A stretch of DNA of 64,000 nucleotides from contig CAZTFL010000001.1 of assembly GCA_964612895.1 (NCBI GenBank), positions 265,043 to 329,042 on the forward strand. The letters run 5' to 3'. Shown in pieces: positions 1-64,000 of this stretch. Source of the DNA: Candidatus Woesearchaeota archaeon (lineage in GTDB: Archaea > Nanobdellota > Nanobdellia > Pacearchaeales > GW2011-AR1). A program made the translations under genes and the position numbers. The notes beneath the pieces were generated by a model. That model was given only the letters and a program-made list of their open reading frames with translations. It had not been told where the DNA came from and made no database searches. The first letter of the stretch is position 1. Each line of letters opens with the position of its first letter.

Positions 1-523
1 CAAATAAATTATTTAAATTATTAATCTCCCATTCAGTAAAATTCCAATTAGATAAGTCTCCATTAAAATTAGTAGAATCAGCAAAAAGATAAGTAGCTGT
101 TGGAACATAAGTTCCAACAGATTTCCAATTAGACAAATTTCCAGAAAAATTTGATGAATACCTAAATAATCCTTCTAAAGGCATGTTCATTTTAGTTTTA
201 AATTCCCAATTAGATAAATCAGCACTAAAGTCAGTTGAATTATAAAATAATTCAAAAATACTATTTACATTACTTACATCCCACGAAGTTAAATCACAAT
301 TAAAATTATTAGTATCTTTAAACAATTCTAAAAAATCAGTCATTTGACTTATATCCCAATTTTCTACAGCATCACAGTCATTTGCTAAAATTGCTTCACT
401 TAAATTATTATAAGACTGAACATTAAATCCAACAAAACCCGTTAATGATAAATAATTAATAATAAAAAACCCAAAACATAAAATAACTATAATTGCTAAA
501 AAATACACTCTTTTTTTGTCCAT
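1..523 (-). CDS. DUF285/BspA-like repeat surface protein, 3' end truncated by the window edge. ATG is at 523 on the minus strand.
   Basis: Own translation from 523 downward gives MDKKRVYFLAIIVILCFGFFIINY, an N-terminal TM/signal anchor. It continues with repeated F-N-x-D-L-S/T-x-W-D/N-V-S-N-V units typical of the DUF285 family, with no stop before position 1. This ORF is not in the supplied track because it is incomplete. Confidence 0.5.
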   Translation of the reverse strand, partial: MDKKRVYFLAIIVILCFGFFIINYLSLTGFVGFNVQSYNNLSEAILANDCDAVENWDISQMTDFLELFKDTNNFNCDLTSWDVSNVNSIFELFYNSTDFSADLSNWEFKTKMNMPLEGLFRYSSNFSGNLSNWKSVGTYVPTATYLFADSTNFNGDLSNWNFTEWEINNLNNLF

Positions 524-1095
524 TTATACTATTCCTATTAGTAAATTAATTTCATTATATTATTTAAATATATCTTAAATACATAATTTAGATAATATAA
601 TTTTTTTAATAATTATATATATGAAATTATAATTTAAAATAATTAAAAAAGTATCAAATATAACAAATTACCTTTATTTATTTAAAATACTAAATGTAAA
701 AAAATATATATCTTGTTTGAACGTTTCAGGTCATTCTGATGGGGGGGAAAAGGTGACTACAAAATATTATTTTTTAGACTCTGTGGACACATTTTTTAAT
801 GTTTTTTTGTATTGTTTTATCATAAAATCCAAAGTTGATTTAAGGTTGTTATTCTTTGAATATTCTTGTAATATTTGTTCGTAATTATATATTTTTCTTC
901 TCTCGCTCACCATCAGTGTGGTGTCTGTTTCGTGTCATATATATATCTTGTCGACCACCAACCTGTGACACAAATATAACATTTTACCGAGAATAAACTA
1001 GATTGTGCGAAAGTACGCCCATGGAAATGACATACTTTATAGACCGCCCCAACCGCCGTGATTGGGACGTTGTGGTTTTTAGGGGTGAATAGATA

Positions 1096-1398
1096 TCAAG
1101 CAGTTATAGAAGGCAAATTTGATGAACTATTAAATTCATTAATTACCCACTTAACTAACTTATATACAAAAAATAAAAATCCTATTATTCCTACAATTCC
1201 ACTTATTAAAATCCATAAATTAATACTATCCCAAAATGTATTCTCTTGTTTTTGTATTATCTCTTTGGTTTGATTGTTAGGAGAACTATCTTTTATTGTA
1301 TTAAAAATAATGGCTGCAATAAAAATTAAAAGAATAAATGAAATTGTACTAATTATTTCTTTTGAAAAATAATTTTTTAAATTAAAATTTTTACTCAT
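1096..1398 (-). CDS. Small hypothetical membrane protein
   Basis: 100-aa ORF with two hydrophobic helices (ISFILLIFIAAIIF and ISGIVGIIGFLFFVY). No recognisable family. Confidence 0.3.
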   Translation of the reverse strand: MSKNFNLKNYFSKEIISTISFILLIFIAAIIFNTIKDSSPNNQTKEIIQKQENTFWDSINLWILISGIVGIIGFLFFVYKLVKWVINEFNSSSNLPSITA

Positions 1399-1500
1399 TG
1401 AATAAATTTGAAAATAGATTATAAAAATTTTATCTTAATTATTTGTCACCTTCTGGTGGACCGACAAAATTTATAAAATCCTTCCATCGCACACACAACA

Positions 1501-2661
1501 ATGAAACGGAGTGCAATTAATCATAAAATAAGATACCAAAACTGGAAAAATAATTATGGTAAGAGAATTCCAGATATCAGTGAAGAAAATTCAAAAATAA
1601 TATTAAATTATATTAATGATATGGAATATGGTCTTAATGTTGGAAAAAGTAGTAAAAAAGGAGGTAGAAGTTATAACCGACTTTATAATTTACAACAGAG
1701 GATGGTTTTCATAACAAAAAGATTAGAATCTTTCTATGGAGTAAAAGATTTAACTAAAATAGAAGAAAGAGAAATTCATGAATTTTTTACTGGAATGAAA
1801 AGTGGTGAAATAAAAAGAGTAGATGGTGGTATATATCAAGATCCTGCAAATTTTGTTAAAATTTTTAAAGCTTTTTGGCATTGGCATCAGAAAGTTAATC
1901 GTAAAAAAGGAATCGAAATTTATGATATTACTCAAGACTTAGATACTAGTGTTGATAAACCAAAATGGGTTTACTTAACTGAAGAAGAAATAAGGCTTCT
2001 TTATGATAAAGCTCAATATCATTACAAAGTATTAATAATGTTTCTTTTTGATACTGGGATAAGAGCTCCTAGTGAATTAATTAATATTAAAGTTTCAGAC
2101 TTTCAAAATAATTTTAAAGAATTAATAATTAGAGATGAAATAAGTAAAACTTTTGGAAGAAGAATAAAATTAATGATTTGTTCTGACATTATACGAGGTT
2201 ATATCAAAAATGAATCTTTAAAAAATGATGATTTTTTATTTAATCGAAGATCTGATACTATTAACCAATATTTACAGAGATTAGCTAAACGAGTATTGGG
2301 AGAGAAAAAAAGTCCTGCTGGCCAAAGATATTCTGAATTAACAATGTATGACTTCAGACATTGTAGTTGTTGTTATTGGTTACCAAGATATAAATCTGAA
2401 TCTGCATTAAAATATAGATTTGGTTGGAAAAAGTCAGATAAGATTCATTATTATTCTGAACTTTTAGGGATGAGAGATACTATAAGTGAAGAAGATATGT
2501 TAATAGATGTAACTAAAACAGAAATTGAAAAACAATTAACTAAATCTGAAAATAAAAATGAAATATTACAAGAAAGAGTTGATATCTTAGAAAAACAAAT
2601 GAAGATATTAGCAGAAGCAACACAAAGAATTTTATTGAAAAGTCAAGGATATTTATGTTAA
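1501..2661 (+). CDS. Tyrosine recombinase / phage-type integrase
   Basis: LFDTGIRAPSEL matches box I with the conserved Arg. DFRHCSCCYWL matches the H-x-x-R box. IHYYSELLG fits the catalytic Tyr region. The C-terminal coiled-coil tail is atypical. Confidence 0.7.
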   Translation: MKRSAINHKIRYQNWKNNYGKRIPDISEENSKIILNYINDMEYGLNVGKSSKKGGRSYNRLYNLQQRMVFITKRLESFYGVKDLTKIEEREIHEFFTGMKSGEIKRVDGGIYQDPANFVKIFKAFWHWHQKVNRKKGIEIYDITQDLDTSVDKPKWVYLTEEEIRLLYDKAQYHYKVLIMFLFDTGIRAPSELINIKVSDFQNNFKELIIRDEISKTFGRRIKLMICSDIIRGYIKNESLKNDDFLFNRRSDTINQYLQRLAKRVLGEKKSPAGQRYSELTMYDFRHCSCCYWLPRYKSESALKYRFGWKKSDKIHYYSELLGMRDTISEEDMLIDVTKTEIEKQLTKSENKNEILQERVDILEKQMKILAEATQRILLKSQGYLC

Positions 2662-2727
2662 AAAAACCACAAACTTAAATATATCTTTTTCTTAAAAAAT
2701 TAAAGAGGCACAATTATTTTATTAAAC

Positions 2728-5304
2728 ATGAAATTAAAAAAATTAAATAATAAATCTATTAAAATAATACTTCTTTTATTAATCTTCATCTCATTATCAT
2801 TAGGAATAGCATATGCTTCTGGAGCATTCTTAGGAGGAAGTAATGAAGTCTCCTTAACAAAAGGATTAGTCGGACACTGGAAATTAGACGAAGAAAGTAC
2901 GATAGATTTTACTATTAATGAATATTCTTATCCTACATTTGATACATCAAATTCAAATGGTGGATGGAGTCATTGGGGCAGGAGTGGTGCAATAGGAAGT
3001 TATTCTCAAAATACAAATAAAGATTATATTTTTAATAAATCAAATACTTATTCACATAGGGTTTCAAATGGACCTAGTGCTACAGGTGAATATCTTTTAT
3101 ATAAATCTCCATCAATCGAAGGTATTACTAATAGATCTCTTTCAGCAATTGTAAAATTAAGTGATGGAAGCCAAGTTACTAATGATAAAATCTTTCCGTC
3201 ATGGAATGCTATTACTTCAGGAAGTATTCCAAATAATATGTGGACTTCAATAGAATATTTAGGTGATGGTTTTTATTTATGTAAAGCTGAAGGTATTAAA
3301 CAAGATGGAAGTAATGATTTAGTTGGAATTTATGTTTCACCAGGCATAGAAGCTTATTTTTCTATTGTTCAATTAGAACAAAAAATCTATTCTAGTTCAT
3401 TTGTAAATGGTGCTAGAAATGGTACAATTGATGATAGAAGTGGATATTCAAATAAAGGAATTAATTATGGTGCAATTTTAACTAATGGGATAAAGGGAGA
3501 AAGTAAAGGGGCCTTAAGTTTTGATGGTATTAATGATTATATAGAATATGATGATAATAATAATCTATTTAATTCATTACCAATTAGTTTTTCTATTTGG
3601 TTTTATCAAGATGGTACTCGTAGTGGAGATTTTATTAATAAATATTATTCTGGTTCTGTTAATGGTTATAGTATTACTTTGTCTCCAACAGGAGGTATAA
3701 GACTTTATTATTTTAAAGATGCTTCAAATTATATAGAATCTTATAATGGTTATTATGGTCAACCAATATTAAATTCTTGGAATCATGTTGTTGTTAATGT
3801 TGATGAAAATAATGCGAAAATTTATTTAAATAATAATCTAGTTGTAACTAAAAATTGGGTTGGAACTTCCGGAAAACCTACAACAAATCAAAAATTATCT
3901 TTAGGTCGTTATCCTGGATCAACAAATGTTTATTCAAATAATATTATTTCAGATGCTAGAATTTATAATCGTGCCTTATCAGAAGAAGAAATAAAATTAT
4001 TATATGATTCTTATAAGCCTCAAACAACTATTGGAAATTTGAATAAAGGTTTAGTTGCACACTATCCTTTAGACGGAGGATATGAAACAAAAGATATAAC
4101 TTCATATGAAAATCATGGAACTAATTCTGGTGCAACCTTAAGTACAGGAGTAAAAGAAGAAGCAAATGGAAGTTATCTTATAGGAACAACTCAAACAATA
4201 AATATTCCTTATAAAAATCAATTGAATGTTAAAAATGCAATAACTATTTATGTTTGGTTAAAAAGAAATTCAACTTATACTCAATCGTCTGATTGTTTTT
4301 ATATTTCTAGACAACCTTCTTGGTACTTTTATGATTCTTATGGTAGTGGAGAGATTAGGGCTGAAGTATTCATAGATGGAACCCGAAGAGCAGCAAGAAC
4401 AGTATCTTTACCTTATGATAATAATTGGTATAACATTGCATATACTTACGATAGTAATACTAAAACTGGTTCTATTTATAGAAATGGATTATTTATTTCA
4501 AATATTACTTTATCTGGATTATCCAATTATTTGATTGATGATTCTTCTTCAGGTATAAATATGGGAAGCGGTGGTGCTGGGAAAAAAACATTTATGTCAG
4601 ATGTCCGTATTTATAATCGAGCATTAAGTGCAGAAGAAATAAAATTATTATATGATTCTTATAATCCTCAAACAACAGTAGCTTCATTAAATAAAGGATT
4701 AGTCTTAGACATGCCTCTAACATCAACTTGGACAAAATCTGAAACACCTGGTTCTGAAATCATAACAGATAAAACTCCTTATTCAAATAATGGGCAAAAT
4801 TATGGGACAGTACTCTCTGGTGAAGGAGCCACATTTGATGGAAGTAATGATTATATTGTAACAGGATGGGGTCAAGGACTTAATCCTTCAACAAATCCTT
4901 TAACAATAACAATGTGGGTTAAACCAAATAATGTAAATTCAGCTACTATGTTTTTTTCTAATAGACAATCGGGAGGATCAAGTAACCGTCTTTATATAAG
5001 CATATATAATGGGAAATGGGATTTAGGAATTCATACAACTACTTGGGGTAGTGGAACAATTAATGCAAATACAGACTGGAATTTCATTTCAGTTGTTATG
5101 GATGGTTCCCAAGCTACAATGAAAGCAAACTTACAAACAACAAGAACAATTTCTTATGGCTCTTATAATTTAAATTTAAATGCACATTTAGGAACACATG
5201 ATCTTAATTATTGGTATAATGGATTAATTAAAAATGTTAGAATATACAATAGGGCTTTATCAGATGAAGAAATAAAATTACTTTATGACCAAGGTAAAAC
5301 TTAA
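2728..5304 (+). CDS. Secreted LamG/concanavalin-A-like lectin repeat protein with signal peptide or N-terminal anchor
   Basis: N-terminal KLKKLNNKSIKIILLLLIFISLSLGIAYA is signal-like. Three or more LamG-type modules each end in the diagnostic motif (D/N)xRIYNRALS(x)EEIKLLYD. Confidence 0.6.
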   Translation: MKLKKLNNKSIKIILLLLIFISLSLGIAYASGAFLGGSNEVSLTKGLVGHWKLDEESTIDFTINEYSYPTFDTSNSNGGWSHWGRSGAIGSYSQNTNKDYIFNKSNTYSHRVSNGPSATGEYLLYKSPSIEGITNRSLSAIVKLSDGSQVTNDKIFPSWNAITSGSIPNNMWTSIEYLGDGFYLCKAEGIKQDGSNDLVGIYVSPGIEAYFSIVQLEQKIYSSSFVNGARNGTIDDRSGYSNKGINYGAILTNGIKGESKGALSFDGINDYIEYDDNNNLFNSLPISFSIWFYQDGTRSGDFINKYYSGSVNGYSITLSPTGGIRLYYFKDASNYIESYNGYYGQPILNSWNHVVVNVDENNAKIYLNNNLVVTKNWVGTSGKPTTNQKLSLGRYPGSTNVYSNNIISDARIYNRALSEEEIKLLYDSYKPQTTIGNLNKGLVAHYPLDGGYETKDITSYENHGTNSGATLSTGVKEEANGSYLIGTTQTINIPYKNQLNVKNAITIYVWLKRNSTYTQSSDCFYISRQPSWYFYDSYGSGEIRAEVFIDGTRRAARTVSLPYDNNWYNIAYTYDSNTKTGSIYRNGLFISNITLSGLSNYLIDDSSSGINMGSGGAGKKTFMSDVRIYNRALSAEEIKLLYDSYNPQTTVASLNKGLVLDMPLTSTWTKSETPGSEIITDKTPYSNNGQNYGTVLSGEGATFDGSNDYIVTGWGQGLNPSTNPLTITMWVKPNNVNSATMFFSNRQSGGSSNRLYISIYNGKWDLGIHTTTWGSGTINANTDWNFISVVMDGSQATMKANLQTTRTISYGSYNLNLNAHLGTHDLNYWYNGLIKNVRIYNRALSDEEIKLLYDQGKT
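3952..4029 (+). repeat. Intragenic direct repeat, copy 1 of 2 near-identical ~78-bp segments. Copy 2 is at about 4600-4677, and a third, diverged copy is at about 5233-5301.
   Basis: Copy 1 reads gatgctagaatttataatcgtgccttatcagaagaagaaataaaattattatatgattcttataagcctcaaacaac. Copy 2 reads gatgtccgtatttataatcgagcattaagtgcagaagaaataaaattattatatgattcttataatcctcaaacaac. Confidence 0.7.
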
Positions 5305-5446
5305 CTTAATTGGTAGAAATAAATAACTCTAAAAAATTATAATAAAATAAGATACTTTTGAACAAAAAGATTATTTAGAATTAATTAAAATTTTTCTTAA
5401 TTTTAGATAAAGTAAATTATTTAAATAGATTCTATATATATTATAT

Positions 5447-6304
5447 ATGGAAAGAATTAATACACGTTCTGTTTACATTGATTTCAAGAATAAAGGATTA
5501 TTAGAAAAGAAATTTAATATTAATAATAGACTCTTAACTGCATATATTATTCCTAGAACACTGGTGTCGGAAGCAAAAAAATTTTTTGAAGATAATATAA
5601 TCAATAATCGAGGTATTTACTATTTAATTGAAGAAGATGAAAATAGTCCATTACAAAAAATTTATGTTGGACAAACAATTAATGGTATAAAAAGATTAGA
5701 TGATCACTTGAAGAAAAAAAATTATTGGGGCAAGGCAATAATGTTTTTATTTGATCATAATGAGGATAATGATATCGATCTTAATGCTTTAGAAACTTAT
5801 GCTCTATCTAAATTAATAGAGCTAAGAAAATATGATGTTCAAAAATATGACGTTCAAAATAAGCAAATAACCGATAACAAAATGGATTATAATAAGACAG
5901 ATGTAATAAAAAAATGTTATAATTTAATTAAATTTTTAATGATCTCTTCAGGATATTCTTTAGAGTCAAATCAAAATAATAGTTCTATATTTAGAACAAA
6001 CAGAAGAGGAATAATTGGTTTAGGAATATATACTGGAAATTCTTTTGAATTAATTCAAGGTTCTGAAATTGATGTAAATATCCGATGTAACTTGGATAAA
6101 TATAATCAAATGCGTGAAGAGCTAATAAACGAGAATATATTAGTTAAAGAGGGTGAAAAATATATCCTAAAAAAGAATTTAGAATTTAAAACTCCAAGTG
6201 GAGCAAGTGATTTTGTTTTAGGTGGTGCTACCAATGGATGGACTGAGTGGAAAAACAATGAGAATAAAACATTAGATGAAGTTTATAGAAAAATAAATAA
6301 TTAA
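5447..6304 (+). CDS. GIY-YIG superfamily nuclease-domain protein (T5orf172/DUF4357-like). Possible restriction endonuclease partner of the adjacent MTase.
   Basis: The motif RGIYYLIEEDENSPLQKIYVGQT has GIY, a 13-aa spacer, then YVG. It is followed by KRLDDH, which supplies the conserved Arg. The gene is convergent with the MTase at 6429-7073. Confidence 0.45.
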   Translation: MERINTRSVYIDFKNKGLLEKKFNINNRLLTAYIIPRTLVSEAKKFFEDNIINNRGIYYLIEEDENSPLQKIYVGQTINGIKRLDDHLKKKNYWGKAIMFLFDHNEDNDIDLNALETYALSKLIELRKYDVQKYDVQNKQITDNKMDYNKTDVIKKCYNLIKFLMISSGYSLESNQNNSSIFRTNRRGIIGLGIYTGNSFELIQGSEIDVNIRCNLDKYNQMREELINENILVKEGEKYILKKNLEFKTPSGASDFVLGGATNGWTEWKNNENKTLDEVYRKINN

Positions 6305-6428
6305 AATTAATTGTTATTACAACAACCATCATCATATCCATCAGCATAAACTTCTTCTAGTAAATTATCAATTTCTTCATCAGTTTTAGATTTCTTTAAA
6401 CTTTTTCTTTTTTCTTCAATATTATAAT

Positions 6429-7073
6429 TCATATTTTACCTCCATCAGATTTAGTTACATCTATCCATCTCTCGTCTAATTCAATACCAATCCACTTTCT
6501 ATTCAGTTCATTACAAGCTTTACAAGTAGAACCAGAACCTGCAAAGGGGTCTAAAATTAGGTCTCCTTCTTTAGAACTATGTAAAATAATTTTTTTCAAT
6601 AAATCTAATGGTTTTTGATGAGGATGATTTAGTTTATTATGATTAATATGTGAAGAAGTTTGTACATCAGAAAAATCAGTTAAATTATATTTTGGTTTTC
6701 CTTTTTCTAAAACTAAAATTAATTCATATTGATGCCTAAATGCCCAACCTAATCCAAAGTTATGTTTTTTCCATACGATTAAATGTCTAATATTAAATTT
6801 AGTATATCTAATAATAAATTCTGTTAAAAAAGGATAATGTTTCCAGTTTGTGAATATATAAAGAGAACGATTTTGTTTTAGGATACGATACATTTCAATT
6901 AAGGCATTACAATTAATTAAAGGATTTTCATTATTTTTGATTATTTTATTATTCCAACCATAAGCAACATTATCTCCATAAGGAGGATCTGTTAAAATTA
7001 AATCTATACAATTGTTGGGATAAGTTTTCATTATTTGAAGACAATCTCCTTGAATTATTTTATTTAGTTCCAT
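6429..7073 (-). CDS. DNA N6-adenine/N4-cytosine methyltransferase, beta-class (N4/N6 MTase domain)
   Basis: ILTDPPYG is motif IV (DPPY). DPFAGSGSTCKAC is motif I (FxGxG) and lies C-terminal to DPPY, which is the beta-class order. The protein is 214 aa. Confidence 0.75.
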   Translation of the reverse strand: MELNKIIQGDCLQIMKTYPNNCIDLILTDPPYGDNVAYGWNNKIIKNNENPLINCNALIEMYRILKQNRSLYIFTNWKHYPFLTEFIIRYTKFNIRHLIVWKKHNFGLGWAFRHQYELILVLEKGKPKYNLTDFSDVQTSSHINHNKLNHPHQKPLDLLKKIILHSSKEGDLILDPFAGSGSTCKACNELNRKWIGIELDERWIDVTKSDGGKI

Positions 7074-7328
7074 TAATCAATTCATCAAGTAAAGCATTTA
7101 TTTCTCTTAAATTATAAATAATCTGATCAAATAAATCTTCAAAATTATTTTCTTCCATAATTAATCAATATAAAAAAGAATATATAATAAATCGGAAACA
7201 AAAAGTGGATAATTTTTTGGATAAAAAAAGTCTCCGATTTCATTTATAAGGATATAATCTCATCACATCATGACAAAAAAATGTTATGTTTGTGGAGATT
7301 TTATTATTGAAGGAGAAATCTGTACTAC

Positions 7329-7724
7329 TTGTTTAAATGTATTAAAATTAAAATATCCAAACAAAAAAGAATTAGAATCCATTTTACAATGGCACAAAAT
7401 AAATGCCGAATTAAATCAAGAAAGTTGACTATAACTCCAATATTATTATTGTTGTTTTTGGTTTTACAATTAAGTTTGGTTTTAGCATCAAGTGAATCAG
7501 ACTTTGAAGAGATTTTACAACCATTAATGACAATTTATAACTTGGTGAAATATGCAGCAACAATAATAGCAGGACTAGTAATGTTATTTGCTGGAATAAC
7601 TTATATCTCTAGTGGATCAGATCCTGGGAAACGAGAAAAAGCAAAAAATATGGTTATGTACGTTATTATTGGTTTAGCAGTAATTTGGGCTGCACCTTTT
7701 ATAGTTGACTTAATATTGAAATGA
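7329..7724 (+). CDS. VirB2/TrbC-like or CedA1-like small pilin/membrane protein. True start is probably the internal Met at about 7389 (MAQNKCRIKSRKLTITPILLLL).
   Basis: A signal peptide ending LVLASSE is followed by two hydrophobic helices. The loop motif YISSGSDPGKREKAKNMV is shared with the N-terminus of the ORF at 9039-9860. Confidence 0.5.
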   Translation: MFKCIKIKISKQKRIRIHFTMAQNKCRIKSRKLTITPILLLLFLVLQLSLVLASSESDFEEILQPLMTIYNLVKYAATIIAGLVMLFAGITYISSGSDPGKREKAKNMVMYVIIGLAVIWAAPFIVDLILK

Positions 7725-9052
7725 AGAAATTTCTTTTTTGGGTGGTTGTTTTTTTATTACCACTAACAACCGCCCTTAATTGTCAAGAATTAAATAAAGA
7801 GTATCAAGAAATTTGTTTTAAAATTAAAAGTCTTAATTTATCTCAAGAATATGAGACTAGTCTAATTTTAGATATGATTAATAATTGGAGATTAAAACCA
7901 AATCATGAATTTGTTAATAATTGGAATTCGGGTTTAAAATTAAATAATTCTCCTTATAACAGAGGGGTTGGAGCAGAGTATATCCAAGATGCTTGGTTTA
8001 ATATTTTAACGATAAGTCCTTCTGTTAAAGAAGATAATATTCTATATGTTCCTAATAAAGCAAAAATTTTCTCTGCGTATAATTATCAAATATCCCATCC
8101 AACTAAACTTTATCCAGGAGATTGTAAAACCGAATATAAATTAGTTGAAAATACATCAACATTAGAAATTTATGCTAATAATGAATTAATTGGAAATGAT
8201 AAGATTACATCTTTTGAAATAACAGATAAATTAGATAATATCACTTTTGTAGGAATACTTTCTATAAGAGTAAGATATCAAGTAATTAGATATAGATTAG
8301 TGAATAGTGTTTGTACATTTTATCGTGATACAGATTATACAGGTGAATCTACTGTTAGAAATGATGTTTTAATTGTAAGATTGTATAATAATAATTTAAA
8401 TTTTGATTTGAATCTTACCCCACAATATAATCAAACGATTCAAGGGGAATTAATCTCAAATAATTATACAGCTATTAATTTATTCTTTGGAGATTCATAT
8501 TATCAAAAAACAAAGTATCAATATTATTATGAATTTGAATCAGGAAATGTTTTATCAATTAAAGCAAAAAAAGACGAAAAAATTAATTATTCACAAATTA
8601 TTGTGAACTCTTTTTTAAACAAAGTTATTTTTAAAGTTAGTCAACCTTCAGAATGTGAAATTAGAATTTATGATCACTTTAATTTTAATTCTAAACATTG
8701 TGAACTTAATTTTTTAGAAGAAGAAATTAATATAATAATAGATAATAAAACTCATTTTAAAGAAAATGAAACAATAAAAATAGAGATTATTCCTAGAGAT
8801 GTTTATGTTAATGTTACTTATGGAAATAAAAAATTTATAGTTAAAGATAAAATTTATTTGAATGCAATTCCAGGTCAAAATGAGATTATAATAGAATTTG
8901 ATAATAAAACCATAAGGAAAATAATAACTGTCTTTGATTCATCCAAACTAAAAACTATAAGAAATATATTCCTTATTTTAGGTTTGACTTTTGTTATTTA
9001 TATTATCCTAAAGAAATTTTATATTTCATTAAATTCAAATGAGCGAATGTAG
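7721..9052 (+). CDS. Surface/exported protein with N-terminal signal peptide and C-terminal TM anchor. Part of the transfer module.
   Basis: N-terminal FLFWVVVFLLPLTTALNC. C-terminal IFLILGLTFVIYIILKKF. The start overlaps the upstream gene by 4 nt (ATGA), and the end overlaps the downstream gene. Confidence 0.4.
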   Translation: MKKFLFWVVVFLLPLTTALNCQELNKEYQEICFKIKSLNLSQEYETSLILDMINNWRLKPNHEFVNNWNSGLKLNNSPYNRGVGAEYIQDAWFNILTISPSVKEDNILYVPNKAKIFSAYNYQISHPTKLYPGDCKTEYKLVENTSTLEIYANNELIGNDKITSFEITDKLDNITFVGILSIRVRYQVIRYRLVNSVCTFYRDTDYTGESTVRNDVLIVRLYNNNLNFDLNLTPQYNQTIQGELISNNYTAINLFFGDSYYQKTKYQYYYEFESGNVLSIKAKKDEKINYSQIIVNSFLNKVIFKVSQPSECEIRIYDHFNFNSKHCELNFLEEEINIIIDNKTHFKENETIKIEIIPRDVYVNVTYGNKKFIVKDKIYLNAIPGQNEIIIEFDNKTIRKIITVFDSSKLKTIRNIFLILGLTFVIYIILKKFYISLNSNERM

Positions 9053-9860
9053 TATTTCAAACTTAGGCTCTTGTATTATGGAAAGTTTTTCTAATTTTCT
9101 TATTGATCTATTAAATTTACCTATAAAACCTTTATTAGAAGGAATTAGAAATTTACTTATTCAACCTGTTAATATTAATCTTTTCTTAGAAATTTGGTCT
9201 ATAATAATTTATATTTTATCTTTATTTTATGGTCTTTTATTATTATTCATTGGATTTCAATTTATTGTTTCAGGCTCATCGCCAGAGAAAAGAGAAAATA
9301 GTAAGACAAATCTTGCTAATATTGTCATAATGATGGTTCTTATTCAAGCTAGTTTTTTATTGTATGAATTAGTTCTAGAAATTGTCTCATCTCTTACACT
9401 TACAATTTTTAGTTTAATCCCTTCTGATTTCTTTTTAATGATAAATAATAACTTAATTGGTTTAGAATTACAAATAGTTTTATTGATTCCTTATATTATG
9501 ACTTTAGTATTAACATTAATTTTATTATCTTTGAGATATATTTTGGTAGGGATTGGTGTTATTTTATTAGCTATTGGAATTTTTTTATATTTCTTAGAAC
9601 CATTAAAGAATTATGGTAAATTAATATTAAATTTCTTAGGAGTTCTAATTGTCTTACCCTTCTTTTATTCAATTATTTTATTAGCATCATCTAAATTTTT
9701 AGAAGTTAATATATTTTCTAATCTAAAAATTTTAGTTATGATTGGTGGTTTTAGTCTACTAAATGTTTCCAGTCTTACTTTAATATTATTTGTTATAATC
9801 AAATCAGCTCTTGCTGTTAAAACCCCAATTAAAGAAATAAAAAGCACATTTTCTAATTAA
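9039..9860 (+). CDS. Polytopic membrane protein (VirB6/CedA-like)
   Basis: About 6-7 hydrophobic helices. The N-terminal SGSSPEKRENSKTNLANIV motif is paralogous to the pilin-like protein. It is tightly packed with the flanking genes. Confidence 0.45.
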   Translation: MSECSISNLGSCIMESFSNFLIDLLNLPIKPLLEGIRNLLIQPVNINLFLEIWSIIIYILSLFYGLLLLFIGFQFIVSGSSPEKRENSKTNLANIVIMMVLIQASFLLYELVLEIVSSLTLTIFSLIPSDFFLMINNNLIGLELQIVLLIPYIMTLVLTLILLSLRYILVGIGVILLAIGIFLYFLEPLKNYGKLILNFLGVLIVLPFFYSIILLASSKFLEVNIFSNLKILVMIGGFSLLNVSSLTLILFVIIKSALAVKTPIKEIKSTFSN

Positions 9861-9861
9861 A

Positions 9862-12771
9862 ATGTACGAAATACCTCAACAATTAGAATATAAAGAAAGA
9901 ATTATTTTTGGTCTTACCTTTTCTCAATTAATCTATGCTTTTTTATTTTCATTTATTATTCTTTTAATTTTTAAAACAAATTTAACTCTTTTTATTAAAG
10001 TTTTATTATTTTGTTTTATTGTAATAATTGCTTCGGGTTTTATGTTTTTTAATTTATCAATATATCTTAAAAATTGGTATACTTGGTATAGATCACAATA
10101 TCTTGAGGGTTTTAAACTAAAAAATGAATTAGAAATTGGAGAAATAAAAGATAATTTAATTTATCATAAAAATAAAAAAATTGCTATTTTAAATGTAGAA
10201 TCAATTAATTTTTCTATTAAATCACAAAAAGAACAAGAAGCTATAATATTATCTTTTCAAAAATTATTAAATTCTATTGATTTTCCAATTCAAATTTTAA
10301 TGACTACTGAAACTTTAGATTTAAGTGATTATTTAGATGGTTTAAAAAACAAAATGTCTAAACACGAAAGAATCTTTGAATCATATCAAAATCATATCAA
10401 AGATATTATATCTAAAAATTCTGCAATGAATCGTAATTTTTATTTAATTATTCCTGAAATATTAGATATTAATGTTCAATTAAAATTATGTGAAGAAAGG
10501 TTACATAGTTTAAATTTGAGAACTTATAGATTAAAAGATAATCAGTTAAAACAAGTCTTTTCTAAAATTTTTGATAGTAATGGAGAATTACCAAATAAAA
10601 TATTAAACAATCCTGAATATCTTAAGATTGATAATAAATATCATAAAATTATTTATGCACATGGTTATCCGAGGTCTGTAGAAAAAGGATTTTTAGATAA
10701 ATTAATAAGTTGTTCTGGTAATTTTAATTTCTCTTTACATATTAATCCTCAAACAATTGAATATACATTATTAACTTTAAATAGAGAATTACAAAAACAA
10801 AGAGCTGATTTATACTCAGCTCAAATAAAAAACCAGTTTAATCCTAGTTTAGAAATTAAATATAAAGATACTAGGTTTGTACTTGAAAATTTACAAAAAG
10901 GTTCAGAAAAATTGTTTAATCTTGGATTTTATATTGATTGTAAAGCTAATAGTTTAGGAGAATTAAAATTATTATCAAGGAAAATAGAATCTGAATTAAA
11001 TTCTTTATTAATAATTCCAAAAGATTCAAGATATAGAATGATAGCAGGATTAAAATCTTGTTTACCTTTTGGTAAAGACTTTTTAAATATTAATAGAAAT
11101 ATTACAACATCAGCATTATCAGCTTTTTTTCCTTTCACTTCTTCATTTTTTAAATTTGATAAAACTGGAATTTGGCTTGGTTTAAATAAGAATAATATTC
11201 CTTTAATTAGAGATATTTTTAAGTTATCTAATTCTAATGGAATGTGTTTAGCAAGTTCAGGTGCTGGTAAAAGTTATATGACTAAATTGTTTATTACTAG
11301 ACACTTATTGAATGGTACAAAAGTGATTGTAATAGACCCACAAGGTGAATATAAGAATTTAATTAATAAATTTCAAGGACAAAGAATTGATCTTTCAAGA
11401 GAATCTAAAACAATAATAAATCCTTTAGACTTAATGGGCCATGATTATACTGAAAAAAGATTAGCTTTAGTTGATTTAATGCCTGTAATGTTAGGACAAT
11501 TAACAGAACCACAAAAATCTTTTATTGATCAAGCCTTAACAGAAGCTTACGAAAAAAAAGGAATTTATATGAATGATAATAAAAGTTGGAATAATGAACC
11601 TCCGATTTTAGGCGATGTATTAAATGTTTTAGAAAGAATGGAGAAAAAGGCCAGTAGTCTAGAGAAAAACACCTTACGAAGCCTTACAAACCGTTTAAAA
11701 TTATATGTTACAGGGGTATTCTCTTTTCTAAATAAGCATACAAATATTAATTTTAATAATGATTTTGTTTGTTTTGATATTGGTAATATGCCTAAACAAG
11801 TTAAACCAACTATAATGTTTCTTGTTTTAGATTATGTTTATATGAAAATGAAAAAAGACATTCAAAGAAAATTGTTGGTTATTGATGAATCTTGGTCTTT
11901 ATTATCTAGAACTGAAGAGTCTTCTTATATTTTTGAAATTGTTAAAACTTGTCGTAAGTTTAACATGGGTTTATTTTTAATTAATCAAGAAGTAGAAGGA
12001 ATGTTAAATTCTGAGGCTGGTAGATCTGCTCTTGCTAATTCTTCTTATACTATTTTGTTAAGACAAAAACCAGCAGTAATCGAGAGTATACAAAGAATTT
12101 TTAATTTGAGTAATGTTGAAAGAGTAACCCTTTTAACTGCTGGAATTGGAGAAGGTATACTTCTAATAGAAGATGAACATTCTGAGATTAAAATTGTTGC
12201 ATCAAGTGAAGAACATAAACAAATAACTACAAATGCTGATGAATTATTAGAAGAAAAAATCACTGAAGAAATAATAGTTTCAAGAGATATTAATATTAAT
12301 GTTGATTGTGATGTTTTAGTTCATAAGAAGAGTAAGTTATCTATTGAAGAACAAGAATATCTTATTAAAAAAGGATTTAAAGAAGAATTATTAAAGAGTA
12401 TTTCTTGTGAAACAAAAGAAAGATTCTTTGTTAAACCTAGATTTAATGAGAGTATTAATCATTTATTTGCAATATATGATATTAAAGATTATTTAGAAGA
12501 AAAAGGAATTAAAGTTGAAATCTTTGCAACTAAAAAACCTGATATTGTTTTTGAATTTAAAGGTAAAAAGCATGCAATAGAAGTTGAAACTGGTTCAATG
12601 TTAAAAGTAAAAAAAGTTTTTAATGAAAAAGTAGATAATCTTAACAAAAATTATGATAAATGGTTCTTTGTAGTGACTAATTGGAACAAAATCCCGAAAT
12701 ATAAAAATTATGGAAAAACATGGGATTATCGTTTTGTTCGAGGACAATTAGACAAACTTTTAAAAAATTAA
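9862..12771 (+). CDS. VirB4/TrbE/CedB-like conjugation-type ATPase with N-terminal TM segments and a C-terminal Hjc/restriction-endonuclease-like PD-(D/E)xK domain
   Basis: Walker A: GMCLASSGAGKSYMTKL. VirB4-type Walker B: KLLVIDESWSLL. N-terminal hydrophobic helices. The C-terminal stretch resembles the Hjc core. Confidence 0.65.
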   Translation: MYEIPQQLEYKERIIFGLTFSQLIYAFLFSFIILLIFKTNLTLFIKVLLFCFIVIIASGFMFFNLSIYLKNWYTWYRSQYLEGFKLKNELEIGEIKDNLIYHKNKKIAILNVESINFSIKSQKEQEAIILSFQKLLNSIDFPIQILMTTETLDLSDYLDGLKNKMSKHERIFESYQNHIKDIISKNSAMNRNFYLIIPEILDINVQLKLCEERLHSLNLRTYRLKDNQLKQVFSKIFDSNGELPNKILNNPEYLKIDNKYHKIIYAHGYPRSVEKGFLDKLISCSGNFNFSLHINPQTIEYTLLTLNRELQKQRADLYSAQIKNQFNPSLEIKYKDTRFVLENLQKGSEKLFNLGFYIDCKANSLGELKLLSRKIESELNSLLIIPKDSRYRMIAGLKSCLPFGKDFLNINRNITTSALSAFFPFTSSFFKFDKTGIWLGLNKNNIPLIRDIFKLSNSNGMCLASSGAGKSYMTKLFITRHLLNGTKVIVIDPQGEYKNLINKFQGQRIDLSRESKTIINPLDLMGHDYTEKRLALVDLMPVMLGQLTEPQKSFIDQALTEAYEKKGIYMNDNKSWNNEPPILGDVLNVLERMEKKASSLEKNTLRSLTNRLKLYVTGVFSFLNKHTNINFNNDFVCFDIGNMPKQVKPTIMFLVLDYVYMKMKKDIQRKLLVIDESWSLLSRTEESSYIFEIVKTCRKFNMGLFLINQEVEGMLNSEAGRSALANSSYTILLRQKPAVIESIQRIFNLSNVERVTLLTAGIGEGILLIEDEHSEIKIVASSEEHKQITTNADELLEEKITEEIIVSRDININVDCDVLVHKKSKLSIEEQEYLIKKGFKEELLKSISCETKERFFVKPRFNESINHLFAIYDIKDYLEEKGIKVEIFATKKPDIVFEFKGKKHAIEVETGSMLKVKKVFNEKVDNLNKNYDKWFFVVTNWNKIPKYKNYGKTWDYRFVRGQLDKLLKN

Positions 12772-12817
12772 CTTAGTCACTCTATATAATAAACTATTAT
12801 TATCATGGTGACGATTA

Positions 12818-13285
12818 TTAATAATTAGTTTTATCCTTTTTTTGTTCCCAAATTTTAAATGGAATTAAAGCATCTTCTCTATCTAACCACTTAATCTTAA
12901 CTTGTTTCTTATTAGCCTTTCCACTTAAAACATCATAAATAAATTTATCATCAAAACCAATTTTTTCAGCATCTTTTCTAGTACATCCATAGTATACTTT
13001 TTTCATTTTAGCCCAATGAATTGCAGAAAAGCACATTGGACAAGACTCACCAGAAGAATAAATTTCACAATCAGATAAATCAAATCTACCTAATTTTTTA
13101 CAAGCTTTTTTAATTGCAATCATCTCAGCATGATTTGTAGGATCATTTGTCTTTATAACCCTATTATGAGCTTTTGAGATTACTTTTCCATCTTTAACAA
13201 TAACTGCACCAAAAGGTCCACCATCTTTTTTTTGAATTCCTTTCTTAGCTTCTTCTATTGCTAATTGCATAAATTTATTTTTCAT
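12818..13285 (-). CDS. Zinc-dependent cytidine/deoxycytidylate-family deaminase (TadA/GuaD-like)
   Basis: HAEMIAI and SCPMCFSAI match the H(A/C)E ... PCxxC zinc-binding signature. The protein is 155 aa. Confidence 0.7.
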   Translation of the reverse strand: MKNKFMQLAIEEAKKGIQKKDGGPFGAVIVKDGKVISKAHNRVIKTNDPTNHAEMIAIKKACKKLGRFDLSDCEIYSSGESCPMCFSAIHWAKMKKVYYGCTRKDAEKIGFDDKFIYDVLSGKANKKQVKIKWLDREDALIPFKIWEQKKDKTNY

Positions 13286-13286
13286 T

Positions 13287-14225
13287 TTAACTCACCATAT
13301 TATCAACTTCAATTTTATGATTTTCCAAAATTGCTTTACCCAATGTTTGTTCAATCTTTTCATTGATTTCTTTTAATTCTTCTCTATTTTTTACTAAAAA
13401 AGCATAATATAAATTAACATAACCTACAGCTTTTATACAAATAATAAATCTTGGGTCTTGTTCAATAAGTTTCATAAAATTTTCTAATTCTTTTACATAA
13501 GAAGGATCTATTCTAGATATATAAGTATATTCTGTAAATCCTACTTTTTTCAAATCAATGATTGGGTAACATCTCTCAATAATATCTCTTTTTTTAAGAG
13601 AGTTTATTCTCCTCATAATTGAACTAGCAGTTGTATTTAATTTATTTGCTAATTCAACTGTAGAAAGTTTAGAATTATTTTTTAATAATTTTATTAAATT
13701 TAAATCTTCTTTTTTTAATTCAACACTTTCGGGACTACCTTTAATATCAACTTTTGCTTTTTTCTTAGGATTTAAGATTCTAGCAAAATAAGTTTTTGAG
13801 TTAACACTTTGAAAAGATAAATAATTTTTTATTTTATCTTTAAAATTAATTAATATTTTTGTTTGTATTTCGTCATATCTTTCAATTGTTTTAGTCCATA
13901 CAGAAATATAAAGTTTCCATTGGCTTACTTCATGAAGCATATAACAACAACTAACTTCTTCAATAGATGTTATTTTTTTCAAATATTTATTAACATCAAT
14001 AAAAGAAACTCCTTGTATGTCTAAATAAATAGAATGTCTACTAAAACCTAATTTTGGATAATTAATATTAACTGTACATTTTTTAATAATTTTTCTTTCT
14101 TCCATCTTTTTGATACGATAATTAACTGTTTGTTGTGGAAGTTGTACTGATTTTGATATCTTAGAAATGGGTTGACGGCAGTCTTGTAATAATTCAAATA
14201 AAATTAATTTGTCTTTTTCATCCAT
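13287..14225 (-). CDS. Lrp/AsnC-family transcriptional regulator with two tandem HTH+RAM modules
   Basis: There are two AsnC-type HTH segments. One is ISKISKSVQLPQQTVNYRIKKMEERKII and the other is LSTVELANKLNTTASSIMRRINSLKKRDII. The gene abuts the deaminase gene with a 1-nt gap. Confidence 0.65.
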   Translation of the reverse strand: MDEKDKLILFELLQDCRQPISKISKSVQLPQQTVNYRIKKMEERKIIKKCTVNINYPKLGFSRHSIYLDIQGVSFIDVNKYLKKITSIEEVSCCYMLHEVSQWKLYISVWTKTIERYDEIQTKILINFKDKIKNYLSFQSVNSKTYFARILNPKKKAKVDIKGSPESVELKKEDLNLIKLLKNNSKLSTVELANKLNTTASSIMRRINSLKKRDIIERCYPIIDLKKVGFTEYTYISRIDPSYVKELENFMKLIEQDPRFIICIKAVGYVNLYYAFLVKNREELKEINEKIEQTLGKAILENHKIEVDNMVS

Positions 14226-14359
14226 TTTTCTTATATATTAGTAGATTTTGCACTTTTTAAAATTTATTTGTATTTTTGAACAAGATTTTATTACAAGAGT
14301 TTTAATAAAAAGATGAATTAACTATTATATCCTAAGGGAAAAAGTGGTTAAAACTAAAA

Positions 14360-14617
14360 ATGCAAAGACCACTAATACCACGAACAAGAATAGATAGTGA
14401 AGGAAAAATATATTACTCTGAGAGCTTTCAAGCATGGAATACATTAAAATTAAAGAAAGAGTTATTTTCTGAATTTCCCCAATTAAAAGAAAAGAGATCT
14501 AAATTCTCATATAAATTAAATTATTTCAGAAAAATTGAAGAATTACAACTACAACTAAAAGAAATTATTAAAGAAAATGGGATTCCTTTATTACTCTGGT
14601 TTTATAAAGATGAATAA
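14360..14617 (+). CDS. Hypothetical small protein
   Basis: 85-aa ORF in an intergenic gap with no recognisable motifs. Confidence 0.25.
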   Translation: MQRPLIPRTRIDSEGKIYYSESFQAWNTLKLKKELFSEFPQLKEKRSKFSYKLNYFRKIEELQLQLKEIIKENGIPLLLWFYKDE

Positions 14618-14619
14618 AA

Positions 14620-15522
14620 TTAGCTAAATCTTGTTTTTATTGAATTCACAACGGCATCGATTTGCTCTTGATTAAGGAAGTCTGGTTGTAAATCTCTGAT
14701 AAAATCATGAGTTATCCAATTAGCACCATAACACTCTCTTGAATATTCTTTCATTAAATTAAATCTCCAACATTCTTTTTCTGCTCCTAAAACATGCCCC
14801 AATTCATGAGCTAAAACCCAACCAGACATTGAATTATTTAATGTAACTATTGCAAGATTACCCTTACCACATATATGTGCCATCCCTTTTGTTGAACCAT
14901 TAAATTCTAATAGAATTAATTTTATTGTTTTCTCATCTTGATAATTAGTAAGATTAAACAATTCTTCGATGATTGTGCAATTCTGGGTAAAAATTAATTT
15001 AGTATAATTTTCTTCTAATGTTCGATTTATCTTTATTGGATCTAAAATTGAAAAAGTAATATTATACCAAGAATAAATTTCTTGGGCTTTTGAAAAATTC
15101 TCGTTAGGATAAAGATAAAACTGATTTTCAAATAAATATGGTTGAATATTAAAACTCAGGGGTTCATTGTTTAAGCCTTGCTTTTCTAATGGGAAATAAA
15201 AACTCAAAAGAAAAATAAAAAATAACATAAGCATAATTACAATGTAAAGCAGAATATATTTTATTACATCTAGTCTATATTGATGTTTTTTATCAACAAG
15301 ATTATAAAATTTTTTTATCTTTCTAGTTGAATAAATCAATACTCCCAGATAAAGTAAAGGGATTGTAAGAAATACCAAAATTGAGGTTAATCCTTGAAAG
15401 AATGGAGCTATTGCGAAAGTAAATGTCCATATTGAAGCTAGAGTTACAATTAATGTAAAGATCATCATAATTATGTAAGCTAATAAAATTTTTACGGGGG
15501 GATATTTTTGGTAGAATTGCAT
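14620..15522 (-). CDS. Membrane-anchored zinc metallopeptidase (HExxH, metzincin/archaemetzincin-like)
   Basis: N-terminal multi-TM region. C-terminal catalytic motif is AHELGHVLGAEKEC, i.e. HExxHxxG with a nearby Cys. Confidence 0.5.
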   Translation of the reverse strand: MQFYQKYPPVKILLAYIIMMIFTLIVTLASIWTFTFAIAPFFQGLTSILVFLTIPLLYLGVLIYSTRKIKKFYNLVDKKHQYRLDVIKYILLYIVIMLMLFFIFLLSFYFPLEKQGLNNEPLSFNIQPYLFENQFYLYPNENFSKAQEIYSWYNITFSILDPIKINRTLEENYTKLIFTQNCTIIEELFNLTNYQDEKTIKLILLEFNGSTKGMAHICGKGNLAIVTLNNSMSGWVLAHELGHVLGAEKECWRFNLMKEYSRECYGANWITHDFIRDLQPDFLNQEQIDAVVNSIKTRFS

Positions 15523-15966
15523 TTATTTTTCTTCCTCCTTTTTTGGAAAAAATTTCTCAGGTAACATTCTTACTTGTTTAAACATTTTTGACGAATTAAT
15601 GTCTTCATAAAAATGATGTATATACCCTATTAAATTTCTATCAAAGTCAGAGAAATTATTAAGGTAGTATTCAAAAGCTGTATCAGTATCTCCTAATGTA
15701 ACAGAGAACTGTTTTCTTAGATTGAAATAACTATTAAAGATTAAATCTAAAAAACTAAAAAAGAGGTTATCTTTTATTTGTGTTGATATTTCAGTATCCA
15801 TCTTAGATTGATTAATAGTTTCGTTTGCATTACAAAAGAAATTTATAAGTGTGGAAGTAATTATTCTCTTCTTAGTATCATCTTCTTTAGAAAAATCAAT
15901 CTCAAACTTATTCTCTCCATAAATTATTTCTTCTTTGATTAAACTCTCATAACTTTCATTTACCAA
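15523..15966 (-). CDS. Hypothetical protein. The stop abuts the downstream metallopeptidase gene.
   Basis: 147 aa with no motif recognised. There is zero intergenic distance to 14620-15522, which implies co-transcription. Confidence 0.35.
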   Translation of the reverse strand: MVNESYESLIKEEIIYGENKFEIDFSKEDDTKKRIITSTLINFFCNANETINQSKMDTEISTQIKDNLFFSFLDLIFNSYFNLRKQFSVTLGDTDTAFEYYLNNFSDFDRNLIGYIHHFYEDINSSKMFKQVRMLPEKFFPKKEEEK

Positions 15967-16076
15967 TCCTATTTACTCCTTCAATATAAGCTCTTTTTTT
16001 ATCTCTAAGAGGATCATTCTCTTCAATCTTTTTAATTTGAGTAATTTCTTTCTTTTTCATAGAATTTGTATGGAGA

Positions 16077-17906
16077 TTATTTAATAACCGGATAAAAACC
16101 TATCCTTCCAGAGATATTATTTCCAGTAAAATGTATATGATTTAATTCATCCCTGTCTTTAGAAGGCTGTTTATTATCTAAGATAATCACTTGAACATTG
16201 TTTTCAATACAGAACTGGGATATAGACTCAAAAAAATCTTCTTGAATAGTTTCAGACTTAAGATCTTCGGGTTTGATTGTGTCTTTCTCTTTATAGGTTG
16301 TTAAGGGAGAATCAATAACTATAAATCGTGGGTGAGGTTTATCGTTTTTTAAACAATATCTAAGTAGCCCCAACATAAATGCAGCTAGATATATTGCCCT
16401 ATAACCCTTTCCATGATTTCTTCTTTCATCCCCATTGATAATAATATCATTTTTATTTGGATCAAATAAAACTTCTTTCACGCCTAACTTCCAAGAGTTC
16501 AGGAAATATTTGACGTCTTCAACAAAAGTATCATAGACTTCTTTTTCTAAGATTCTTTCTTCGCCCTTAACATTTCTTGTTTGTAATTTATTTTGGTAAT
16601 ATAAAATATCCTGATTTATCTTAGCAACCTCTTCTTTCAATAAGTCCAGTTGTATTGTTTGATCCTTTATCTTTAAAAAATCTTTTAATTGATTTTCATT
16701 TATTTGTTTTACGGGGGCAATACTGTTTTTTATTTTTATATTAATTTTATCAAAAGAGACTTTTATCAATTCATGGTTTTTGAGCACTTCTTCTTTTTCA
16801 TTTTTCAAATTAATTAATACTTCAGAGAGTTCTTTCTTTTTTATCAAGATTTTATCAGCTTCTTTTTGAATAGATTCCATAAAAGCATTGTCTAGTTTTG
16901 AAACATCGGCTCCGAATATTTTACCACATACGGGGCAGTTTTTATCCGCCAATTGATCAATTAATTGACCGCCTTCATTAATAAAATCTAATCGTTTAAG
17001 ATCGCTATCATAGTGTTTATCAAGTAAAATAAATTTTCTTTCAAGGTTATCTAATTGGTTTATTTTACTCCTTATAACATCAATTTCCTTCCAAATTTTT
17101 TGTCTTTTTTCCTCTTCAATAAAAAGCTCTTTCTGATTTTCGTTTAAAATAGATGTCAACTCTTCTATCTTTAAATTGATAGAATCTACCTTAATCTCTT
17201 TTAACCTATTATCTAAATTAAAAATAATCTTCTCTTTTTCGGATAATTCTTCTTTAAGCAATTCTATTTTGGAGTTTACTCTAATCTTAAATGTTTTAAT
17301 AGGTTCGATAGTTTCAAGTTCATCATCATCTCTCCCAGATAAAAGTAGTTTAAATAAAGAGGTCTCCATAGTTTTCTCAGTATACTGCCCGGTGTAAATA
17401 GGAGAACTCTCTGAAATTACCTCCTCTTCATTAACTAAGCATATTTTTCTTAAATTTCTAAAACTAATTTCTTGTTTTTCATTAGAATCATTTTTCTTAA
17501 GTTGACATCCCTTTAGATTTATTAAATTCAATAAAAAACCAGATATATTCTCTTCCCTACTACTCCCTTTTTTAGCTTTTAATTCTTTTGAAGCTATTTT
17601 ACCATATTCTTCTACTGAACCTTCAATGAATTCTATTTTAGAATCAAACAAATCTCGAATAATAGTATACTCTTTACCCTCATAGGTTACTAAATTTAAC
17701 AACATCTTTTCATATCCTGTAGATTCTTGTATTGGTTTTGGTTTAGACTGGGCTCCAAGCATAAAGTCCATACACTGAAAAATATATGACTTGCCTGTGT
17801 TAGATGGACCCGAGATTACATTTAGAGAATTGTCTAACTTTATTATGGTTGGCTCTTTGTCTTTTCCGATAACTCTTAATTCTTTAAAATAAAATCCTTT
17901 ATACAT
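16077..17906 (-). CDS. SMC/Rad50-like ABC ATPase, Lamassu LmuB / ABC-3C ATPase-like (DUF3732-like)
   Basis: N-terminal LNVISGPSNTGKSYIFQCMDFMLG matches Walker A of the SMC/RecF type. A long coiled-coil middle carries CPVCGK, which is Zn-hook-like. C-terminal PRFIVIDSPLTTYKE is Walker B-like. The protein is 609 aa. Confidence 0.55.
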   Translation of the reverse strand: MYKGFYFKELRVIGKDKEPTIIKLDNSLNVISGPSNTGKSYIFQCMDFMLGAQSKPKPIQESTGYEKMLLNLVTYEGKEYTIIRDLFDSKIEFIEGSVEEYGKIASKELKAKKGSSREENISGFLLNLINLKGCQLKKNDSNEKQEISFRNLRKICLVNEEEVISESSPIYTGQYTEKTMETSLFKLLLSGRDDDELETIEPIKTFKIRVNSKIELLKEELSEKEKIIFNLDNRLKEIKVDSINLKIEELTSILNENQKELFIEEEKRQKIWKEIDVIRSKINQLDNLERKFILLDKHYDSDLKRLDFINEGGQLIDQLADKNCPVCGKIFGADVSKLDNAFMESIQKEADKILIKKKELSEVLINLKNEKEEVLKNHELIKVSFDKINIKIKNSIAPVKQINENQLKDFLKIKDQTIQLDLLKEEVAKINQDILYYQNKLQTRNVKGEERILEKEVYDTFVEDVKYFLNSWKLGVKEVLFDPNKNDIIINGDERRNHGKGYRAIYLAAFMLGLLRYCLKNDKPHPRFIVIDSPLTTYKEKDTIKPEDLKSETIQEDFFESISQFCIENNVQVIILDNKQPSKDRDELNHIHFTGNNISGRIGFYPVIK

Positions 17907-18368
17907 TTAAATTACCTGAGAAAACTCTTCCCCCCATTTAGTTAAATTACTATTGATAAATTTAGATATTTTTATATCATTTTCTTTTCCAAAATAATCG
18001 CATATCCATTTAGCTGTTTCATCAATATTCCTCGAATAATCGCTTTCAAAATAACTAAGGAAATTCAAAGTATCTTTATTTTTAGAATAGTAAACACCAT
18101 TTGTTTTATATTTAACAGAAATTACTCCTTTTGAAAGGAGTGTCTGGATAGCTTCTTTGTAATTTTCTCTGAGAACAATTATTTCACAAGATCTATTAGG
18201 CAAATCAGGATGTAAACTACTTGGACCTCCAGAAATATCTGAAGAATGAAGCATTAAATAATTGTAATAAAGAATTCTTTGAAGATCTAAATCTTTATTG
18301 GAATGTTTTAGTAAAAATAGAAGCCTGATAGCTAATTCTACCCTTCCATTAAAAATTACTTCTTCCAT
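17907..18368 (-). CDS. Small middle component (LmuC / ABC-3C MC-like)
   Basis: 153-aa ORF sandwiched between the effector and the ATPase. It overlaps the effector by 13 nt and abuts the ATPase. The gene order matches three-component Lamassu/ABC-3C systems. Confidence 0.4.
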   Translation of the reverse strand: MEEVIFNGRVELAIRLLFLLKHSNKDLDLQRILYYNYLMLHSSDISGGPSSLHPDLPNRSCEIIVLRENYKEAIQTLLSKGVISVKYKTNGVYYSKNKDTLNFLSYFESDYSRNIDETAKWICDYFGKENDIKISKFINSNLTKWGEEFSQVI

Positions 18369-19423
18369 TTTATCTCCAATTTTTCATTAGCTAAATGATG
18401 ACAAATTCCCTTTTTATCAGAATTAGAAGCTTGACTAGAAACCAGGGTCGGTCTTATTTGAACAAGAGAAGAATGACTTAAAACCTTTTTTAATCTTTCA
18501 AATCCATTTTGGCAATCTTCTCTAATTTTTTCTAACACTCCTTCATAGATATCGTTTTTTAATGAGTTAAACTGCTCCATCTCCGGATCTATATCTCTTG
18601 AGAACTGTTCAAGAGATTCTGCTTCATAAAAATAAGCTCTTTGTTCCTCAAAATCTTTTTTTAAATCGCTGTTTTTATCCAGTTCTGAGGAAGAAAAAGC
18701 ATCTTTTCCAAGATAATCTGCATAAGCATCAAGTATCTTTTTTATATAAACTGCCTCGCTATTCATAATTTCTTCAGGAGGTCTTTTTGATATTGGACGA
18801 GGTTTAGATAATATTCCAAAGTGGTATGAAAAACATGGCGTCTCTTTGTATTGTTCAATAAAGTCCTTTATATCTAAAAGTTTAAACACTGAAAAATCAA
18901 ACGATTCTAAATAACTTTTTAGTTCATCTGTCAATGGAATACCTGATGTACTTATAGATTTACAACAAGAATTGTCCCAGTTAGAAATCAACTCTTTTTT
19001 GAGATTTTCTTTTGAGTTCAAAATATCCCATGCATTTGGAGTGACTCCCTTTGGAGAAAATATATAATTTTCTTTTGGAGGCGTTATACTTCCTTGTTTG
19101 CAATAATAACAAATTTTCCCAACTTCAATCAAAATCTCTTTTTTTGATAATTTCTTAGCATATTTCTTACATTGATAATTTATCCAGGTTCCATCATTTT
19201 CATAAACACCAATATCTCGTCCCTTATCTCCTGGACCCCCTATCCTAATCACTTTCACATCTTTATTTTGTTTCTTCTTAAATAAATAAAAAGCCCATTG
19301 TTCAATAATTCGTTCAAACTCTTCGTCACCAACTATCTCTAAAAATTTTATTGGATCCAAAGAGTTTGATCTAAGGATTATTCCGCCTTGAGGCATTACC
19401 GGTTCAACAAGGTCGTTTATCAT
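18356..19423 (-). CDS. Effector with N-terminal Mrr-like PD-(D/E)xK restriction-endonuclease domain (LmuA / ABC-3C effector-like)
   Basis: The segment VIRIGGPGDKGRDIGVYENDGTWINYQCKKY fits a D ... E-x-D ... QCK arrangement typical of Mrr-type REase cores. It is first in a three-gene operon. Confidence 0.5.
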   Translation of the reverse strand: MINDLVEPVMPQGGIILRSNSLDPIKFLEIVGDEEFERIIEQWAFYLFKKKQNKDVKVIRIGGPGDKGRDIGVYENDGTWINYQCKKYAKKLSKKEILIEVGKICYYCKQGSITPPKENYIFSPKGVTPNAWDILNSKENLKKELISNWDNSCCKSISTSGIPLTDELKSYLESFDFSVFKLLDIKDFIEQYKETPCFSYHFGILSKPRPISKRPPEEIMNSEAVYIKKILDAYADYLGKDAFSSSELDKNSDLKKDFEEQRAYFYEAESLEQFSRDIDPEMEQFNSLKNDIYEGVLEKIREDCQNGFERLKKVLSHSSLVQIRPTLVSSQASNSDKKGICHHLANEKLEIKWKK

Positions 19424-19535
19424 AATTTTCTAAAGAAACCCTTATTTTAAAAGATTCGCATTATTTTGAGAAGCAAATAATACAGGAGTAATACGGATTA
19501 AATAACTTTTTAAAAATCAGACTCATTAATTAATT

Positions 19536-21023
19536 ATGGTGGAAAAAATAACCCTTTCAGAGATGGAATCATACCTTTGGGGTGCTGCCAATATCTTAAG
19601 GGGACCTGTTGATGCTTCAGATTTTAAGGCCTATATTTTTCCCCTACTTTTTTTTAAGCGTATTTCAGATATTTATGATGAAGAATATGAAGATGCTCTA
19701 GAAGAATCGGGAGGAGATGAAGAATATGCCTCTTTTCCTGAGCAACATGATTATATAATTCCTAGTGGAGCTCATTGGAAGGATGTGAGAGAAAAAACTA
19801 CCAACGTTGGAGAAGCAATTCAATATTCCTTTAGAGAAATTGAGAAGGCAAATCCAGATCAACTTTATGGTATTTTTGGAGATGTTAATTGGACCAATAA
19901 AGAAAGATTGCCTGATGAACTTTTGATTAACTTAGTAGAACATTTTTCAAGCAAAACCTTATCTAAGAAAAATGCAGAGCATGACCTTTTAGGACAAGCA
20001 TATGAATTTTTAATTAAAAAATTTGCAGATTTAACTAACCGAAAAGCAGGTGAGTTCTATACTCCAAGGACAATAGTTCATTTAATGGGTTCAATATTAA
20101 AGCCCAAAGAAACAGATAGTATTTACGATCCTGCATGCGGTTCGGGAGGTATGCTTTTAGAGGCATATCATTATGTTAAGGAAAGAAATGGGGACTTTAG
20201 AACATTAAGGATTTATGGGCAAGAAAAGAATTTGACTACTTCTGCAATAGCTCGGATAAACTTATTTTTACATGGAATGAAGGATTTTCAAATCATTAGA
20301 GGAGATACTTTAAGAAATCCTGCTTTTAGAGAGGGGGATAGACTAGCTCAGTTTGATGTAGTAATCGCTAATCCGCCATTTTCTTTAAAGAATTGGGGAT
20401 ACGAAAATTGGGCACAAGATCCTTTTGGCAGAAATTTTGCAGGAGTTCCGCCAGAGAGCTATGGTGATTTTGCATGGGTTCAGCATATGGTAAAATCAAT
20501 GGCCCATCCAAACGGTAGGATGGCAGTTATTCTTCCGCATGGGGCTTTGTTTAGAAGTGGGGCTGAGGCAAGAATTAGAAAAGAATTGATTGATAATGAT
20601 TTAGTTGAGACAATTATTGGATTAGGACCAAACTTATTTTATGGGACTGGAATAAGTGCATGCATTTTAGTTTTGAAACTAAACAAAGAGAAAAATAAAA
20701 AGAATAAAATTTATTTTATCGATGCTTCTAATCAATATCAAAAAGGCAGAAATCAAAATTATTTTTTAGAAGAACATACAAATAATGTTTTATCATGGTA
20801 TGAATCTTATAAAGATAAAGAAAATATCAGCCGTGTTGTCGATGCTTCAGAAATTGCCGAGAATGATTATAATCTCAACTTACTTAGATATATAAAAAAG
20901 ATAGATGAAGAAGATAGGGTTAGTTTAGAGCAAGTCTATAAATCTCTTTTAGATGAAGAAGATAAATTCAATAAATCACAAAAAGAAATGAGTAAAATTT
21001 TGGAGAAATATAATTTAATATGA
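19536..21023 (+). CDS. hsdM: Type I restriction-modification methyltransferase subunit HsdM (copy 1)
   Basis: The HsdM N-domain reads LWGAANILRG. SAM motif I is DPACGSGGML. Catalytic motif is VVIANPPFSLKNW (NPPF). The protein is 495 aa. Confidence 0.85.
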   Translation: MVEKITLSEMESYLWGAANILRGPVDASDFKAYIFPLLFFKRISDIYDEEYEDALEESGGDEEYASFPEQHDYIIPSGAHWKDVREKTTNVGEAIQYSFREIEKANPDQLYGIFGDVNWTNKERLPDELLINLVEHFSSKTLSKKNAEHDLLGQAYEFLIKKFADLTNRKAGEFYTPRTIVHLMGSILKPKETDSIYDPACGSGGMLLEAYHYVKERNGDFRTLRIYGQEKNLTTSAIARINLFLHGMKDFQIIRGDTLRNPAFREGDRLAQFDVVIANPPFSLKNWGYENWAQDPFGRNFAGVPPESYGDFAWVQHMVKSMAHPNGRMAVILPHGALFRSGAEARIRKELIDNDLVETIIGLGPNLFYGTGISACILVLKLNKEKNKKNKIYFIDASNQYQKGRNQNYFLEEHTNNVLSWYESYKDKENISRVVDASEIAENDYNLNLLRYIKKIDEEDRVSLEQVYKSLLDEEDKFNKSQKEMSKILEKYNLI

Positions 21024-22543
21024 GCAAAGCAAAACAAGAGATAGTCGAAGGAGCAATAAGTCAGCAAGAATTAGAGGGATATCTTTGGGGTGCTGCGAAT
21101 TTACTTAGAGGAGTAATTGATCCAGGAGATTATAAAAGCGTTATTTTTCCATTAATGTTCTTTAAAAGAATATCTGATGTGTATGATGAAGAATATGAAG
21201 ATGCATTGAAAGAGTCCGATGGCGATGAAGATTATGCAAACTATCCCGAACAGCATGAATTCCAAATACCAAAAAACTCTCATTGGAAGGATGTAAGAGA
21301 AGTCAGCAAGGATGTAGGAAAGGCAATTAAAAATGCAATGGACAATATTGAAAAATCTAATCAAGACAAATTAATGGGCATTTTTGGAGATACTAATTGG
21401 ACCAACAAAGACAGATTAAGTGACTCAATTCTTACAAGTTTAATAGAGCACTTTTCAACTTTAAATCTCACAATAAAAAACGTTCCTCAAGATGAATTTG
21501 GAACTGCATATGAATTCTTGATTAAGAAGTTTGCGGATGATAGCGGACATACTGCTGCAGAATTTTATACTAATAGAACAGTTGTTAAGATATTAGCTAT
21601 GATTTTAGATCCAAAGCCAGGCGAATCTATTTACGACCCTACTTGCGGTTCAGGAGGAATGTTGCTTAATTCTGCCTTGTTAGTTAAAGAAAAGGGAGAG
21701 GAATATAGAAACTTAAAATTATATGGGCAGGAAATAAATATGATCACCTCAGGTATTGCGAGGATGAATATGTTTATTCATGGCTTTAATGATTTTCATG
21801 TTGCAAGAGGAGATACATTAAGAGACCCTGCTTTTGTTGAAAATGATCAATTAAAAAAGTTTGATATTGTTATCGCCAATCCGCCTTATTCAATTAGCAA
21901 ATGGAATCAAGAAGCGTGGAAACATGATCCTTGGGGAAGAAATAAATATGGGCTTCCACCAAAAGGCAATGCTGATTATGCTTTCTTTCAGCACATAATT
22001 TGTTCAATGAAAGATAAGACTGGAAGATGCGGTGTTTTATTTCCTCACGGAATTTTAGAAAGGGATGCAGAGCAGGAAATGAGAAAAAGAATTATTGAAG
22101 AAGATTTAATTGATTGTGTTGTTGGACTTGGAAAAGATTTATTCTATAATTCTTCAATGGAGTCTTGTTTAGTCTTTTGTAAAACTAAAAAAGATCCTGC
22201 GAAAAAGGGAAAGATATTATTTATTGATGCAAGAGATGAACTTACTCGAAAACAAACTCAGAGCTTTTTAGAAAAGCACCATATTGATAAAATCTTCAAA
22301 GCATATAAAGAATACAAAGATGTTGAGGGTTTTGCTAAGATTGTAAGCAATGAGGATGTTTTAAGTAACAATGGAAACCTAAACATTAAATTGTATGTTG
22401 AGAATCATCGACACCTTAACATGGATATTATTACAACTCCATTAAAGAAGTTTGTCGATGATTGGAAAAAAAGCTCTAAAGAACTTGAAGAGTCTACTAA
22501 AGAAATGAATAAAGTTTTGAAGGAGGTAATAAATGGAAAATAA
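21020..22543 (+). CDS. hsdM: Type I restriction-modification methyltransferase subunit HsdM (copy 2, paralogue)
   Basis: Same architecture as copy 1. Motifs are LWGAANLLRG, DPTCGSGGML and IVIANPPYSISKW. It overlaps copy 1 by 4 nt. Confidence 0.85.
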   Translation: MSKAKQEIVEGAISQQELEGYLWGAANLLRGVIDPGDYKSVIFPLMFFKRISDVYDEEYEDALKESDGDEDYANYPEQHEFQIPKNSHWKDVREVSKDVGKAIKNAMDNIEKSNQDKLMGIFGDTNWTNKDRLSDSILTSLIEHFSTLNLTIKNVPQDEFGTAYEFLIKKFADDSGHTAAEFYTNRTVVKILAMILDPKPGESIYDPTCGSGGMLLNSALLVKEKGEEYRNLKLYGQEINMITSGIARMNMFIHGFNDFHVARGDTLRDPAFVENDQLKKFDIVIANPPYSISKWNQEAWKHDPWGRNKYGLPPKGNADYAFFQHIICSMKDKTGRCGVLFPHGILERDAEQEMRKRIIEEDLIDCVVGLGKDLFYNSSMESCLVFCKTKKDPAKKGKILFIDARDELTRKQTQSFLEKHHIDKIFKAYKEYKDVEGFAKIVSNEDVLSNNGNLNIKLYVENHRHLNMDIITTPLKKFVDDWKKSSKELEESTKEMNKVLKEVINGK

Positions 22544-23765
22544 AATTCCTAAGGGTTGGGAAAAAATAAAGCTCGGAGATGTTGTTGAGCATGTAAAAGA
22601 TAAAGTTCATAATCGAGAAGAGTGGACCTTTGATAGATATATTGGAGGAGAACATTTTGAGGAGGGAGAGATAAGAATTACTAAATCTGCACCAATTGAA
22701 GGCAATGAAGGAGTAATCGGCTCTGCGTTTCATATGAGATTTAAGCCAGGACAAGTTCTTTATGTTACAAGAAATCCAAGACTTAGAAAAGGAGGCATGG
22801 TTGATTTTGAGGGAGTTTGTTCTAATGTTACATTCACACTCCAAGCTAATGAAGAAAAACTATCTCAAAAGCTTCTGCCATTTATAATTCAAACAGAGAG
22901 CTTCACAAAACATGCATGCAATAGTGCTCATGGTTCTACAAATCCTTTCTTAAATTGGAAAGACATCGCAAGTTATGATTTATTACTCCCGCCATTAAAC
23001 GAACAAAAAAAGATTGCAGAAGTTTTGTGGGCTGTGGAAGAAGCCATAAAAAATAATGAAGGTGTTATTAAAAAATTTGAATTATTTAGACTTAAAACTA
23101 TGAAAGAAGTCTTAACAAAGGGAATTGGAAAACAAAATTATATTGAATCAGAATTGGGATTAATTCCTAAAGGTTGGAATATTAAAAAGATTTCAGATAT
23201 ATGCAATATTAGAAGGGGGGCTTCTCCAAGACCGATAAATGATAAAAGGTTTTTTTCCAATTCTGGACCGGGCTGGATTAGAATAGCAGATGTAACTCCA
23301 GTATATAAATATCTTAAAAAAACTACACAATATTTATCTGAATTAGGTGCATCAAAGAGTGTTCGGGTTATGAAGGGAGATCTAATTATGAGTATATGTG
23401 CAACAATCGGGAAACCAGTTATAATTGATATGGATGCATGCATACATGACGGCTTTGTATTGTTCTCCGGTATAAAAGAAAAAGAAATTTTAATGGAATA
23501 TTTATTTTATGTGTTACTTTTTAAAGAGAAAGAGTTTTTATCAAATAAACAGGTTGGGACGCAAGGGAACCTAAATACTTCTATTGTGGGAAATATAAAA
23601 TTAGGTATTCCTCCAAGCATAGATGAACAAAAAAAGATTGTAGACGTATTGGTAAAAATTGATAATGGACTTTTTAGCTATAAGGAGAATCTTAAGTCTT
23701 TAAAAGCCCTAAGGCAAAAACTTATGAATGAGCTTTTTTTGGGTAAAATAAGATTGGAGAAATAA
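22533..23765 (+). CDS. hsdS: Type I R-M specificity subunit HsdS
   Basis: 410 aa with two target-recognition-domain halves separated by conserved helical spacers. It overlaps the hsdM2 stop and abuts hsdR. Confidence 0.8.
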   Translation: MENKIPKGWEKIKLGDVVEHVKDKVHNREEWTFDRYIGGEHFEEGEIRITKSAPIEGNEGVIGSAFHMRFKPGQVLYVTRNPRLRKGGMVDFEGVCSNVTFTLQANEEKLSQKLLPFIIQTESFTKHACNSAHGSTNPFLNWKDIASYDLLLPPLNEQKKIAEVLWAVEEAIKNNEGVIKKFELFRLKTMKEVLTKGIGKQNYIESELGLIPKGWNIKKISDICNIRRGASPRPINDKRFFSNSGPGWIRIADVTPVYKYLKKTTQYLSELGASKSVRVMKGDLIMSICATIGKPVIIDMDACIHDGFVLFSGIKEKEILMEYLFYVLLFKEKEFLSNKQVGTQGNLNTSIVGNIKLGIPPSIDEQKKIVDVLVKIDNGLFSYKENLKSLKALRQKLMNELFLGKIRLEK

Positions 23766-23766
23766 A

Positions 23767-26655
23767 ATGTTTAATGAACAAAACACCGTTGAAGATTATG
23801 TAAGAGACCTTTTAGTTAAACACGGTTGGACTTTCGTTCCAAAAGAAAAACTTCCTCGTCAAGAAACAGATGTCTTAGTTGAGAAACAAGTTAGAGATGC
23901 CCTTATTAGATTAAATCCTTCAATTGAAGAAGATCATGATAGAGCGGATGAAGTTTTGTATAAATTAAAAGCCATATTGGTGTCTGCAAGAGGGACAGGG
24001 GTTGTTAAGACTAATGAAGAGTTTACTCGATGGATTAGAAATGAAAAAACCATGCCTTTTGGAGAAAATGGCGAGCACGTATCTATAAAATTAATTGATT
24101 TTGATGACTTAAAAAATAATGAATTTATTGTTACAACACAATATACTTTTATTTCTGGACAGAATAGAAGAGCAGATTTAGTTCTTTTAGTAAATGGAAT
24201 ACCTTTAGTAATCGGAGAATGTAAAACCCCTGTTAGACCTGCAATTTCATGGGTTGATGGGGCGATTCAACTCGAAGAATATCAAAATTCCTTACCTACA
24301 TTATTTGTCCCTAATTTATTCTGCTTTGCTACAGATGGTAAAGAATACAGAGTTGGTTCAATTAAACTACCAATTGAAAAATGGCAACCTTGGAAAAAAA
24401 CAACAGATACGGTTTTTGAGAAATTAACCGAATTAAAAAATTCTGTTGATTTAATGTTAAAACCTGAGATTGTTCTTGATTTATTATTAAACTTTACTTT
24501 ATTTAGCACAGATAAAACTGGACAAAGTATTAAAGTTCTTTGCCGATACCAGCAATATGAAGCTACAAAACAACTTATACAAAGAGTTATTGATGGCAAA
24601 GTTAGAAAAGGATTAATTTGGCATTTTCAAGGTTCAGGAAAATCCTTATTAATGGTTTATGCTGCACAACTTTTAAGAAAAGAACCCAAACTAAAAAGCC
24701 CGACAGTTATTGTTGTCGTAGATAGAATCGATTTAAATTCTCAAATAAGCGGAACATTTAGTGCTTCACAAGTTCCAAATATAGTAGTTGCTGAATCTCG
24801 TGAAGAATTAAAAAAATTATTAAAACAAGATACTAGAAAAATAATTATAACAACAATTCATAAATTTGCAGAGGCTAATGGGATTTTAAACGATCGAGAG
24901 AATATAATTGTTTTAGTTGATGAGGCACATAGAACTCAGGAGGGGGATTTGGGTAAAAATATGAGAGATTCTTTACCAAATGCATTTTTATTTGGATTAA
25001 CAGGAACTCCAATTAATAAGAGGGACAGAAATACTTTCTGGGCTTTTGGAGCTGAGCAAGATAAAAATGGTTATATGAATCGATACTCATTTGAGCAATC
25101 TTTAACAGATAAGGCAACACTTCCGATTTATTTTGAACCTCGACCCGTTGAATTAAGAATTGATAAAAAGGCAATTGATGATGCCTTCGATGAAATAACT
25201 GATGCCCTTTCAGATAATGATAAAGCAGAACTATCTAAACGTGCTGCGAAAATGGGGGCTTTAATTAAATCTAAAGATAGAATTAAGGAAGTTTGTAAAA
25301 ATATGGTAGAACATTACAAAGAATATATTGAGCCTAATAATTTCAAAGGACAAATTGTTGTTTTTGATAGGGATGCGTGTGATTTGTATAAAAAAGAAAT
25401 TGACAAATTATTATCTCCAGAAGAAACTGCAGTAGTTATGACTGTTAATACAAAAGAAACTGAATGGAAAAAGAAATATTTCTTAAGCGACGATGATATG
25501 GAAAAATTGCTTAATAGGTTTAGAGATCCAAAAGATCCTCTTAAATTACTCATCGTTACATCAAAGCTTCTTACTGGTTTTGATGCTCCTATAAATCAAG
25601 TTATGTATTTAGACAAACCAATGAAGGACCACACATTATTGCAAGCAATCTGTAGAGTTAATCGACCATATAATGGAAAAAATAATGGTTTAATTGTAGA
25701 CTATTTAGGAATTTTTGATAATGTTTCTAAATCATTAAATTTTGATATAAAAGATGTTCAAAAAGTAATTTCCAATATTAGTAATCTAAGAGATGAAGTC
25801 CCTAATGCTATAAAAAAATGTTTATCCCATTTTAAGAAAATAGATAGATCTATTGATGGATACGAGGGTCTTTTACTCGCACAGGATTGTTTACCTACAA
25901 ATGAAAAGAAAGATGAATTCGCTGCAGATTATTCTTATTTGAATCGACATTGGGAAGCAGTATCTCCTGATAAGTTCTTGGATAACTATCAGAAAGATTA
26001 CAAATGGTTAACTCAAATTTACGAATCTTTACAGCCTCCAAGTGGAAATGGTCGATTAATCTGGCATACTTTAGGAGCAAAGACAATCGAGCTCATCAAT
26101 AAAAATGTAACTGTTCAAACAATTAGAGATGATTTAGAGCCATTAATCATGGATTCAAGTGTTCTTGGAAGAATTAATGAAAAAGATGCAAGAATAAAAG
26201 CAAAAGAACTTGAGATGCGTATTGTCTGGAATTTACATAAACATGCAGGCGATCCTAGATTTAAGGAGCTTGGTAAGAGATTGGAAGAGTTGAAAGAAAA
26301 ACATTATAAGAATGTAATTAATAGTTTAACCTTCTTAAAAGAACTTTTAGAAATTGCTAAGGAAACCGTTAAGCTTGAAAGAGAAACAGAGGCAGAACCG
26401 ATCGACAGCTCAAGAGAAGCATTAAGTAAACTCTTTTTAGAATGCAAAGTTGAAACTACTCCAAAAATTATAGAAAAAATAGTAGAAGAAATTGATGGGG
26501 TCGTAAAGGTTACGAGATTTGATGGGTGGCAATGGACATTATCTGGAGAAAAAGAAATAAAGATGGCTTTAAGAAGAACCCTTTTGAAATATAAACTTCA
26601 CAAAGAACAAGATTTGTTTGATAAAGCATATGATTACATAAGGGAGCATTATTAA
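23767..26655 (+). CDS. hsdR: Type I R-M restriction subunit HsdR (SF2 helicase/nuclease)
   Basis: Motif I is IWHFQGSGKSLL. The DEAH box is VLVDEAHRTQEG. The N-terminal Res-III-type nuclease region carries DLVLLVNGIPLVIGECK. The protein is 962 aa. Confidence 0.85.
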   Translation: MFNEQNTVEDYVRDLLVKHGWTFVPKEKLPRQETDVLVEKQVRDALIRLNPSIEEDHDRADEVLYKLKAILVSARGTGVVKTNEEFTRWIRNEKTMPFGENGEHVSIKLIDFDDLKNNEFIVTTQYTFISGQNRRADLVLLVNGIPLVIGECKTPVRPAISWVDGAIQLEEYQNSLPTLFVPNLFCFATDGKEYRVGSIKLPIEKWQPWKKTTDTVFEKLTELKNSVDLMLKPEIVLDLLLNFTLFSTDKTGQSIKVLCRYQQYEATKQLIQRVIDGKVRKGLIWHFQGSGKSLLMVYAAQLLRKEPKLKSPTVIVVVDRIDLNSQISGTFSASQVPNIVVAESREELKKLLKQDTRKIIITTIHKFAEANGILNDRENIIVLVDEAHRTQEGDLGKNMRDSLPNAFLFGLTGTPINKRDRNTFWAFGAEQDKNGYMNRYSFEQSLTDKATLPIYFEPRPVELRIDKKAIDDAFDEITDALSDNDKAELSKRAAKMGALIKSKDRIKEVCKNMVEHYKEYIEPNNFKGQIVVFDRDACDLYKKEIDKLLSPEETAVVMTVNTKETEWKKKYFLSDDDMEKLLNRFRDPKDPLKLLIVTSKLLTGFDAPINQVMYLDKPMKDHTLLQAICRVNRPYNGKNNGLIVDYLGIFDNVSKSLNFDIKDVQKVISNISNLRDEVPNAIKKCLSHFKKIDRSIDGYEGLLLAQDCLPTNEKKDEFAADYSYLNRHWEAVSPDKFLDNYQKDYKWLTQIYESLQPPSGNGRLIWHTLGAKTIELINKNVTVQTIRDDLEPLIMDSSVLGRINEKDARIKAKELEMRIVWNLHKHAGDPRFKELGKRLEELKEKHYKNVINSLTFLKELLEIAKETVKLERETEAEPIDSSREALSKLFLECKVETTPKIIEKIVEEIDGVVKVTRFDGWQWTLSGEKEIKMALRRTLLKYKLHKEQDLFDKAYDYIREHY

Positions 26656-26700
26656 ATAAAAATAAAACAAAATAAGATATAATATTTTTTATAACTAAGA

Positions 26701-27759
26701 TTAATCTATTTTATTTAATTCTTTAATAAAAGAAATTAATATATCATATGCTTCTAAAAACTTATTATAATCCTTTCTTTCATACAACATTTCTGAAGGA
26801 ATATTCCCAGAATCTTGTCTTGAAGAGAAATCTTTATTATGCATAACAGTATTTCTAAAATAAATAATCTTTTGTATCCCTTTTTTTAATTCTTTTTTTG
26901 AAGTATATTGTAAAGATATTGCCTTTTCACTCAGTGAATAATATAGTAAATCTCTTAATTCTATATGTTGAAATGGAGGTAGTTTTTGTTCATAGATATT
27001 TTTTTCTAATTTTTCTAATTTTTCTTTATTTGAACTTTCACGATTTTTTAAAAATAGTAATATATCCTTATCCTCTTTTTTTATTAGAATTAATTTCTCT
27101 CTTAATAATCTTTCAAATACATTTAAAATAGAATAAAAATAAATATATGCCGTTGAGCTAATTAAATCACAAAAGTGTATCACTCCTACTAACTTTTTAT
27201 TATCTAATACGAATAACAAATCTCGCTTTTTTGTTTTGTCTATTAGTTCTGATAAATTAGATTTAGCTGAGATTGTATCCTCTTTTTTAAACTTTTTTTT
27301 AGTGAATCTTTTTGTTTGTTTATTAAAAAACATATAATATTTAGTAGAATTTTTTATTGGTACTTTCTCTATATCTCTTCTCAAACAAAATTCTTTTGAT
27401 TCTTCTTTGTTCTTAAAAAAGAATAACTCTTTGACCATTAATTCTTCTACAAGAATCATAGATCTTATTTGAGATAATATTTTATCTTTTCCTCCTTCAG
27501 CATAAAATTTAACTCTTACACCACCATTAATCTTCTTTGTTCCAAATTTTTGTATATCATTTTTAATAATTTGGTAATATTTTACTTTATTCTTAAAATC
27601 TTTAGAATATCTTGAACCAATCCATGCACAATAACCAACATTTAAACCAAAAGCTTCTCCAAGTTCCTCAAGACCTTTTCTTTTAGCATCTTCTTCATTT
27701 ATATTTTTTAAAATAACAGTTTTGTCTATAAATTTAATTTTAATATCTTCCGGATTCAT
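26701..27759 (-). CDS. Abi-like abortive-infection protein with C-terminal HEPN motif
   Basis: C-terminal KIIYFRNTVMHNK fits the HEPN R-x4-H signature. The architecture resembles the Abi_2/AbiD-F family. It sits between the Type I R-M system and other nuclease genes. Confidence 0.45.
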   Translation of the reverse strand: MNPEDIKIKFIDKTVILKNINEEDAKRKGLEELGEAFGLNVGYCAWIGSRYSKDFKNKVKYYQIIKNDIQKFGTKKINGGVRVKFYAEGGKDKILSQIRSMILVEELMVKELFFFKNKEESKEFCLRRDIEKVPIKNSTKYYMFFNKQTKRFTKKKFKKEDTISAKSNLSELIDKTKKRDLLFVLDNKKLVGVIHFCDLISSTAYIYFYSILNVFERLLREKLILIKKEDKDILLFLKNRESSNKEKLEKLEKNIYEQKLPPFQHIELRDLLYYSLSEKAISLQYTSKKELKKGIQKIIYFRNTVMHNKDFSSRQDSGNIPSEMLYERKDYNKFLEAYDILISFIKELNKID

Positions 27760-27819
27760 AATAATAAAACTAATCTTATCTTTAAATAATTTTTTCTATA
27801 CATTTCTTTTTTTAATCTC

Positions 27820-28338
27820 TTACTTTATTCTTTTTTCCCATTTTTCCCTTTCAAGATCTTCCAATTTTATTCCTTTTTCTTTAGCTTTTTTTCTCATAAG
27901 TTCAATATACTCTAAATAATGAGAAAGATACCCGAAAAAGGGGTAATCTTCTGAATTTATTGTATCTTTTGGTATATCGTTTTGTTTAAAACATTTCTTT
28001 TTTCTTAGTTCATTTATAGTGATTACATCAAAAGGTACATATCTTTCTGGAAATTTTATTGTAAGTATAAATGAAGCAATAGATATGGTAACTCCATTAA
28101 TATTACATAATTCTTTTATTGCATCTTCTGTTTTATCTCTTTTTGCTAATTTAAAAGCCTTTCTTGTTATTTCTTTAATCTTTTCTTCAGAGTCTAAAAA
28201 GTTTTTTTTAGGTTTAAAGTTTTTAAGTTTTAAGAGATCAGAACTAGACCATTCTTTTTTATTCCTTATTTGCTTCGCTATTTCTTCAAATTTTTTTCTT
28301 GCATTATCCATTTTTTCTTTGTTAGTTACTTTTACCAT
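27820..28338 (-). CDS. Hypothetical protein, co-operonic with the DUF2779-like gene
   Basis: 172 aa with no motifs. It overlaps the upstream gene's stop by 17 nt. Confidence 0.35.
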   Translation of the reverse strand: MVKVTNKEKMDNARKKFEEIAKQIRNKKEWSSSDLLKLKNFKPKKNFLDSEEKIKEITRKAFKLAKRDKTEDAIKELCNINGVTISIASFILTIKFPERYVPFDVITINELRKKKCFKQNDIPKDTINSEDYPFFGYLSHYLEYIELMRKKAKEKGIKLEDLEREKWEKRIK

Positions 28339-29821
28339 TTAAAACCTCCCACAATCCTTCAACAATCTTAACTTCTGCTAATGTGTCTAATTCACAATAT
28401 TTTTCTAAGGCATTTCTCATTTCTTGTTTTTCTTTAGGATTAATGTCATTAAAAGTAATTCTTTCCCATTGATATGATGCTTCATCTCCTTTTTTTATAT
28501 GCTCTAAATTTTTATAACTTAAATCAGAAATTACTGGAAGAACATATTTGATAGAGCAAGAGCCTTTTTGCTCGGGATCATAATAATAGAAATTCCTGAA
28601 AACATCCCATAAATCTTTGATTCTTGGCAGGATATTCTCCTCGTACCATTCTCTAAATTCTGGAAAAGCAATTGCTGATTCATTCAGAACTCCCTTTTCA
28701 AATCCTTGATTATACACAAGTATACTTCCTTTATCTCCTAAATTCTCTTTTAATGATTGCATAAATTTAAGTCTTGGATCATTTGTTCCATCAGCTAAAA
28801 AAGAAATATGTTTTAATTCAGCATTTTTACTTTCTTGAATATGTAAACTAAATTGAAAAGGTATCCTTTGATAAGGTTTCATTCCATCAAATTTAGGTAA
28901 AATAGGGTTTATTGTCTCAAAGTCTAAATAATAAATAGGATATTGTAAATTTTTCAAGAAGTTATCAATTTCTAATTTATTGATATGAATTCCATTATCA
29001 TAAACTAATCTTTTTTGAATTTCTTGTTTATCATTTAACTTAAAACTTTCAGGAACATCTTTCATAGTAATATAACCTTTTTTGTATAATTCTACTGCTT
29101 TTTTCTTTAATATTCTATAAAACTCAAAAATATTATCTTTAGGTAAAGAACTCATAAATTCATCAAGACATAAATTATCATATTCTATTGTTAAAACATC
29201 ATCAACAGAGAATTCTGGTTCAGGTCCTTTAATAATATTAAACATTTTATCTATGTTCTTTTCTAATTCTTCTTCAAAAGGTTTTATTTTATCAGTTATA
29301 TTTGTTTGAACAAATAATTCAGAAGGTTCAATTTGCCCATCTTTTATATATTCATTATTAATATGCATTAAAAAACACTTTCTTATTTTCAAACCTGCTT
29401 TTTCATAAACATATTTTTGAAAAGCAACATCATGTAAATTAATATCTTTTACTTTTGTAGCAGATTTTACTTCAATAATATCCCATTCATCTTTTCCTAC
29501 AGGATTAAGAATATCTGCTCTTGAATATATAATTCCTTCTTTTAATATTGCTTGAATCCCAAATTCAAATAAAGGACGTCTCATTTCTAAAGCATTAATC
29601 CCAAGTCTTAGATTTTCTTGATAATCTTCTCCAGGAATTTTAATTCCTCCTTCAAATAAAGTAGTTGCTAATTCTCCTACTAAAGTTCCATCATCAAACT
29701 TCTTTTGTTCAATTTCATTAGGTTCAGGGATTCTCTCTTTATCGTTTTTAGTAATCCACAAGAATTTAGGACATTGTATTCCTAAAAGATAGTTTGATTT
29801 TGTTAAAATTATAGGTTTCAT
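28322..29821 (-). CDS. DUF2779-like protein (predicted RecB-like PD-(D/E)xK nuclease superfamily), tentative
   Basis: The N-terminal LTKSNYLLGIQCPKFLWI resembles the conserved N-terminal signature I recall for DUF2779 proteins. 499 aa. This is a from-memory family assignment. Confidence 0.4.
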   Translation of the reverse strand: MKPIILTKSNYLLGIQCPKFLWITKNDKERIPEPNEIEQKKFDDGTLVGELATTLFEGGIKIPGEDYQENLRLGINALEMRRPLFEFGIQAILKEGIIYSRADILNPVGKDEWDIIEVKSATKVKDINLHDVAFQKYVYEKAGLKIRKCFLMHINNEYIKDGQIEPSELFVQTNITDKIKPFEEELEKNIDKMFNIIKGPEPEFSVDDVLTIEYDNLCLDEFMSSLPKDNIFEFYRILKKKAVELYKKGYITMKDVPESFKLNDKQEIQKRLVYDNGIHINKLEIDNFLKNLQYPIYYLDFETINPILPKFDGMKPYQRIPFQFSLHIQESKNAELKHISFLADGTNDPRLKFMQSLKENLGDKGSILVYNQGFEKGVLNESAIAFPEFREWYEENILPRIKDLWDVFRNFYYYDPEQKGSCSIKYVLPVISDLSYKNLEHIKKGDEASYQWERITFNDINPKEKQEMRNALEKYCELDTLAEVKIVEGLWEVLNGKSN

Positions 29822-29909
29822 TATAAAATAATTAGAAAAAGGAGATTTTTATGGTTTTGGATTAAAAGAAACTTATTTAAATTATTTAATTCCTTAAAGT
29901 TTAATAAGT

Positions 29910-30683
29910 ATGATAAAAATAAATGAAGATGTTCAAGAGATTAGGGAAGAATTAACTTCAGTTTATAAAAAATTTTTTAGAGATTTAAAGATTGATCCTA
30001 TTTCAGGCCTTACAGAGGATGGAAGAGGGAATAAACGTTTTGCAACATATGCTTATGTAGGTTCAAAATATGGTAGTAAAAAAAAGATTTTGTTTATTGG
30101 TTTAGATATTGGTAAGGATGAACCCCTAAATGGAGATACAACAAAAATAAAAGAAGATTATAGATACGGGATACAATATTTTGAAAAAAGAAGGAAAAAG
30201 ATTGAAAGGGTAACAAAAGAAGGCAAAGATTCTAAAAAAGAAGGTCATAATGCTCATATTTCTGGAACAATGATTCATGCAGGAGAGATATTGGAATTAA
30301 ATCCTAAAGAAGAATCATTTAAAGAAAAAGATTATTCTAAGGGTTATATTAAAGATCCAAGAATAATAAAACATTTTGAGAAAAATAATCCTTTATCTTA
30401 TGTAGCTCTTATAAATCTCCGTAAATTTGTAGATAAAGAGAAGCAAGATAGAGAACAGGGTAAATATGTATATCCAGAAAAGGAAAAAGAATTATTATAT
30501 AAAGAAGTTGAAAGACTAAACCCTGACTTAATAATATTACAAGGCATCAATTTTAAAAATCAAAAAGAAACTTTAAAAGAATTAAAAAAAACTAATGTAA
30601 AGGTTCGTTGTGGGTATCATCCAGCTTATCGTAATAAAAAAAGAACATTAAGTAACTTATTGAAGACATATAAAATGTTATAG
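29910..30683 (+). CDS. Hypothetical protein
   Basis: 257-aa Lys/Glu-rich ORF with no recognisable motif. Confidence 0.4.
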   Translation: MIKINEDVQEIREELTSVYKKFFRDLKIDPISGLTEDGRGNKRFATYAYVGSKYGSKKKILFIGLDIGKDEPLNGDTTKIKEDYRYGIQYFEKRRKKIERVTKEGKDSKKEGHNAHISGTMIHAGEILELNPKEESFKEKDYSKGYIKDPRIIKHFEKNNPLSYVALINLRKFVDKEKQDREQGKYVYPEKEKELLYKEVERLNPDLIILQGINFKNQKETLKELKKTNVKVRCGYHPAYRNKKRTLSNLLKTYKML

Positions 30684-30695
30684 ATCTCTTAGTTT

Positions 30696-31283
30696 TTAGA
30701 TTAAATTATTTATTTTTGATAACTTATCATATATTTTTTCTTCTTCATTTATTGCTTTTTTTATTAGATATTTTAATTCTTTTTCTTTGTATTTACTATT
30801 ATTCTTTAAAATTTCTAATGCTAAATGTAAATTACTATCTAAATCACTCAAATTATTAAAAAGAGAATTCTTATTTAACATTTTAATCCCTTCTTTTATT
30901 TCCTTTGTTGCCTTTGGTCCTGGTACTATTTTAGAGGTGGTGTAATAAATATTATTTTTTCTATCAATCCACTCTTTTTTATATGCTGTTTTAAATAACT
31001 CAGAAGGGTTTACTTTTTGATTAATAGGATTTACTTTTTTTAAATAACCTTTTTTAACATAAAATATAATACCTGATTGGATTAAAATCTTAAAAATCTC
31101 TTTTATTTCATCTGAAGTTAATTTTATATCTAAATATTTGAGTTCTTTATTTATTCTTTTTATTAAGTCCTTTTCTGAGATATAATTCTCAAGAGAATTT
31201 TCATATTTGTTTATACATTCAACAACAAGAGATATTATTTTTATCTGTTCTAATGAGGGTTTAGTTTTCTTCTTGGATTCCAT
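30696..31283 (-). CDS. Hypothetical protein (possible helical/wHTH regulator)
   Basis: 195-aa ORF with no catalytic motif. It is the last gene before tRNA-Asp. Confidence 0.35.
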   Translation of the reverse strand: MESKKKTKPSLEQIKIISLVVECINKYENSLENYISEKDLIKRINKELKYLDIKLTSDEIKEIFKILIQSGIIFYVKKGYLKKVNPINQKVNPSELFKTAYKKEWIDRKNNIYYTTSKIVPGPKATKEIKEGIKMLNKNSLFNNLSDLDSNLHLALEILKNNSKYKEKELKYLIKKAINEEEKIYDKLSKINNLI

Positions 31284-31592
31284 AAATAAATAATCAATTT
31301 AAACTTTAAATAAATTTAGAAATTAAAAAGTATATTCTTTTATGAGTATTAAAACCTATAATGTTATTACAATGTAACCACCAAATTAAATATATTAATT
31401 GTCTTTTAATCTCTAAAAATAATATTTTCTACTTTTTAACTTTTATTCAAAAAGTGGGATAAATTTTATAAAAGTACAAAAAAGGAAAAGATATCTTAAG
31501 TGATATTCAAATAAATGATGAATCTAAAATAGAATTCTTTTTAATTAAACAATAAATAAAAATACGCCCATAAAACCCACAAAAGTCCCTAA

Positions 31593-31664
31593 CGCCCAAA
31601 CCGGGAATTGGACCCGGGTCTCGAGCGCGACAGGCTCACGTACTAGCCACTATACTATTTGGGC
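31593..31664 (-). tRNA. tRNA-Asp (anticodon GTC). CCA is not encoded.
   Basis: Hand-folded from the minus strand. Acceptor GCCCAAA pairs with TTTGGGC. D-stem GTAT pairs with GTAC. Anticodon stem TGAGC pairs with GCTCG, with loop CTGTCGC. T-stem CCGGG pairs with CCCGG, with loop TCCAATT. Discriminator is G. Total 72 nt. Confidence 0.85.
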
Positions 31665-31815
31665 ATTTCTTGACTGAAGTTTACTCCCAAATTACTTAAT
31701 CAAGATAATTTTTATTGGTTTTTGACCTTTTTAAGATTTATGTTCACTACTTTTTTTAAGTAATTTTTAATTTCTTTTTTATTATCTAAATTCTTTTAAA
31801 TAATTCGAAATATTA

Positions 31816-32544
31816 ATGTATATGCCAACTGAAGAATTTAACAATGGATTTATTTTATACGTTGGAGCTATGTTCGGTGGAAAAACAGCGCAGGCAATAA
31901 TGGATGCTCAAAGAGCCGTTGTAGCAAATAAAAAAGTTTGTGTATTTAAAACAAGTTGGGATAATCGCTATTCTGATACATATTTAACAGCAAATAATGA
32001 ACAATTAAAATTTCCTTCTATATCAGTACCTCATTTAGATGATTTAATTAGAGAGACTAAAAAAAAGAATCCAGAAATTTTAATTATAGATGAAATACAA
32101 TTTTTTGATGAAAGAATTTATGATTATATATTAAATAATAAAAAAAATATGAGAATTATTGCTACTGGTTTACAAATGGACTATAGAGGAAATTCTTTTC
32201 CATTAAGAGATCCTAGAGGAAAAGAATATGATTCCGAAAAAATAAAAATTGGAACACTTATGGGAATTAGTACAAAAGTAAAACAATTCTGGCCAATTTG
32301 TGTTGAAAACACGAAAGAAAGCCCTTGTGATTCTGCATATTACAACCAAAGAATAAATGAAGACGGGAATTTATCTAAATATTCTGAACAAACTGTTGTA
32401 ATTGGTGCAACAAATAAATATAGAGCTGTTTGTGATAAACATTTTATAAGACCAATATCCAACGATAAATTTTTGACTCCTAATGGAGAAATTATTAATT
32501 ATGAGAATACAAGAGATTATATAGAAATTCTAAAAAATAAATAA
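31816..32544 (+). CDS. tdk: Thymidine kinase
   Basis: P-loop YVGAMFGGKTAQ. Walker B-like IIDEIQFFD. C-terminal Cys cluster (C...C...C..H) is typical of the TK zinc ribbon. Confidence 0.7.
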   Translation: MYMPTEEFNNGFILYVGAMFGGKTAQAIMDAQRAVVANKKVCVFKTSWDNRYSDTYLTANNEQLKFPSISVPHLDDLIRETKKKNPEILIIDEIQFFDERIYDYILNNKKNMRIIATGLQMDYRGNSFPLRDPRGKEYDSEKIKIGTLMGISTKVKQFWPICVENTKESPCDSAYYNQRINEDGNLSKYSEQTVVIGATNKYRAVCDKHFIRPISNDKFLTPNGEIINYENTRDYIEILKNK

Positions 32545-33273
32545 AAACAAACTTATTAGTCCAAGTAACCAACAATATATACTAAATATCCAAAATTTGT
32601 CGTTTTTTATTATTTTAACTAAAACATTTAGGAAAAAAAGACTTGTGATAAAACAAATTACAAATCCAATTAACATATCTAACGATACAAAAAATTTCTC
32701 CAACTTCAAGAATTCCAATATAAAAGCTCCTAAACTTAATGGTATAAATAACATAAATGAAAACTTTGTGGCTTGTTCTTTATTTATTCCTTGAAATATT
32801 GCTGTTGAAATGGTTGTTCCGCTACGACTTATTCCTGGAAAGAGAGCGAAAATCTGCATTAAACCAATAATTAATGTATTTTTTGTATTTAATTTAATAT
32901 TTTTTTTCTTTACAAATCTAGTTAAAAATAGAATCGTTCCAGTAAAAATAAAAGCTATTGATAAAAAAATATAAGATGAAAATGTTTTTTCTATGAAATC
33001 ATTAAACAAAAAACCAAATAGAGCTCCTGGTATAGTTGCTAAAATTAAATATATCCATAATTTTTTATGAGTTTTTTTGAATGTTAATAAATTAAAAATA
33101 TCTTTTCTTAAAAAAAAGATAACTGCTAATAAACTCGACAAATGAAGCAAGACAAAAAAAAATAAATTAGGAGATGAAATAATATTAGAAATTAAAGCTA
33201 AATGCCCTGAAGATGAAATTGGAAGAAATTCGGTTGCACCTTGTATAATAGACAATAATATTTCATTAAACAT
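32530..33273 (-). CDS. uppP: Undecaprenyl-diphosphatase (BacA/UppP)
   Basis: Polytopic membrane protein with the conserved PGISRSGTTIS motif and an N-terminal GATEFLPISSSGHL motif. Confidence 0.8.
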   Translation of the reverse strand: MFNEILLSIIQGATEFLPISSSGHLALISNIISSPNLFFFVLLHLSSLLAVIFFLRKDIFNLLTFKKTHKKLWIYLILATIPGALFGFLFNDFIEKTFSSYIFLSIAFIFTGTILFLTRFVKKKNIKLNTKNTLIIGLMQIFALFPGISRSGTTISTAIFQGINKEQATKFSFMLFIPLSLGAFILEFLKLEKFFVSLDMLIGFVICFITSLFFLNVLVKIIKNDKFWIFSIYCWLLGLISLFLFIF

Positions 33274-33323
33274 GTTTAAAAAAGAAAGAAAATATTTATA
33301 AAGATATACTCTATTATGTTTAT

Positions 33324-33596
33324 ATGAAGAAGGGGTTAGATTTAGGTGTAATTGATTATTATTTATTTGGAGTCGCGTGCTTATTTATAGGATTTTTTTT
33401 ATCAAGTATTTTCTTAGAAATTAGTCCTATAAGGGTTCTTTTTGTTTTTGTAAAATATAAGTGGTTGTTTTTATTTCTTTCTATAATTATTGGAATAAAA
33501 CCTTGGTGGACTGCTATGTTCGGTAAAAAAAGTGCTGAGGGAATAATTATTGTAGAAAAAAAGAAAGCAAAAAAGAGGAAAACAAATAAAAAATGA
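33324..33596 (+). CDS. Small membrane protein
   Basis: 90 aa with two hydrophobic helices and a Lys-rich tail. It overlaps the downstream prepilin-like gene by 4 nt. Confidence 0.3.
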   Translation: MKKGLDLGVIDYYLFGVACLFIGFFLSSIFLEISPIRVLFVFVKYKWLFLFLSIIIGIKPWWTAMFGKKSAEGIIIVEKKKAKKRKTNKK

Positions 33597-34144
33597 TTTT
33601 TAAAAACAAAAAGGGTGCTATGGAAATGTCTATTGGGACTATTGTTACTATCGTTTTGTCTATGACTCTTCTTATTGGTGGAATTGTATTGGTTAGAAAT
33701 ATTATTAATAGTAGTAATGATGTTGTCGACATGACTGATGCTCAATTAAAAAATCAAATTAATCAACTTTTTGGAAGTGATAGTAAAGTTGTTATGTTTC
33801 CAGATTCAAGAGAAATAAAAGCTAAAATTGGAGATGACATAGCTTTTGCCTTTGGTATAAAAAATTTATTAGTAGGAATAGCCGGACAAAATGCTGAATT
33901 TCAATATGAAGTTAATGTTGCGGATTCTGGGAATTGTGGAATAGGAAATTCCATTATTCTTGACTGGATAATTCTTGGGAAATCAGGAACTGTAACAATT
34001 CCACAAGGAGAAACTTATTCAAGTAAAGTAAGAATGTCTATTCCCGATGGTTCTCCTTTATGCTCATTTAGATTATCTATAAATGTAAAATCAAATGATA
34101 AAAATTATTATACTGATTATATGGATGTAAAAATAGCATCTTAA
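33593..34144 (+). CDS. Archaeal-type (class III signal peptide) prepilin-like protein
   Basis: The N-terminus KNKKGAMEMSIGTIVTIVLSMTLLIGGIVLV has a basic stretch, then Gly, then a small residue, then a hydrophobic helix. That is the pattern cleaved by PibD/FlaK-type prepilin peptidases. Confidence 0.45.
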   Translation: MIFKNKKGAMEMSIGTIVTIVLSMTLLIGGIVLVRNIINSSNDVVDMTDAQLKNQINQLFGSDSKVVMFPDSREIKAKIGDDIAFAFGIKNLLVGIAGQNAEFQYEVNVADSGNCGIGNSIILDWIILGKSGTVTIPQGETYSSKVRMSIPDGSPLCSFRLSINVKSNDKNYYTDYMDVKIAS

Positions 34145-34167
34145 GAAAAACATTTAAATTACTAAAA

Positions 34168-34767
34168 TTGTATTCTTTTATGATAAATAATAGCAAACAA
34201 CCAGATTTAAAAGATTTAATAGAAAATTTCATTAATATAAATAAGTTAAAAATTCCCAGATTAAATATTCTTAATTTACAATTATACGCCGAACATTATG
34301 TAAATGAAATAATATCAACACAAGTAAAGGATTCTGTAAAAGAAGAATTAAGAAAGTATATAACATTCCCTCAAAAATTAAGAATATTAAAAAAAATGAA
34401 TGTACTTGACGAAAAACAAATTAAAATTTTAGAAGTTCTTAATAAAATAAGAGATGAAATTGTTCATGAGTTAATTTTTGATGAAGAATCTATTAATAAT
34501 AAATTAAAATACACAAAATTTGATTTTGTTTATGGTTGGGGATATGTTGATAGTAATGGTAAAAATATAAGTAAAATAACTGATTTAAAAAAAATATATA
34601 AAAAAATAGATAATAATTTACATAAATTTTTTATTTCAAGTACTTTAATTATAGGAATATTATATAATCATTTCAGAAAAATGAAAAATGAAAATGTTAA
34701 TCAATTTATTGATATTATCTTAAAAAATGATTCTGATATAAACTTAATTGTGAAACAAATTAATTAA
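34168..34767 (+). CDS. Hypothetical protein
   Basis: 199-aa ORF with no recognisable motif. Confidence 0.35.
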   Translation: MYSFMINNSKQPDLKDLIENFININKLKIPRLNILNLQLYAEHYVNEIISTQVKDSVKEELRKYITFPQKLRILKKMNVLDEKQIKILEVLNKIRDEIVHELIFDEESINNKLKYTKFDFVYGWGYVDSNGKNISKITDLKKIYKKIDNNLHKFFISSTLIIGILYNHFRKMKNENVNQFIDIILKNDSDINLIVKQIN

Positions 34768-35017
34768 TTTTATTTAGGACCTTCTTCCCTTTTGATGTTA
34801 TTTGATAATATCTAAAATTTGAACTTTCTGGATTTTTACATTCTGCGATTTCTCTATCTTTTAAATCTAAAAGAATTCTGCTTATTGATTCTCTATGTTT
34901 TCCTAAGTCTTTAGCAATAAAAGATGCCACTTGTGGTTTATCTCTTAATTTATATAAAACCTCTCTTCTTAACTTACTTCTCGCAAAAAACACTTTATCA
35001 TCATCTGTGATAATCAT
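34760..35017 (-). CDS. Small winged-helix transcriptional regulator (ArsR/MarR-like)
   Basis: 85 aa. VASFIAKDLGKHRESISRILLDLKDREI looks like an HTH recognition helix followed by a wing. Confidence 0.45.
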   Translation of the reverse strand: MIITDDDKVFFARSKLRREVLYKLRDKPQVASFIAKDLGKHRESISRILLDLKDREIAECKNPESSNFRYYQITSKGKKVLNKIN

Positions 35018-35332
35018 AAAAAAATATCAAGATTTTAAGATTTAAACAGGCGTGATAAAATGCGTAACATTTAAATAAAATTATATATAATATATAGTAT
35101 GAAGAATTTTATAATTAAAATAACTTGGTGGATGTTTCACAAAAAAATAATTTCATTCAGATCACATGAAAAAATTTATAATTTATTATTTTATTAATTA
35201 ATTATTAATGGCTTTATTGATTTAAATTTTGACAATTCTTTATAATAGAAAACTTCTGTTAATAATACTATAATGTTGAACATTTTTATTTATAATAAGA
35301 TTTATATAATACTTGTTATATTTATTTATAAA

Positions 35333-37609
35333 ATGGGTGATACTTTTATTAAATGGCTTTCTGAGTTGTCTAAATCTGATATTGGTATAGCTGGTGGAAA
35401 AGGAGCTAATTTAGGAGAAATGTACAATGCAAAATTTCCTGTTCCTCAGGCTTTTGTTATTACAACCGATGCATTTTTTTATTTTTTAAAAAAAACTAAA
35501 ATTGAAGAAGAAATAAAAAAAGAATTAGATGTTATTGATGTAGATAATACTGGTGATTTACAAAATAAAGCTAAAGAAATACGAGAATTAATAGTACGAA
35601 CTCCTATGCCTATTGAATTAGAAAAAACTATACTTGAAGCATATGAACATTTTAATATTGATTTGGATGAAGTTAAAAATTCTCCTGGCGCTTTAGCTAT
35701 ATTAAAATCTGCTCGTGAACCTGTTTTTGTTTCCGTTAGGTCATCAGCAACTGCTGAAGATTTAAAAGATGCTAGTTTCGCTGGGCAACAAGATTCTTTT
35801 ATTAATGTTAAGGGAAATCCTGAATTAATAGAAAAAGTAAAAAAAGTTTTTGCGTCTATTTTTACTGCTCGTTCTATATATTATAGAAAGAAAAAAGGAT
35901 TTGATCAGTTAGTTGGAATTGCTGCTGTTGTTCAAAAAATGATTAATTCTGATAAATCTGGTGTTATGTTTTCTAAACATCCTGTGACTGGAAAAGAAAC
36001 AATTTTAATAGAGTCCGTTTGGGGACAAGGAGAGGGAATTGTTTCTGGGAAAATAAAACCTGATCAACATGTTGTTAATATGGATTTGGAAGTTCTTGAA
36101 GAACATATTTCAGATAAAAAAGTTGCAATTGTAAGAACAGCATCAGGACAAACAAAAAATGTTCCTCTAACTGAAGAACGTTCAAAAATGCGTGTTTTGA
36201 AAACTTATGAAATAAAACAATTAGCAGAATTTGCGTTAAAATTAGAGAATCATTATCAAAAACCACAAGATATTGAATTTGCTGTTGAAAATGATAATAT
36301 TTTTATTTTACAGACGAGACCTATAACAACTTTAGATAATAAAAAAGATATTCAAGATATTGACGGTAGGTTATTAACTGAAGGAATGGCTGCATCTCCT
36401 GGAGTAGCTTCTGGTATTGTAAAAATTATTCACTCAATGGATGATTTATCTAAAATAAAATCTGGAGATGTTTTGGTTACAACTATGACAAATCCTGACA
36501 TGGTTGTTTCTATGCAAAAAGCTTCAGCTATTGTAACTTCTGAAGGTGGTGTTACTGCCCATGCTGCCATAGTTTCAAGAGAAATGGGAATTCCAGCAGT
36601 TGTTGGAGCACAAAATGCTTTAGATGTATTAGAAGATGGAATGCAAATAACTGTTGATGGATTTAATGGAAAAGTTTTTGATGGAATTGCTCAGAATAAA
36701 AGTGTAGAGATAAAACCAATTGAAGAAACAAAAATAAAAATTAAGGTTATGGTTGATTTACCTCAATTCGCACAAAGAGCAGCTAAAACTAAAGCAGATG
36801 GAATTGGTTTAATAAGAATAGAAGGAATTATTGCTTCTAATCAAAAACATCCTTTAGCTTATGAAAAAGAAAACAATTTAGATAAATATAAGAATATGTT
36901 AAAAGATAATCTAAAACAAATAGCTGAACAATTTATAGGAAAACCTATTTGGATTAGAACTTCAGATATCAGAAGTGATGAATATTCAAATTTACAAGGA
37001 GCTCCAAAAGAAATAGAAAGAAATCCTATGCTTGGATTTCACGGAATAAGATTTTCTCTTAAACATCCTGATATACTAAAAGCAGAACTTAATGCTGTAA
37101 AAGAATTAGCTGAGAATGGACATAATTTTGGTGTAATGTTTCCACAAGTAATATCTGTTGAAGAAGTAATAGAGGCAAAAAGAATATTTGATGAAATTGG
37201 ATGTTCTGGAAAAGTAAAGTTTGGGGTAATGATAGAAACTCCAGCAGCAGCAATTATAATAAAGGATATTTGTGAATTAGGAATTGATTTTATTTCTTTT
37301 GGAACTAATGATTTAACTCAGTATACTTTAGCTATTGATAGAGGAAATGATGATGTCCAATATATTTATGATGAAACTAATTGGGCTGTATTAAAACAAA
37401 TAAGTAGAGTGATTAGAGAATGTAAGAATTATAATGTTGAAACTTCCATTTGTGGACAGGCGGGAAGTAATTTAAAGATGGTAGAATTTTTAGTAAAATG
37501 TGGAATTGATTCTATTTCTGTAAATGCTGATGCTGCTTATGATGTATCAAAATTAATACAAAAGTTAGAAAATGAAAATAATTCTAAAAAAGAAGATATA
37601 TACACATAA
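35333..37609 (+). CDS. ppsA: Phosphoenolpyruvate synthase (pyruvate, water dikinase). The track ORF starts at 35273, but the Met at 35333 is the more likely start.
   Basis: The PpsA N-terminus WLSELSKSDIGIAGGKGANLGEM matches the ATP-grasp signature. The phospho-His region reads GGVTAHAAIVSREMGIPAVVG. There is a C-terminal PEP-utilising TIM barrel. The 20-aa extension from 35273 is pure Ile/Tyr/Leu low-complexity. Confidence 0.8.
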   Translation: MGDTFIKWLSELSKSDIGIAGGKGANLGEMYNAKFPVPQAFVITTDAFFYFLKKTKIEEEIKKELDVIDVDNTGDLQNKAKEIRELIVRTPMPIELEKTILEAYEHFNIDLDEVKNSPGALAILKSAREPVFVSVRSSATAEDLKDASFAGQQDSFINVKGNPELIEKVKKVFASIFTARSIYYRKKKGFDQLVGIAAVVQKMINSDKSGVMFSKHPVTGKETILIESVWGQGEGIVSGKIKPDQHVVNMDLEVLEEHISDKKVAIVRTASGQTKNVPLTEERSKMRVLKTYEIKQLAEFALKLENHYQKPQDIEFAVENDNIFILQTRPITTLDNKKDIQDIDGRLLTEGMAASPGVASGIVKIIHSMDDLSKIKSGDVLVTTMTNPDMVVSMQKASAIVTSEGGVTAHAAIVSREMGIPAVVGAQNALDVLEDGMQITVDGFNGKVFDGIAQNKSVEIKPIEETKIKIKVMVDLPQFAQRAAKTKADGIGLIRIEGIIASNQKHPLAYEKENNLDKYKNMLKDNLKQIAEQFIGKPIWIRTSDIRSDEYSNLQGAPKEIERNPMLGFHGIRFSLKHPDILKAELNAVKELAENGHNFGVMFPQVISVEEVIEAKRIFDEIGCSGKVKFGVMIETPAAAIIIKDICELGIDFISFGTNDLTQYTLAIDRGNDDVQYIYDETNWAVLKQISRVIRECKNYNVETSICGQAGSNLKMVEFLVKCGIDSISVNADAAYDVSKLIQKLENENNSKKEDIYT

Positions 37610-37673
37610 ATGTATTTACTAATAAATAGTTACATAAAGAAAGGTTTATAAATAATGAAATTCTTAAGTAGTT

Positions 37674-38423
37674 ATGGTAGAAAGTATAAAAAAGTTAGAT
37701 GATTTGAAAGGACAATTAATTAAATATTCCGAATTAGAACGAAGTCCTGACACCCAAAATTATTTGGAAACTTCAAAAAAGATAAAAAAATCTTATCCAA
37801 AAGGAATAAGCATAGAGGCATTAGAATCTTTAGAAGAACAAGCTGGATTGTCTTATAAGATAGGACAGAATGATTTTTCTAAAATGCAACAAATTTGGAC
37901 AAATATGACAGATTATCTTAAAGATTCAAAGAAATTTGATAGCTCTCTTAAATCTTTTTATGAACCAAAAGATTTAGTGAGTATAACATTAAGTATTGAT
38001 AAATGTGAATTAGCTAAACAAATAAGAACGGAAACAAAGACTTTACAAAATTTTTTTGAGAATGGCAGTGTTGTAGAACAAGATTCTATGAAACAATTAA
38101 TTATAAATAAATATACAAGTGGAGACGAGAATGAGATTCTTTTGAGATATGCTATTAATAATGTTAAAAATCCTACTAAACTTGCTCAAGTTGTACAAAA
38201 AATAATAAATGAAGATACAAATAATTATACAAAACAAAATGAATTTTTATATAATGAAAATATAAAGACAAAAAATGGTAAAAAAATAATTCACAAAAAG
38301 GGAGATTATAACGCCGATAAAATAATAAAATATATTGATAAAAATATCTTTGAAGGTAAATATGACTCTCAAAAGGCTAGTGAATTCTTAATAGGCTATT
38401 CTCAATATATAAAGAAAAAATAA
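37674..38423 (+). CDS. Hypothetical protein
   Basis: 249-aa ORF with no motif recognised. Confidence 0.4.
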   Translation: MVESIKKLDDLKGQLIKYSELERSPDTQNYLETSKKIKKSYPKGISIEALESLEEQAGLSYKIGQNDFSKMQQIWTNMTDYLKDSKKFDSSLKSFYEPKDLVSITLSIDKCELAKQIRTETKTLQNFFENGSVVEQDSMKQLIINKYTSGDENEILLRYAINNVKNPTKLAQVVQKIINEDTNNYTKQNEFLYNENIKTKNGKKIIHKKGDYNADKIIKYIDKNIFEGKYDSQKASEFLIGYSQYIKKK

Positions 38424-38430
38424 TAAAATA

Positions 38431-38513
38431 TGTGGAAGGGAGGATTCGAACCCCCGTAGGCATAAGCCACTGGATCTTAAGTCCAGCCCGTTTGGCCACT
38501 CCGGCACCTCCAC
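38431..38513 (-). tRNA. tRNA-Leu (anticodon TAA), class II with a long variable arm. CCA is not encoded.
   Basis: Hand-folded. Acceptor GTGGAGG pairs with CTTCCAC. D-stem is 3 bp. Anticodon stem CTGGA pairs with TCCAG, with loop CTTAAGA. Variable-arm hairpin TGGCTTATGCC. T-stem GGGGG pairs with CCTCC, with loop TTCGAAT. Discriminator is A. Total 83 nt. Confidence 0.8.
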
Positions 38514-38596
38514 ATGTATTAAAAAAAGAATAATTCCTTATAAATTTATTGATAAAATACCAAAGCAATTAAAAATGTTAATTTATTGTTATTTCT

Positions 38597-39955
38597 ATGA
38601 AATTTAATTCAATAGAAGACAAAGTTAGTGCTATAAAAAATCAAAAATTTTCTGCTTTTAAAAATACTATATCATTTTTGAAAGAAATAAATTCTTCTAG
38701 AATAAAAGATATGAATATTTTATTAAATATTAACGAAGATGCAATTCATCAGGCAGAGAATATTGATTTGAAAATAAAAGAAAATAAATCTGTAGGAAAG
38801 TTAGCAGGTATTTGTTTTATTGTAAAAGCTTGTATTTCTGTAAAAGGAATGGAAACTAATTGTGCGAGTAGAGTTTTGGAAGGATATATTTCGCCCTATA
38901 ATGCTAGTGTTGTAAATAAATTATTATCAGAAGATGCAATTATTTTGGGAATCGCAAATATGGATGAATTTGCTTGTGGTTGGAGTGGTGAAACTTCTGC
39001 TTATGGACCAACGAAAAATCCAAGAAATATAAAATTAGTAACTGGTGGTTCTTCTTCAGGTTCTGCTGCTTCTGTTGCTGCTGATATTTGTGATTTTTCT
39101 TTAGGAAGCGATACAGGTGGTTCTGTAAGAGTTCCTGCAAGTAATTGTGGTGTTGTTGGTTTAAAACCTAGTTATGGAGCAGTAAGCCGTTATGGATTAA
39201 TTGATATGTGTATGAGTTTTGATAGTATAGGACCAATAACAAAAAATGTGAAAGATTGTGAGTTAATTTTTAATATAATCCGTGGTAAGGATAATCTTGA
39301 TTGTACAACTTATGAAAAAGAAAATAACTTTGAATCAAAGAAAATTATAGGACTTGTTGATGTTGATGGTTTTTGTGATAAAGAAATTTCTGATAAAATA
39401 ATAAATATTACAAAAATTTTTTCTGATAAATACAAATACAAAATTAAATCTATAAAATTACCATTAGATATTTCTGTAGAGACTTATTTTATAATTGTTT
39501 ATTCTGAATTTTTTTCTGCAACAAGAAAATTTGACGGAAGAAGATTTGGTAAAAATATTGAAAATTTTGCTGGGCCCGAAGTTATTAGAAGAATATTGGG
39601 AGGAAAAGAAATTACAAAAGCAGAATTTTCTGGAAGATATTATAAAAAGGCTTTGATGGCAAGAGAAAAAATAAAAAAAGATTTTGAAGAAATTTTTAAG
39701 AATATAGATTTTTTAATTTTACCTACAACTCCTAGAACAGCCCATGAAATAGGAGAAAAAGTTAGTTTAAAAGAATTAATGAGTTATGATAAATTAACTT
39801 GTTTGGTAAATATTGCTGGTCTCCCAGCGATTAGTATTCCAGGACTTAAAAAAAATAAATCTGATTTTGGAATTCAATTAATTACAAATAAATTCAACGA
39901 AAAAGAAATATTTGGTATATCAAAAAAAATGGAGAAATTATTAGAAAATGAATAA
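38597..39955 (+). CDS. Amidase-signature enzyme, GatA-like (Glu/Asp-tRNA amidotransferase subunit A-like)
   Basis: GGSSSGSAASVAA and GSDTGGSVRVPAS are the amidase-signature Ser-cisSer-Lys family motifs. 452 aa. No gatB/gatC in the window. Confidence 0.65.
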   Translation: MKFNSIEDKVSAIKNQKFSAFKNTISFLKEINSSRIKDMNILLNINEDAIHQAENIDLKIKENKSVGKLAGICFIVKACISVKGMETNCASRVLEGYISPYNASVVNKLLSEDAIILGIANMDEFACGWSGETSAYGPTKNPRNIKLVTGGSSSGSAASVAADICDFSLGSDTGGSVRVPASNCGVVGLKPSYGAVSRYGLIDMCMSFDSIGPITKNVKDCELIFNIIRGKDNLDCTTYEKENNFESKKIIGLVDVDGFCDKEISDKIINITKIFSDKYKYKIKSIKLPLDISVETYFIIVYSEFFSATRKFDGRRFGKNIENFAGPEVIRRILGGKEITKAEFSGRYYKKALMAREKIKKDFEEIFKNIDFLILPTTPRTAHEIGEKVSLKELMSYDKLTCLVNIAGLPAISIPGLKKNKSDFGIQLITNKFNEKEIFGISKKMEKLLENE

Positions 39956-40955
39956 AAAAAATAATGCTAAAAAATTTTTGAATCATATAAAAAACTACGA
40001 TAATATTCTTATTATTCATCATACAGATTTAGATGGAATTGCGTCTGGAATTTTGCTTTATGATTATTGTAAAAAAAAAACAAATTCTGTTTCCGAATTA
40101 GCATATGATCATGGAGATAAATTTAATTTTAAAAAAAATAAATATTTTGATAAAGTTATTTTTGTAGACTTAGCAGATAACAGTGTTATACATATAATAA
40201 AATATTTCTTAAAACAAAATAAAGAAATATTATTTATTGACCATCATCCAAAAAATTTAGAATTACCTAAGGAAACAATTATTTATTATAATAAAAATAA
40301 AAAATACTATCCTTGTAGTAGAATGGTTCAAGAAATTACTAATGATAAATTATGGCTTGGAGTTGCTGGAACTCTTTCTGATTACGGAAATAAGTACAAA
40401 GAAAATAACAGATATATTAATGATTTTTTAAAATCTGAAAAAATTGAATTAGATTGGTTTTTAAAAAATGTAGTTTTTACTCTTTCTAATTCTATAAGTT
40501 ATTTTAATAAAAAATATAAAAAAATATTTAATTTAATAAAAAATGTAAATGATTTCAGAGATTTAAAGAAATTTAATACATATTCAATAAAAATAGAAAA
40601 AGAAATTAATAAAATATATAAAAAATATCCCAAAGAAAAAGAAAATATAGGAATTTTTAAATATTTTTTTATAAAAACAAAATATCCTATAAAAGGAATT
40701 GTTATATCAAAATTATCTTCAGAATTTCCATCTGAAATATTTATTTTCTTAGGACCTAATTTTAGAGATAAAAATAAATTATTTGTTTCATCTAGAACAC
40801 AAAATGATAATATTAATTTATCTAAAATACTACAAAAGTGTATTAATGATTTTGAAGATTCTTCTTATGGAGGACATAAAAGAGCATCTGGAGGATATTT
40901 CCCAAAAAAATATTTATCTGAATTTAAAAATAGACTTAAAAGAATAAAAATATAA
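39948..40955 (+). CDS. DHH-family phosphoesterase (NrnA/RecJ-like)
   Basis: The motifs are IIHHTDLDGIASG, FVDLADN and IDHHP (DHH). It overlaps the amidase gene by 8 nt. Confidence 0.55.
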   Translation: MNKKNNAKKFLNHIKNYDNILIIHHTDLDGIASGILLYDYCKKKTNSVSELAYDHGDKFNFKKNKYFDKVIFVDLADNSVIHIIKYFLKQNKEILFIDHHPKNLELPKETIIYYNKNKKYYPCSRMVQEITNDKLWLGVAGTLSDYGNKYKENNRYINDFLKSEKIELDWFLKNVVFTLSNSISYFNKKYKKIFNLIKNVNDFRDLKKFNTYSIKIEKEINKIYKKYPKEKENIGIFKYFFIKTKYPIKGIVISKLSSEFPSEIFIFLGPNFRDKNKLFVSSRTQNDNINLSKILQKCINDFEDSSYGGHKRASGGYFPKKYLSEFKNRLKRIKI

Positions 40956-41187
40956 ATTTTAATTTAATATCTAAAAATACATATTATTTTATAATTCAAA
41001 CTCTTAATTCTTGTATAAAAAAGAAATACATTACATAAAAAAATATCTTAGTCATATTGAAAAATTAATAACTTAAACAGAATTCTGTTTATAATAATTT
41101 TGTTCATTTTACGACGATAAAACAATAAAATATAACACAAATATTTATAAAGGTTCTTTAACTTTTTAAGTTGAATTTGAGGTAAAA

Positions 41188-43089
41188 ATGGTTGATAATA
41201 GTTATTCTTCAGAAAATATTAAAGTATTAGAAGGTTTAGAAGCTGTAAGAAAAAGACCAGGTATGTATATTGGTTCTACAGATAAACCTGGATTGCATCA
41301 TTTAGTTTGGGAAGTCGTTGATAATTCTGTTGATGAACATATGATTGGATTTGGAAATACAATTTATGTAACAATAAATAAAGATGGTTCTGTTACTGTT
41401 GAAGATAATGGTAGAGGAATGCCTGTAGATATGCATCCTGTATATAAAAAATCAGCTATGGAAATTATTGTAACTAAATTACATGCTGGTGGTAAATTTG
41501 ATGGTAAAGCGTATGCCGTAAGTGGAGGACTTCATGGAGTTGGAATATCAGTTGTTGCTGCATTATCAAAATTAATGACAGTAGAAGTTAGAAAAGATGG
41601 AAAAATTTATACACAATCATATAATATAGGAAAACCTACTTGTGAAGTTCATGAAATTGGAAGTTTTAGTGATGGTCCAAATGGAACTAAAGTTACTTTT
41701 TTACCAGATGAAGAAATATTTATTTCAACAGAATTCGAATATAAAACACTAGCAACTCGTTTTAGAGAAATGTGTTTCTTAAATGCTGGACTAAAAATAA
41801 TTCTTAAAGATCAAAGAGGAGATTCTGAAAAGAAAGATGAATTTCATTATGAAGGAGGTTTACAAGAATTTGTTAAATTCTTAAATAAAACAAGAAATCC
41901 TATTCACCAAAAGGTTATTTCTTTTAAAAAACAAGAAGAAAAAACTATTGTAGAAATAGCTATCCAATATACCGATTCGTATAATGAGAATATCCAAAGT
42001 TTTGTTAATACTATAAATACTATTGAAGGAGGTACTCATGTTTTTGGATTTAAAAGTGCTTTAACAAAAGTCATAAATGATTATGGATTAAAATGTGGAT
42101 TATTAAAAAAAGATCAAAAATTATCTGGAGATGATGTTAGAGAGGGAATAACTGCTATTATTTCATTAAAGTTAGCAGAACCACAATTTGAAGGACAGAC
42201 TAAAACAAAATTAGGGAATGGTGAAGTTAGAGGAATTACTGAATCTATTACTTCTGCATCACTTTCAGATTTTTTTGAAGAAAACCCTACTGTTGCAAAA
42301 AGTATAATTGTTAAATGTATGAGTGCGTTAAAAGCTAGAGAAGCAGCTAAACGAGCAAAAGATTTAGTTAGAAGGAAAAATGCATTGACATCAAGTGGTC
42401 TACCTGGGAAATTGGCTGATTGTTCTTCAAAAAAAACTGAGGATACAGAATTATATATTGTAGAAGGAGATTCTGCTGGAGGAACCGCAAAATCTGGAAG
42501 AGATAGAGAAACACAAGCAATTTTACCTTTAAGAGGAAAAATACTTAATGTGGAAAAGAGCTCACCATCAAAAGCACTTGAAAGTGAAATGATTTCTAAT
42601 TTGGTTACTGCGATAGGAACAAGTGTTGGAGAACATTTTGATATCTCAAAAATAAGATATGGAAAAATAATTATAATGACAGATGCTGATGTAGATGGTG
42701 CACACATAAAAACACTTTTGTTGACATTCTTTTTTAGATATACTCCTAAATTAATCGAGAGTGGGAAAATTTTTGTAGCTGTTGCACCTTTATATTCTAT
42801 TAAGAAAGGGAATAAAATTAATTATATATATACAACTGAAGAATTAAAATCTATAAAAAAAGATATTGGAGAAAAAACTGAAATTGGAAGATTTAAAGGA
42901 TTAGGAGAAATGAATGATGAACAATTATGGGATACTACGATGAATCCAAAAACTAGAAGATTAAAACAAATATCTATTCGGGATGCTATTGAAGCAGATG
43001 AAACATTTTCTTTATTGATGGGAGATGCTGTTGCTCCAAGAAGACAATTTATAGAAGAAAATGCAGATAAAGCGGAGGTTGATTTATAA
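41188..43089 (+). CDS. gyrB: DNA gyrase subunit B
   Basis: The GHKL ATPase motifs are HHLVWEVVDNSVDE and GGLHGVG. The Toprim motifs are EGDSAGG and PLRGKILNVE. The protein is 633 aa. Confidence 0.9.
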   Translation: MVDNSYSSENIKVLEGLEAVRKRPGMYIGSTDKPGLHHLVWEVVDNSVDEHMIGFGNTIYVTINKDGSVTVEDNGRGMPVDMHPVYKKSAMEIIVTKLHAGGKFDGKAYAVSGGLHGVGISVVAALSKLMTVEVRKDGKIYTQSYNIGKPTCEVHEIGSFSDGPNGTKVTFLPDEEIFISTEFEYKTLATRFREMCFLNAGLKIILKDQRGDSEKKDEFHYEGGLQEFVKFLNKTRNPIHQKVISFKKQEEKTIVEIAIQYTDSYNENIQSFVNTINTIEGGTHVFGFKSALTKVINDYGLKCGLLKKDQKLSGDDVREGITAIISLKLAEPQFEGQTKTKLGNGEVRGITESITSASLSDFFEENPTVAKSIIVKCMSALKAREAAKRAKDLVRRKNALTSSGLPGKLADCSSKKTEDTELYIVEGDSAGGTAKSGRDRETQAILPLRGKILNVEKSSPSKALESEMISNLVTAIGTSVGEHFDISKIRYGKIIIMTDADVDGAHIKTLLLTFFFRYTPKLIESGKIFVAVAPLYSIKKGNKINYIYTTEELKSIKKDIGEKTEIGRFKGLGEMNDEQLWDTTMNPKTRRLKQISIRDAIEADETFSLLMGDAVAPRRQFIEENADKAEVDL

Positions 43090-43343
43090 TGAAGAAAGAA
43101 AACAATTCTTGTGAGTTGTGCGGAGAAGAACATGTTTGTGATTGTAATAATGAGAAACCAATTAAAGTAAAATTTTGTCCTCAATGTAAAAGTACTGACG
43201 TGAAGTTCGTTTTTGAATTACAAAATTTATTTGGATTAGTTCCAAGGATAAGATGTAATAAATGTTTAAACCAATCAAATGATTTTCCAATATTAATTAC
43301 TAGTAAAAAAGAATTAAATAATAAGAGGAAAAAGAATGGATGA
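43089..43343 (+). CDS. Small multi-CxxC zinc-ribbon protein encoded between gyrB and gyrA
   Basis: [12 protein letters not shown], then CPQCKS, then CNKC. It overlaps the gyrB stop by 1 nt and the gyrA start by 8 nt. Confidence 0.45.
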
Positions 43344-45996
43344 TGATATTCCCGAGGAAACAAAAAAAGTATTAGATGAACTGATGAAGGAGAAAGAATC
43401 TTCTAATGGAAAAGTTATCGAATTAGTTGGAGTTGAAAATATAGATAATTTAGATGCTGCTGAAGAAGAACAAAAATTATTTCAAAAAGAAAAAAAAGAA
43501 CTCTTAAAGAATATTAATGCTAAAGAATTATTGGACGTAGAGATTTCTCCTGAAATGAGACAGGCTTATTTGGATTATGCAATGAGTGTTATAATTGGAA
43601 GAGCATTGCCTAGTGCTGAAGATGGACTTAAACCTGTACATAGAAGAATTTTATGGGCGATGCATCAAATGGGATTAGAATATAATAAACAGACAAAAAA
43701 ATCTGCCCGTATAGTAGGAGATACTATGGGAAAATATCATCCGCACGGGGACGCTGCTATTTATGAATCTATGGTTCGTATGGCACAAACTTGGTCTATG
43801 AGATATCCTTTGGTTCTTGGACAAGGTAATTTTGGTTCTATGGATGGTGATGGAGCTGCAGCTATGAGGTATACTGAAGCTAAAATGCAAAAGATTAGTG
43901 AAGAATTATTAGATTCAATAGAAAAAAATACTGTTGATATGAGACTTAATTTTGATAATACTTTAGAGGAACCTATTTTAATGCCAGCAAAAATTCCTAA
44001 TTTATTATTGAATGGAGCAAATGGTATCGCGGTTGGTATGGCTACAAATATTCCAACACATAATTTGGTAAATGTTTGCGATTCTATATTACATTATATT
44101 GATAACCCTAATTGTGAGATAAAGGAATTAATTTCAAAGATTAGAGGACCTGATTTCCCAACTGGTGGAATTATTAGCGGACAAATAAAACAAATATATG
44201 AAACCGGTAAAGGAAGAATTGTTATTGATGGAAAAGTTGATGTAGAAGAGTCTACAAAAAAGACAGATAAATTAAAAATTATTATAAGTGAAATTCCTTA
44301 TCAAGTTAATAAAGCAGATTTAGTTGAACAAATTGCTAATCTTGTAAGAGATAAAAAATTGCCAGATGTCTCTGATATTCGTGATGAATCCAGTAAAGGG
44401 AAAATAAGAATTGTTGTAGAAATGAGAAAAGATACTGATCCTAAATTTACAATTAATAGAATTTATAAATATACAAATTTGAGAACGAGTTTTAATGCGA
44501 ATATGTTAGCGCTTGTTGGACAAAAACCTTTATTATTAAATTTAAAACAAATAGTTGGTGTTTATGTAACTCATCGTCAGGGTGTTATTAGAAAAGCAAA
44601 AGAATTTGATTTAGATAAAGCACAAAAAAGATTACACATTGTTGACGGACTTTTGATTGCACAAAAAAATATTGATGAGGTTATTAGAATGATTAAATCT
44701 TCAAAATCAAAAAATGATGCAATAGCATCTCTTATTCAAAAATTTGAATTAACTCAGAAACAATCTGAAGCTATATTAGATATGAAATTATCAAATCTTA
44801 CTTCTCTAGAATTAGATAAGCTTATTAGTGAATCTGAAGATTTGATAAAATTAATTGCTCAATTAAAAAAGATTCTTGGAGATGAAAAGGAAGTATTAGA
44901 TATAATAAAAAATGATTTGATAGAATTAAAACAAAAATATGGCGATAAGAGAAGAACAAAAATTATTGGAGAAGTTGGAGATTTCTCGGAGGAAGATTTG
45001 GTTGATAAAAAAGATGTAATTGTAACTATTACTGATAAGGGTTATATAAAAAGAATTGATGTTGATGATTATAAAGAACAAAAAAGAGGTGGGAAAGGTG
45101 TAATTGGTTCAGATTTAAGTGAGGATGATTTTGTTTCTGAGTTAATAACTTGTTCTACTCACGACTATTTATTGTTTTTTACAGACAAGGGAAAAGTTCA
45201 TTGGCTTAAGGCATATGAAGTTCCGTCAAGTTCTAAAAATTCTAAAGGTAGAGCTATAATTAATATTTTAGATTTAAAGGATGAAAGTATAGCAAGTGTT
45301 ATTGCTGTAAAAAAATTTGAGAATTATTTAATGATGGCAACGGAAAAGGGTATTGTAAAAAAAATAGAATTATCAGCTTTTGATTCTCCTAGAAAAGGCG
45401 GAATTAAGGCAATAAAACTTGCTGAAACTAATGATACATTAATAGATGTAAAAGAAATAAAAGATAAACAAGAATTATTATTAGTAACAAAAGATGGACA
45501 AGCTATCAGATTTAATAGTGACGAGATTCGTTCTATGGGTAGAGCAAGTTACGGAGTTGCTGGAATAAAATTAAATAAAAGCGATAAAGTTGTTAGTTTA
45601 GAAGTTTTACCTTTAACAGAAGGAGAGATGTTCTCTATTTTAACTGTTACGAAGAATGGTTATGGGAAGAGAAGTGAAATTGAAGATTATAGATTAACAG
45701 GTAGGGCTGGAAAGGGTGTTATAAATATGAAAGTTACTGATAAGACTGGAGAAATTATTAAATCTACTAGTGTAAGTAATGAAGATGGCGTTATTATTAC
45801 AACAACAAAAGGAATTGTTATAAGAATTTCTTTAGATAATATTCGTGTTATGGGTAGAGCAACTCAAGGAGTTAAAATAATTAATTTATCTAATGATGAT
45901 AATGTTAGTGATATTGTTAGAATTCCAAAAGATGATGTGATAATTGAAGACGATAATATAAATAAAATTGAAAACCAAAGTATTTTAGATATTTAA
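43336..45996 (+). CDS. gyrA: DNA gyrase subunit A
   Basis: The active-site region reads AAAMRYTEA. The GyrA-box-like segment is [10 protein letters not shown]. There are C-terminal beta-pinwheel repeats. The protein is 886 aa. Confidence 0.9.
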
Positions 45997-46316
45997 TTTA
46001 ATTTTACCGCTGTTCCATAAGCTAACATTTCCGCTGCACCTTGCATCACAACTGAAGTAGAAAATCTTATTCCTATTACTGCGTCTGCTTTTAATTCTAC
46101 GGCTTGATTTACCATTCTATTAAAAGCTTCTTCTCTTGCGAGAATTGTCATATCTGTATAAGATTTTACCTCTCCACCTATTATATTTTTAAAACTAGCC
46201 ATAATATCAACTCCTATATTTTTTACTCTAATAGTATTTCCTTTGACCACACCTAAAATTTCTTTAATCTTTTTCCCAGGTATTTCATTTGTAGTAGTTG
46301 TTATTATTTCTTTCAT
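45993..46316 (-). CDS. YbjQ/UPF0145-family protein
   Basis: 107 aa with characteristic [25 protein letters not shown] and GTAVKL segments. Confidence 0.65.
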
Positions 46317-46535
46317 ATTATTTTATATTTTCTTTTTTATTAAATCTTTCCTTTCTTCTATTGTATTTTCTTTTTTAGTAAAAAATAAAAGTAATATTCC
46401 AATAATAAATAAGGGTATTGTCACCCATTTTTTGAAAAATAATCCAATTATCCCTGTAAATAAAAATAAAAGTCCAAAAAAAAATCCAGATTCCATAATG
46501 TTTATGATGTTTTTATATTTTTAATATCTTTTGTT

Positions 46536-46802
46536 TTATTTAATGTCTTTTTCTCCAATATATAATCCACCATATACAGCTCCATAAACAAATGGAAGTG
46601 TTTTATCTACAATTCTCATATTTGTAATATAATTTTTAACTAAATTAAAAATGTTTTCCGAATTTGGATTTGCATAATATTCATTTAGAAATTGAACTCC
46701 ATTAATAACTAAATATGCTCCACCAATCCAAGCAGCCATTGTTAAAATATTAGTTAAATTTTTCTTACCATCATCTTTTGATAAACTTTCTAAATCTTTC
46801 AT
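46536..46802 (-). CDS. Small membrane protein
   Basis: 88 aa with a hydrophobic helix AAWIGGAYLVINGV. Confidence 0.3.
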   Translation of the reverse strand: MKDLESLSKDDGKKNLTNILTMAAWIGGAYLVINGVQFLNEYYANPNSENIFNLVKNYITNMRIVDKTLPFVYGAVYGGLYIGEKDIK

Positions 46803-46859
46803 TAAATATTATGATAACTAATGTTTTTAAGATTTAATATAGTAAAATGAATATTTAAA

Positions 46860-48095
46860 TTATTTTTTTGTAATATATTTCCTTAGAACTAAGAACCATA
46901 GTATATTAACTAATACCAATATTCCTATTACTATTATTAAAATTGTTACAGTATCATTACTTCCTGATGAATTTGATGAACGTTTGTCCGCACTAATTAC
47001 ATATCCTAATCCTAAAACTTTTAATTCATTTGAACTAACTATTAACTCTAAATCATTGTCTATTTTTTTGTTTCCATATTCTAAACTTACTGTTGTATCG
47101 TAACTACCTTCTTTAACACCTGATGTATCCCAATATGAAGATAATATTTGTTTTCCTAATGGTTCTATATCATAATTTGGTGATTTTATACTATCTAATT
47201 TTTTCCCATCTTTACTGTAAATTTCCATAATACTATGAACTCCTATAATTGCTTCACTCCACTTATTTTCTAAAAGCATATTTACTTTTACTATTTCACC
47301 TAAAGAGAATTCGTTTACATATAATTCTTGAAGCTCTATATTTGCCTCTCCAACCGCAAATTCATCTTCTAAATTAATTATTTTGTCGTCGTATATCAAA
47401 GCAACTTTTGCTTTATAATTTCCTATAGGGACAGAAGCTTTCCATTTGTATATTATATCTTTTTTATCTCCTGATGCTATAAAATATTTTTCTGTAAATA
47501 AACTATCTATCTTTTCATTTAATGCACTATAAACATCTATATTTGCATATACGTCTGTTAGATCAAAGTCACCTTTTGAAGCCACTGAAATAATAAATGT
47601 TGCATCCCCATTTGAATCTGCGTTTATTACATTTAATTTTGCTTCGGCGTATTTTCCCGGATATGGGACATAAACATAAACTTGAGTTACTACTGCTAAA
47701 GTCGCTCCAATATAATTCTCTCCTTCTTCTAATTTTGGATTTTCCGTTATGACAATTTCCCCAACTTGAGTCCCTGGAGATAATTGCTCAGGAAGATTTA
47801 GAAAATATGATATTTTTACTTGACTATCTGAAGAACTCATAGATACACTGCTTTTTTCTAAATTTATATAATTCGCTAAATCTCCTCTTGCCGAAATTTT
47901 CAAATTCATATCTTTATTTTCGGAATTTACTATTGTGAATGAGTATGTGTTTGAAGATTTTCCTATATAATCAATTGTATTTCTTGCTGGAGTAACTCCC
48001 AGAGCAGATATTGATGATATAAAAAATATAAAAAAAACTAAAATCAATACATAATGACTGATTCCTGATAGATAATTTTTTACGATTGATTTCAT
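46860..48095 (-). CDS. Cell-surface protein with signal peptide and C-terminal TM anchor
   Basis: N-terminal VLILVFFIFFISSISALG. C-terminal TVTILIIVIGILVLVNILWFLVLRKY. It overlaps the upstream gene by 4 nt. Confidence 0.5.
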   Translation of the reverse strand: MKSIVKNYLSGISHYVLILVFFIFFISSISALGVTPARNTIDYIGKSSNTYSFTIVNSENKDMNLKISARGDLANYINLEKSSVSMSSSDSQVKISYFLNLPEQLSPGTQVGEIVITENPKLEEGENYIGATLAVVTQVYVYVPYPGKYAEAKLNVINADSNGDATFIISVASKGDFDLTDVYANIDVYSALNEKIDSLFTEKYFIASGDKKDIIYKWKASVPIGNYKAKVALIYDDKIINLEDEFAVGEANIELQELYVNEFSLGEIVKVNMLLENKWSEAIIGVHSIMEIYSKDGKKLDSIKSPNYDIEPLGKQILSSYWDTSGVKEGSYDTTVSLEYGNKKIDNDLELIVSSNELKVLGLGYVISADKRSSNSSGSNDTVTILIIVIGILVLVNILWFLVLRKYITKK

Positions 48096-48607
48096 TTTCC
48101 CTGTACTCCTATGTATTTACTTTGTTCTAATAATATTTTTTTATCTGGAGACAAACTTACATTTTCTATAAAATGACTTTCGTTATCGTAAACTTCAACA
48201 TTAAGAATTACACTTCCTGCATTTAGTACATTATAACCATTTTCTCCTTTTACTATATTTAATATAACAGAATCTTTTATCGTTAATGTTCTTATTTCAC
48301 TTTGTGTTATTCCTATAACTTTCCAGTAATATATATTTGGTTCTAATGAAAGTGAAAGATTTTTGTTTAAATCATATTCTTTAGGATTTGTAAAATTCAA
48401 ATCTGTATCAACTATTAATTTGTCTGCGTTTTTTATAGAGAATAAAATGTTTCCACCTAAAGATTCATAGTTATCAATTGGAGCTATTACTAATGGAGTA
48501 GAAATTCCTATAATCCACATTACAGCAAATAAACTCCCAAATATCAAAAAACTATCCATTATTTTAATCATCGGATTCTGACGTCGGACATCGGATTTTC
48601 TTATCAT
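48092..48607 (-). CDS. Hypothetical membrane/exported protein in the surface-protein operon
   Basis: 171 aa with N-terminal hydrophobic segment IFGSLFAVMWIIGISTPLVIA. It overlaps both neighbours by 4 nt. Confidence 0.4.
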   Translation of the reverse strand: MIRKSDVRRQNPMIKIMDSFLIFGSLFAVMWIIGISTPLVIAPIDNYESLGGNILFSIKNADKLIVDTDLNFTNPKEYDLNKNLSLSLEPNIYYWKVIGITQSEIRTLTIKDSVILNIVKGENGYNVLNAGSVILNVEVYDNESHFIENVSLSPDKKILLEQSKYIGVQGK

Positions 48608-51600
48608 GCTTCTGTCTCCGCAAATTTAGCTTCAAATACTACCGTAGAACTCTTTAATCCTGGACCTTCATTTGGCGGCACTTCTAAATGAATATCTATT
48701 TCGGCTGAATCATTATTATCGTGAAAATCAAGAGAATCAATTATAGTAACTCTTCCTGTTATACTCATATTTACCCAATTAAATAATGATGTTAACCATT
48801 TGAATGCTCCTTCTTCTCCTGTTCTATTATCTATTTTTGTTTTATAGTATTTTGATTCTGTTTGTTGACTTGTCCATATTGGTGTAGCATTTGTACTAAT
48901 GTTTATTTTTACATTTCCGTCATTTTGTATTACAAATGGTTGTGGATTTCCTGTTGATGTGTTTTTGCTTCCTAAGTATTCTATTGAACCAAAATTTATT
49001 TCACTATTTGTTAAACTTACTACAACATATGCATTTAACCTAAATGTGTTATAATTTGTCCATGGACCATATGTTTCTCCATCGTGCGCTCTAACTCTCC
49101 ATGTATAATAATATCCGTAATCTCCTAAACATTTCAAATCTTGAGTTGGTGTCCATTCATTATTATTTAAATTATTTCTTGATATATCGTCGTTACATAT
49201 TGCTGTTCCTGCACTTTTATGTTCCTCGATTTGTAATTCGTATGTTAGTGTATCTCCATCTAAATCTGTTCCTGTCCAATTAAATTCTGGTGTTCTGTTT
49301 GTTATATCTGAATTATTTGATGGTGAATTTAGGACGACTGTTGGTAAGTTATTTTTCAAACTAATTATATTTGATTCTAAACTCATTCCGTCTTCTACTA
49401 AATCATTTGGTGTTACTACAACTGACCAGTTTTCTAAGTCTACAGTTTCATAAGAAGATAAATTTTGCATCGAGTGATTATTTAATCCTGCAGTATATAT
49501 CATTTTAATTTGTTCTTCTGATAAGGAACGGTTGAAAATTAAAACTTCGTCGATTAGACCATCCCAAGGATAAGAGCCCCCTCCTGAATGTATTCCTATT
49601 TGAAAATTTTGATTAAATGTATATGATGTATAACTTTTTTGCATACTAAATGTTCCATTTACATATAATTTTGCCATTGTTCCATTCATAACTAAAGTTA
49701 TATGTGTCCAATTTGTTGTTGCGGATGTAACTGGAGAAGATCCCCAACCACTGTTCTGTATTCCCATATCCCAATATCCATTATAATGAGATAGATACAT
49801 TCTAGCATTTGCGTCAGGAGATTGTCCTAAAGACATAAACATTTTCGCTACACTTGGATTATCAGATTTCACCCACATAGAAAATGTTATTGGTTGAGTT
49901 GATGGATTCTTTCCAGCTCCATAAGGAATGTTAATATAATCATCTGTGCCGTCAAAATTATATGCTCCACCAACTTTTCCGTTAGTTGTCCATGTTGCTC
50001 CATAAACTGTTCCGTTATTCCCGTTTTTTGAATAATCTTTTGTCCACGATGATGTGCTGCCTCCTTCAAATGGCATATTTAAAACTGCTATACTATTATT
50101 GTTTACTCTCCAGTCTGTAATGTTGTAAACTGTGTCTTCTGGATCTGAATCGTGAGATTGTATTACTACAGACATATTTTCTGATGTTCTTATTCGTCCG
50201 TTTGTTGTATTTAATACGACTGAATCAACTACTGGTAAAATATTTACTCTTGACCATACTCTAGTTTCTGTTGAATTACAATTATTCGCCATATCACACG
50301 CTTTAGATGAATACCAGTGTTCTCCACGAGATAAATTCGTTATATTCATTGATAGTGACCAATCTGATTCTGAGAGTTTTTGTAAATTTGATTCGTATAA
50401 TAATTTAATTTCTGCGTCAGTTAAAGAACGATTGTATACACGAACTTCGTCCATGTGTCCGTTTAGATAATTTGCAATACTTCCACTTGCTCCAATTATT
50501 AAATCTTTATTATTATTCCAACTACTTGTTGATAGTGCACTTCCTCCTATCAAAATCCCGTCTACGTATAAATATCTTACATTGTTTCTAACAACTCCTA
50601 CTAGATGATGCCATTGATTAATGTCTGATGCCACTCTTGTTGCGTATGGAGAATTTGCTCCGTTCCAAGAGATAAACATAAAACCATTTTCTTCAAATCC
50701 GTATGCTAATCCTGCTCCTTTTAGCGTGCTGTCTCCTTTGTGTATTATTCCGTAACTTCCAACTGATTTTAGTTTTACCCAAGCAGAAACTGTAAAATTA
50801 TCTGATAAATCTAATGTTGGATTGTCGTAAACTCTAATATAATCATTTCCGTCGAAACTCATTCCTTTATTATGTTTCCCTGACTCATTATAGACTGCGC
50901 CTACGACTACTCCGTTATTTCCTGTTCCTGAAATATCTCTGACGAATGTATTATTTTCTTCTAAGCTTGTTAAGTTTTGGAAGTTCATAGCGAGAACTAA
51001 TCCGTTTCCTAAAGAACTGAAATTTGTATTATCTAATGTAAAATTTAAATCTCTCAAACTGTAATCTATTACTTCTACTTTTATATTCGTATAAGAATTT
51101 GGCGTTTGTGTTTCGTTTGTTGGTGTTGGTGATACGAATCTTATTTGTGGGGATCCACTATCTATATAAAATGGTCCTAATCTTGTAACATTTCCGGCAT
51201 TTCCGGCGCCATCCAATGCTTTAATATGGAAATAATTAACTCCTTCATTTAATGAACAGGTAAAATTTGTTTGTGTTGTATTTATAATATTATTTGGAAG
51301 TGATCTTTCCCAATCATCACATATAACTGAATACCCAGCAACACCTGTTGTTATTGATTGGTTTTTTATTTCGTATATTTTTACTGAATTTATTGTAATA
51401 TCTTTTGCAGAGCTTGAAGCAAAATCATCTAATAATATTTTTCTTAAGCCTTCTGTTGTTGGTGTGTAGGTAAATTCGTAAACTCCTGTTGCTGTAAAAT
51501 TTGGCGCTGTATTTTGCCAGGCTAACATTCCTGCATTAATTGTTAAGTTTAAGATTACTCTATATGGTTTATTTAGTTCCATTATATTTGTTGTTGAAAG

Positions 51601-54600
51601 CATATATGTATCAGAACCGCCTGCGCCATAGTATATTCTTGGTTTATTGTTTGCTCCAACTTCCCACTGTCCTGCGTTTGCTGTCCATCCCGACCATTTC
51701 GACGACATAGGATTTGTTGCTGTGTAATTTGAAAAATCTCCGTTATAAACTAAATTATCTTCATTTCCTTCTTTATCTTGAGTTCTAACATAGTAAAAAT
51801 AATCATCTCCTGTGTCTGTTGAGGCTGTCCAGTTAAAAATTGCTGAATTAAATGTGTAGAAACCGCCAACTGAAACGTTCGGAGATGATAAACTTGAAAC
51901 GTTTGAAGGAGATTTAATGTCTGAAGATGTGAATTCTAAATAATTTGATTTTGAGATATTTTCTCCGTTAACTGTTAATTTTAAATTATCAATTATCGTT
52001 GTGTATGTAGAATCTTGAGCATAATTTACTCCCATACTAAATTTTACAAACTTTGTACCATGCCAGAATTTATTATTATTAGTACTGTATAATGCTTCTC
52101 CTTTTATTGTACCACTTTTTTGCGTCCAAGAAAATGGAATTAAACTTCCAGAACTTGCTGTGTAAATATCTCCACCACTTGTGTGCATTCTTATTTTTGT
52201 TCCGGCAGAATATGTTTTTCCGACTGTAGTTCCGAATTCAATTTCACAATAATCTCCCATATTTTGAACTCTTGTAATATTTCCATTTCCTAAATCTCTA
52301 TTAGGTAAATCTGCATAGTTTCCTGAATCGTCTACGTTAAACGCTATACGACCATGATTTAATACATACCAATTGGTACAATTTTTTATTTTTACTATTT
52401 TATCTGTTGATTTTATATCTTCATATAATTCAGTATGTGTTCCACCCACAGTATTAACATTCGCAGCACCTATACTTTGTTTGTTTTGATCATAACCAAC
52501 AAATCCGAAATATAATCTACTTTGTCCACCTGTTCCATTTGATTTAAACATTCCGGACAATATATATTCAGAAGTATTATCCACTGGAATTAAATCTGTT
52601 GTATAAAGCCATTTATTTCCTATTTCATAAAATGCGTAATTTCCTTGATAAGAATCTGTAGTTACTCCGTCAAATCCGAAATTTGTTAGAGTTCCAAGTT
52701 CTGCATCTCCATTTATTATTGGTAAGTTTACGTCCAAATATTGTCCTGTTTGTGTTTCTGAACGATAAAGTTTATGTTTAATTAATCCGGATTGCATATC
52801 GTTTATAATTTCTTTTTGTGTAAGAGAACGATTGTATACACGAAGTTCGTCTAATTTTCCTTTAAACCATTGTCTTTGATTCCATGCACCTATTTGTGAA
52901 TATATTGGAATTGTTCTTAAAACACTAGAAGTATTTACTAAAACTCCATCTAAATACAATGTTTGTCTTGTAGAATTTTGAACTAATGAAAAATGATGCC
53001 AATTATTAAGAGTATAATAAGCACTTGCTCCTCCAGAATACATTACTAATCTACTTGTGCCACTCCAAATACTTTCAAATTCAAAACCTGAAGAAGGAGG
53101 CCTACTTCCTAATATAGTTCCCCATGATCCAGAAACATCAGTTCTATAAAACCAACCCGATAATGTATAAACAGATAGAGCTGTTGAAAGAGTTATATTA
53201 ATATAATCATCTGTTCCGTCGAAACTTAAAGCTCCACCATTACCTTCTTTTCCAGATGTCCAAGTTGGATTTCCATTCATTATTCCGTGATATTCATTCC
53301 CGCTCCAATCGTATGCTATTGTTCCGTTTCCTTCTTCAAATGGCATGTATAAAACTAATCCGTTGTCTTGTGCGTCTATTTTAACGTCTATTTTGTTTGT
53401 AGATGAATTTGCTATTGGTATTAACAATGGATTGATTGGTTTTGTTCTGTCGGCTGTTATGTTGTATGCAGTATTACTATAACCTGAATATGTTCCTCCT
53501 ATGAAACTTCTTATTTTATAAAAATATATTGAATTATCTAATAAGTTATCGTCTAAATATATTTCTGTGTTTTCTGATGTCGTGTTTATTTCATTGAATG
53601 TTGAATTGTCCGGACTTCTTTCTATAGAGAAACCGTCTTCTCCACTTGAACTATCTACCCAAGTTAAATTTAGAGCTCCTTTTCCGGAATTTAATACTTT
53701 ATCATTAATTACACTAACGTTTAAGCTGGATGGGGACATATCTATTGTCAGATTTCTTGTAGATGAGTTTGTATTTCCCGCTAAATCTTGAGAGTAAATT
53801 GTATAATTATAAAATCCGTTTCCGATATCTTGAAAATTGTTCCCGTATTGATTTGATTGCGCGTTATAAATTGATTTTATTTCTGAGTCGGATAAAGCAC
53901 GATTAAAAATCATAACGTCGTCAAGAGAGCCGTTGAGCCAATAATTTCCTCCGCCTAACCTTGCAGTTGCTATTGTTTGAGGAACATAATTTAAATTCCA
54001 AGTTCCAGTATTGTCTAAGACTCCATCTACATATATTTTTGTATTAGATGAAGGTTTTGTCCCATCAAATGTTACTGTAATATGATACCATTGCTTTGCG
54101 TTCCAGGTATTTTTTATACTATTTAACGTATAGTAAGTTCCTGCATTATCTTTAATTTCCCAATATAACTTATTAACACCTTTCTGGAAAGATAAAAAAT
54201 ATGCTCTTTGTGTATCAACATCCCTTTTCCCAATTAATTGAGGATATTCACTAACTTGTCCAGATGGAATTTGATTTAAATTTACCCATAAAGATATTGT
54301 TTCTGATGTTGTTGGATTAATAACGCTACTATTTCCTAAATTTATATAATCGTTTCCGCCAAATTCATACGCTAACCCTCTTTTCCCGCCGGTCACACTT
54401 GGACAAGATGCGCCTGAACATGTTCCATTATTTCCATATTTTGATGAATCAATAAATGTTATACCATCTGTTGTTTCTTCTAACTTCCACCATCCAACTA
54501 GTGAATTATTGAAATCTAAGAATGCTGAATGTTCTCCTGCGGCGTCGGACGATGTTGCGTTTATTGTAAAATAAGAATTTTGTAGCGTAGAATTACTTGC

Positions 54601-55137
54601 TGGTGTACTTCCACTAAAATATACGTTTGGTGTTACATTGTCTACATTAAAACTTACTGTGTCTTTTCCTATGTTGTTTGCCGAATCGTTACAATAAACG
54701 GCCCAGTTGTTTTTTCCTATTACGGTTTTTGAATATATATTTGTCCAGTTTGTTCCAGCGACAAGGGCTGTTGAGTTTGTTATTCCATTATCTTTACTAT
54801 ACCAACAATAAAGCGCTGTGGCATCTACTGTATAGTTCAAATTTCCTATGAGACTATAATATAAATTATCTCGAACTGGATAAGTTATCTGAACATTTGA
54901 GGATGTTGTATCTATTCCATAAAATAATCCTACAAAATTGTTAAAATTTAAAGATGAAATAACTCCTGATAAAATTCCTAAGGCTGTTTTTGATAAAAAA
55001 TTTGATGAGTTTGTTTGTGTTCCACCTGAAGAGACGACCGCAGCGTCTATATTATAGTTTGTACTATTAATTCCTGCACAAACAAACCCTATCCCAAATA
55101 GAAAAATAAAAATTCCTAGAACTAATTTATTTTCCAT
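48604..55137 (-). CDS. Giant secreted surface protein (2177 aa) with multiple LamG/ConA-like jelly-roll and Ig/FN3-like domains
   Basis: N-terminal signal VLGIFIFLFGIGFVCAG. There are at least four LamG terminal motifs: DDVMIFNRALSDSEIKSIY, DELRVYNRSLTQKEI, DEVRVYNRSLTDAEIKLLYE and DEVLIFNRSLSEEQIKMIY. Confidence 0.7.
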   Translation of the reverse strand: MENKLVLGIFIFLFGIGFVCAGINSTNYNIDAAVVSSGGTQTNSSNFLSKTALGILSGVISSLNFNNFVGLFYGIDTTSSNVQITYPVRDNLYYSLIGNLNYTVDATALYCWYSKDNGITNSTALVAGTNWTNIYSKTVIGKNNWAVYCNDSANNIGKDTVSFNVDNVTPNVYFSGSTPASNSTLQNSYFTINATSSDAAGEHSAFLDFNNSLVGWWKLEETTDGITFIDSSKYGNNGTCSGASCPSVTGGKRGLAYEFGGNDYINLGNSSVINPTTSETISLWVNLNQIPSGQVSEYPQLIGKRDVDTQRAYFLSFQKGVNKLYWEIKDNAGTYYTLNSIKNTWNAKQWYHITVTFDGTKPSSNTKIYVDGVLDNTGTWNLNYVPQTIATARLGGGNYWLNGSLDDVMIFNRALSDSEIKSIYNAQSNQYGNNFQDIGNGFYNYTIYSQDLAGNTNSSTRNLTIDMSPSSLNVSVINDKVLNSGKGALNLTWVDSSSGEDGFSIERSPDNSTFNEINTTSENTEIYLDDNLLDNSIYFYKIRSFIGGTYSGYSNTAYNITADRTKPINPLLIPIANSSTNKIDVKIDAQDNGLVLYMPFEEGNGTIAYDWSGNEYHGIMNGNPTWTSGKEGNGGALSFDGTDDYINITLSTALSVYTLSGWFYRTDVSGSWGTILGSRPPSSGFEFESIWSGTSRLVMYSGGASAYYTLNNWHHFSLVQNSTRQTLYLDGVLVNTSSVLRTIPIYSQIGAWNQRQWFKGKLDELRVYNRSLTQKEIINDMQSGLIKHKLYRSETQTGQYLDVNLPIINGDAELGTLTNFGFDGVTTDSYQGNYAFYEIGNKWLYTTDLIPVDNTSEYILSGMFKSNGTGGQSRLYFGFVGYDQNKQSIGAANVNTVGGTHTELYEDIKSTDKIVKIKNCTNWYVLNHGRIAFNVDDSGNYADLPNRDLGNGNITRVQNMGDYCEIEFGTTVGKTYSAGTKIRMHTSGGDIYTASSGSLIPFSWTQKSGTIKGEALYSTNNNKFWHGTKFVKFSMGVNYAQDSTYTTIIDNLKLTVNGENISKSNYLEFTSSDIKSPSNVSSLSSPNVSVGGFYTFNSAIFNWTASTDTGDDYFYYVRTQDKEGNEDNLVYNGDFSNYTATNPMSSKWSGWTANAGQWEVGANNKPRIYYGAGGSDTYMLSTTNIMELNKPYRVILNLTINAGMLAWQNTAPNFTATGVYEFTYTPTTEGLRKILLDDFASSSAKDITINSVKIYEIKNQSITTGVAGYSVICDDWERSLPNNIINTTQTNFTCSLNEGVNYFHIKALDGAGNAGNVTRLGPFYIDSGSPQIRFVSPTPTNETQTPNSYTNIKVEVIDYSLRDLNFTLDNTNFSSLGNGLVLAMNFQNLTSLEENNTFVRDISGTGNNGVVVGAVYNESGKHNKGMSFDGNDYIRVYDNPTLDLSDNFTVSAWVKLKSVGSYGIIHKGDSTLKGAGLAYGFEENGFMFISWNGANSPYATRVASDINQWHHLVGVVRNNVRYLYVDGILIGGSALSTSSWNNNKDLIIGASGSIANYLNGHMDEVRVYNRSLTDAEIKLLYESNLQKLSESDWSLSMNITNLSRGEHWYSSKACDMANNCNSTETRVWSRVNILPVVDSVVLNTTNGRIRTSENMSVVIQSHDSDPEDTVYNITDWRVNNNSIAVLNMPFEGGSTSSWTKDYSKNGNNGTVYGATWTTNGKVGGAYNFDGTDDYINIPYGAGKNPSTQPITFSMWVKSDNPSVAKMFMSLGQSPDANARMYLSHYNGYWDMGIQNSGWGSSPVTSATTNWTHITLVMNGTMAKLYVNGTFSMQKSYTSYTFNQNFQIGIHSGGGSYPWDGLIDEVLIFNRSLSEEQIKMIYTAGLNNHSMQNLSSYETVDLENWSVVVTPNDLVEDGMSLESNIISLKNNLPTVVLNSPSNNSDITNRTPEFNWTGTDLDGDTLTYELQIEEHKSAGTAICNDDISRNNLNNNEWTPTQDLKCLGDYGYYYTWRVRAHDGETYGPWTNYNTFRLNAYVVVSLTNSEINFGSIEYLGSKNTSTGNPQPFVIQNDGNVKINISTNATPIWTSQQTESKYYKTKIDNRTGEEGAFKWLTSLFNWVNMSITGRVTIIDSLDFHDNNDSAEIDIHLEVPPNEGPGLKSSTVVFEAKFAETEA

Positions 55138-55145
55138 AAAACTAA

Positions 55146-55397
55146 TTATTTAGACACATTTAGACATTCGATTGCAACTATTGTTAGAGTTTGATTTCCA
55201 CTCATTAACGGAACTGATTGACAACTGCCAGTCTGTTGCATTATCTGAGAGATTGCGTACTCATAACCTGCTTGATAGACTTGAACTTGTTCGTTATATC
55301 TAGCGGTTGTGTAAAAGCCATACCCTATATATCCTAAAGCAACAATCAACAAAACTCCTAAAATAATCGCAACAATCAAAGAAATATTTTTTTTCAT
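55146..55397 (-). CDS. Small pilin-like/anchor protein heading the surface operon
   Basis: 83 aa. KKNISLIVAIILGVLLIVALG is a single N-terminal hydrophobic helix after a basic stretch. There are two Cys in the C-terminal half. Confidence 0.4.
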   Translation of the reverse strand: MKKNISLIVAIILGVLLIVALGYIGYGFYTTARYNEQVQVYQAGYEYAISQIMQQTGSCQSVPLMSGNQTLTIVAIECLNVSK

Positions 55398-55494
55398 TTT
55401 ATAAACCTCCTTTTGATTTTTACCATCGTAATATTAAAAAAATCTAAGTTTATAAAAGCAACGGATTTTAGAAAAATACTGAAAAATTATTCTA

Positions 55495-56250
55495 TTAGAA
55501 ATGTTTTAAGATATTATTGAAATATTCAAAATCTCTTTTACTAACTTGTCCTAAAATTTTTAAATCAGGAGAAATAATCTTTCCTTCATCATTTATTGTC
55601 GCTGGATTTGTAGGTTCTGAAAATCGAACAAATTTCAAATTATCTAAAATTAAATCATATGTTCCTCCAAAATCTTGAGAGAAGTTATTTATGTCCATTT
55701 TTTGTGTTCTATATCCTATAGAAAACATTTTATCATTTGCTAGATTTATAATAGATCCTGCTTCTGCTTTTAATATTTCTAAAAAAATAGACGGATATTC
55801 ATCCTCTTTTGTGATTTCTCTTTTCACAAATTCAACAATATTATTATCTAATACAAAATACCAGACAAATTCTTTTCTATTAGTATTTGGATTTTTCTGA
55901 ATATCAGAATATGTTTCTATATTTTCTAATTTTGAATACATCGCAAAATTAGGATCTTCTAATTTTCTTGTTATTGATTTAGAACTTATTCCATATTTTT
56001 GGTTTAATAGTTCATATTCTTCATTAGATAAATCTTCATGAAAATGAGCTTGTTTTAGTTTTTGTTCTAATTTGCTTTGATATTTAGATGTTGTTTCTTT
56101 TTGTTGTTCTGCCACAATTGAAGTTCCTGAATAATTTTCTGTTGGTTGAACTTCTCTTGAACAAGAACTAAATAATAAAGGAATAGACAAAAGCCCAGCT
56201 GCTAATATATTTTTTAATGAGTATTTGTGATTTTTATAACCACTTTCCAT
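55495..56250 (-). CDS. Putative lipoprotein
   Basis: Signal peptide ends LLFSSCS (lipobox-like). 251 aa. Confidence 0.4.
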   Translation of the reverse strand: MESGYKNHKYSLKNILAAGLLSIPLLFSSCSREVQPTENYSGTSIVAEQQKETTSKYQSKLEQKLKQAHFHEDLSNEEYELLNQKYGISSKSITRKLEDPNFAMYSKLENIETYSDIQKNPNTNRKEFVWYFVLDNNIVEFVKREITKEDEYPSIFLEILKAEAGSIINLANDKMFSIGYRTQKMDINNFSQDFGGTYDLILDNLKFVRFSEPTNPATINDEGKIISPDLKILGQVSKRDFEYFNNILKHF

Positions 56251-56287
56251 GAATATCTATATAATTACTACTATATAAATGTAACTT

Positions 56288-57262
56288 TTATAATATAAAA
56301 TAATGCCCATATGAAAATTTCAGATCATAATTTAAACCCTTTAATCCTATTTTTATTTGTTCAATATTGGAACATCCTATTTTGGTATTTCCATATAAAT
56401 TAATTATATTCACGGCTATTTGCTCTCCTTTCAAATCAGAATTACATATTTTACTGGCTTTTTCACAGTTAGGTTCTGTACATTCGCAATATCTTTTTAT
56501 GTTTTCTATTAAACATTTATTCTTAGAATTAATTAAATATTCTGATAATATTTGTGAAAAAGATTCTCCTTCTTCTAATTTTACTTCCGAATAGCCCTTT
56601 GATGCTTCAAGCTCAATACTACCATATGAATAACATGCATCTTGCATTGTTACTAAACTATAACTTCTACCTGTTGGAATCTGTTTATTTATTTTTGTAA
56701 ATGAATCGCTACAAGCTTTTTTCCTTATGTTTGTTGTATTATATTTTGATGCATCTGCTATTTCTGATTTAATTTCTTTTATTCGAAGATTAGTCTCGTC
56801 AAAACTGATATCGAATGAAGAACCTAAATCAAGTGGAGCTGATGTAAAATCTTTTATTGGATATTTTAAATCTTTACAATATTTTATATTACAGGTTATA
56901 GAATTCTCATCGTCTTCATATACTGGACATACACAAATTGTGTTTTTTGGAGATTTTTTTAAAAAGAAATTATATAAGTCAAAACTCTCGCAATCTTGAT
57001 AATTAGTTTCAAAATATACTAAAAAATATCTTGTAGGTGAATAATCCCTATATACCAAATAGTTATCTTTTCCATTTTTTTCTGCAAGTGATATTGATTC
57101 TTCTAAATATTCAAAGAAACCTTTTGCAATTTCGTCTTCTTTATTGTATTTTCCTATGAGACTTACTAATAATATTATTAGAATAAAAACACTTGCTGCG
57201 GCAAGAATAATTTCAGGCATACTTTCAGAAAGTAAAGTTGAACCTCTTTTGTTTGATTTCAT
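56288..57262 (-). CDS. Cys-rich exported protein with class-III-like N-terminal signal
   Basis: The N-terminus NKRGSTLLSESMPEIILAAASVFILIILLV has KRG followed by a small residue and a hydrophobic helix. There are more than 15 Cys in the mature part. Confidence 0.4.
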   Translation of the reverse strand: MKSNKRGSTLLSESMPEIILAAASVFILIILLVSLIGKYNKEDEIAKGFFEYLEESISLAEKNGKDNYLVYRDYSPTRYFLVYFETNYQDCESFDLYNFFLKKSPKNTICVCPVYEDDENSITCNIKYCKDLKYPIKDFTSAPLDLGSSFDISFDETNLRIKEIKSEIADASKYNTTNIRKKACSDSFTKINKQIPTGRSYSLVTMQDACYSYGSIELEASKGYSEVKLEEGESFSQILSEYLINSKNKCLIENIKRYCECTEPNCEKASKICNSDLKGEQIAVNIINLYGNTKIGCSNIEQIKIGLKGLNYDLKFSYGHYFIL

Positions 57263-57303
57263 GAATTTATAAATCTTATTTAATTAATAAAAGTTATGGG
57301 AAC

Positions 57304-58110
57304 TTATGCCCAACTCTTACTGATTTTTTCTTTCCAAAAAGATGGTAATGGAATGTCAATAAATCCTTGAAACTTATTAGAATATACGTAAGTTAGTCCT
57401 TTTATTTCATTATACTTCTCAAAATCTTCTTGTATTTTTTTATATATTTCTTGAATTATTTTTCTTTCAAAATCTTTTTGTAATAATGAGGATTTTTTTA
57501 ATATCAAAAAATCTGCTTGTCTTAAAATATTAACTTCTAAATTTGAAGAATTTTGTGATACAAATAATATACTTATGTCTTTATGTCTTGCAATCATAAT
57601 TAATTCGCTTAGTAATCTATTAGCGTTTGTCATGGACTTTCTTGAATTAAATAAAATTCCACCTTCATCTATTAAAACAAAAGACTTATTTGTTATTTGA
57701 GCAATATCAGATATCGAATTTATCCATTCTGGTAATTCTTCCTCGTTAAAACCTATTGCAAAAATTTTTTTATTTGATTTTGAATGAATATTTTCTAATA
57801 ACTTCAAACCGAAAGCACTTTTCCCAGAGCCCCTTGAACCTAGAACTATCCCAATCTGACTATCTGATTTTAGTAAATTATTAAACAAATCTAAATATTT
57901 TCCTTTCTCTGATTTAATTATTTTGACTTCTTCATATTTTGATTCAATCAGGATTCTTTTATGTTTTTGATTTATTTTTTTAATTTTTTGTTTAGATTCT
58001 TTAAATAATGAAATGCAAAATTTAATCAATATGAATGGTAATTTAAGTAATAATAAAATTATTTTAAATAAATTATATAAAACATTTTTCTTCTTTTTGT
58101 TCTTTTTCAT
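57304..58110 (-). CDS. Membrane-anchored P-loop NTPase
   Basis: N-terminal TM. Walker A is VLGSRGSGKSAFGLKL. Walker B-like is FVLIDEGG. Confidence 0.5.
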   Translation of the reverse strand: MKKNKKKKNVLYNLFKIILLLLKLPFILIKFCISLFKESKQKIKKINQKHKRILIESKYEEVKIIKSEKGKYLDLFNNLLKSDSQIGIVLGSRGSGKSAFGLKLLENIHSKSNKKIFAIGFNEEELPEWINSISDIAQITNKSFVLIDEGGILFNSRKSMTNANRLLSELIMIARHKDISILFVSQNSSNLEVNILRQADFLILKKSSLLQKDFERKIIQEIYKKIQEDFEKYNEIKGLTYVYSNKFQGFIDIPLPSFWKEKISKSWA

Positions 58111-58134
58111 ATTATATAGAAATAAATCTTGTTT

Positions 58135-59046
58135 TTATTTTCTTGCTTTAACTAAATCTGTGACTAATTTTGACATTTCTCCTAAAAAGGCGTCAGACAT
58201 TACAAAAAGTTCATCTAACATTTTTCCTTCTATACTTGTTTTTACTCCATGAACTATATCTTTAGCTATTGTATGAATGATATCATAATATTTAACATAT
58301 TTTTTATCTAATAATTTGTTTTTTACAAAATTATCTTCTAATACTTTTGAAATATCCTCTGGAGAAGCGGGCATTATATCTGCAGAAATTAAAGCTGCGT
58401 GTGCTGCATCAACCATTCCCCAATAAATACCATCAACTACAGCCAACATTAATCCTTTTGCTCTTGTAAAATGAGTTGGAGCCCTTTCTAATAATGTATA
58501 AATTGATTCTGGGGTTGCCCTAATTTTCCCTTCTTTTAATAATAGCCTTAATGGTGCAAAGAAACCTCCGAAATCTATCAGTGGTTCTCCACTTCTTAAT
58601 ATATTTAATACTATTGGATCACCTCTTAGTAAATCGTTCCACCATGTAGATAACTTAACAGAACTTATGTGTAATGGTTTTTGATATTTATTTTGTTCTA
58701 ATATTATCGCAAGTCTTTTTCTATACCATGCAATTAATTCTTCATCAAATTTTATAGAAATATCATCAATTAATATAATTACATCTATATCTGATTGTTG
58801 AGTAGAATCTTTTTTAACACTTGAACCAAACAAAACTATAGATTTAATCATTGTATCAAATTCTTTATAGATTTTTGTTGCGAAATCCATCGCAATTTCT
58901 TGTTCTGTTGCTAACAACATTGTGTTTTTAACTGTCTGAATTCTTTTCATTAGTTGACTCTTATTCTTTGGTGGAATAGAATAATCTTCTTTTTTATTAT
59001 TTTTAGAACTATTATTAGATTTTTTTGCCATAATCACTCTCTTCAT
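58135..59046 (-). CDS. Polbeta-superfamily nucleotidyltransferase with C-terminal helical (possibly HEPN-like) domain
   Basis: LFGSSVKKDSTQQSDIDVIILID matches the minimal NTase signature GS-x(n)-DxD. The C-terminal ~150 aa is helical and includes ERAPTHFTRAKG. Confidence 0.55.
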   Translation of the reverse strand: MKRVIMAKKSNNSSKNNKKEDYSIPPKNKSQLMKRIQTVKNTMLLATEQEIAMDFATKIYKEFDTMIKSIVLFGSSVKKDSTQQSDIDVIILIDDISIKFDEELIAWYRKRLAIILEQNKYQKPLHISSVKLSTWWNDLLRGDPIVLNILRSGEPLIDFGGFFAPLRLLLKEGKIRATPESIYTLLERAPTHFTRAKGLMLAVVDGIYWGMVDAAHAALISADIMPASPEDISKVLEDNFVKNKLLDKKYVKYYDIIHTIAKDIVHGVKTSIEGKMLDELFVMSDAFLGEMSKLVTDLVKARK

Positions 59047-59175
59047 TAGTTTATAGTAGTCATATTTTATAAATCTTTTTGAAGAGAAAATATTTTAATA
59101 AACATAATAATAATAATGTTTTCAAAAAGTATTAAATTTAATTAACTTTAAATAGTATATATATTAATTTATTAT

Positions 59176-59337
59176 ATGGCATCAACACCACCTGGACCAC
59201 AAAAAATGAAAATAGATTATACTATTGACAGAAAAGTCTATGATTCTTTTGTTAAAACATGTAGCCATAAGGGATTTGCCCCACAGGTTATAGTTGAAAG
59301 ATTAATGGGCAAGTTTGTGGAAAAAGGCCAAGTTTAG
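59176..59337 (+). CDS. Small ribbon-helix-helix (CopG/RHH-type) DNA-binding protein, 53 aa
   Basis: Own translation: MASTPPGPQKMKIDYTIDRKVYDSFVKTCSHKGFAPQVIVERLMGKFVEKGQV. It has a beta-strand then two helices in the RHH pattern. It is below the 60-aa ORF-track cutoff, so it is absent from the track. Confidence 0.4.
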   Translation: MASTPPGPQKMKIDYTIDRKVYDSFVKTCSHKGFAPQVIVERLMGKFVEKGQV

Positions 59338-59374
59338 ATTTTATAATAATTTTATTTTTTTATTTAATATTTTT

Positions 59375-60190
59375 TTATTTATAACATTTATCCAATATTG
59401 TATCAAAAGAACTATTTATTTTTCCTGCCATAAATTCATAAAATTCTTGTTCTCCTTTGGATAGTCCAGTATTGTCCTGTGCTCTATTATTATTATAACC
59501 ATCTACAGCATTTTCCAGATGAGTATAGTAATCAAATCTTTCTCCTGATTTTATTATTGGCATTGGAATTTTGTAATGATTTAAAATTATATTTTGTAAT
59601 GTTCTTGCGGTCCTACCATTCCCATCAACAAATGGATGTATTCTTGCTATTTGAAAATGGGCAAATGCTGAAGCAATTATTACATCAACTGGATCAATTG
59701 GATTAGCATTTTCTATTTTACTAAATTGTTTATTTAAAGAACAAACGAAACTTGGAATTTCATAATTTGAAATTTTTTCATAATTTGGCATCACTTTACA
59801 ACCATTTTTACCATTTAATCTAGCAGAAACTGTTCTATATTTTGCTATAGAATTATCATATATTTCTGGTGAAATCATTCCTGCTATTTCTCGAACAAAT
59901 GATTCTTCAAAATTTTTTGGATTAAAATTTTTTATTCCCCATAATCTTGCATTATTAATAGATTTTATACCATTTCTTGTTGTTTTTTTTCTTGTACTTC
60001 TTGATACTGATGGAAATTCATTGTAAACATTGGGATTTTCTATTTTGTATGATTCATATTCGGCATCTTCTATAATTCTTTTCATTTGATTTTTTTCACA
60101 TTGAAAATAAAAATTATCATTTTCTATAGAATTTAGTATTCTATATTTATTTCTTAATTCAGAAGATAATTGCCTAGAAACGCATTCCAT
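59375..60190 (-). CDS. Fic/Doc-family protein (AMPylase-type)
   Basis: Canonical Fic motif HPFVDGNGRTARTL. Confidence 0.8.
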   Translation of the reverse strand: MECVSRQLSSELRNKYRILNSIENDNFYFQCEKNQMKRIIEDAEYESYKIENPNVYNEFPSVSRSTRKKTTRNGIKSINNARLWGIKNFNPKNFEESFVREIAGMISPEIYDNSIAKYRTVSARLNGKNGCKVMPNYEKISNYEIPSFVCSLNKQFSKIENANPIDPVDVIIASAFAHFQIARIHPFVDGNGRTARTLQNIILNHYKIPMPIIKSGERFDYYTHLENAVDGYNNNRAQDNTGLSKGEQEFYEFMAGKINSSFDTILDKCYK

Positions 60191-60286
60191 GTAAAAAGAA
60201 TGTAAATAGTATATTTAAGTGTTACTATATAATAGTATATAAATCATATAACAAGAAATAAAAATATATTTTGTTTGTTTTAAAAA

Positions 60287-60922
60287 GTGAAAGAAAAATT
60301 TTACAAAAATAAAAAAAGAAATAATGGATGGGTTGTTAAAAATGATAGACCTGAAGAATATTTAGGAAATCCTTATTTATATTATACTGACGATGAGGTG
60401 GAAAAGTACGCTCGTTCTGGTGGAATGAGAAGAGCTCAAGAAAAAATAGCTTATAGAGTTTTAGAACTTTTAGAATTAGAGCCTGGATGTTTTTTATTAG
60501 ATGTCGGCTCTGGACCGGGGTATACCGCAGAAATTTATCGTTCTGAAGGATATAATGTAACTTGTATGGATTTAATTCCTAAAATGATAGATAAAGCAAA
60601 AGAAAAAAAGTTCGAGGCATATGTTGGAGATATGAGAAATATTGAAGAAGTTTTTCAAGGACGTAAATTTAACGCGGTGGTTTCTGTTTCCGCACTTCAG
60701 TGGATTAAGGATAAAGAAGAAATACAAAAAGTAGCTAAAGGAATTTATTCTGTTTTAGAAAAAGATGGAGTTCTTGTTATTCAATTTTATCCAAAAAGTG
60801 AGCAAGAATTAAAAGATACAGCTAATATATTTTCCCAAAATGGTTTTCATGGACAGATAATTACTGATTGGCCAGATATTCCAAAGAACAGGACAACTTA
60901 TTTAGTTATGAAAAGGAATTAG
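60287..60922 (+). CDS. Bud23/WBSCR22-like SAM-dependent methyltransferase (small-subunit rRNA m7G MTase-like)
   Basis: YLYYTDDEVEKYARSGGMRRAQEKIAYRVLELLEL is the Bud23 N-terminal region. LLDVGSGPGYT is motif I. AVVSVSALQWI and VIQFYPKSEQEL parallel the eukaryotic/archaeal Bud23 segments ISISAVQWL and LQLYPENSEQLE. Confidence 0.65.
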   Translation: MKEKFYKNKKRNNGWVVKNDRPEEYLGNPYLYYTDDEVEKYARSGGMRRAQEKIAYRVLELLELEPGCFLLDVGSGPGYTAEIYRSEGYNVTCMDLIPKMIDKAKEKKFEAYVGDMRNIEEVFQGRKFNAVVSVSALQWIKDKEEIQKVAKGIYSVLEKDGVLVIQFYPKSEQELKDTANIFSQNGFHGQIITDWPDIPKNRTTYLVMKRN

Positions 60923-61078
60923 AGATGAGAGTTTATTTCTATTAACATTAAAATTAAATATAATTTTACGAAAATAAATGAATATTCAAAAAATAAATGA
61001 ATGTGAAATAAATTGACAAACAAAATATAGTAAAGTTATTAAATACTAAATAATATTAATTATTAGGGATGTATAAAA

Positions 61079-61384
61079 ATGGGAATGATATCAGAATTTA
61101 TGGAATTTTTGAAGGAATATAAGGTAGTTGCTTTAGCAGTTGCTTTTATAATGGGTGTTGCCGCTACATCATTAATTCAATCATTAGTTAGTAATATAAT
61201 TATGCCAATAATAACCCCTATGATTCCTGGTGGAGCTTGGAAAACAGCAACACTTGTTTTAGGTCCAATAGTTATAGGATGGGGATCATTTTTAGGTGAA
61301 TTAATAAATTTTATAATTGTGGCATTTGTAGTTTTTGTGATTGCAAAAAAAGTAATGAAAGAAGAAAAGGTTACTAAAAAATAA
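61079..61384 (+). CDS. mscL: Large-conductance mechanosensitive channel MscL
   Basis: EFMEFLKEYKVVALAVAFIMGVAATSLIQSLVSNIIMP aligns with the MscL N-terminus/TM1, which is conserved as ([38 protein letters not shown]). TM2 is FIIVAFVVFVIAKKV. Confidence 0.75.
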   Translation: MGMISEFMEFLKEYKVVALAVAFIMGVAATSLIQSLVSNIIMPIITPMIPGGAWKTATLVLGPIVIGWGSFLGELINFIIVAFVVFVIAKKVMKEEKVTKK

Positions 61385-61524
61385 TTTGTTTTTTAATTTT
61401 TATAAAATGTCTATTTATTGTATTTAACATCGGGGTTTAAGGGAAGTTTATAATAGGATTTTGAGCGAAGCGTCCTTTGAATTTTTGAATTGCATATAAT
61501 GTTCACAGAACTAAGAGGGAAATT

Positions 61525-62268
61525 TTACTTGTATATATTTATCGTTTTAGATTTTCTATAAGGTTTTTGTGCAGAATTTTGGAGATGTATTTTTGTCAAA
61601 GATTCAGCAATAGAATGACAACCTGTACAAACCACAATTAAATTATTCTTATTATTATTTGATGGATTTTTATCTATGTGATGAATGTGTAATTGTCTTT
61701 TATTTTCTCCACATAACTGACAAGCATTGTCTGCCCTATTAAATAATTCTTTTTGAACATTATTCTTTATTGGAACTCTAACTTTTCTATTTAATTCTTT
61801 TTCGTCATCAAATCCTAAATCTATTGAACTTCCTTTTTTCTTTATGTATTGAGGTTTTGGTGCTTCTCCTAACCACTGGCCTTCCTCTTCTTTCCATTCT
61901 TTATCAGAACCATATTTACATTTTTTACAAATATAATAATGTCTGTCATACTTTATATCTCTCATTATTGTTTTTTGACTCCCAGGGTCATTTTCAGTTG
62001 TTCCATCAGAATATTTGTAAACTTTGGAATGATATGTATATGGTTCTTTCTTTATTCCTAAATCTTCTTTCCATTCAATATGTTCTTTTTTAAAAAAAGG
62101 TCTTTTACAATGAGGACATCTTGTGTCCCAAATAAAATAAGTTAATCCACAAAAAATGAAAGCAATTATAATGGAGGTAGTCATTAGATTTGAAGAAACG
62201 TTACTTCCAACAATAGAATAAATAACTAAACCAATCCAAATAAGACTAACAAACACGGTATAATACAA
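61525..62268 (-). CDS. Membrane-anchored zinc-ribbon plus HNH endonuclease-domain protein
   Basis: Two N-terminal TM helices. The middle has CPHCKRPFF and CKKCKYG. The C-terminal HNH motif is CQLCGENKRQLHIHHIDKNPSNNNKNNLIVVCTGCH. Confidence 0.6.
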   Translation of the reverse strand: MYYTVFVSLIWIGLVIYSIVGSNVSSNLMTTSIIIAFIFCGLTYFIWDTRCPHCKRPFFKKEHIEWKEDLGIKKEPYTYHSKVYKYSDGTTENDPGSQKTIMRDIKYDRHYYICKKCKYGSDKEWKEEEGQWLGEAPKPQYIKKKGSSIDLGFDDEKELNRKVRVPIKNNVQKELFNRADNACQLCGENKRQLHIHHIDKNPSNNNKNNLIVVCTGCHSIAESLTKIHLQNSAQKPYRKSKTINIYK

Positions 62269-62379
62269 TGGATCTTTGTAAAATGGAAGTGGTTCTGTAT
62301 TATTTATTATATAAATATTATAATTATTAATATTAAATACTTTTCTGTTTTGATTTAAGACGCCCCTTCATATTATTTT

Positions 62380-62660
62380 TTTCCGCAGAAAAAGGCACTC
62401 TGTCCGTAGGACTCGGAATCCCCCCTCGTTCGTTTCGTTTTTAGAAAATTACCCCCTTCGTTAGCCCCTGAAATTATTGAATAGAACATCGGAATTTAAC
62501 GAAGTCGTGAGTGTAGCGAACGATTTGGGTGGAGAAACCTGCAAGGTTTCGGAACCGTTAAATTCCTGTTAGTTTCCCCTGAATACTTGGAAGGGTTGAT
62601 TTTTAGTGCAACGATGCCGAAGGCAAAAACTCAAAGTTGCAAATTCTCGTTTATCAATTT
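62380..62660. ncRNA. Candidate structured non-coding RNA of unknown class: a GC-rich, hairpin-dense, non-coding stretch
   Basis: Local GC is far above the window background. Perfect hairpins include gatggt-ggga-accatc, ggaa-ccgttaaa-ttcc and aacc-tgca-aggtt. There is long-range cgttcg/cgaacg complementarity. A repeated gttag(n)cccctgaa motif occurs twice. No ORF lies in it. Identity and strand are unresolved. Confidence 0.2.
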
Positions 62661-62661
62661 A

Positions 62662-62674
62662 AGAGGGCACTTCA
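62662..62674. repeat. Left terminal inverted repeat (agagggcacttca), paired with 63584-63596
   Basis: Perfect 13-bp reverse-complement match to tgaagtgccctct at 63584-63596, read directly from the sequence. Confidence 0.8.
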
Positions 62675-62724
62675 GGATGGTGGGAACCATCAGTTTGTAG
62701 AATTAGGAGTTTGTCGCTGTTTTA

Positions 62725-63474
62725 TTATTGAGTCCTTGTTTTATCAATTACTTGGAGTTCTTGTTCTAGCATTGGATGACCAACACCAAAATAAAGTCTT
62801 CCACCTTGCAAAACTTCTGTTGCTCCAACTAGCAAATTCTGAGTTTTCTCAAATAATTCATAATTAAATGGAACATCAGTTTCTAGAACTCTTGGAAGAT
62901 TGTTTCCAGAGCGAGGTCGAGCAATATCAAAAATATAAGTTTTTGAGGTTGGATCTCTGACTACAATAAAAGAATGATTGCCTAAATCTGCTGAAGGAGA
63001 TTGTGCCTCAACTCCGCTCATATAAGAAGCAGAGTATCCATCTTGTAGAACATTTTGAAGTAGATATTGACCTAAAGAAGCTTGTTCTGCACACATTGCA
63101 ACACCCTTTAAATCAGTTAGTTTCGCTTTTTCATCATGGAATTTAGCTTTTCTTTCTAAATCGCTTGGAGGACTTTCAGGTTTTACATCCATTACTGTTT
63201 GAACTTTTCTTTGAACTGTATTTGCAACAAAGAAAAGATAAGGGTCAACTTTTGAACCTACTTGAGACAACCAATCTGTTACTGATTGTCTATGTTGCTC
63301 GTAAGCTTCTGAAATTTTTTGTGGAGAATGATAGTTATCTAATTCTCCATTGAAACTATCAAAATCTAGGGCAATTTTGGTTGTAAGCTCATCGCTAAAT
63401 ATAGAACCTCCAACAGGCAATTCTTGTCCTCTTTCTAGTCTATCTGCCCAAATACCCCTATATATCTTTTTCAT
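62725..63474 (-). CDS. Hypothetical protein with atypical composition, possibly a transglutaminase/papain-like Cys-His fold
   Basis: 249-aa ORF. It is much less Lys/Asn/Ile-rich and more GC-rich than all other genes here. GVAMCAEQASLGQYLL followed by GNHSFIVVRD loosely resembles Cys ... His-Asp transglutaminase-like cores. Confidence 0.35.
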   Translation of the reverse strand: MKKIYRGIWADRLERGQELPVGGSIFSDELTTKIALDFDSFNGELDNYHSPQKISEAYEQHRQSVTDWLSQVGSKVDPYLFFVANTVQRKVQTVMDVKPESPPSDLERKAKFHDEKAKLTDLKGVAMCAEQASLGQYLLQNVLQDGYSASYMSGVEAQSPSADLGNHSFIVVRDPTSKTYIFDIARPRSGNNLPRVLETDVPFNYELFEKTQNLLVGATEVLQGGRLYFGVGHPMLEQELQVIDKTRTQ

Positions 63475-63583
63475 ACTATTATAGTGTAAGAGCTGGTTTT
63501 AAATGTTTCGTTTTGTTACTACTATCAGGTGTCTAATTAACAAGGCGACAAGCTCCATTTTAGGGGCGGGTGGTCGGGGGAAT

Positions 63584-63596
63584 TGAAGTGCCCTCT
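63584..63596. repeat. Right terminal inverted repeat (tgaagtgccctct), paired with 62662-62674
   Basis: See left repeat. Confidence 0.8.
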
Positions 63597-63740
63597 CCTA
63601 TCTTTTAACTCAAAATTTAGAGAATTTGCAATTGAAACTAACATAGATTAAACGAACTTTTATTCTGAGGACATTTCGTTTAATCTTCCTATTTATCCTA
63701 AAAAGAGAATAAATCTTTTATTTTATCTATACAAAATTCT

Positions 63741-64000
63741 ATTATGAGTTATACATTACCTATTGATACTTTTATTTCAAAACTGCAAGAAAGAATTAAA
63801 CTAAGAGAATTTAGTGAACAAACTAAGAAAAGTTATTGCTATCATGTTAAGGATTTTCTATTATTTTTAGATAAAAGTAGACTTAATCTGAACGAAGAAG
63901 GAATTAAGTCATATCTACTTTCTCTTAATTTATCAAATAATTCTGTTCGTCTAAAAATTATGGCTATTAAATTTTTCTTCTTGGAAGTGCTAAAAAGTCC
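63741..64000 (+). CDS. XerC/XerD-like tyrosine recombinase, N-terminal SAM-like domain only (truncated by the window end)
   Basis: Own translation: MSYTLPIDTFISKLQERIKLREFSEQTKKSYCYHVKDFLLFLDKSRLNLNEEGIKSYLLSL. This matches the N-terminal core-binding domain pattern of Xer/phage integrases. No stop before 64000. Confidence 0.5.
   Translation, partial: MMSYTLPIDTFISKLQERIKLREFSEQTKKSYCYHVKDFLLFLDKSRLNLNEEGIKSYLLSLNLSNNSVRLKIMAIKFFFLEVLKS

Follow-up and report, generated by a model that had tools for sequence, protein, structure and literature searches.

The gene for a membrane-anchored HNH protein in the window (the whole stretch of 64,000 nucleotides that was analyzed) is an integron-type gene cassette that comes second in an array of two cassettes next to a divergent tyrosine recombinase gene, and identical or near-identical cassettes circulate among DPANN populations at differing array positions. 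The protein joins two predicted transmembrane (TM) helices, a zinc-ribbon beta domain and a predicted HNH nuclease (Table 1). We tentatively interpret it as a stand-alone conflict or defense nuclease that acts at the membrane, most likely against viruses or plasmids, a reading that we hold to be plausible but not quite probable. The initial annotation had described the architecture correctly, but did not recognize the gene, the inverted repeat and the Xer gene as parts of one integron-like platform.

Table 1. Features of the two-cassette array in the window (positions of the whole stretch; residues in the 260-aa numbering)
Feature	Position	Strand	Basis or detail
Decayed attC of the HNH cassette	61422..61497	-	Comparison with intact attCs
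Whole HNH cassette	61428..62486	-	From the T after the upstream attC G|TT crossover to the G of its own ...CCCCGATG|TTAAAT
2TM/zinc-ribbon/HNH gene	61525..62307	-	260 codons from ATA 62307, 247 from TTG 62268
Predicted HNH (beta-beta-alpha-Me) domain, residues 177-245	61573..61779	-	Profiles, invariant residues, AF2
Flexible variable linker, residues 161-176	61780..61827	-	pLDDT <50 at 163-174; gapped alignment
Zinc-ribbon beta domain, residues 63-160	61828..62121	-	Knuckles C64xxC67 and C127xxC130
Predicted TM helix 2, residues 39-62	62122..62193	-	AF2 pLDDT ~90; hydropathy peak 46-51
Predicted TM helix 1, residues 13-33	62209..62271	-	AF2 pLDDT ~90; hydropathy peak 22-29
Intact attC of the upstream cassette	62476..62581	-	Pattern scan; fold -16.1 kcal/mol, z -2.7; covariance 81.9 bits (site within the training set of the model)
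Cassette 1, with ORF 62725-63474 (249 aa)	62487..63641	-	attI junction ATG|TTAGTT
Candidate attI	63629..63702		12-bp inverted repeat AGATTAAACGAA/TTCGTTTAATCT by core GTTAGTT
Divergent tyrosine recombinase, N-terminus	63744..64000	+	Cut by the window end; translation

The 247-aa translation of the ORF at 61525..62268 on the reverse strand, with a TTG start, includes the string CQLCGENKRQLHIHHIDKNPSNNNKNNLIVVCTGCH quoted in the initial annotation. The N-termini of the homologues are 13 residues longer (MNNTEPLPFYKEP), and the same in-frame peptide is encoded in the window from position 62307, where the codon is ATA and that of the homologues is ATG. Because of these extra conserved residues and the replacement of ATG by ATA, the real start is uncertain between the two codons given in Table 1. 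In the L011 lineage, the same 13 residues were lost independently via a TAG, with a restart at the same position (codon 14), which suggests that the short form works. We found 36 full-length homologues, and the dN/dS value between the window gene and its closest homologue is 0.155 over the whole ORF; these values rule out a chance ORF, and the ORF as a whole is under purifying selection. Searches against Rfam gave no matches across 61380-63760 even at an E-value of 1; over the whole window, two tRNAs were the only matches.

The two N-terminal TM helices noted earlier are predicted by both hydropathy and AlphaFold2 (AF2), and the Kyte-Doolittle means over 19 residues exceed the cut-off of 1.6 only near the two peaks listed in Table 1. 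The loop between the helices is short and uncharged and the flank C-terminal of helix 2 is strongly basic (mean K+R of 0.4 and 4.9, respectively), and stand-alone relatives with three TM helices display the same charge pattern as the window family. The initial annotation had asked on which side of the membrane the HNH domain lies; by the positive-inside rule and the AF2 model, the N-terminus, the zinc ribbon and the HNH domain are all predicted to be cytoplasmic. No signal peptide was found in the window protein. The only match to the SLATT 2TM models came from a relative (P0017; E = 0.042, 13.3 bits against a cut-off of 60) and was too weak for use.

Both CxxC knuckles of the zinc ribbon proved to be conserved, because C64, C67, C127 and C130 are invariant among the 33 homologues aligned. 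The zinc-ribbon domain is the best-conserved part of the protein and is basic (pI 9.2). It is predicted to lie directly against the membrane and is followed by a flexible tether of ~15 residues and then by the HNH domain. The membrane/zinc-ribbon module appears to be new, with no matching Pfam family and no fold neighbor in the PDB; it is found in combination with four or more HNH types and also on its own, without an HNH domain.

The HNH motif consists of C196xxC199, H210 (the general base), N222 and C227xxC230-H231. It had been called complete, and the catalytic His and Asn, together with C196, C199 and C227, are indeed invariant in the 33 homologous sequences, whereas C230 is retained in at least 90% of them; position 231, after the second CxxC, is H in the window type and N in HNH_5-type variants. 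The beta-beta-alpha fold is present in the AF2 model (strands 206-210 and 223-227, helix 228-236). Judged by these residues, the domain appears catalytically intact, and the protein is a predicted nuclease. The window protein missed the Pfam gathering thresholds (HNH_3, 19.3 versus 24.8; HNH, 16.7 versus 21.4), and two relatives exceeded the Pfam threshold (P0038, HNH 28.8; P0051, HNH_5 44.5). PHROGs HNH profiles, the best of which were phage HNH endonucleases, matched the window domain at 3.4e-10 and PADLOC ZorE models at 2.9e-7, and the family profile matched the HNH chains of IscB and group II introns in the PDB at 1e-8. On the basis of the motifs and these other profiles, the domain can be placed in the HNH superfamily.

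The family is a mosaic in which four HNH types and two zinc-ribbon types have been exchanged on near-identical backbones. For example, P0016 and P0001 are 97% identical in the TM region and 99% identical in the zinc ribbon, but only 18% identical in the HNH domain; conversely, the HNH domains of P0018 and P0029 are 96-97% identical and their zinc ribbons 32-39%. The extra N-terminal domain of another relative (P0059) was considered as a second nuclease, but its only match was T7 endonuclease I (E = 0.17) and the catalytic Lys is absent from the alignment; it was therefore not counted as a fusion to a second nuclease.

The cassette status of the gene follows from a comparison of array contexts. 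One and the same protein (the homologue P0001) occurs in at least six different contexts (L001-L006), in which the identical DNA block is limited by ...GATG|TTAAAT and ...GATG|TTA(A/G/T)(A/G/T)T; the junctions thus fall exactly at the G|TT of GTTRRRY-type attC sites. The limits of the HNH cassette in the window were inferred from these junctions, and GATGTT sites are located at 62490 and 61431. The attC of the window cassette keeps the 5' extension, an R''-like TATAAAC and the R' core GTTAAAT, and its L''-loop-L' hairpin has been deleted; it displays no stable fold (-3.5 kcal/mol, z +0.9) and was missed by the covariance model and the pattern scan. The window copy thus descends from a cassette but, with its attC collapsed and ATA in place of the ancestral ATG, is probably immobile at its present position.

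An intact attC is present in the cassette upstream (R'' AACTAAC, A, L'' GGAATTTAACG ... L' CGTTAAATTCC, GAT, R' GTTCTAT). An "inverted-repeat cassette" had been noted next to the HNH gene; the inverted repeat exists, but it is actually this attC of the neighboring cassette. The attC hairpins of homologous cassettes have folding energies of -35.3 and -24.6 kcal/mol (z -10.8 and -8.3), and the L-boxes differ in sequence between attC sites with their complementarity kept. Among sites outside the training set, the covariance model scored those after an HNH_5-variant gene (L013; 67.9 bits) and after the P0005 gene (L009; 30.6 bits), and both genes lie between the same leader and 3' UTR. Near P0010, P0009, P0013 or P0020, no attC was detected by a strict pattern scan, and L009 and L013 were the only additions from the covariance model; the deeper members of the family are thus not demonstrably cassettes. 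At the Pacearchaeota locus L014, the cassette limits track a different repeat of ~100 nt. Cassette 1 of the window has a GC content of 34-43%, compared with ~25% for the flanks, and its ORF gave no family matches.

On the other side of the HNH gene lies mscL, as had been stated (MscL at 61079-61384), and the "Xer gene" was borne out as a tyrosine recombinase that is the divergent integrase of the array. Its N-terminal part matches the NCBIfam XerA_Arch and integron-integrase models (E = 4e-6) and is 30% identical to the integrase of L001; an adjacent integrase in divergent orientation is present in L001, L003 and the window, and in L001 it directly adjoins the cassette. The candidate attI, at ~100 nt from the integrase start, has a fold z of -3.2 and a weak covariance match (24 bits, E = 0.045). 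The L001 integrase is complete (250 aa) and aligns in one stretch to XerA (4a8e; 140.8 bits), whereas its match to IntI4 (2a3v) is split in two, with query residues 158-179 spanning chain residues 179-247; against VchIntIA, ~47 residues at the site of the IntI-specific insert are passed over in the alignment. The IntI-specific additional domain near patch III is accordingly absent from the L001 integrase (that of the window is cut by the window end), which scores below both NCBIfam cut-offs (XerA, 182.7 against 220; integron-integrase, 169.8 against 265).

We favor a role in conflict or defense for the HNH protein, and several observations are consistent with such a role. Tethering at the inner face would restrict the nuclease to DNA that reaches or crosses the membrane, be it a virus genome, a plasmid or DNA that comes from contact between host and symbiont. 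For the basic zinc-ribbon domain we propose a binding or sensing function; alternatively, the zinc-ribbon module would gate the nuclease for an abortive response. The exchange of whole HNH and zinc-ribbon modules between near-identical genes would reflect an arms race. Toxin-antitoxin and restriction functions are overrepresented in archaeal integron cassettes (PMC9668308), and bacterial integron cassettes of unassigned function are often small defense systems, about one-third with TM helices (bioRxiv 10.1101/2024.07.02.601719). A defense role had already been proposed in the initial annotation, and the mobile cassette, the shuffled modules and the neighbors of some relatives lend it indirect support. 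P0013 is adjoined by an AbiO/Nhi-like gene and a Cas4-like nuclease, and P0064 and P0115 by DUF2779, Endonuc_Holl, NmeDI_C and an MzaB-like gene. At one locus, P0111, which carries the 2TM/zinc-ribbon module without an HNH domain, lies in a defense island 2 nt upstream of an AriA/OLD-like ATPase (PADLOC, 5.9e-24 across the whole AriA model). These defense-island contexts are individual observations at a handful of loci. As to the conservation of neighborhoods, which the initial annotation had proposed to check, conflict-type neighbors were thus found for some homologues, but no neighbor is conserved across contexts.

Several points also argue against the defense reading. It gives no account of how a tethered but otherwise unregulated nuclease spares the chromosome of a very small cell. 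The PADLOC and NCBIfam similarity is that of a generic HNH domain, far under every family cut-off. In addition, P0010, P0009 and P0020 are located among housekeeping genes, with neither a defense neighbor nor a conserved partner, and the window copy may be decaying, given its ATA start and lost attC. It is on these last features that a different explanation builds, namely that what the window carries is the relic, no longer functional, of a cassette that used to be mobile, and the faster evolution of its TM region (dN/dS of 0.36, window gene against closest homologue) fits such decay. However, the 260-codon frame is unbroken in a genome of 25% GC, both soluble domains show dN/dS values of 0.07 (zinc ribbon) and 0.12 (HNH), and the TTG at codon 14 can serve as a start, as in the short form of L011. 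A relic is improbable in our view. Much the same low probability applies to an addiction or toxin gene, whether this is a self-toxic element that secures the array or its own retention, or a polymorphic toxin whose C-terminal nuclease can be exchanged. In favor of this reading, the N-terminal part stays constant and the nuclease at the C-terminus is swapped, a pattern also known from polymorphic toxins and nuclease colicins. Among the annotated cassettes of archaeal integrons, those for toxin-antitoxin pairs form the commonest class (PMC9668308), and weak ParE matches, one faint YoeB match and Fic genes occur in the same arrays and islands. The toxin role guessed at in the initial annotation thus retains some standing, but the cassette contains a single ORF and its 215-nt 3' part is attC and UTR, which leaves no space for an antitoxin or immunity gene. 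Moreover, the zinc ribbon is exchanged as well, contrary to a simple toxin-tip model. With no secretion or delivery domain in the protein and no adjacent immunity gene or neighbor conserved across contexts, we set aside a secreted toxin.

A nuclease facing outward could instead feed a nucleotide-auxotrophic DPANN cell by scavenging, or process DNA for uptake. The nuclease EndA is attached to the membrane and functions in DNA entry (PMC3025545), the membrane nucleases of mycoplasmas feed nucleotide precursors to these parasites with reduced genomes (PMC12115388), and every named carrier of the HNH-protein family is a DPANN archaeon. Nevertheless, the charge distribution of the window protein and of its three-TM relatives places the nuclease inside the cell rather than at its surface, which disfavors the competence role suggested in the initial annotation; the missing signal peptide and the sporadic, cassette-borne rather than core nature of the gene point the same way. 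Cys4 zinc sites fit cytoplasmic proteins better, and the protein carries two. We regard scavenging or DNA entry as distinctly improbable. A homing endonuclease, or another selfish HNH gene spreading by the cutting of empty sites, is hardly credible. Free-standing HNH genes are common as mobile elements, the best PHROGs matches are to phage enzymes, and the same gene appears in many contexts, but attC recombination at G|TT accounts fully for this mobility. Homing would also be difficult to square with a membrane anchor, the gene lies in neither an intron nor an intein, and no relatives were found among 2.9 million viral contigs of IMG/VR; on these grounds we set this reading aside as well.

The locus is a testable candidate for the handling of foreign DNA in DPANN archaea, a group of uncultivated symbionts with reduced genomes in which most accessory genes lack annotation, and since the protein is small and encoded by a single gene, its synthesis and testing should be easy. 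Live cassette shuffling in archaeal arrays is evident here, and the recombinase that serves these arrays is apparently short and XerA-like; should it prove to act on the present attCs, the accepted view that the IntI-specific domain is required would have to be qualified. It is conceivable, but rather unlikely, that the protein represents the first single-gene defense by a membrane-tethered nuclease, one that separates self from non-self by location, in that the tethered HNH domain reaches DNA only as it enters at the membrane, that is built on a new 2TM/zinc-ribbon sensor, and that is spread among DPANN archaea by an integron-like platform whose XerA-like recombinase has no IntI-specific domain.

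Among known HNH proteins, IscB/Cas9, the En domain of group II intron maturases and McrA resemble the window protein only over the ~60 residues of the HNH domain, and have neither its membrane anchor nor its zinc-ribbon beta domain. For the defense effectors ZorE of Zorya II, PtuB of Septu and Cap5 of CBASS, the match is again limited to the HNH core: ZorE was the best PADLOC model (2.9e-7 to 4e-8) and SAVED-HNH matched the variant P0017, but the NCBIfam ZorE scores are 19-21 bits against a cut-off of 600, and the partner genes (ZorA/B, PtuA, cyclase or SAVED) are absent from the cassette and every context examined. The likeness to the two-gene PARIS systems of AriA/OLD ATPases is confined to the single locus of P0111; the window protein has no such ATPase partner and carries its own nuclease. 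EndA has a beta-beta-alpha-metal active site, as the HNH domain is predicted to have. In the literature on membrane-anchored HNH proteins we found only EndA and the mycoplasma surface nucleases. EndA of Streptococcus pneumoniae likewise has an N-terminal membrane anchor (PMC3025545); however, it is surface-exposed, has a single anchor and acts in competence, whereas the window protein is predicted to be cytoplasmic, with a two-helix hairpin and an additional zinc ribbon. BRiCs (bioRxiv 10.1101/2024.07.02.601719) are similar in being small single cassette proteins with TM helices and a proposed action at the membrane or on DNA entry, but they are bacterial and experimentally tested, whereas the window protein is archaeal and a predicted nuclease; the term "HNH" does not occur in the text of that paper. 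The closest parallel for the platform is provided by integron gene cassettes, including those of archaea, which were not reported until 2022, on the basis of six integrases (Ghaly et al. 2022, PMC9668308). As here, these consist of one ORF and, downstream of it, an attC hairpin with R''/L''/L'/R' boxes, a GTTRRRY core and G|TT crossover, an identical cassette occurs at several array positions, and a divergent tyrosine recombinase lies by an adjacent attI. The published archaeal IntIs were reported with the IntI-specific domain that the related L001 integrase does not have, and the attCs described here differ from those of known integrons in that they are extended on the 5' side by a conserved element (AAGGGGACGC-hairpin-CCCTCA) and have just one bulge, of 2 nt, separating the R and L stems.

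The ORF of 247 aa from TTG that the initial annotation had placed at 61525-62268 (-) was present, with the HNH string quoted there, and the observation as a whole was borne out. A search of 5.8 billion proteins recovered 36 full-length relatives of ~260 aa, and codon-level comparison of the window gene with its closest relative gave a dN/dS of 0.155 (dN 0.068, dS 0.44; HNH part 0.12, zinc-ribbon part 0.07); for these two reasons, it is not a chance ORF. The N-terminus of the relatives lies 13 residues upstream of the window TTG and begins MNNTEPLPFYKEP. The same peptide is in frame in the window from 62307, where codon 1 is ATA and TAA stands just before it, so that the product is either 260 aa (non-canonical ATA) or 247 aa (TTG). 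At locus L011 of a Woesearchaeota MAG (2167-2202), an in-frame TAG falls within this conserved peptide (..KLPF-stop-KNL) and translation resumes from an ATG occupying the position of the window's TTG exactly. The same 13 residues were thus lost there independently, by another route, so that the short form is probably viable.

The two TM helices claimed in the initial annotation were predicted both by hydropathy, which exceeded the usual TM threshold only near residues 22-29 and 46-51, and by an AlphaFold2 model (33-sequence alignment as input, mean pLDDT 81.7). In the alignment of homologues, the zinc-ribbon cysteines C64, C67, C127 and C130 were invariant, as were C196, C199, H210, N222 and C227 of the HNH domain, with C230 nearly so; the HNH motif described as complete therefore retains H210 and N222 across homologues. 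Pfam HNH models scored below threshold for the window sequence. PHROGs HNH profiles matched its HNH domain at 3.4e-10, the HNH core was also matched by the PADLOC ZorE HNH models and NCBIfam IscB, and a PDB search with the family profile retrieved IscB (1e-8), a group II intron maturase (1.8e-8) and McrA (1e-3). All of these matches point to an HNH core of the standard type.

Both soluble domains are basic (pI 9.2 and 9.8). Across the family, the inter-helix loop is short and nearly chargeless (mean K+R 0.4), and the 15 residues following helix 2 have a mean K+R of 4.9. Stand-alone relatives with an extra N-terminal TM helix (three TM) match the two-TM pattern, their basic segments being the first loop and the post-TM flank, as opposed to the N-terminus and second loop. 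Because of this charge distribution, read by the positive-inside rule, the N-terminus, zinc ribbon and HNH domain are all predicted to be cytoplasmic.

Family matches in 185,579 species genomes were confined to DPANN MAGs (9/9; Nanoarchaeota/Nanobdellota, Pacearchaeota, Woesearchaeota and Micrarchaeota), and a search of IMG/VR gave no relative. Judging from pairwise identities, the family is mosaic. The homologue P0016 matches P0001, another homologue of the window protein, at 97% identity in the TM region and 99% in the zinc ribbon, yet its HNH domain, which is HNH_5-type, is no more than 18% identical; for homologues P0018 and P0029, identity is 96-97% in the HNH domain but 32-39% in the zinc ribbon. 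Third and fourth HNH types exist in the family. The N-terminal module profile alone matched 75 clusters among 1.84 billion representatives, many of them 140-210-aa proteins with nothing but the zinc ribbon and its two or three TM helices; the membrane/zinc-ribbon module is thus the family core and the HNH domain an exchangeable addition. Two further homologues, P0043 (260 aa), with a cysteine-rich, zinc-finger-like C-terminus in place of the HNH domain, and P0059 (268 aa), with an extra N-terminal domain whose sole PDB match was T7 endonuclease I (E 0.17), suggest that effectors have been exchanged on this membrane module in further cases.

At least six distinct gene contexts encode P0001, which shares 87% identity with the window protein: its gene follows an integrase or an acetyltransferase gene, stands between two flavodoxin-like genes, or precedes a Fic gene, an ABC transporter or unknown genes. 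The aligned loci share an identical DNA block that starts directly after ...GATG↓TTAAAT and ends ...TTAATCGCGATG↓TTA(A/G/T)(A/G/T)T (arrows, junctions), and these junctions are the point, G↓TT, at which the integron core site GTTRRRY undergoes crossover. The 3' end of the block is an attC-type hairpin (R'' ATTTAAC, A, L'' GCGATTAAGAG, variable loop, L' CTCTTAATCGC, GAT, R' GTTAAAT) with a fold of -35.3 kcal/mol (z -10.8); other cassettes of the same arrays have an identical layout, with L-boxes that differ in sequence yet are complementary. A covariance model trained on seven attC sites from these arrays found three untrained ones: after an HNH_5-variant gene at L013 of a Nanoarchaeota MAG (67.9 bits), after the gene of homologue P0005 at L009 (30.6 bits, R boxes mutated), and another site in L001. 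The genes at L009 and L013 share leader and 3' UTR with the P0001 cassette.

All attCs of this lineage (L001-L006, L009 and L013; e.g. L001 8852-8892) carry a conserved extension CTCAAGGGGACGC, a variable hairpin and then CACCCTCA directly 5' of R'', and between their R and L stems lies one 2-nt bulge, in place of an unpaired central spacer bubble. Within the cassette, the ORF is framed by an inverted repeat of 18-20 nt (L001 7945-7964 and 8778-8795; likewise in L002-L006 and L013; weaker in the window, at about 62430-62455 and 61507-61527), as CTAAAAGAGGGGGATTTTAC in the leader and GTAAAATCCCCCTCTTAG over the stop codon; a conserved GTTC-TTCG-GAAC hairpin comes next. The repeat could reflect long-range 5'/3' mRNA pairing or be the trace of an earlier insertion event. 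At L014 of a Pacearchaeota MAG (PFDB01000017.1), an HNH_5-variant cassette lies between two copies of a different ~100-nt repeat (3830-3925 and 4880-4985) ending ...GCTCAGGTCGTCTAACACTGATTA, in a region interrupted by a run of N. Since the attC covariance model did not detect this repeat, there may be a further class of recombination site that acts on the same HNH cassette.

Layout of the array in the window (nucleotide positions) and anatomy of the HNH protein (residues of the 260-aa form, AlphaFold2 model)
Feature	Position	Strand	Description
Tyrosine recombinase	from 63744	+	runs past window end
Likely attI	63629-63702		hairpin plus GTTAGTT
Cassette 1	63641-62487	-	ORF 62725-63474 (-), 249 aa
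attC of cassette 1	62581-62476		intact
HNH cassette	62486-61428	-	
TM helices	residues 13-33 and 39-62		two long helices
Zinc-ribbon region	residues 73-157		all-beta domain
Linker	residues 163-174		disordered
HNH unit	strands 206-210, 223-227, helix 228-236		beta-beta-alpha

Pfam, NCBIfam, PADLOC and PHROGs gave no match for the ORF of cassette 1. The cassette's GC content of 34-43%, compared with about 25% in the surrounding DNA and genome, suggests recent capture from a different organism. The window HNH cassette retains the terminal ...CCCCGATG↓TTAAAT and the conserved attC 5' extension. Its attC has no L''-loop-L' hairpin, and the region neither folded (z +0.9) nor was detected by the covariance model; the copy is therefore a cassette by descent, probably fixed beside chromosomal mscL. 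The leader (62345-62486 (-)) is GC-rich and unrelated to the P0001 cassette leader, and 77% similar to DNA just past the last attC of L005 (3401-3467, 7690-7745 (-)). Within it lie two small hairpins (GTCC-loop-GGAC; CTTTTAC/GTAAAAG versus TTTTTC/GAAAAA) whose changes appear compensatory, and its end is GAAGGGGCGTC. Rfam gave no match; the leader may represent a structured element, of RNA or DNA, or what remains of another recombination site.

Across the contexts examined, the HNH-fused form had no conserved neighbour gene, and so appears to act alone. P0013 (Micrarchaeota) has a Cas4-like PD-(D/E)xK gene on one side and an AbiO/Nhi-like gene on the other, P0064 and P0115 neighbour DUF2779, Endonuc_Holl, NmeDI_C and MzaB-like plus SNF2 genes, and P0116 lies within an integrase-bearing element; however, P0010, P0009 and P0020 are surrounded by housekeeping genes, which counts against conflict-type contexts. 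Fic-domain genes recur at unrelated loci, no more than a few kb from the HNH cassette or from one of its relatives (window 59375-60190 (-), L002 2896-4038, L004 1300-2442, L022 10303-11175). The window also holds a long block (46860-59046 (-)) with a 2177-aa ORF, several ORFs without family match, a Zot-like P-loop ATPase and a nucleotidyltransferase, and, at 2728-5304, 9862-12771 and 19536-26655, a Laminin_G_3 giant protein, a TraG/HerA-like ATPase and a type I restriction-modification system. A large part of the window may consist of accessory or integrated-element DNA.

The initial annotation had proposed action on incoming DNA at the membrane, or a toxin domain. That interpretation found partial support, and what is mainly new is the integron context. 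We tentatively read the protein as a single-gene conflict effector, and a toxin or addiction role seems unlikely. As a conflict effector, the nuclease would be confined to the inner membrane face and attack nucleic acid arriving there; alternatively, the zinc-ribbon/TM module might gate it for an abortive response. Toxin-antitoxin and restriction functions are over-represented in archaeal cassettes (PMC9668308), and small defence systems, in many cases membrane proteins, are often the product of bacterial cassettes of unknown function (bioRxiv 10.1101/2024.07.02.601719); these findings make the conflict-effector reading plausible without proving it.

The gene is borne on a mobile cassette, is under purifying selection and has shuffled modules; that the copy in this genome is a decaying relic, which is compatible with the other readings, we consider doubtful. 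The protein is hairpin-anchored; its conserved basic zinc ribbon lies flush against the membrane, and a flexible tether leads from it to an intact HNH domain on the predicted cytoplasmic side. An outward-facing, EndA-like scavenging or uptake nuclease is less probable still, and a homing endonuclease highly improbable.

An ordinary HNH serves as catalytic domain and an integron-type cassette as vehicle, both known kinds. Beyond the HNH core, the combination of 2TM hairpin, zinc ribbon and HNH had no family in Pfam, NCBIfam, PADLOC or PHROGs and no neighbour among solved structures, and we found no paper describing it. Archaeal integrons, including attCs in Nanoarchaeota, were described in 2022, with only six integrases, all reported with the IntI-specific domain (PMC9668308). 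The integrase beside the P0001 cassette at L001 (7074-7826 (-)) is complete (250 aa) and is the copy on which our comparison rests, the window copy being cut off at the window end. It fell under both the XerA and the integron-integrase NCBIfam cut-offs. Pyrococcus XerA aligned with it in one piece, end to end, whereas VchIntIA has ~68 residues at the IntI-specific insert region against ~21 in the L001 integrase (~47 fewer). From these alignments, the recombinase serving the cassette arrays looks XerA-like rather than IntI-like, in contrast to the published archaeal IntIs, which were reported with the insert that the L001 integrase lacks.

Follow-up and report, generated by a model that had tools for sequence, protein, structure and literature searches.

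A GC-rich island beside an archaeal xerA gene probably consists of attC-like folded-DNA sites and cassette ends of an integron-like array

The GC-rich island described here, in a stretch of 64,000 nucleotides from a Candidatus Woesearchaeota archaeon ('the window', analysed at its full length), appears on balance to consist of attC-like folded-DNA sites and cassette-end modules that belong to an integron-like, XerA-linked cassette array. It is probably not an RNA gene. The observations behind this reading are the fold of the sites, its covariation, the matching ends of the cassettes, the breakpoints of homology between contigs and a polar linkage to xerA. The original prediction had taken about 300 bp, positions 62350-62660, for a novel structured RNA, which is only partly supported: the structure is real, and an RNA is unlikely. 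Read as a cassette array, this interval holds a complete site, termed H1, the 3' frame of cassette 1, and the start of cassette 2 with a decayed remnant (table 1). The window contains one intact site and two decayed ones.

Table 1. Features of the proposed cassette array, in window coordinates.
Feature	Position	Strand	Details
xerA-type tyrosine recombinase gene, 5' part	63744-64000	+	Truncated at the window end; complete (276 aa) in the identical contig L001, 8901-9731
xerA-proximal block, attI-like	63643-63743	-	Hairpin arms 63646-63654 / 63677-63685; ends ..CTATG beside the first cassette
Cassette 1	62568-63642	-	GTTAGTTTC (63634-63642), 249-aa gene (62725-63474), GAAACTAAC (62568-62576)
Left frame of cassette 1	63544-63631	-	Inverted-repeat arms 63620-63631, 63584-63596, 63544-63556; G/C motif CCCCCGACCACCCGCCCC (63563-63580)
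Right frame of cassette 1	62577-62718	-	Inverted-repeat arms; hairpin GATGGTTCCCACCATC (62676-62691); module A; hairpin CCCT..AGGG (62577-62599)
Module A in right frame	62600-62629	-	T5, GCC-ttcg-GGC, CGTTGCACT
Site H1 (92 nt)	62485-62576	-	GAAACTAAC-AG-L'' (62556-62565)-GTTCC-hairpin A (62534-62550)-TCCACCCAAA-hairpin B (62505-62523)-CTT-L' (62492-62501)-CGAT-GTT
Cassette 2 start and decayed remnant	62340-62487	-	GTTCTATTC (62479-62487), then GC-rich decayed cassette end
Motifs of the decayed remnant	62340-62478	-	GGGGCTAAC at 62452-62468; TTTTTCTGCGGAAAAAA..GGGGCGTCTT
Cassette 2 cargo gene	61525-62184	-	Membrane-anchored Zn-ribbon/HNH-like protein; 219 aa from ATG, 247 aa from upstream TTG
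Degenerate third site	61420-61443	-	CCCTTAAACCC-CGAT-GTTAAATAC, without intact 5' half, after the HNH-like gene

The island lies between two minus-strand genes, the 249-aa gene and the HNH-like gene. Positions 62343-62695 form the longest run of windows with a GC content of at least 0.42 (0.42-0.47, about 0.45) in the 64-kb window, the mean of which is 0.275 (s.d. 0.058, 150-nt windows); in 200-nt windows across 62400-62699 the value is 0.435-0.45. No real ORF occurs in 62350-62660, only mechanical ones of 31-38 aa. The high GC content and the absence of coding capacity, as first noted, are thereby confirmed. The hairpins listed at the time are likewise all present, among them aacctgcaaggtt (62537-62549, within 62534-62550) and ggaaccgttaaattcc (62551-62566), with gatggtgggaaccatc (62676-62691) falling slightly beyond the interval. 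The pairing ggaa..ttcc finds no support in the comparison with relatives, in which it is superseded by a 10-bp pairing of 62492-62501 with 62556-62565. The motif gttag..cccctgaa does occur twice; gttagcccctgaa is found at 62461-62473 and gttagtttcccctgaa at 62569-62584. The words cgttcg (62429-62434) and cgaacg (62519-62524) both exist, but their proposed pairing spans the cassette border at 62487/62488 and is missing from the homologous L010 locus.

The results do not support a single structured RNA gene of about 300 nt. At the gathering score, Rfam 15 yields two tRNAs only in the entire 64-kb window. A search of 62200-63750 at E<=10 returned noise only, without even partial matches, which bears out the earlier remark that RNase P, SRP and tmRNA could not be recognized; six related loci gave no match at E<=1. 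A scan for bacterial-type promoters and terminators stayed at or below shuffle expectation. The 376-nt unit folds no better than its shuffles (RNA MFE z +0.71 on the + strand, -0.55 on the - strand). The sub-element 62476-62582 gives, as single-stranded DNA (ssDNA), z -3.19 on the + strand and -2.75 on the - strand. Comparison with relatives resolves the region into distinct modules, each with its own history. Covariation is strong for site H1. A conserved, structure-forming non-coding element abutting a gene cassette is nevertheless supported.

The sites share one architecture. On the window minus strand, which is the cassette sense, a complete site reads ..nnnnnnAAC-AG-L''(8-11 nt)-ACTAC-hairpin A-TCCGTCCAAAT-hairpin B-CTT-L'-CGAT-GTTnnnnnn. 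Hairpin A is usually GAAACC-TTGCA-GGTTTC, and CGAT alternates with CGAAC and CAAAC. Sites are 80-150 nt long, with an L-box stem of 8-11 bp (10 bp in H1), and the pattern AAC-AG-L''...L'-CGAT-GTT recurs in H1 and in sites of L010, L013, L030, L032, L035 and L036, contigs of a comparison set named Pacearchaeota and Woesearchaeota. A covariance model, R1, was built from six copies (alignment A1). It finds exactly one copy in the 64-kb window, H1 (81 bits, E 2.5e-14), and outside its training set it matches L035 five times, L036 four times and L037 once (E<0.01), as well as L013 at E 0.017. The degenerate third site, an 81% direct repeat of 62474-62499 that has the CGATGTT motif, is missed by the model. 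A generic finder of the form 'AAC-stem-GTT' is uninformative in this AT-rich DNA (281 matches vs 234 in shuffles), yet the L030 and L032 sites came to light through it.

The helices of these sites covary. In a MAFFT alignment of seven distinct sites (A3), with the three-helix structure specified by hand, 89.3% of cells pair vs 60.8 +/- 3.2% in shuffles, and 16 of 19 pairs have changed on both sides vs 9.7 +/- 1.8. None of 500 shuffles reaches the observed percentage paired, the both-side-changed pairs and cells, or the covariation score; three of 500 reach the observed count of further pair types, and slid controls are all far lower. The L boxes of 12 sites comprise 10 distinct sequences, all complementary (116 Watson-Crick and 2 G.T pairs), the stem arms having been picked by eye relative to fixed anchors. 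Folded as ssDNA, single sites have z-scores of -2.8 to -4.3, and the strand matching the window + strand is more stable by 1.8-2.6 kcal/mol in four of five sites. Covariation and ssDNA z-scores thus establish a fold that is real at the single-strand level; they do not tell DNA and RNA apart. The few cells that are not Watson-Crick are G.T when read on the window + strand, and in A3 one of 131 cells has a G.U-type single change as read in the cassette sense. Helices so nearly pure in Watson-Crick pairs suit a DNA palindrome better than an RNA helix formed by one strand, which is weak evidence for DNA. The centre of the site is a three-way junction with conserved junction and loop bases (TTGCA, CCAAAT). 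The spacer is asymmetric, with AG facing CGAT, CGAAC or CAAAC (2 nt vs 4-7 nt), and leaves a bulge of 2-3 nt.

The ends of the cassettes match each other. Cassettes start with GTTnnnnnn and end with the reverse complement nnnnnnAAC, a property scored in 13 cassettes. For seven of them, 38 of 42 informative positions are complementary between a cassette's own ends; cross-pairs average 2.05/6, and the permutation test is at its floor. The other six, all from L035, reach 4, 5, 6, 6, 6 and 5 out of 6, the last being an in-register count by hand. The terminal 9-mers of cassette 1 are exact reverse complements. Further end pairs are GTTATGCTC/GAGCATAAC in L030, GTTATGTGC/GCACATAAC around the Nudix segment of L010 and GTTGTACGA/TCGTACAAC in L013. 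In many cassettes the cargo gene is also surrounded by GC-rich frame modules and longer inverted repeats.

Homology between contigs breaks off at the same borders. The xerA-proximal block stops exactly at ..CTATG|TT in the window, L029, L030 and L032; unrelated genes lie beyond, and the unrelated DNA always begins TTnnnnTCAATT. From G|TT onwards, cassette two of L030 matches cassette one of L032 over about 60 nt, and their left flanks differ. The window and L010 have a cassette in common and part right after cgatGTT. L013, L014 and L016 part directly behind ..CGTACAAC, i.e. at AAC|, and some right borders of this kind have no hairpin behind them (L009, L014, L016). These are comparative breakpoints between contigs; no recombination product, whether a circle junction, an empty site with the same flanks or a population variant, was seen.

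The frame of cassette 1 is conserved in structure, and related loci have different stretches of the region in common with the window. An imperfect inverted repeat surrounds the 249-aa gene (62631-62727 vs 63534-63635), in which the left-frame arms pair with 62637-62648, 62662-62674 and 62706-62718. L010 (96% protein identity) aligns with the window from the 249-aa gene to 62532, L009, L018 and L008 align with 62590-63583, and L017 and L007 with 62757-63581. Distant copies of the gene (L003, L004, L006, L011, L015) have short, plain flanks. Cassette 1 is found in other contexts in L010, L009 and L017. The right frame is conserved in L010, L009, L030 and L036, with compensatory changes: gccttcggc corresponds to gggctttaccc, CCCT/AGGG to CCCC/GGGG, and GATGG..CCATC to ACGG..CCGT. 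Other hairpins of the shared flanks are kept in the same way: agagggcacttca/tgaagtgccctct has become aaagcgaactctg/cagagttcgcttt in L009, where the arms differ and are still complementary, and ggaatttaacg/cgttaaattcc has become gggcttaaccg/cggttaagccc in L010. One GC-rich element follows each of three same-strand genes in L010, and L009 has several such elements. An L036 cassette with a 398-aa gene carries the frame modules of window cassette 1 with the gene reversed; common to both are module A, the aaagaggacacttta arm, the ACGG..CCGT hairpin and GGGGTGGGTGGTCGGGGG. The decayed remnant of cassette 2 looks like the 3' frame of a different cassette (L009 1-176); an intact hairpin partner for it was not found.

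The sites are tied to xerA. Eight contigs were chosen solely for encoding XerA orthologues (65-100% identity): the window, L029, L030, L032, L034, L035, L036 and L037. Sites lie directly upstream of xerA in six of the eight; all 13 R1 matches in these contigs (E<0.01) are on the strand opposite xerA, and none is downstream of the gene. The xerA-proximal block is conserved with xerA in the window, L029, L030, L032, L034 and L035, and its ssDNA fold has z-scores of -3.2 and -3.6. A core, AAC|AT..ATTA....ACTT, is invariant in six of six aligned upstream regions about 100 nt ahead of the start codon, and the sequence past AAC is unrelated in each. The head of the array is attI-like: a conserved block upstream of xerA that ends ..ATG|TT, with variable cassettes beyond (six aligned contigs). 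A dif-like reading of the block was rejected, an 11 + 6 + 11 palindrome being absent by eye. Neither R1 nor BLAST finds further site copies in L001 beyond the window, and the family is confined to this locus within about 74 kb of genome. The genomes are rearranged on either side of xerA, so a variable flank by itself is not evidence. Between sites of uniform orientation, the genes of L035 run +,+,-,-,+,+. Site orientation is fixed relative to the recombinase and genes point either way, a poor fit to a cis-acting mRNA element.

The recombinase and the cargo can be characterized by homology. Against the NCBIfam model NF040815 (recomb_XerA_Arch) the recombinase scores 222.9 bits, above the cut-off of 220. 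The integron-integrase model TIGR02249 gives 204 bits in two stretches, below its cut-off of 265. The best PDB match is Pyrococcus abyssi XerA (4a8e, E 6e-48), and there are more than 100 orthologues at 60-93% identity. Alignment to Vibrio cholerae IntIA (VchIntIA, 2a3v) is split in two, the second stretch pairing query 198-274 with chain 245-319, which is consistent with a missing IntI-specific insert; the query has about 15 residues (the TIGR02249 stretch ends at query 183) where IntIA would have about 55. Judged from its sequence, the protein looks like a housekeeping XerA that lacks the IntI-specific insert around patch III. The product of the 249-aa gene is a conserved hypothetical protein without a Pfam or NCBIfam family; the names of the sources of its 112 homologues include both 'Patescibacteria' and 'archaeon'. 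The gene has a conserved TATA-like box about 30 nt ahead of its ATG, and a T5 run and hairpin downstream. The cassette 2 protein has weak HNH matches only, to Pfam PF13392 (E 9e-4) and the NCBIfam IscB HNH region (E 4.9e-8), both below cut-off. Cassettes have their own promoters, and their cargo includes housekeeping-type genes such as cysK.

The proposed mechanism is that of an integron-like array. (i) One DNA strand, probably the window + strand, would fold. (ii) The paired cassette ends (R box), the short unpaired spacer and the L box would mimic the arms and spacer of a tyrosine-recombinase core site. (iii) The neighbouring XerA-type enzyme would cut at the G|TT / AAC| borders. (iv) Cassettes would leave as circles and then re-insert. 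An excised circle would join ..CGTTAAATTCCGATG to TTAGTTTCAATTG.., and the corresponding deletion would join the xerA-proximal ..CTATG to TTCTATTCAAT... A further-reaching and tentative proposal is that a housekeeping-type XerA, without the domain regarded as defining integron integrases, runs an integron-like system in DPANN archaea, with polar cassette arrays at a conserved site upstream of xerA and folded-DNA sites that have a three-way junction.

As in integron attC, the site is an imperfect palindrome bounded by AAC...GTT boxes, with a stem inside them and a centre that varies, and structure is kept over sequence; its 92 nt fall in the attC length range, and of its two strands the one opposite to the cassette sense seems to fold better. 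As in integron cassettes, the border is G|TT and the 5' start of a cassette complements R'' of its own site. As in integron arrays, the series is polar and runs from a site beside a tyrosine recombinase gene. Unlike in integrons, that recombinase is of XerA type, without the IntI-specific insert. The spacer measures 2 nt and 4-7 nt, against about 5 and 5 in attC, and the centre is a conserved three-way junction. Unlike integron cassettes, those described here carry GC-rich frame modules and promoters of their own, with long inverted repeats at their termini, and some borders lie at AAC| instead of at G|TT only.

Archaeal integrons and IntI-less attC clusters (CALINs), including some in Pacearchaeales and Woesearchaeales, have been described by Ghaly et al. 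(2022, PMC9668308). A published Nanoarchaeota attC, ACATAAC-AAATC-ATTCAACCGG..CCGGTTAAT-TCATG-GTTATGG (PMC9668308), resembles the present sites. The present locus may be of the kind counted there as a CALIN. Neither the H1 motifs nor these contigs were found in the supplement of that paper, where different contigs of Nanoarchaeota are listed along with a single canonical attC of 59 nt. In the literature searched, no account was found of arrays that start from a conserved site at xerA, nor of the three-way-junction site or framed cassettes.

Xer/dif systems are the second point of comparison. The dif site is a single-copy site of 28 bp in which a 6-nt spacer separates two inverted arms of 11 nt each (PMC8371274). 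The present sites have palindromic inner arms (..CATAAC / GTTATG..) that recall those of dif; they form no contiguous 28-bp 11 + 6 + 11 site, however, the arms being separated by an 80-150-nt hairpin. As in Xer/dif systems and the mobile elements that exploit them (IMEX), a XerA orthologue stands beside the array and accessory genes gather at one chromosomal site. The locus nonetheless has many sites, not one dif, and its cargo is single genes, not phages. A folded single strand, the substrate proposed here, also serves the IMEX phage CTX: Val and colleagues are reported to have found in 2005 that the single-stranded attP of this phage, once folded, imitates dif.

The AAC| borders, and the different hairpins that window and L010 have beside the same cassette, are left unexplained by a strict integron crossover at R' alone. 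If exchange could take place on both sides of the hairpin, these misfits with the textbook integron would be accounted for. Movement of the GTT..AAC segment alone would do so likewise, and this is the alternative that survives best, although we regard it as unlikely. Here the hairpins would be fixed platform spacers and each gene would be flanked by inverted core sites, as in pdif modules; attC-type cassettes would not be excised, and the recombinase would instead invert segments or exchange them between molecules. The pdif sites of Acinetobacter plasmids are ordinary 28-bp double-stranded XerC/XerD sites, with a Xer-type recombinase as the suspected driver. The resemblance lies in small gene modules that stand in series, each between inverted recombination sites; unlike pdif, the sites at this locus form hairpins, are chromosomal and lie beside xerA. 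The right borders at AAC| without a hairpin (L013 vs L014 and L016; L009), the hairpin difference between window and L010, and genes in both orientations within a constant frame all speak for such a unit. Against this, the hairpin is conserved in fold and junction and always lies exactly between AAC and GTT, which suggests that it is part of the substrate, and no pair of contigs was found to have the same cassette inverted in place.

Ranking just below that model in probability is a family of selfish GC-rich palindromic repeats (REP-, MITE- or GC-cluster-like) that would have entered the intergenic DNA of an AT-rich genome by another route and would cause the breakpoints by promoting ordinary rearrangements, with XerA a bystander. 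REP/BIME elements and mitochondrial GC clusters are GC-rich palindromic intergenic repeats dispersed genome-wide. The present elements are similarly palindromic, GC-rich, compositionally distinct and able to decay; they are multi-copy, modular and mosaic, the genomes are rearranged on both sides of xerA, and the module CCCCCGACCACCCRCCCC also occurs in four AT-rich viral contigs. Dispersal of the REP/MITE type is not seen in the sequence covered, with one R1 copy in the 64-kb window and none in the rest of L001. In six of the eight contigs, arrays of uniform polarity start from the conserved xerA-proximal site. Unlike REP/BIME elements and GC clusters, they form polar arrays at a recombinase gene, with AAC/GTT-bounded cassettes, and homologous recombination between repeats is not expected to produce matching cassette ends or single-base G|TT breaks.

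Last in probability among the three is a three-way-junction element that acts as a transcribed structured RNA (a 3' UTR of the cassette gene, an antisense RNA or a small RNA) in processing, stability or regulation. Functional RNAs typically have helices with compensatory changes and conserved bases in junctions and loops, the covariation suits RNA as much as ssDNA, a T5 run and hairpin follow the 249-aa gene, and GC-rich islands of AT-rich genomes are often RNA genes. Against these points stand the absence of any Rfam match at E<=10, the non-significant fold of the region as a whole and an element orientation tied to xerA, not to adjacent genes. Invariant AAC/GTT flanks lie at the homology breakpoints, and the near-absence of G.U-type changes indicates helices that are Watson-Crick on both strands, as in DNA palindromes. 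Under archaeal promoter rules, the TATA-like box would also place the upstream GC arm outside the mRNA of the 249-aa gene. Of the originally suggested recombination-site-associated RNA, the link to recombination is supported and the RNA is unlikely.

Other candidates were tried and rejected: an RNA gene split by the 249-aa ORF (BHB/intron), since there are no partial Rfam matches, other copies of the gene have flanks that are short and plain, and a conserved promoter belongs to the gene itself; a C/D-box sRNA, CTGA boxes being present with no C box at the right distance; a diversity-generating retroelement with a GC-rich IMH-like motif, the window containing no template/variable repeat pair; and an invertible promoter or gene switch, since the repeats enclose promoter and gene together and inversion would leave expression unchanged; inversion survives only within the model in which the GTT..AAC segment moves alone.

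An integron-like, XerA-linked array would bear on how integrons arose. Integron integrases are thought to derive from Xer-type recombinases by gain of one extra domain that reads folded attC DNA. With an attC-like array tied to a plain XerA gene, a single purified protein and a handful of oligonucleotides would suffice to test that evolutionary step. If a housekeeping-type XerA does run such arrays, the system would stand, still living, between Xer/dif and integrons and would be a main path by which genes enter and leave these reduced genomes; the IntI-less attC clusters of Pacearchaeales and Woesearchaeales may have the same explanation. The array would also reveal how accessory genes are swapped among ultra-small symbiotic archaea, and possibly among CPR bacteria, which have cassette genes such as that of the 249-aa protein in common with them. 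Searches that depend on IntI will miss such arrays, and a GC-rich island in an AT-rich DPANN genome should not automatically be taken for an RNA gene.

Two minor observations complete the description of the locus. An RLI/ABCE1 gene lies near it, which together with the Pacearchaeota and Woesearchaeota names of related contigs identifies the organism as a DPANN archaeon. The motif GAAACCTTGCAGGTTTC, looked for in viral contigs, has one chance match there, in a contig of 60% GC.

The 249-aa gene of cassette 1 is present in identical form in three assemblies. In one of these (L002), the contig breaks inside module A, a part of the right frame of the cassette, at the equivalent of window position ~62600 and beside the putative folded-DNA site H1. 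Population variation, or collapse of repeats at this site, is a possible cause of the break. Inspected by eye, the encoded protein shows Cys, His and Asp in an ordered pattern (MCAEQA, GNHSF, IFDIA) reminiscent of transglutaminase- or papain-like enzymes. It belongs to no family in Pfam or NCBIfam, and database sources for its homologues name both Patescibacteria (CPR) and archaea. In a Pacearchaeota MAG contig, L017 (1473-2309 and 2310-3000), the same cassette, its gene 95% identical, lies beside another tyrosine recombinase only 37% identical to XerA, the recombinase of the window. A run of N (scaffold gap) separates cassette and recombinase, so this arrangement is uncertain.

Coordinates of features in the window and in compared contigs
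Feature	Contig	Position	Strand or orientation
MscL gene	window	61079-61384	+
Inverted end GTTATTAAATAC	window	61036-61047	
Inverted end GTATTTAAC	window	61420-61428	
~650-nt coding repeats	window	3430-5290 and 48604-55137	mutually inverted
858-aa ORF	window	2728-5304	
2177-aa ORF	window	48604-55137	
CCCCCGACCACCC(G/A)CCCC	window	63563-63580	
CCCCCGACCACCC(G/A)CCCC	L023	8850-8867	
CCCCCGACCACCC(G/A)CCCC	L026	3955-3972	
CCCCCGACCACCC(G/A)CCCC	L027	13602-13619	
CCCCCGACCACCC(G/A)CCCC	L028	1948-1965	

The MscL gene is flanked by GTTATTAAATAC and GTATTTAAC, inverted ends that nearly match and are of the cassette-end type. Because of these flanks, the MscL segment may be a third cassette, one without a GC-rich hairpin. 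At the opposite end of the window, another GC-rich stretch (720-1090, GC 0.42-0.44) has no convincing ORF and includes ..aaatATAAC|ATTTTACCG.., which is similar to a site border; R1, the covariance model built from six attC-like sites, had no match there. Elsewhere, repeated coding segments with ends of the ..IYNRALS.EEIKLLY.. type recur in the 858-aa ORF and, inverted, in the 2177-aa ORF. The products are large surface-type proteins with repeat domains, unrelated to the cassette array.

The motif CCCCCGACCACCC(G/A)CCCC, which reads as a G-run on the opposite strand, is a component of the cassette frame. Four AT-rich IMG/VR contigs likewise contain it, each with an extended match, and by a rough estimate this is more than composition predicts. 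One of them, L026, encodes a 359-aa integrase-like ORF, and GGAGCGTAGCGGAATGA-type strings adjoin its motif (3980-4277). These strings look like module A of the DPANN sites and also like the central portions (..TTCCGCTGCGCTCCA..) of archaeal attC sites already published, a likeness that hints at common ancestry across domains.

In two related archaeal contigs, L032 (~5790-5850) and L036 (7770-7830), the region that separates xerA from the first cassette holds a near-identical half-site (GTTTAATCAGCGATGTTATGCGACAATTTTAATTTC). Its reversed orientation in both hints at inversions or two-way insertion. At a cassette-frame edge in L036 (4567-4600) lies a string like a tRNA 3' end (..GCAGGTTCGAATCCTGTCCCCAGCGC..).

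Follow-up and report, generated by a model that had tools for sequence, protein, structure and literature searches.

What kind of element places a single gene between perfect inverted repeats, next to the gene for a tyrosine recombinase? The question arises near the right end of the archaeal DNA analysed here, a stretch of 64,000 nucleotides (hereafter the window). Three candidates had been put forward from the sequence: a MITE-like or IS-derived passenger cassette, a Xer-mobilised module, or an RNA whose two ends pair. In our analysis, positions 62487-63641 are probably one mobile cassette of a short array, which ends about 100 bp upstream of a xerA-class gene and represents an integron-like platform of Xer type.

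The inverted repeat and the extent of the cassette

The repeat is perfect, as first described: the reverse complement of AGAGGGCACTTCA (62662-62674) recurs without a mismatch at 63584-63596. In simulated 1.8-kb regions of the same composition, 9% contained some perfect 13-bp inverted repeat by chance, and 1 in 5000 contained one with at least 7 G/C. The repeat encloses one ORF (62725-63474, minus strand, 249 aa), and the start of the recombinase gene, at 63744, is 148 bp away from the right arm. However, the arms are not the termini of the element. They form the third (H3) of four nested, collinear pairings, in related loci homology continues outside both 13-bp arms, and the real cassette extends over 62487-63641 instead of the 62662-63596 drawn originally.

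These observations bear directly on an IS-derived or MITE-like transposon with terminal inverted repeats and a passenger gene. A perfect, GC-rich 13-bp repeat around one ORF has that appearance, and the repeat pair does flank other cargo elsewhere, in six further loci with cargo of other lengths; within the window, by contrast, it is present once, and a search there for further copies of the repeat or the module found none. Furthermore, the repeat is internal to a longer homologous unit, the cassette holds no transposase features (which the initial annotation had also noted), and target-site duplications are absent, since the bases flanking the arms on the outside are unlike (ATTTA versus CCTAT). 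The units are also arranged in tandem, in a single orientation and at a single locus. A transposon is thus an extremely unlikely explanation.

Parts of the array

The features to which we refer below are as follows (coordinates within the window, strand, description).

61417..61501, plus: degenerate left array end, resembling the junction at 62476-62505; left-arm-like ATTGTATTTAA, then CATCGG, a small GCGAAGC hairpin and a second left-arm-like ATTGCATATAA
61525..62268, minus: ORF with membrane segments and a weak C-terminal HNH motif (HNH_3, E = 9e-4, which falls short of the Pfam cut-off); as with most cargo, it runs antisense to the folded strand
62359..62486, plus: R0, a C-rich segment ending in left arm ATTGAATAGAA (62476-62486)
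62487..62566, plus: spacer CATC and optional U1 stem-loop (stem 62491-62501 with 62556-62566)
62567..62579, plus: TG and right arm TTAGTTTCCCC of the dif-like core; 62567-62576 is the H1 3' strand
62577..62639, plus: Px hairpin (62577-62595, conserved loop GAATACTTG) and 38-nt conserved core (62602-62639), which holds a GCC-GAA-GGC hairpin and its enclosing helix
62635..62648, plus: H2 3' strand, pairing with 63620-63633 (100% of cells paired)
62662..62675, plus: H3 3' strand, the left arm of the repeat first noted, pairing with 63583-63596
62675..62693, plus: hairpin with a GGGA (GNRA-type) loop
62706..62718, plus: H4 3' strand, pairing with 63544-63556
62725..63474, minus: cargo gene, 249 aa, a transglutaminase-fold enzyme with an invariant Cys128-His167-Asp183 triad
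63497..63504, minus: TATA-like box ATTTAAAA, ~26 nt upstream of the cargo ATG
63544..63556, plus: H4 5' strand GGCGACAAGCTCC
63561..63580, plus: G box TAGGGGCGGGTGGTCGGGGG, unpaired
63583..63596, plus: H3 5' strand, the right arm of the repeat first noted
63620..63633, plus: H2 5' strand GAGAATTTGCAATT
63631..63641, plus: left arm ATTGAAACTAA of the dif-like core; the H1 5' strand (63634-63643) starts with the last 8 nt of this arm
63642..63698, plus: right array end, with spacer CATAGA, a terminal mini hairpin (63646-63655 with 63676-63685) and TTCCTATTTATCC
63744..64000, plus: 5' part of xerA; the full gene (276 aa) is present in L154, the same locus

Four nested helices (about 51 bp) join 62567-62718 to 63544-63643 on either side of the ORF: H1 (62567-76/63634-43), H2 (62635-48/63620-33), H3 (62662-75/63583-96) and H4 (62706-18/63544-56). 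Together, the two segments make up a module of ~330 nt. At the cargo 3' end lies one half, the body, with the right arm, Px, the 38-nt core and the 3' strand of each of H2-H4; the other half, R, lies upstream of the cargo and contributes the matching 5' strands (H4 to H2) together with the G box and the left arm. R0, which is homologous to the region upstream of the body in locus L055, is an R half remaining from a previous or decayed cassette, and the ORF at 61525..62268 may be the cargo of a decayed neighbour. We infer crossovers directly after 62486 and directly after 63641. The right array end, which has equivalent terminal hairpins in L012, L096 and L032, is possibly an attI-like site.

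The cargo gene

The Cys ... His-Asp pattern recognized earlier in the 249-aa ORF is well founded, with Cys128, His167 and Asp183 invariant in 36 homologues; a Pfam search with this ORF gave no family match. Its unusual composition is similarly real. Of the 43 ORFs in the window it has the highest GC content (0.352; mean 0.269 +/- 0.038) and the lowest content of Lys+Asn+Ile (0.133; mean 0.284 +/- 0.053). The conclusion once drawn from this, recent horizontal acquisition, does not hold: the GC3 of the ORF is host-typical (0.156 against a window mean of 0.151), and so its odd composition reflects the amino-acid make-up of the protein and not a recent import.

The TATA-like box ATTTAAAA is kept upstream of the cargo homologues in L001, L006 and L008, which suggests that it is a promoter and that the cargo gene, judged from its sequence, has its own promoter and a leaderless mRNA. 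The same transglutaminase-fold cassette occurs in four different contexts (the window, L005, L044 and L148). Its orientation relative to body and R is identical wherever both halves are visible (the window, L005, L065 and L148), and relative to the body it is also unchanged in L006, L008 and L044. Three independent assemblies (L006, L007 and L008) all stop 128 nt upstream of the ORF, a coincidence that likely reflects an assembly break at the repeated module.

The constant orientation is important for another explanation, that of an invertible segment in which the neighbouring recombinase flips the ORF between the inverted repeats as a phase switch. Inverted repeats around a single ORF, with a tyrosine recombinase gene 148 bp away, would suit such a switch, but all loci with the cassette show one orientation relative to the visible halves. 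The halves are also asymmetric, core and Px being confined to one of them and the G box to the other, and synteny ends at the dif-like core outside the repeats and not at the repeats themselves. We therefore consider inversion very unlikely.

Covariation and folding of the module

Each R pairs with the body across its own cargo. In an alignment of 24 units, 92.7% of cells were paired across the cargo, compared with 82.4% in shuffles, and compensatory changes were found in 37 of the 69 pairs, with 20 pairs changed on both sides in shuffles; none of 500 shuffles reached the observed value for either measure. Slid controls gave 34-55%. Four of the 24 units pair poorly, and their R half has probably been mis-assigned. 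Compensatory changes affect 11 of 13 pairs in H4 and 9 of 12 in H3, and at least five unrelated H3 or H4 sequences remain complementary; within the body they occur in Px (3/4), the enclosing helix of the core (4/9) and the core hairpin (2/4). The strand asymmetry of the pairs is weak (96 G.T cells versus 38 A.C, 47 of the G.T cells coming from two invariant pairs).

Pairing is weaker between a body and the R immediately before it than between that body and the R across the cargo. For one and the same body, the R across the cargo gave -81.6 and the R directly upstream -53.1 in L005; in L093 the values were -76.5 and -46.0. Folded as single-stranded DNA, the circular junction of the window's cassette reached -64.4 kcal/mol (z = -7.3), whereas the contiguous genomic unit, consisting of R0 and the adjacent body, reached -38.6 kcal/mol (z = -0.22), no better than shuffles. 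Thus, the early suggestion of an RNA with pairing ends captured a strongly covarying long-range fold, but this fold closes only when the halves are joined as a circle. It may form in RNA or in single-stranded DNA; by analogy with integron attC and the attP of CTX phage, the folded form is most likely single-stranded DNA.

An alternative is that the module is a structured non-coding RNA gene of DPANN archaea, transcribed antisense to the cargo, into which foreign genes integrate as they do into tRNA genes. The near invariance of the unpaired core, G-box and loop sequences across phyla is in keeping with this, as are the GNRA-type and GAA loops and two invariant U.G pairs, all on one strand, the TATA-like boxes before units and T-runs after them on the folded strand, and the raised GC content of the module within an AT-rich genome. 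However, the contiguous unit that would be transcribed is chimeric, with R mismatching body (second copy of L005, L038, L074 and L093), and in the window it folds like shuffles, as shown above. T-rich stretches on the folded strand, just upstream of the H4 strand of R and between cargo and R, make a single long transcript over the cargo seem unlikely. Rfam offers no family: at gathering scores, Rfam 15 gave no relevant match in the window or in 16 loci (two tRNAs were found elsewhere), and at E <= 10 there were only chance matches in window positions 62250-63750 and the contiguous L126 unit. Moreover, C-GAA-G mini-hairpins are also classic stable DNA hairpins, which counts against an RNA gene. 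We judge this reading improbable.

Two sets of known RNAs were also considered. A by-eye likeness to RNase P CR-I (minus strand, 62395-62425) and to SRP helix 8 was dropped because it had no covariance-model support and the loops indicate the other strand. A group I or II intron, or a split or permuted RNA gene, was rejected because cargo content and length vary, array units are chimeric and T-rich stretches separate the halves.

The junction core and the recombinase

Over 97 junctions the consensus is ATTGAAnnTAA|TCGCTG|TTAnTTTCTCC, that is, a dif- or attC-like core of 11-nt inverted arms and a 6-nt spacer. Cassettes end there, and among those with a common R half identity breaks off exactly after the left arm. 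An example, ATTGAATATAA TCGCTG TTATATTCCCC, agrees by manual comparison at about 19-20 of 28 positions with the dif site tested in P. abyssi, ATTGGATATAA TCGGCC TTATATCTAAA (PMC2958812). A search of the window with a short dif-like pattern was uninformative (7 matches, 9 expected).

A stem of the U1 kind is present in 68 of 95 contexts and covaries among loci; junctions without it read TAA|TCGCTG|TTA. On their own, the U1 stem-loop domains measure 37-175 nt; for comparison, the imperfect palindrome by which attC is defined, with L boxes and extrahelical bases, has 57-141 nt. Where U1 lies within the spacer, the arms would be ~80 bp apart in double-stranded DNA. In addition, the four junction spacers of the window are unlike (CATCGG, TTCCTG, CATAGA and TCTTCC), so that classical Xer strand exchange would be hindered.

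In 10 loci and in the window, the last R is followed on its 3' side by xerA in the same orientation; no locus has the gene 5' of the array. Where the 3' flank extends for 2.5 kb or more (33 loci), only 6 loci show xerA there. With the NCBIfam model recomb_XerA_Arch, the 276-aa recombinase of the window, whose full sequence comes from L154, scores 222.9 bits, above the cut-off of 220, but with the integron-integrase model TIGR02249 it scores 204, under the cut-off of 265. The homologue in L032 likewise passes the XerA model and fails TIGR02249. No recombinase was found among the scanned cargo ORFs. With dif-like ends and a XerA-class gene at the array end, a Xer-mobilised module fits best among the three candidates named at the outset, and that suggestion was broadly right.

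Spread and cargo

Searches for the 38-nt core gave 109 metagenome stretches and 35 contigs of GTDB genomes, almost all of which carry DPANN labels (Pace-, Woese-, Nano-, Aenigm- and Altiarchaeota, with a few other labels), and a search of viral contigs with the core pattern gave no match. In about 50 loci an R-half 12-mer, the G-box sequence GGGTGGTCGGGG with one mismatch allowed, lies 0.7-3.6 kb downstream of the core on the same strand. At least two bodies share a strand in 24 of 143 loci. Cargo ORFs are mostly antisense to the folded strand (50, versus 12 sense) and varied, including GmrSD, Mrr, a DUF4344 peptidase, a CAAX protease and a GT4 glycosyltransferase.

Relationship to integrons and other Xer systems

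These arrays resemble integrons in many respects. Tandem cassettes, mostly in one orientation, hold a diversity of accessory and defence genes; every ORF is followed by a structured site, and the folded strand is antisense to the cargo, the bottom strand in integron terms; the recombinase gene stands at the array end, divergent from the cassettes. The crossover AA|C, which is G|TT on the cargo strand as expected of an integron, would split the site, so that a cassette regains a matched site only as a circle. Similarly, the U1 junction has the layout of R box, spacer, L box and variable loop in attC: nnTAAC, a short spacer, a covarying stem of 9-11 bp with a variable loop between its two strands, and then G|TTAnnT. 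Might these then be canonical archaeal integrons with clusters of attC sites, the U1 junction being an ordinary attC, the recombinase an integron integrase and the rest a lineage-specific decoration? Integrons have been reported from Nanoarchaeota and Aenigmatarchaeota (PMC9668308), and the arrays may already be counted among the published archaeal integrons, although six accession prefixes of the genomes studied here are absent from three supplementary text files of that paper.

Other features speak against an ordinary integron. The recombinase is of XerA class, lacks the IntI insertion and falls on the XerA side of both model cut-offs given above. The 7-mers of U1-type junctions keep AAC and GTT but otherwise differ (AACTAAC, GTTAGTT, GTTAATC) from RYYYAAC/GTTRRRY, and the U1 stem is missing from many junctions. 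The whole site of ~330 nt, with its near-invariant 38-nt core and G box common to DPANN lineages, holds ~230 further conserved nt and helices H2-H4 split by the crossover, which have no attC counterpart. Whereas attC splits 6 nt off the rest, the crossover here would lie at the hairpin tip and divide the site into roughly 100 and 230 nt, so that the extended stem cannot form locally within the array. Finally, unlike integron cassettes, that of the window, at least, seems to carry its own promoter. A canonical integron is therefore unlikely.

The Xer-type platform that we prefer also has relatives among elements that exploit host Xer recombinases. The pdif modules of Acinetobacter plasmids carry genes between inversely oriented XerC/D sites. 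They share with our cassettes small cargo modules, Xer-type bounds, inverted symmetry around the cargo and the lack of an internal recombinase, but their bare 28-bp sites differ from a 330-nt structured module with covarying long-range helices in an array beside the recombinase gene. The plasmid resolution sites cer and psi have about 180 bp of accessory sequences and thus, like the sites here, a long functional flank on one side of the Xer core; unlike here, these are protein-binding double-stranded DNA, with no hairpin covariation and no bracketing of cargo.

The 11-nt inverted arms and 6-nt spacer are those of a Xer/dif site, close to the tested P. abyssi dif, and Cortez et al. (PMC2958812) noted inverted repeats beside the dif sites of archaea. 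The array abuts xerA here, whereas dif and xerA are not neighbours in Thermococcales. Like IMEX, the elements carry no recombinase and integrate in tandem at one locus, and CTX phage, an IMEX, presents its attP site on a folded single strand, as our elements are predicted to do. Unlike IMEX, they are 1-4-kb cassettes without replication or virion genes, none is found in viral contigs, and every cassette brings a large conserved module. The terms IMEX, hijack and dif-like are all absent from a 2021 review of tyrosine recombinases in archaea, and our literature search, motif strings included, found no description of the element in the searchable papers.

A model for cassette mobility

In the model that we propose, XerA would act on the dif-like cores of adjacent units, each with two 11-nt arms around a 6-nt spacer, and recombination between them would release the cassette as a circle that joins R directly to body. 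The circle's strand antisense to the cargo could then adopt a long, interrupted hairpin that has the core site at the tip, and in this form it would serve as substrate or activator when the cassette re-inserts beside xerA. Neither an excised circle nor an empty site was seen in any read or contig. That the halves match only after excision suggests that structure distinguishes the excised from the integrated state.

A bolder version is possible, and we offer it tentatively. The ~330-nt module may be an active nucleic-acid device that is built only on cassette circularization, as a junction-spanning RNA or a folded single-stranded DNA, and whose invariant core and G box would bring in the housekeeping XerA, or license it, for cassette insertion next to xerA. 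If this were true, gene capture by a tyrosine recombinase would here be gated by structure and form a new class, and the system could be a living intermediate between Xer/dif and integrons.

In the Xer-type platform itself we have what appears to be a bona fide XerA system with a dif-like core and an attC-like fold, and XerA-run sites that combine these two would bear directly on a long-held view, that integron integrases and attC derive from Xer/dif. The 330-nt module, which is strongly covarying, shared across lineages and without an Rfam family, would also be a useful marker for cassette arrays in archaeal metagenomes. Little is known of how DPANN archaea, which are host-dependent and have very small genomes, acquire and exchange their accessory and defence genes. 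A cassette platform conserved over several of their lineages would provide a main route for such exchange.

Results

The inverted repeat and its setting

The inverted repeat reported in the initial annotation was recovered: the 13-mer AGAGGGCACTTCA lies at 62662-62674 and its exact reverse complement at 63584-63596, with the minus-strand ORF of 249 aa (62725-63474) located between the two arms. By chance, simulated AT-rich 1.8-kb regions contain a perfect 13-bp inverted repeat, whatever its composition, in 9% of cases, and one with at least 7 G/C in 1 of 5000. The repeat had been described as terminal. However, it is the third of four nested and collinear pairings around the ORF, identified in a complementarity scan between the left and right ORF flanks, and no target-site duplication stands beside it in the window.

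Pairings between the ORF flanks (complementarity scan)
H1: left strand 62567-76, right strand 63634-43
H2: left strand 62635-48, right strand 63620-33
H3, the reported repeat: left strand 62662-75, right strand 63583-96
H4: left strand 62706-18, right strand 63544-56

The wobble pairs of H1-H4 are, without exception, G.T on the plus strand, and the GC content of the flanks is 40-58% on both sides, versus ~27% for the genome. Rfam gave no match on either strand of the window flanks, in 16 loci bearing the conserved core described below, or in a contiguous unit of L126. The ORF had also been described as compositionally unusual and, on that ground, recently imported. The first part stands: among 43 window ORFs it ranks first in GC (0.352) and last in Lys+Asn+Ile content (0.133). 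The second does not: its third-position GC (0.156) is average for the window, so the bias resides in the protein sequence and gives no sign of recent import.

Spread of the module

The pairings belong to a module in two halves. The body, at the 3' end of the cargo ORF, carries a right arm, the Px hairpin, a 38-nt core and the 3' strands of H2-H4; R, upstream of the cargo, carries the 5' strands of H4-H2, a G box and a left arm. A degenerate pattern built for the core (window 62602-62639) matched five of five known copies and zero shuffled windows, and was found in 109 metagenome stretches and 35 GTDB genome contigs but in no viral contigs. The labels are almost exclusively Pace-, Woese-, Nano-, Aenigm- or Altiarchaeota, and the complete genome AR20 is among the hits. 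In ~50 loci the R 12-mer GGGTGGTCGGGG shares a strand with the core and follows it at 0.7-3.6 kb; in several loci it additionally occurs immediately upstream of a body.

In a profile search, 24 of 143 loci had at least two bodies on one strand, for example L016, with three bodies, and L046, arranged R-body-R-body. An array is closed by a further body or by a simple terminal hairpin (window 63646-63685; likewise L012, L096 and L032). In AR20 (L137), a shorter second body lies immediately past the first R half (769-886); its core (…GGAAAATTTTTGAGTTG) evades the search pattern, and pattern-based counts thus underestimate array length.

Reading of the flanks showed that L131, L135, L123 and L132 carry genuine module copies with conserved flanks. 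L131 is a 110-kb contig labelled Acidobacteriota, L135 is labelled Patescibacteria, and L123, L129, L132, L138, L150 and L153 are labelled Methanosarcinales; for such non-DPANN bins the alternatives are a binning error and spread of the element to lineages outside DPANN. The match in L120 (Cellvibrionaceae) seems fortuitous. A palindrome, GCTTCTTTTTT..AAAAAAGAAG, recurs after body tails (L030, L036, L095, L096, L101, L114 and L124) and may serve as a bidirectional terminator, both for the cargo mRNA and for any transcript of the plus strand. Separately, the contigs of L006, L007, L008 and an ENA contig of P0004 end 128 nt upstream of the ORF start, inside the R half, in two organisms (P0002 and P0004) with two contigs each, probably owing to genomic repetition of the module or to varying cassette content in the population.

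Covariation and folding

Each R was linked to the body preceding its cargo, as in an excised circle, and 24 distinct joined units were aligned (alignment A3). Across 69 proposed pairs, 92.7% of cells held standard pairs, versus 82.4% after shuffling, and 37 pairs, versus 20, had changed on both sides; neither value was reached in 500 shuffles. When the 3' partner was slid by 1-3 columns as a control, only 34-55% of cells paired. Compensatory change affected 11 of 13 pairs in H4, 9 of 12 in H3, 4 of 7 in H1, 3 of 4 in Px and 4 of 9 in the helix enclosing the core. Complementarity is kept in at least five unrelated H3 or H4 sequences, such as the L148 H3 variant, TTAAAGCGAACTCTG paired with CAGAGTTCGCTTTAA, and others in L032, L045, L066 and L145. 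Outside the alignment, L006 offers an additional compensatory variant in which H4 is swapped for a 16-nt pair, AAGTTGGGGCTTTCTC and its complement (~45-60 and ~1090-1105), one arm overlapping the extended 3' end of the ORF.

Pairing of a body is weaker with the R immediately upstream than with the R across the cargo (pairing energy -53.1 versus -81.6 in L005, -46.0 versus -76.5 in L093). As single-stranded DNA the joined unit of the window (338 nt) has an MFE of -64.4 kcal/mol (z -7.3; 0 of 100 shuffles as good), versus -38.6 kcal/mol (z -0.22; 38 of 100) for the contiguous genomic unit (62359-62722). RNA parameters gave -127.9 kcal/mol for the joined unit, with H1-H4 recovered. The stem of the core hairpin survives changes of sequence and length (GCC/GGC, GGGC/GCCC, GC/GC, GCTC/GAGC). 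Its loops read GAA, GAAA or GTAA on the window plus strand, which indicates that the folded strand is the one antisense to the ORF; C-GAA-G mini-hairpins are very stable in DNA.

Cargo

The window ORF has 112 homologues, in DPANN archaea and Patescibacteria, none named and none with a Pfam domain. The flanking element is limited to close relatives (at least 82% amino-acid identity: L005, L006/L007, L008, L044 and L065/L148) and is lacking in distant ones (L001, L002, L004 and L009). Window 62523-63661 is matched by L005 at 94% identity, after which the two diverge. The body-to-R interval holds one to four ORFs, 50 antisense and 12 sense to the folded strand, including a DUF4344 metallopeptidase, two GmrSD and one Mrr restriction enzymes, a CAAX protease, an S41-like peptidase, a transglutaminase-like protein and a GT4 glycosyltransferase. 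The cassette adjoining the recombinase gene xerA varies by locus, with a transglutaminase-fold gene in the window and an Mrr gene in L084. A TATA-like box ~26 nt upstream of the cargo ATG is kept even in homologues outside cassettes, and the gene was probably captured along with this putative promoter.

Further left, a decayed junction and an R half (R0, 62359-62486) enclose a minus-strand ORF of 247 aa (61525-62268), an arrangement suggestive of cargo in a degenerate cassette. Its product has membrane segments at the N-terminus, several CxxC pairs and, at the C-terminus, a weak HNH motif (HNH_3, E = 9e-4, under the Pfam cut-off). Window 57304-60190, just left of mscL and the array and with the same genes as L154 7285-8750, carries a P-loop-like ORF (57304-58110), a nucleotidyltransferase-like gene (58135-59046) and a Fic-domain gene (59375-60190); as a group they resemble an accessory islet, or one of toxin-antitoxin type, next to the cassettes.

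Junction and recombinase

The consensus of 97 distinct junctions is ATTGAAnnTAA, TCGCTG, TTAnTTTCTCC: a 6-nt spacer flanked by two inverted 11-nt arms. AA directly precedes the spacer in 83 of 97; the TG and TT after the spacer were preset by the junction-locating procedure and are not independent evidence. One junction, ATTGAATATAA TCGCTG TTATATTCCCC, compares with ATTGGATATAA TCGGCC TTATATCTAAA, the P. abyssi dif site used in experiments (PMC2958812). Identity among cassettes with a common R half ends exactly past the left arm, the window and L005 diverging at ...CTAA CAT|. The arms of one cassette are complementary (forming H1), and those in arrays are chimeric. In 68 of 95 contexts the spacer contains a covarying stem-loop of 37-175 nt (U1), as nnTAAC - ATCG - stem - loop - stem - TG|TTA, a layout resembling that of integron attC; if U1 is regarded as extruded, 6 nt of spacer remain (CATC+TG). 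The interior of U1 (window 62520-62555) holds a conserved ATTTGGRYGGAGAAACCTGCAAGGTTTCG with a small hairpin, also found at this position in many loci (L016, L030, L038, L042, L044 and L096), a conservation exceeding the need of a merely variable loop.

The recombinase gene is truncated in the window and complete in L154, the same locus from a public run, where it encodes 276 aa with tyrosine-recombinase catalytic motifs. The window protein passes the NCBIfam XerA equivalog model (222.9 versus a cut-off of 220) and fails the integron-integrase model (204 versus 265), as does the L032 homologue. Homologues in 10 loci are always on the folded strand, 3' of the last R and often ~60-150 nt away; none lies on the 5' side among 49 loci with enough flank.

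Discussion

These results are consistent with a cassette system based on site-specific recombination. Beside xerA, units follow one another, each made up of spacer, right arm, body, cargo, R and left arm; recombination between neighbouring core sites would excise a cassette as a circle, in which R and body would unite and could fold into an extended hairpin bearing the core site at its tip. One full cassette (62487-63641) lies in the window, between a decayed cassette (R0 and the HNH ORF) and the terminal hairpin. We infer the existence of the circle and XerA as the catalyst. Several observations are difficult for this model: the spacers of the window differ from one another, U1 is placed within the spacer, the strand asymmetry is slight and xerA is present in just 6 of 33 long 3' flanks.

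No description of the element was found in the open-access literature, searched with motif strings included, and the terms IMEX, hijack and dif-like are absent from a 2021 review of archaeal tyrosine recombinases. The archaeal-integron paper relies on detection by canonical attC (PMC9668308), and six accession prefixes of core-bearing genomes are absent from three of its supplementary text files. Judged from open-access text, and with attC likeness assessed by layout, the element appears to be undescribed. It shares cassette arrays, a bottom-strand fold, a putative AA|C crossover and a divergent recombinase gene with integrons, although its recombinase is not classed as an integron integrase, and a dif-like core and host XerA with Xer-exploiting elements. 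The invariant core, the G box and helices split by the crossover in a ratio of ~100 to 230 nt have no counterpart in these systems. The fold may act as single-stranded DNA or as RNA; if the module folds as single-stranded DNA, it would parallel integron attC and CTX-phage attP.
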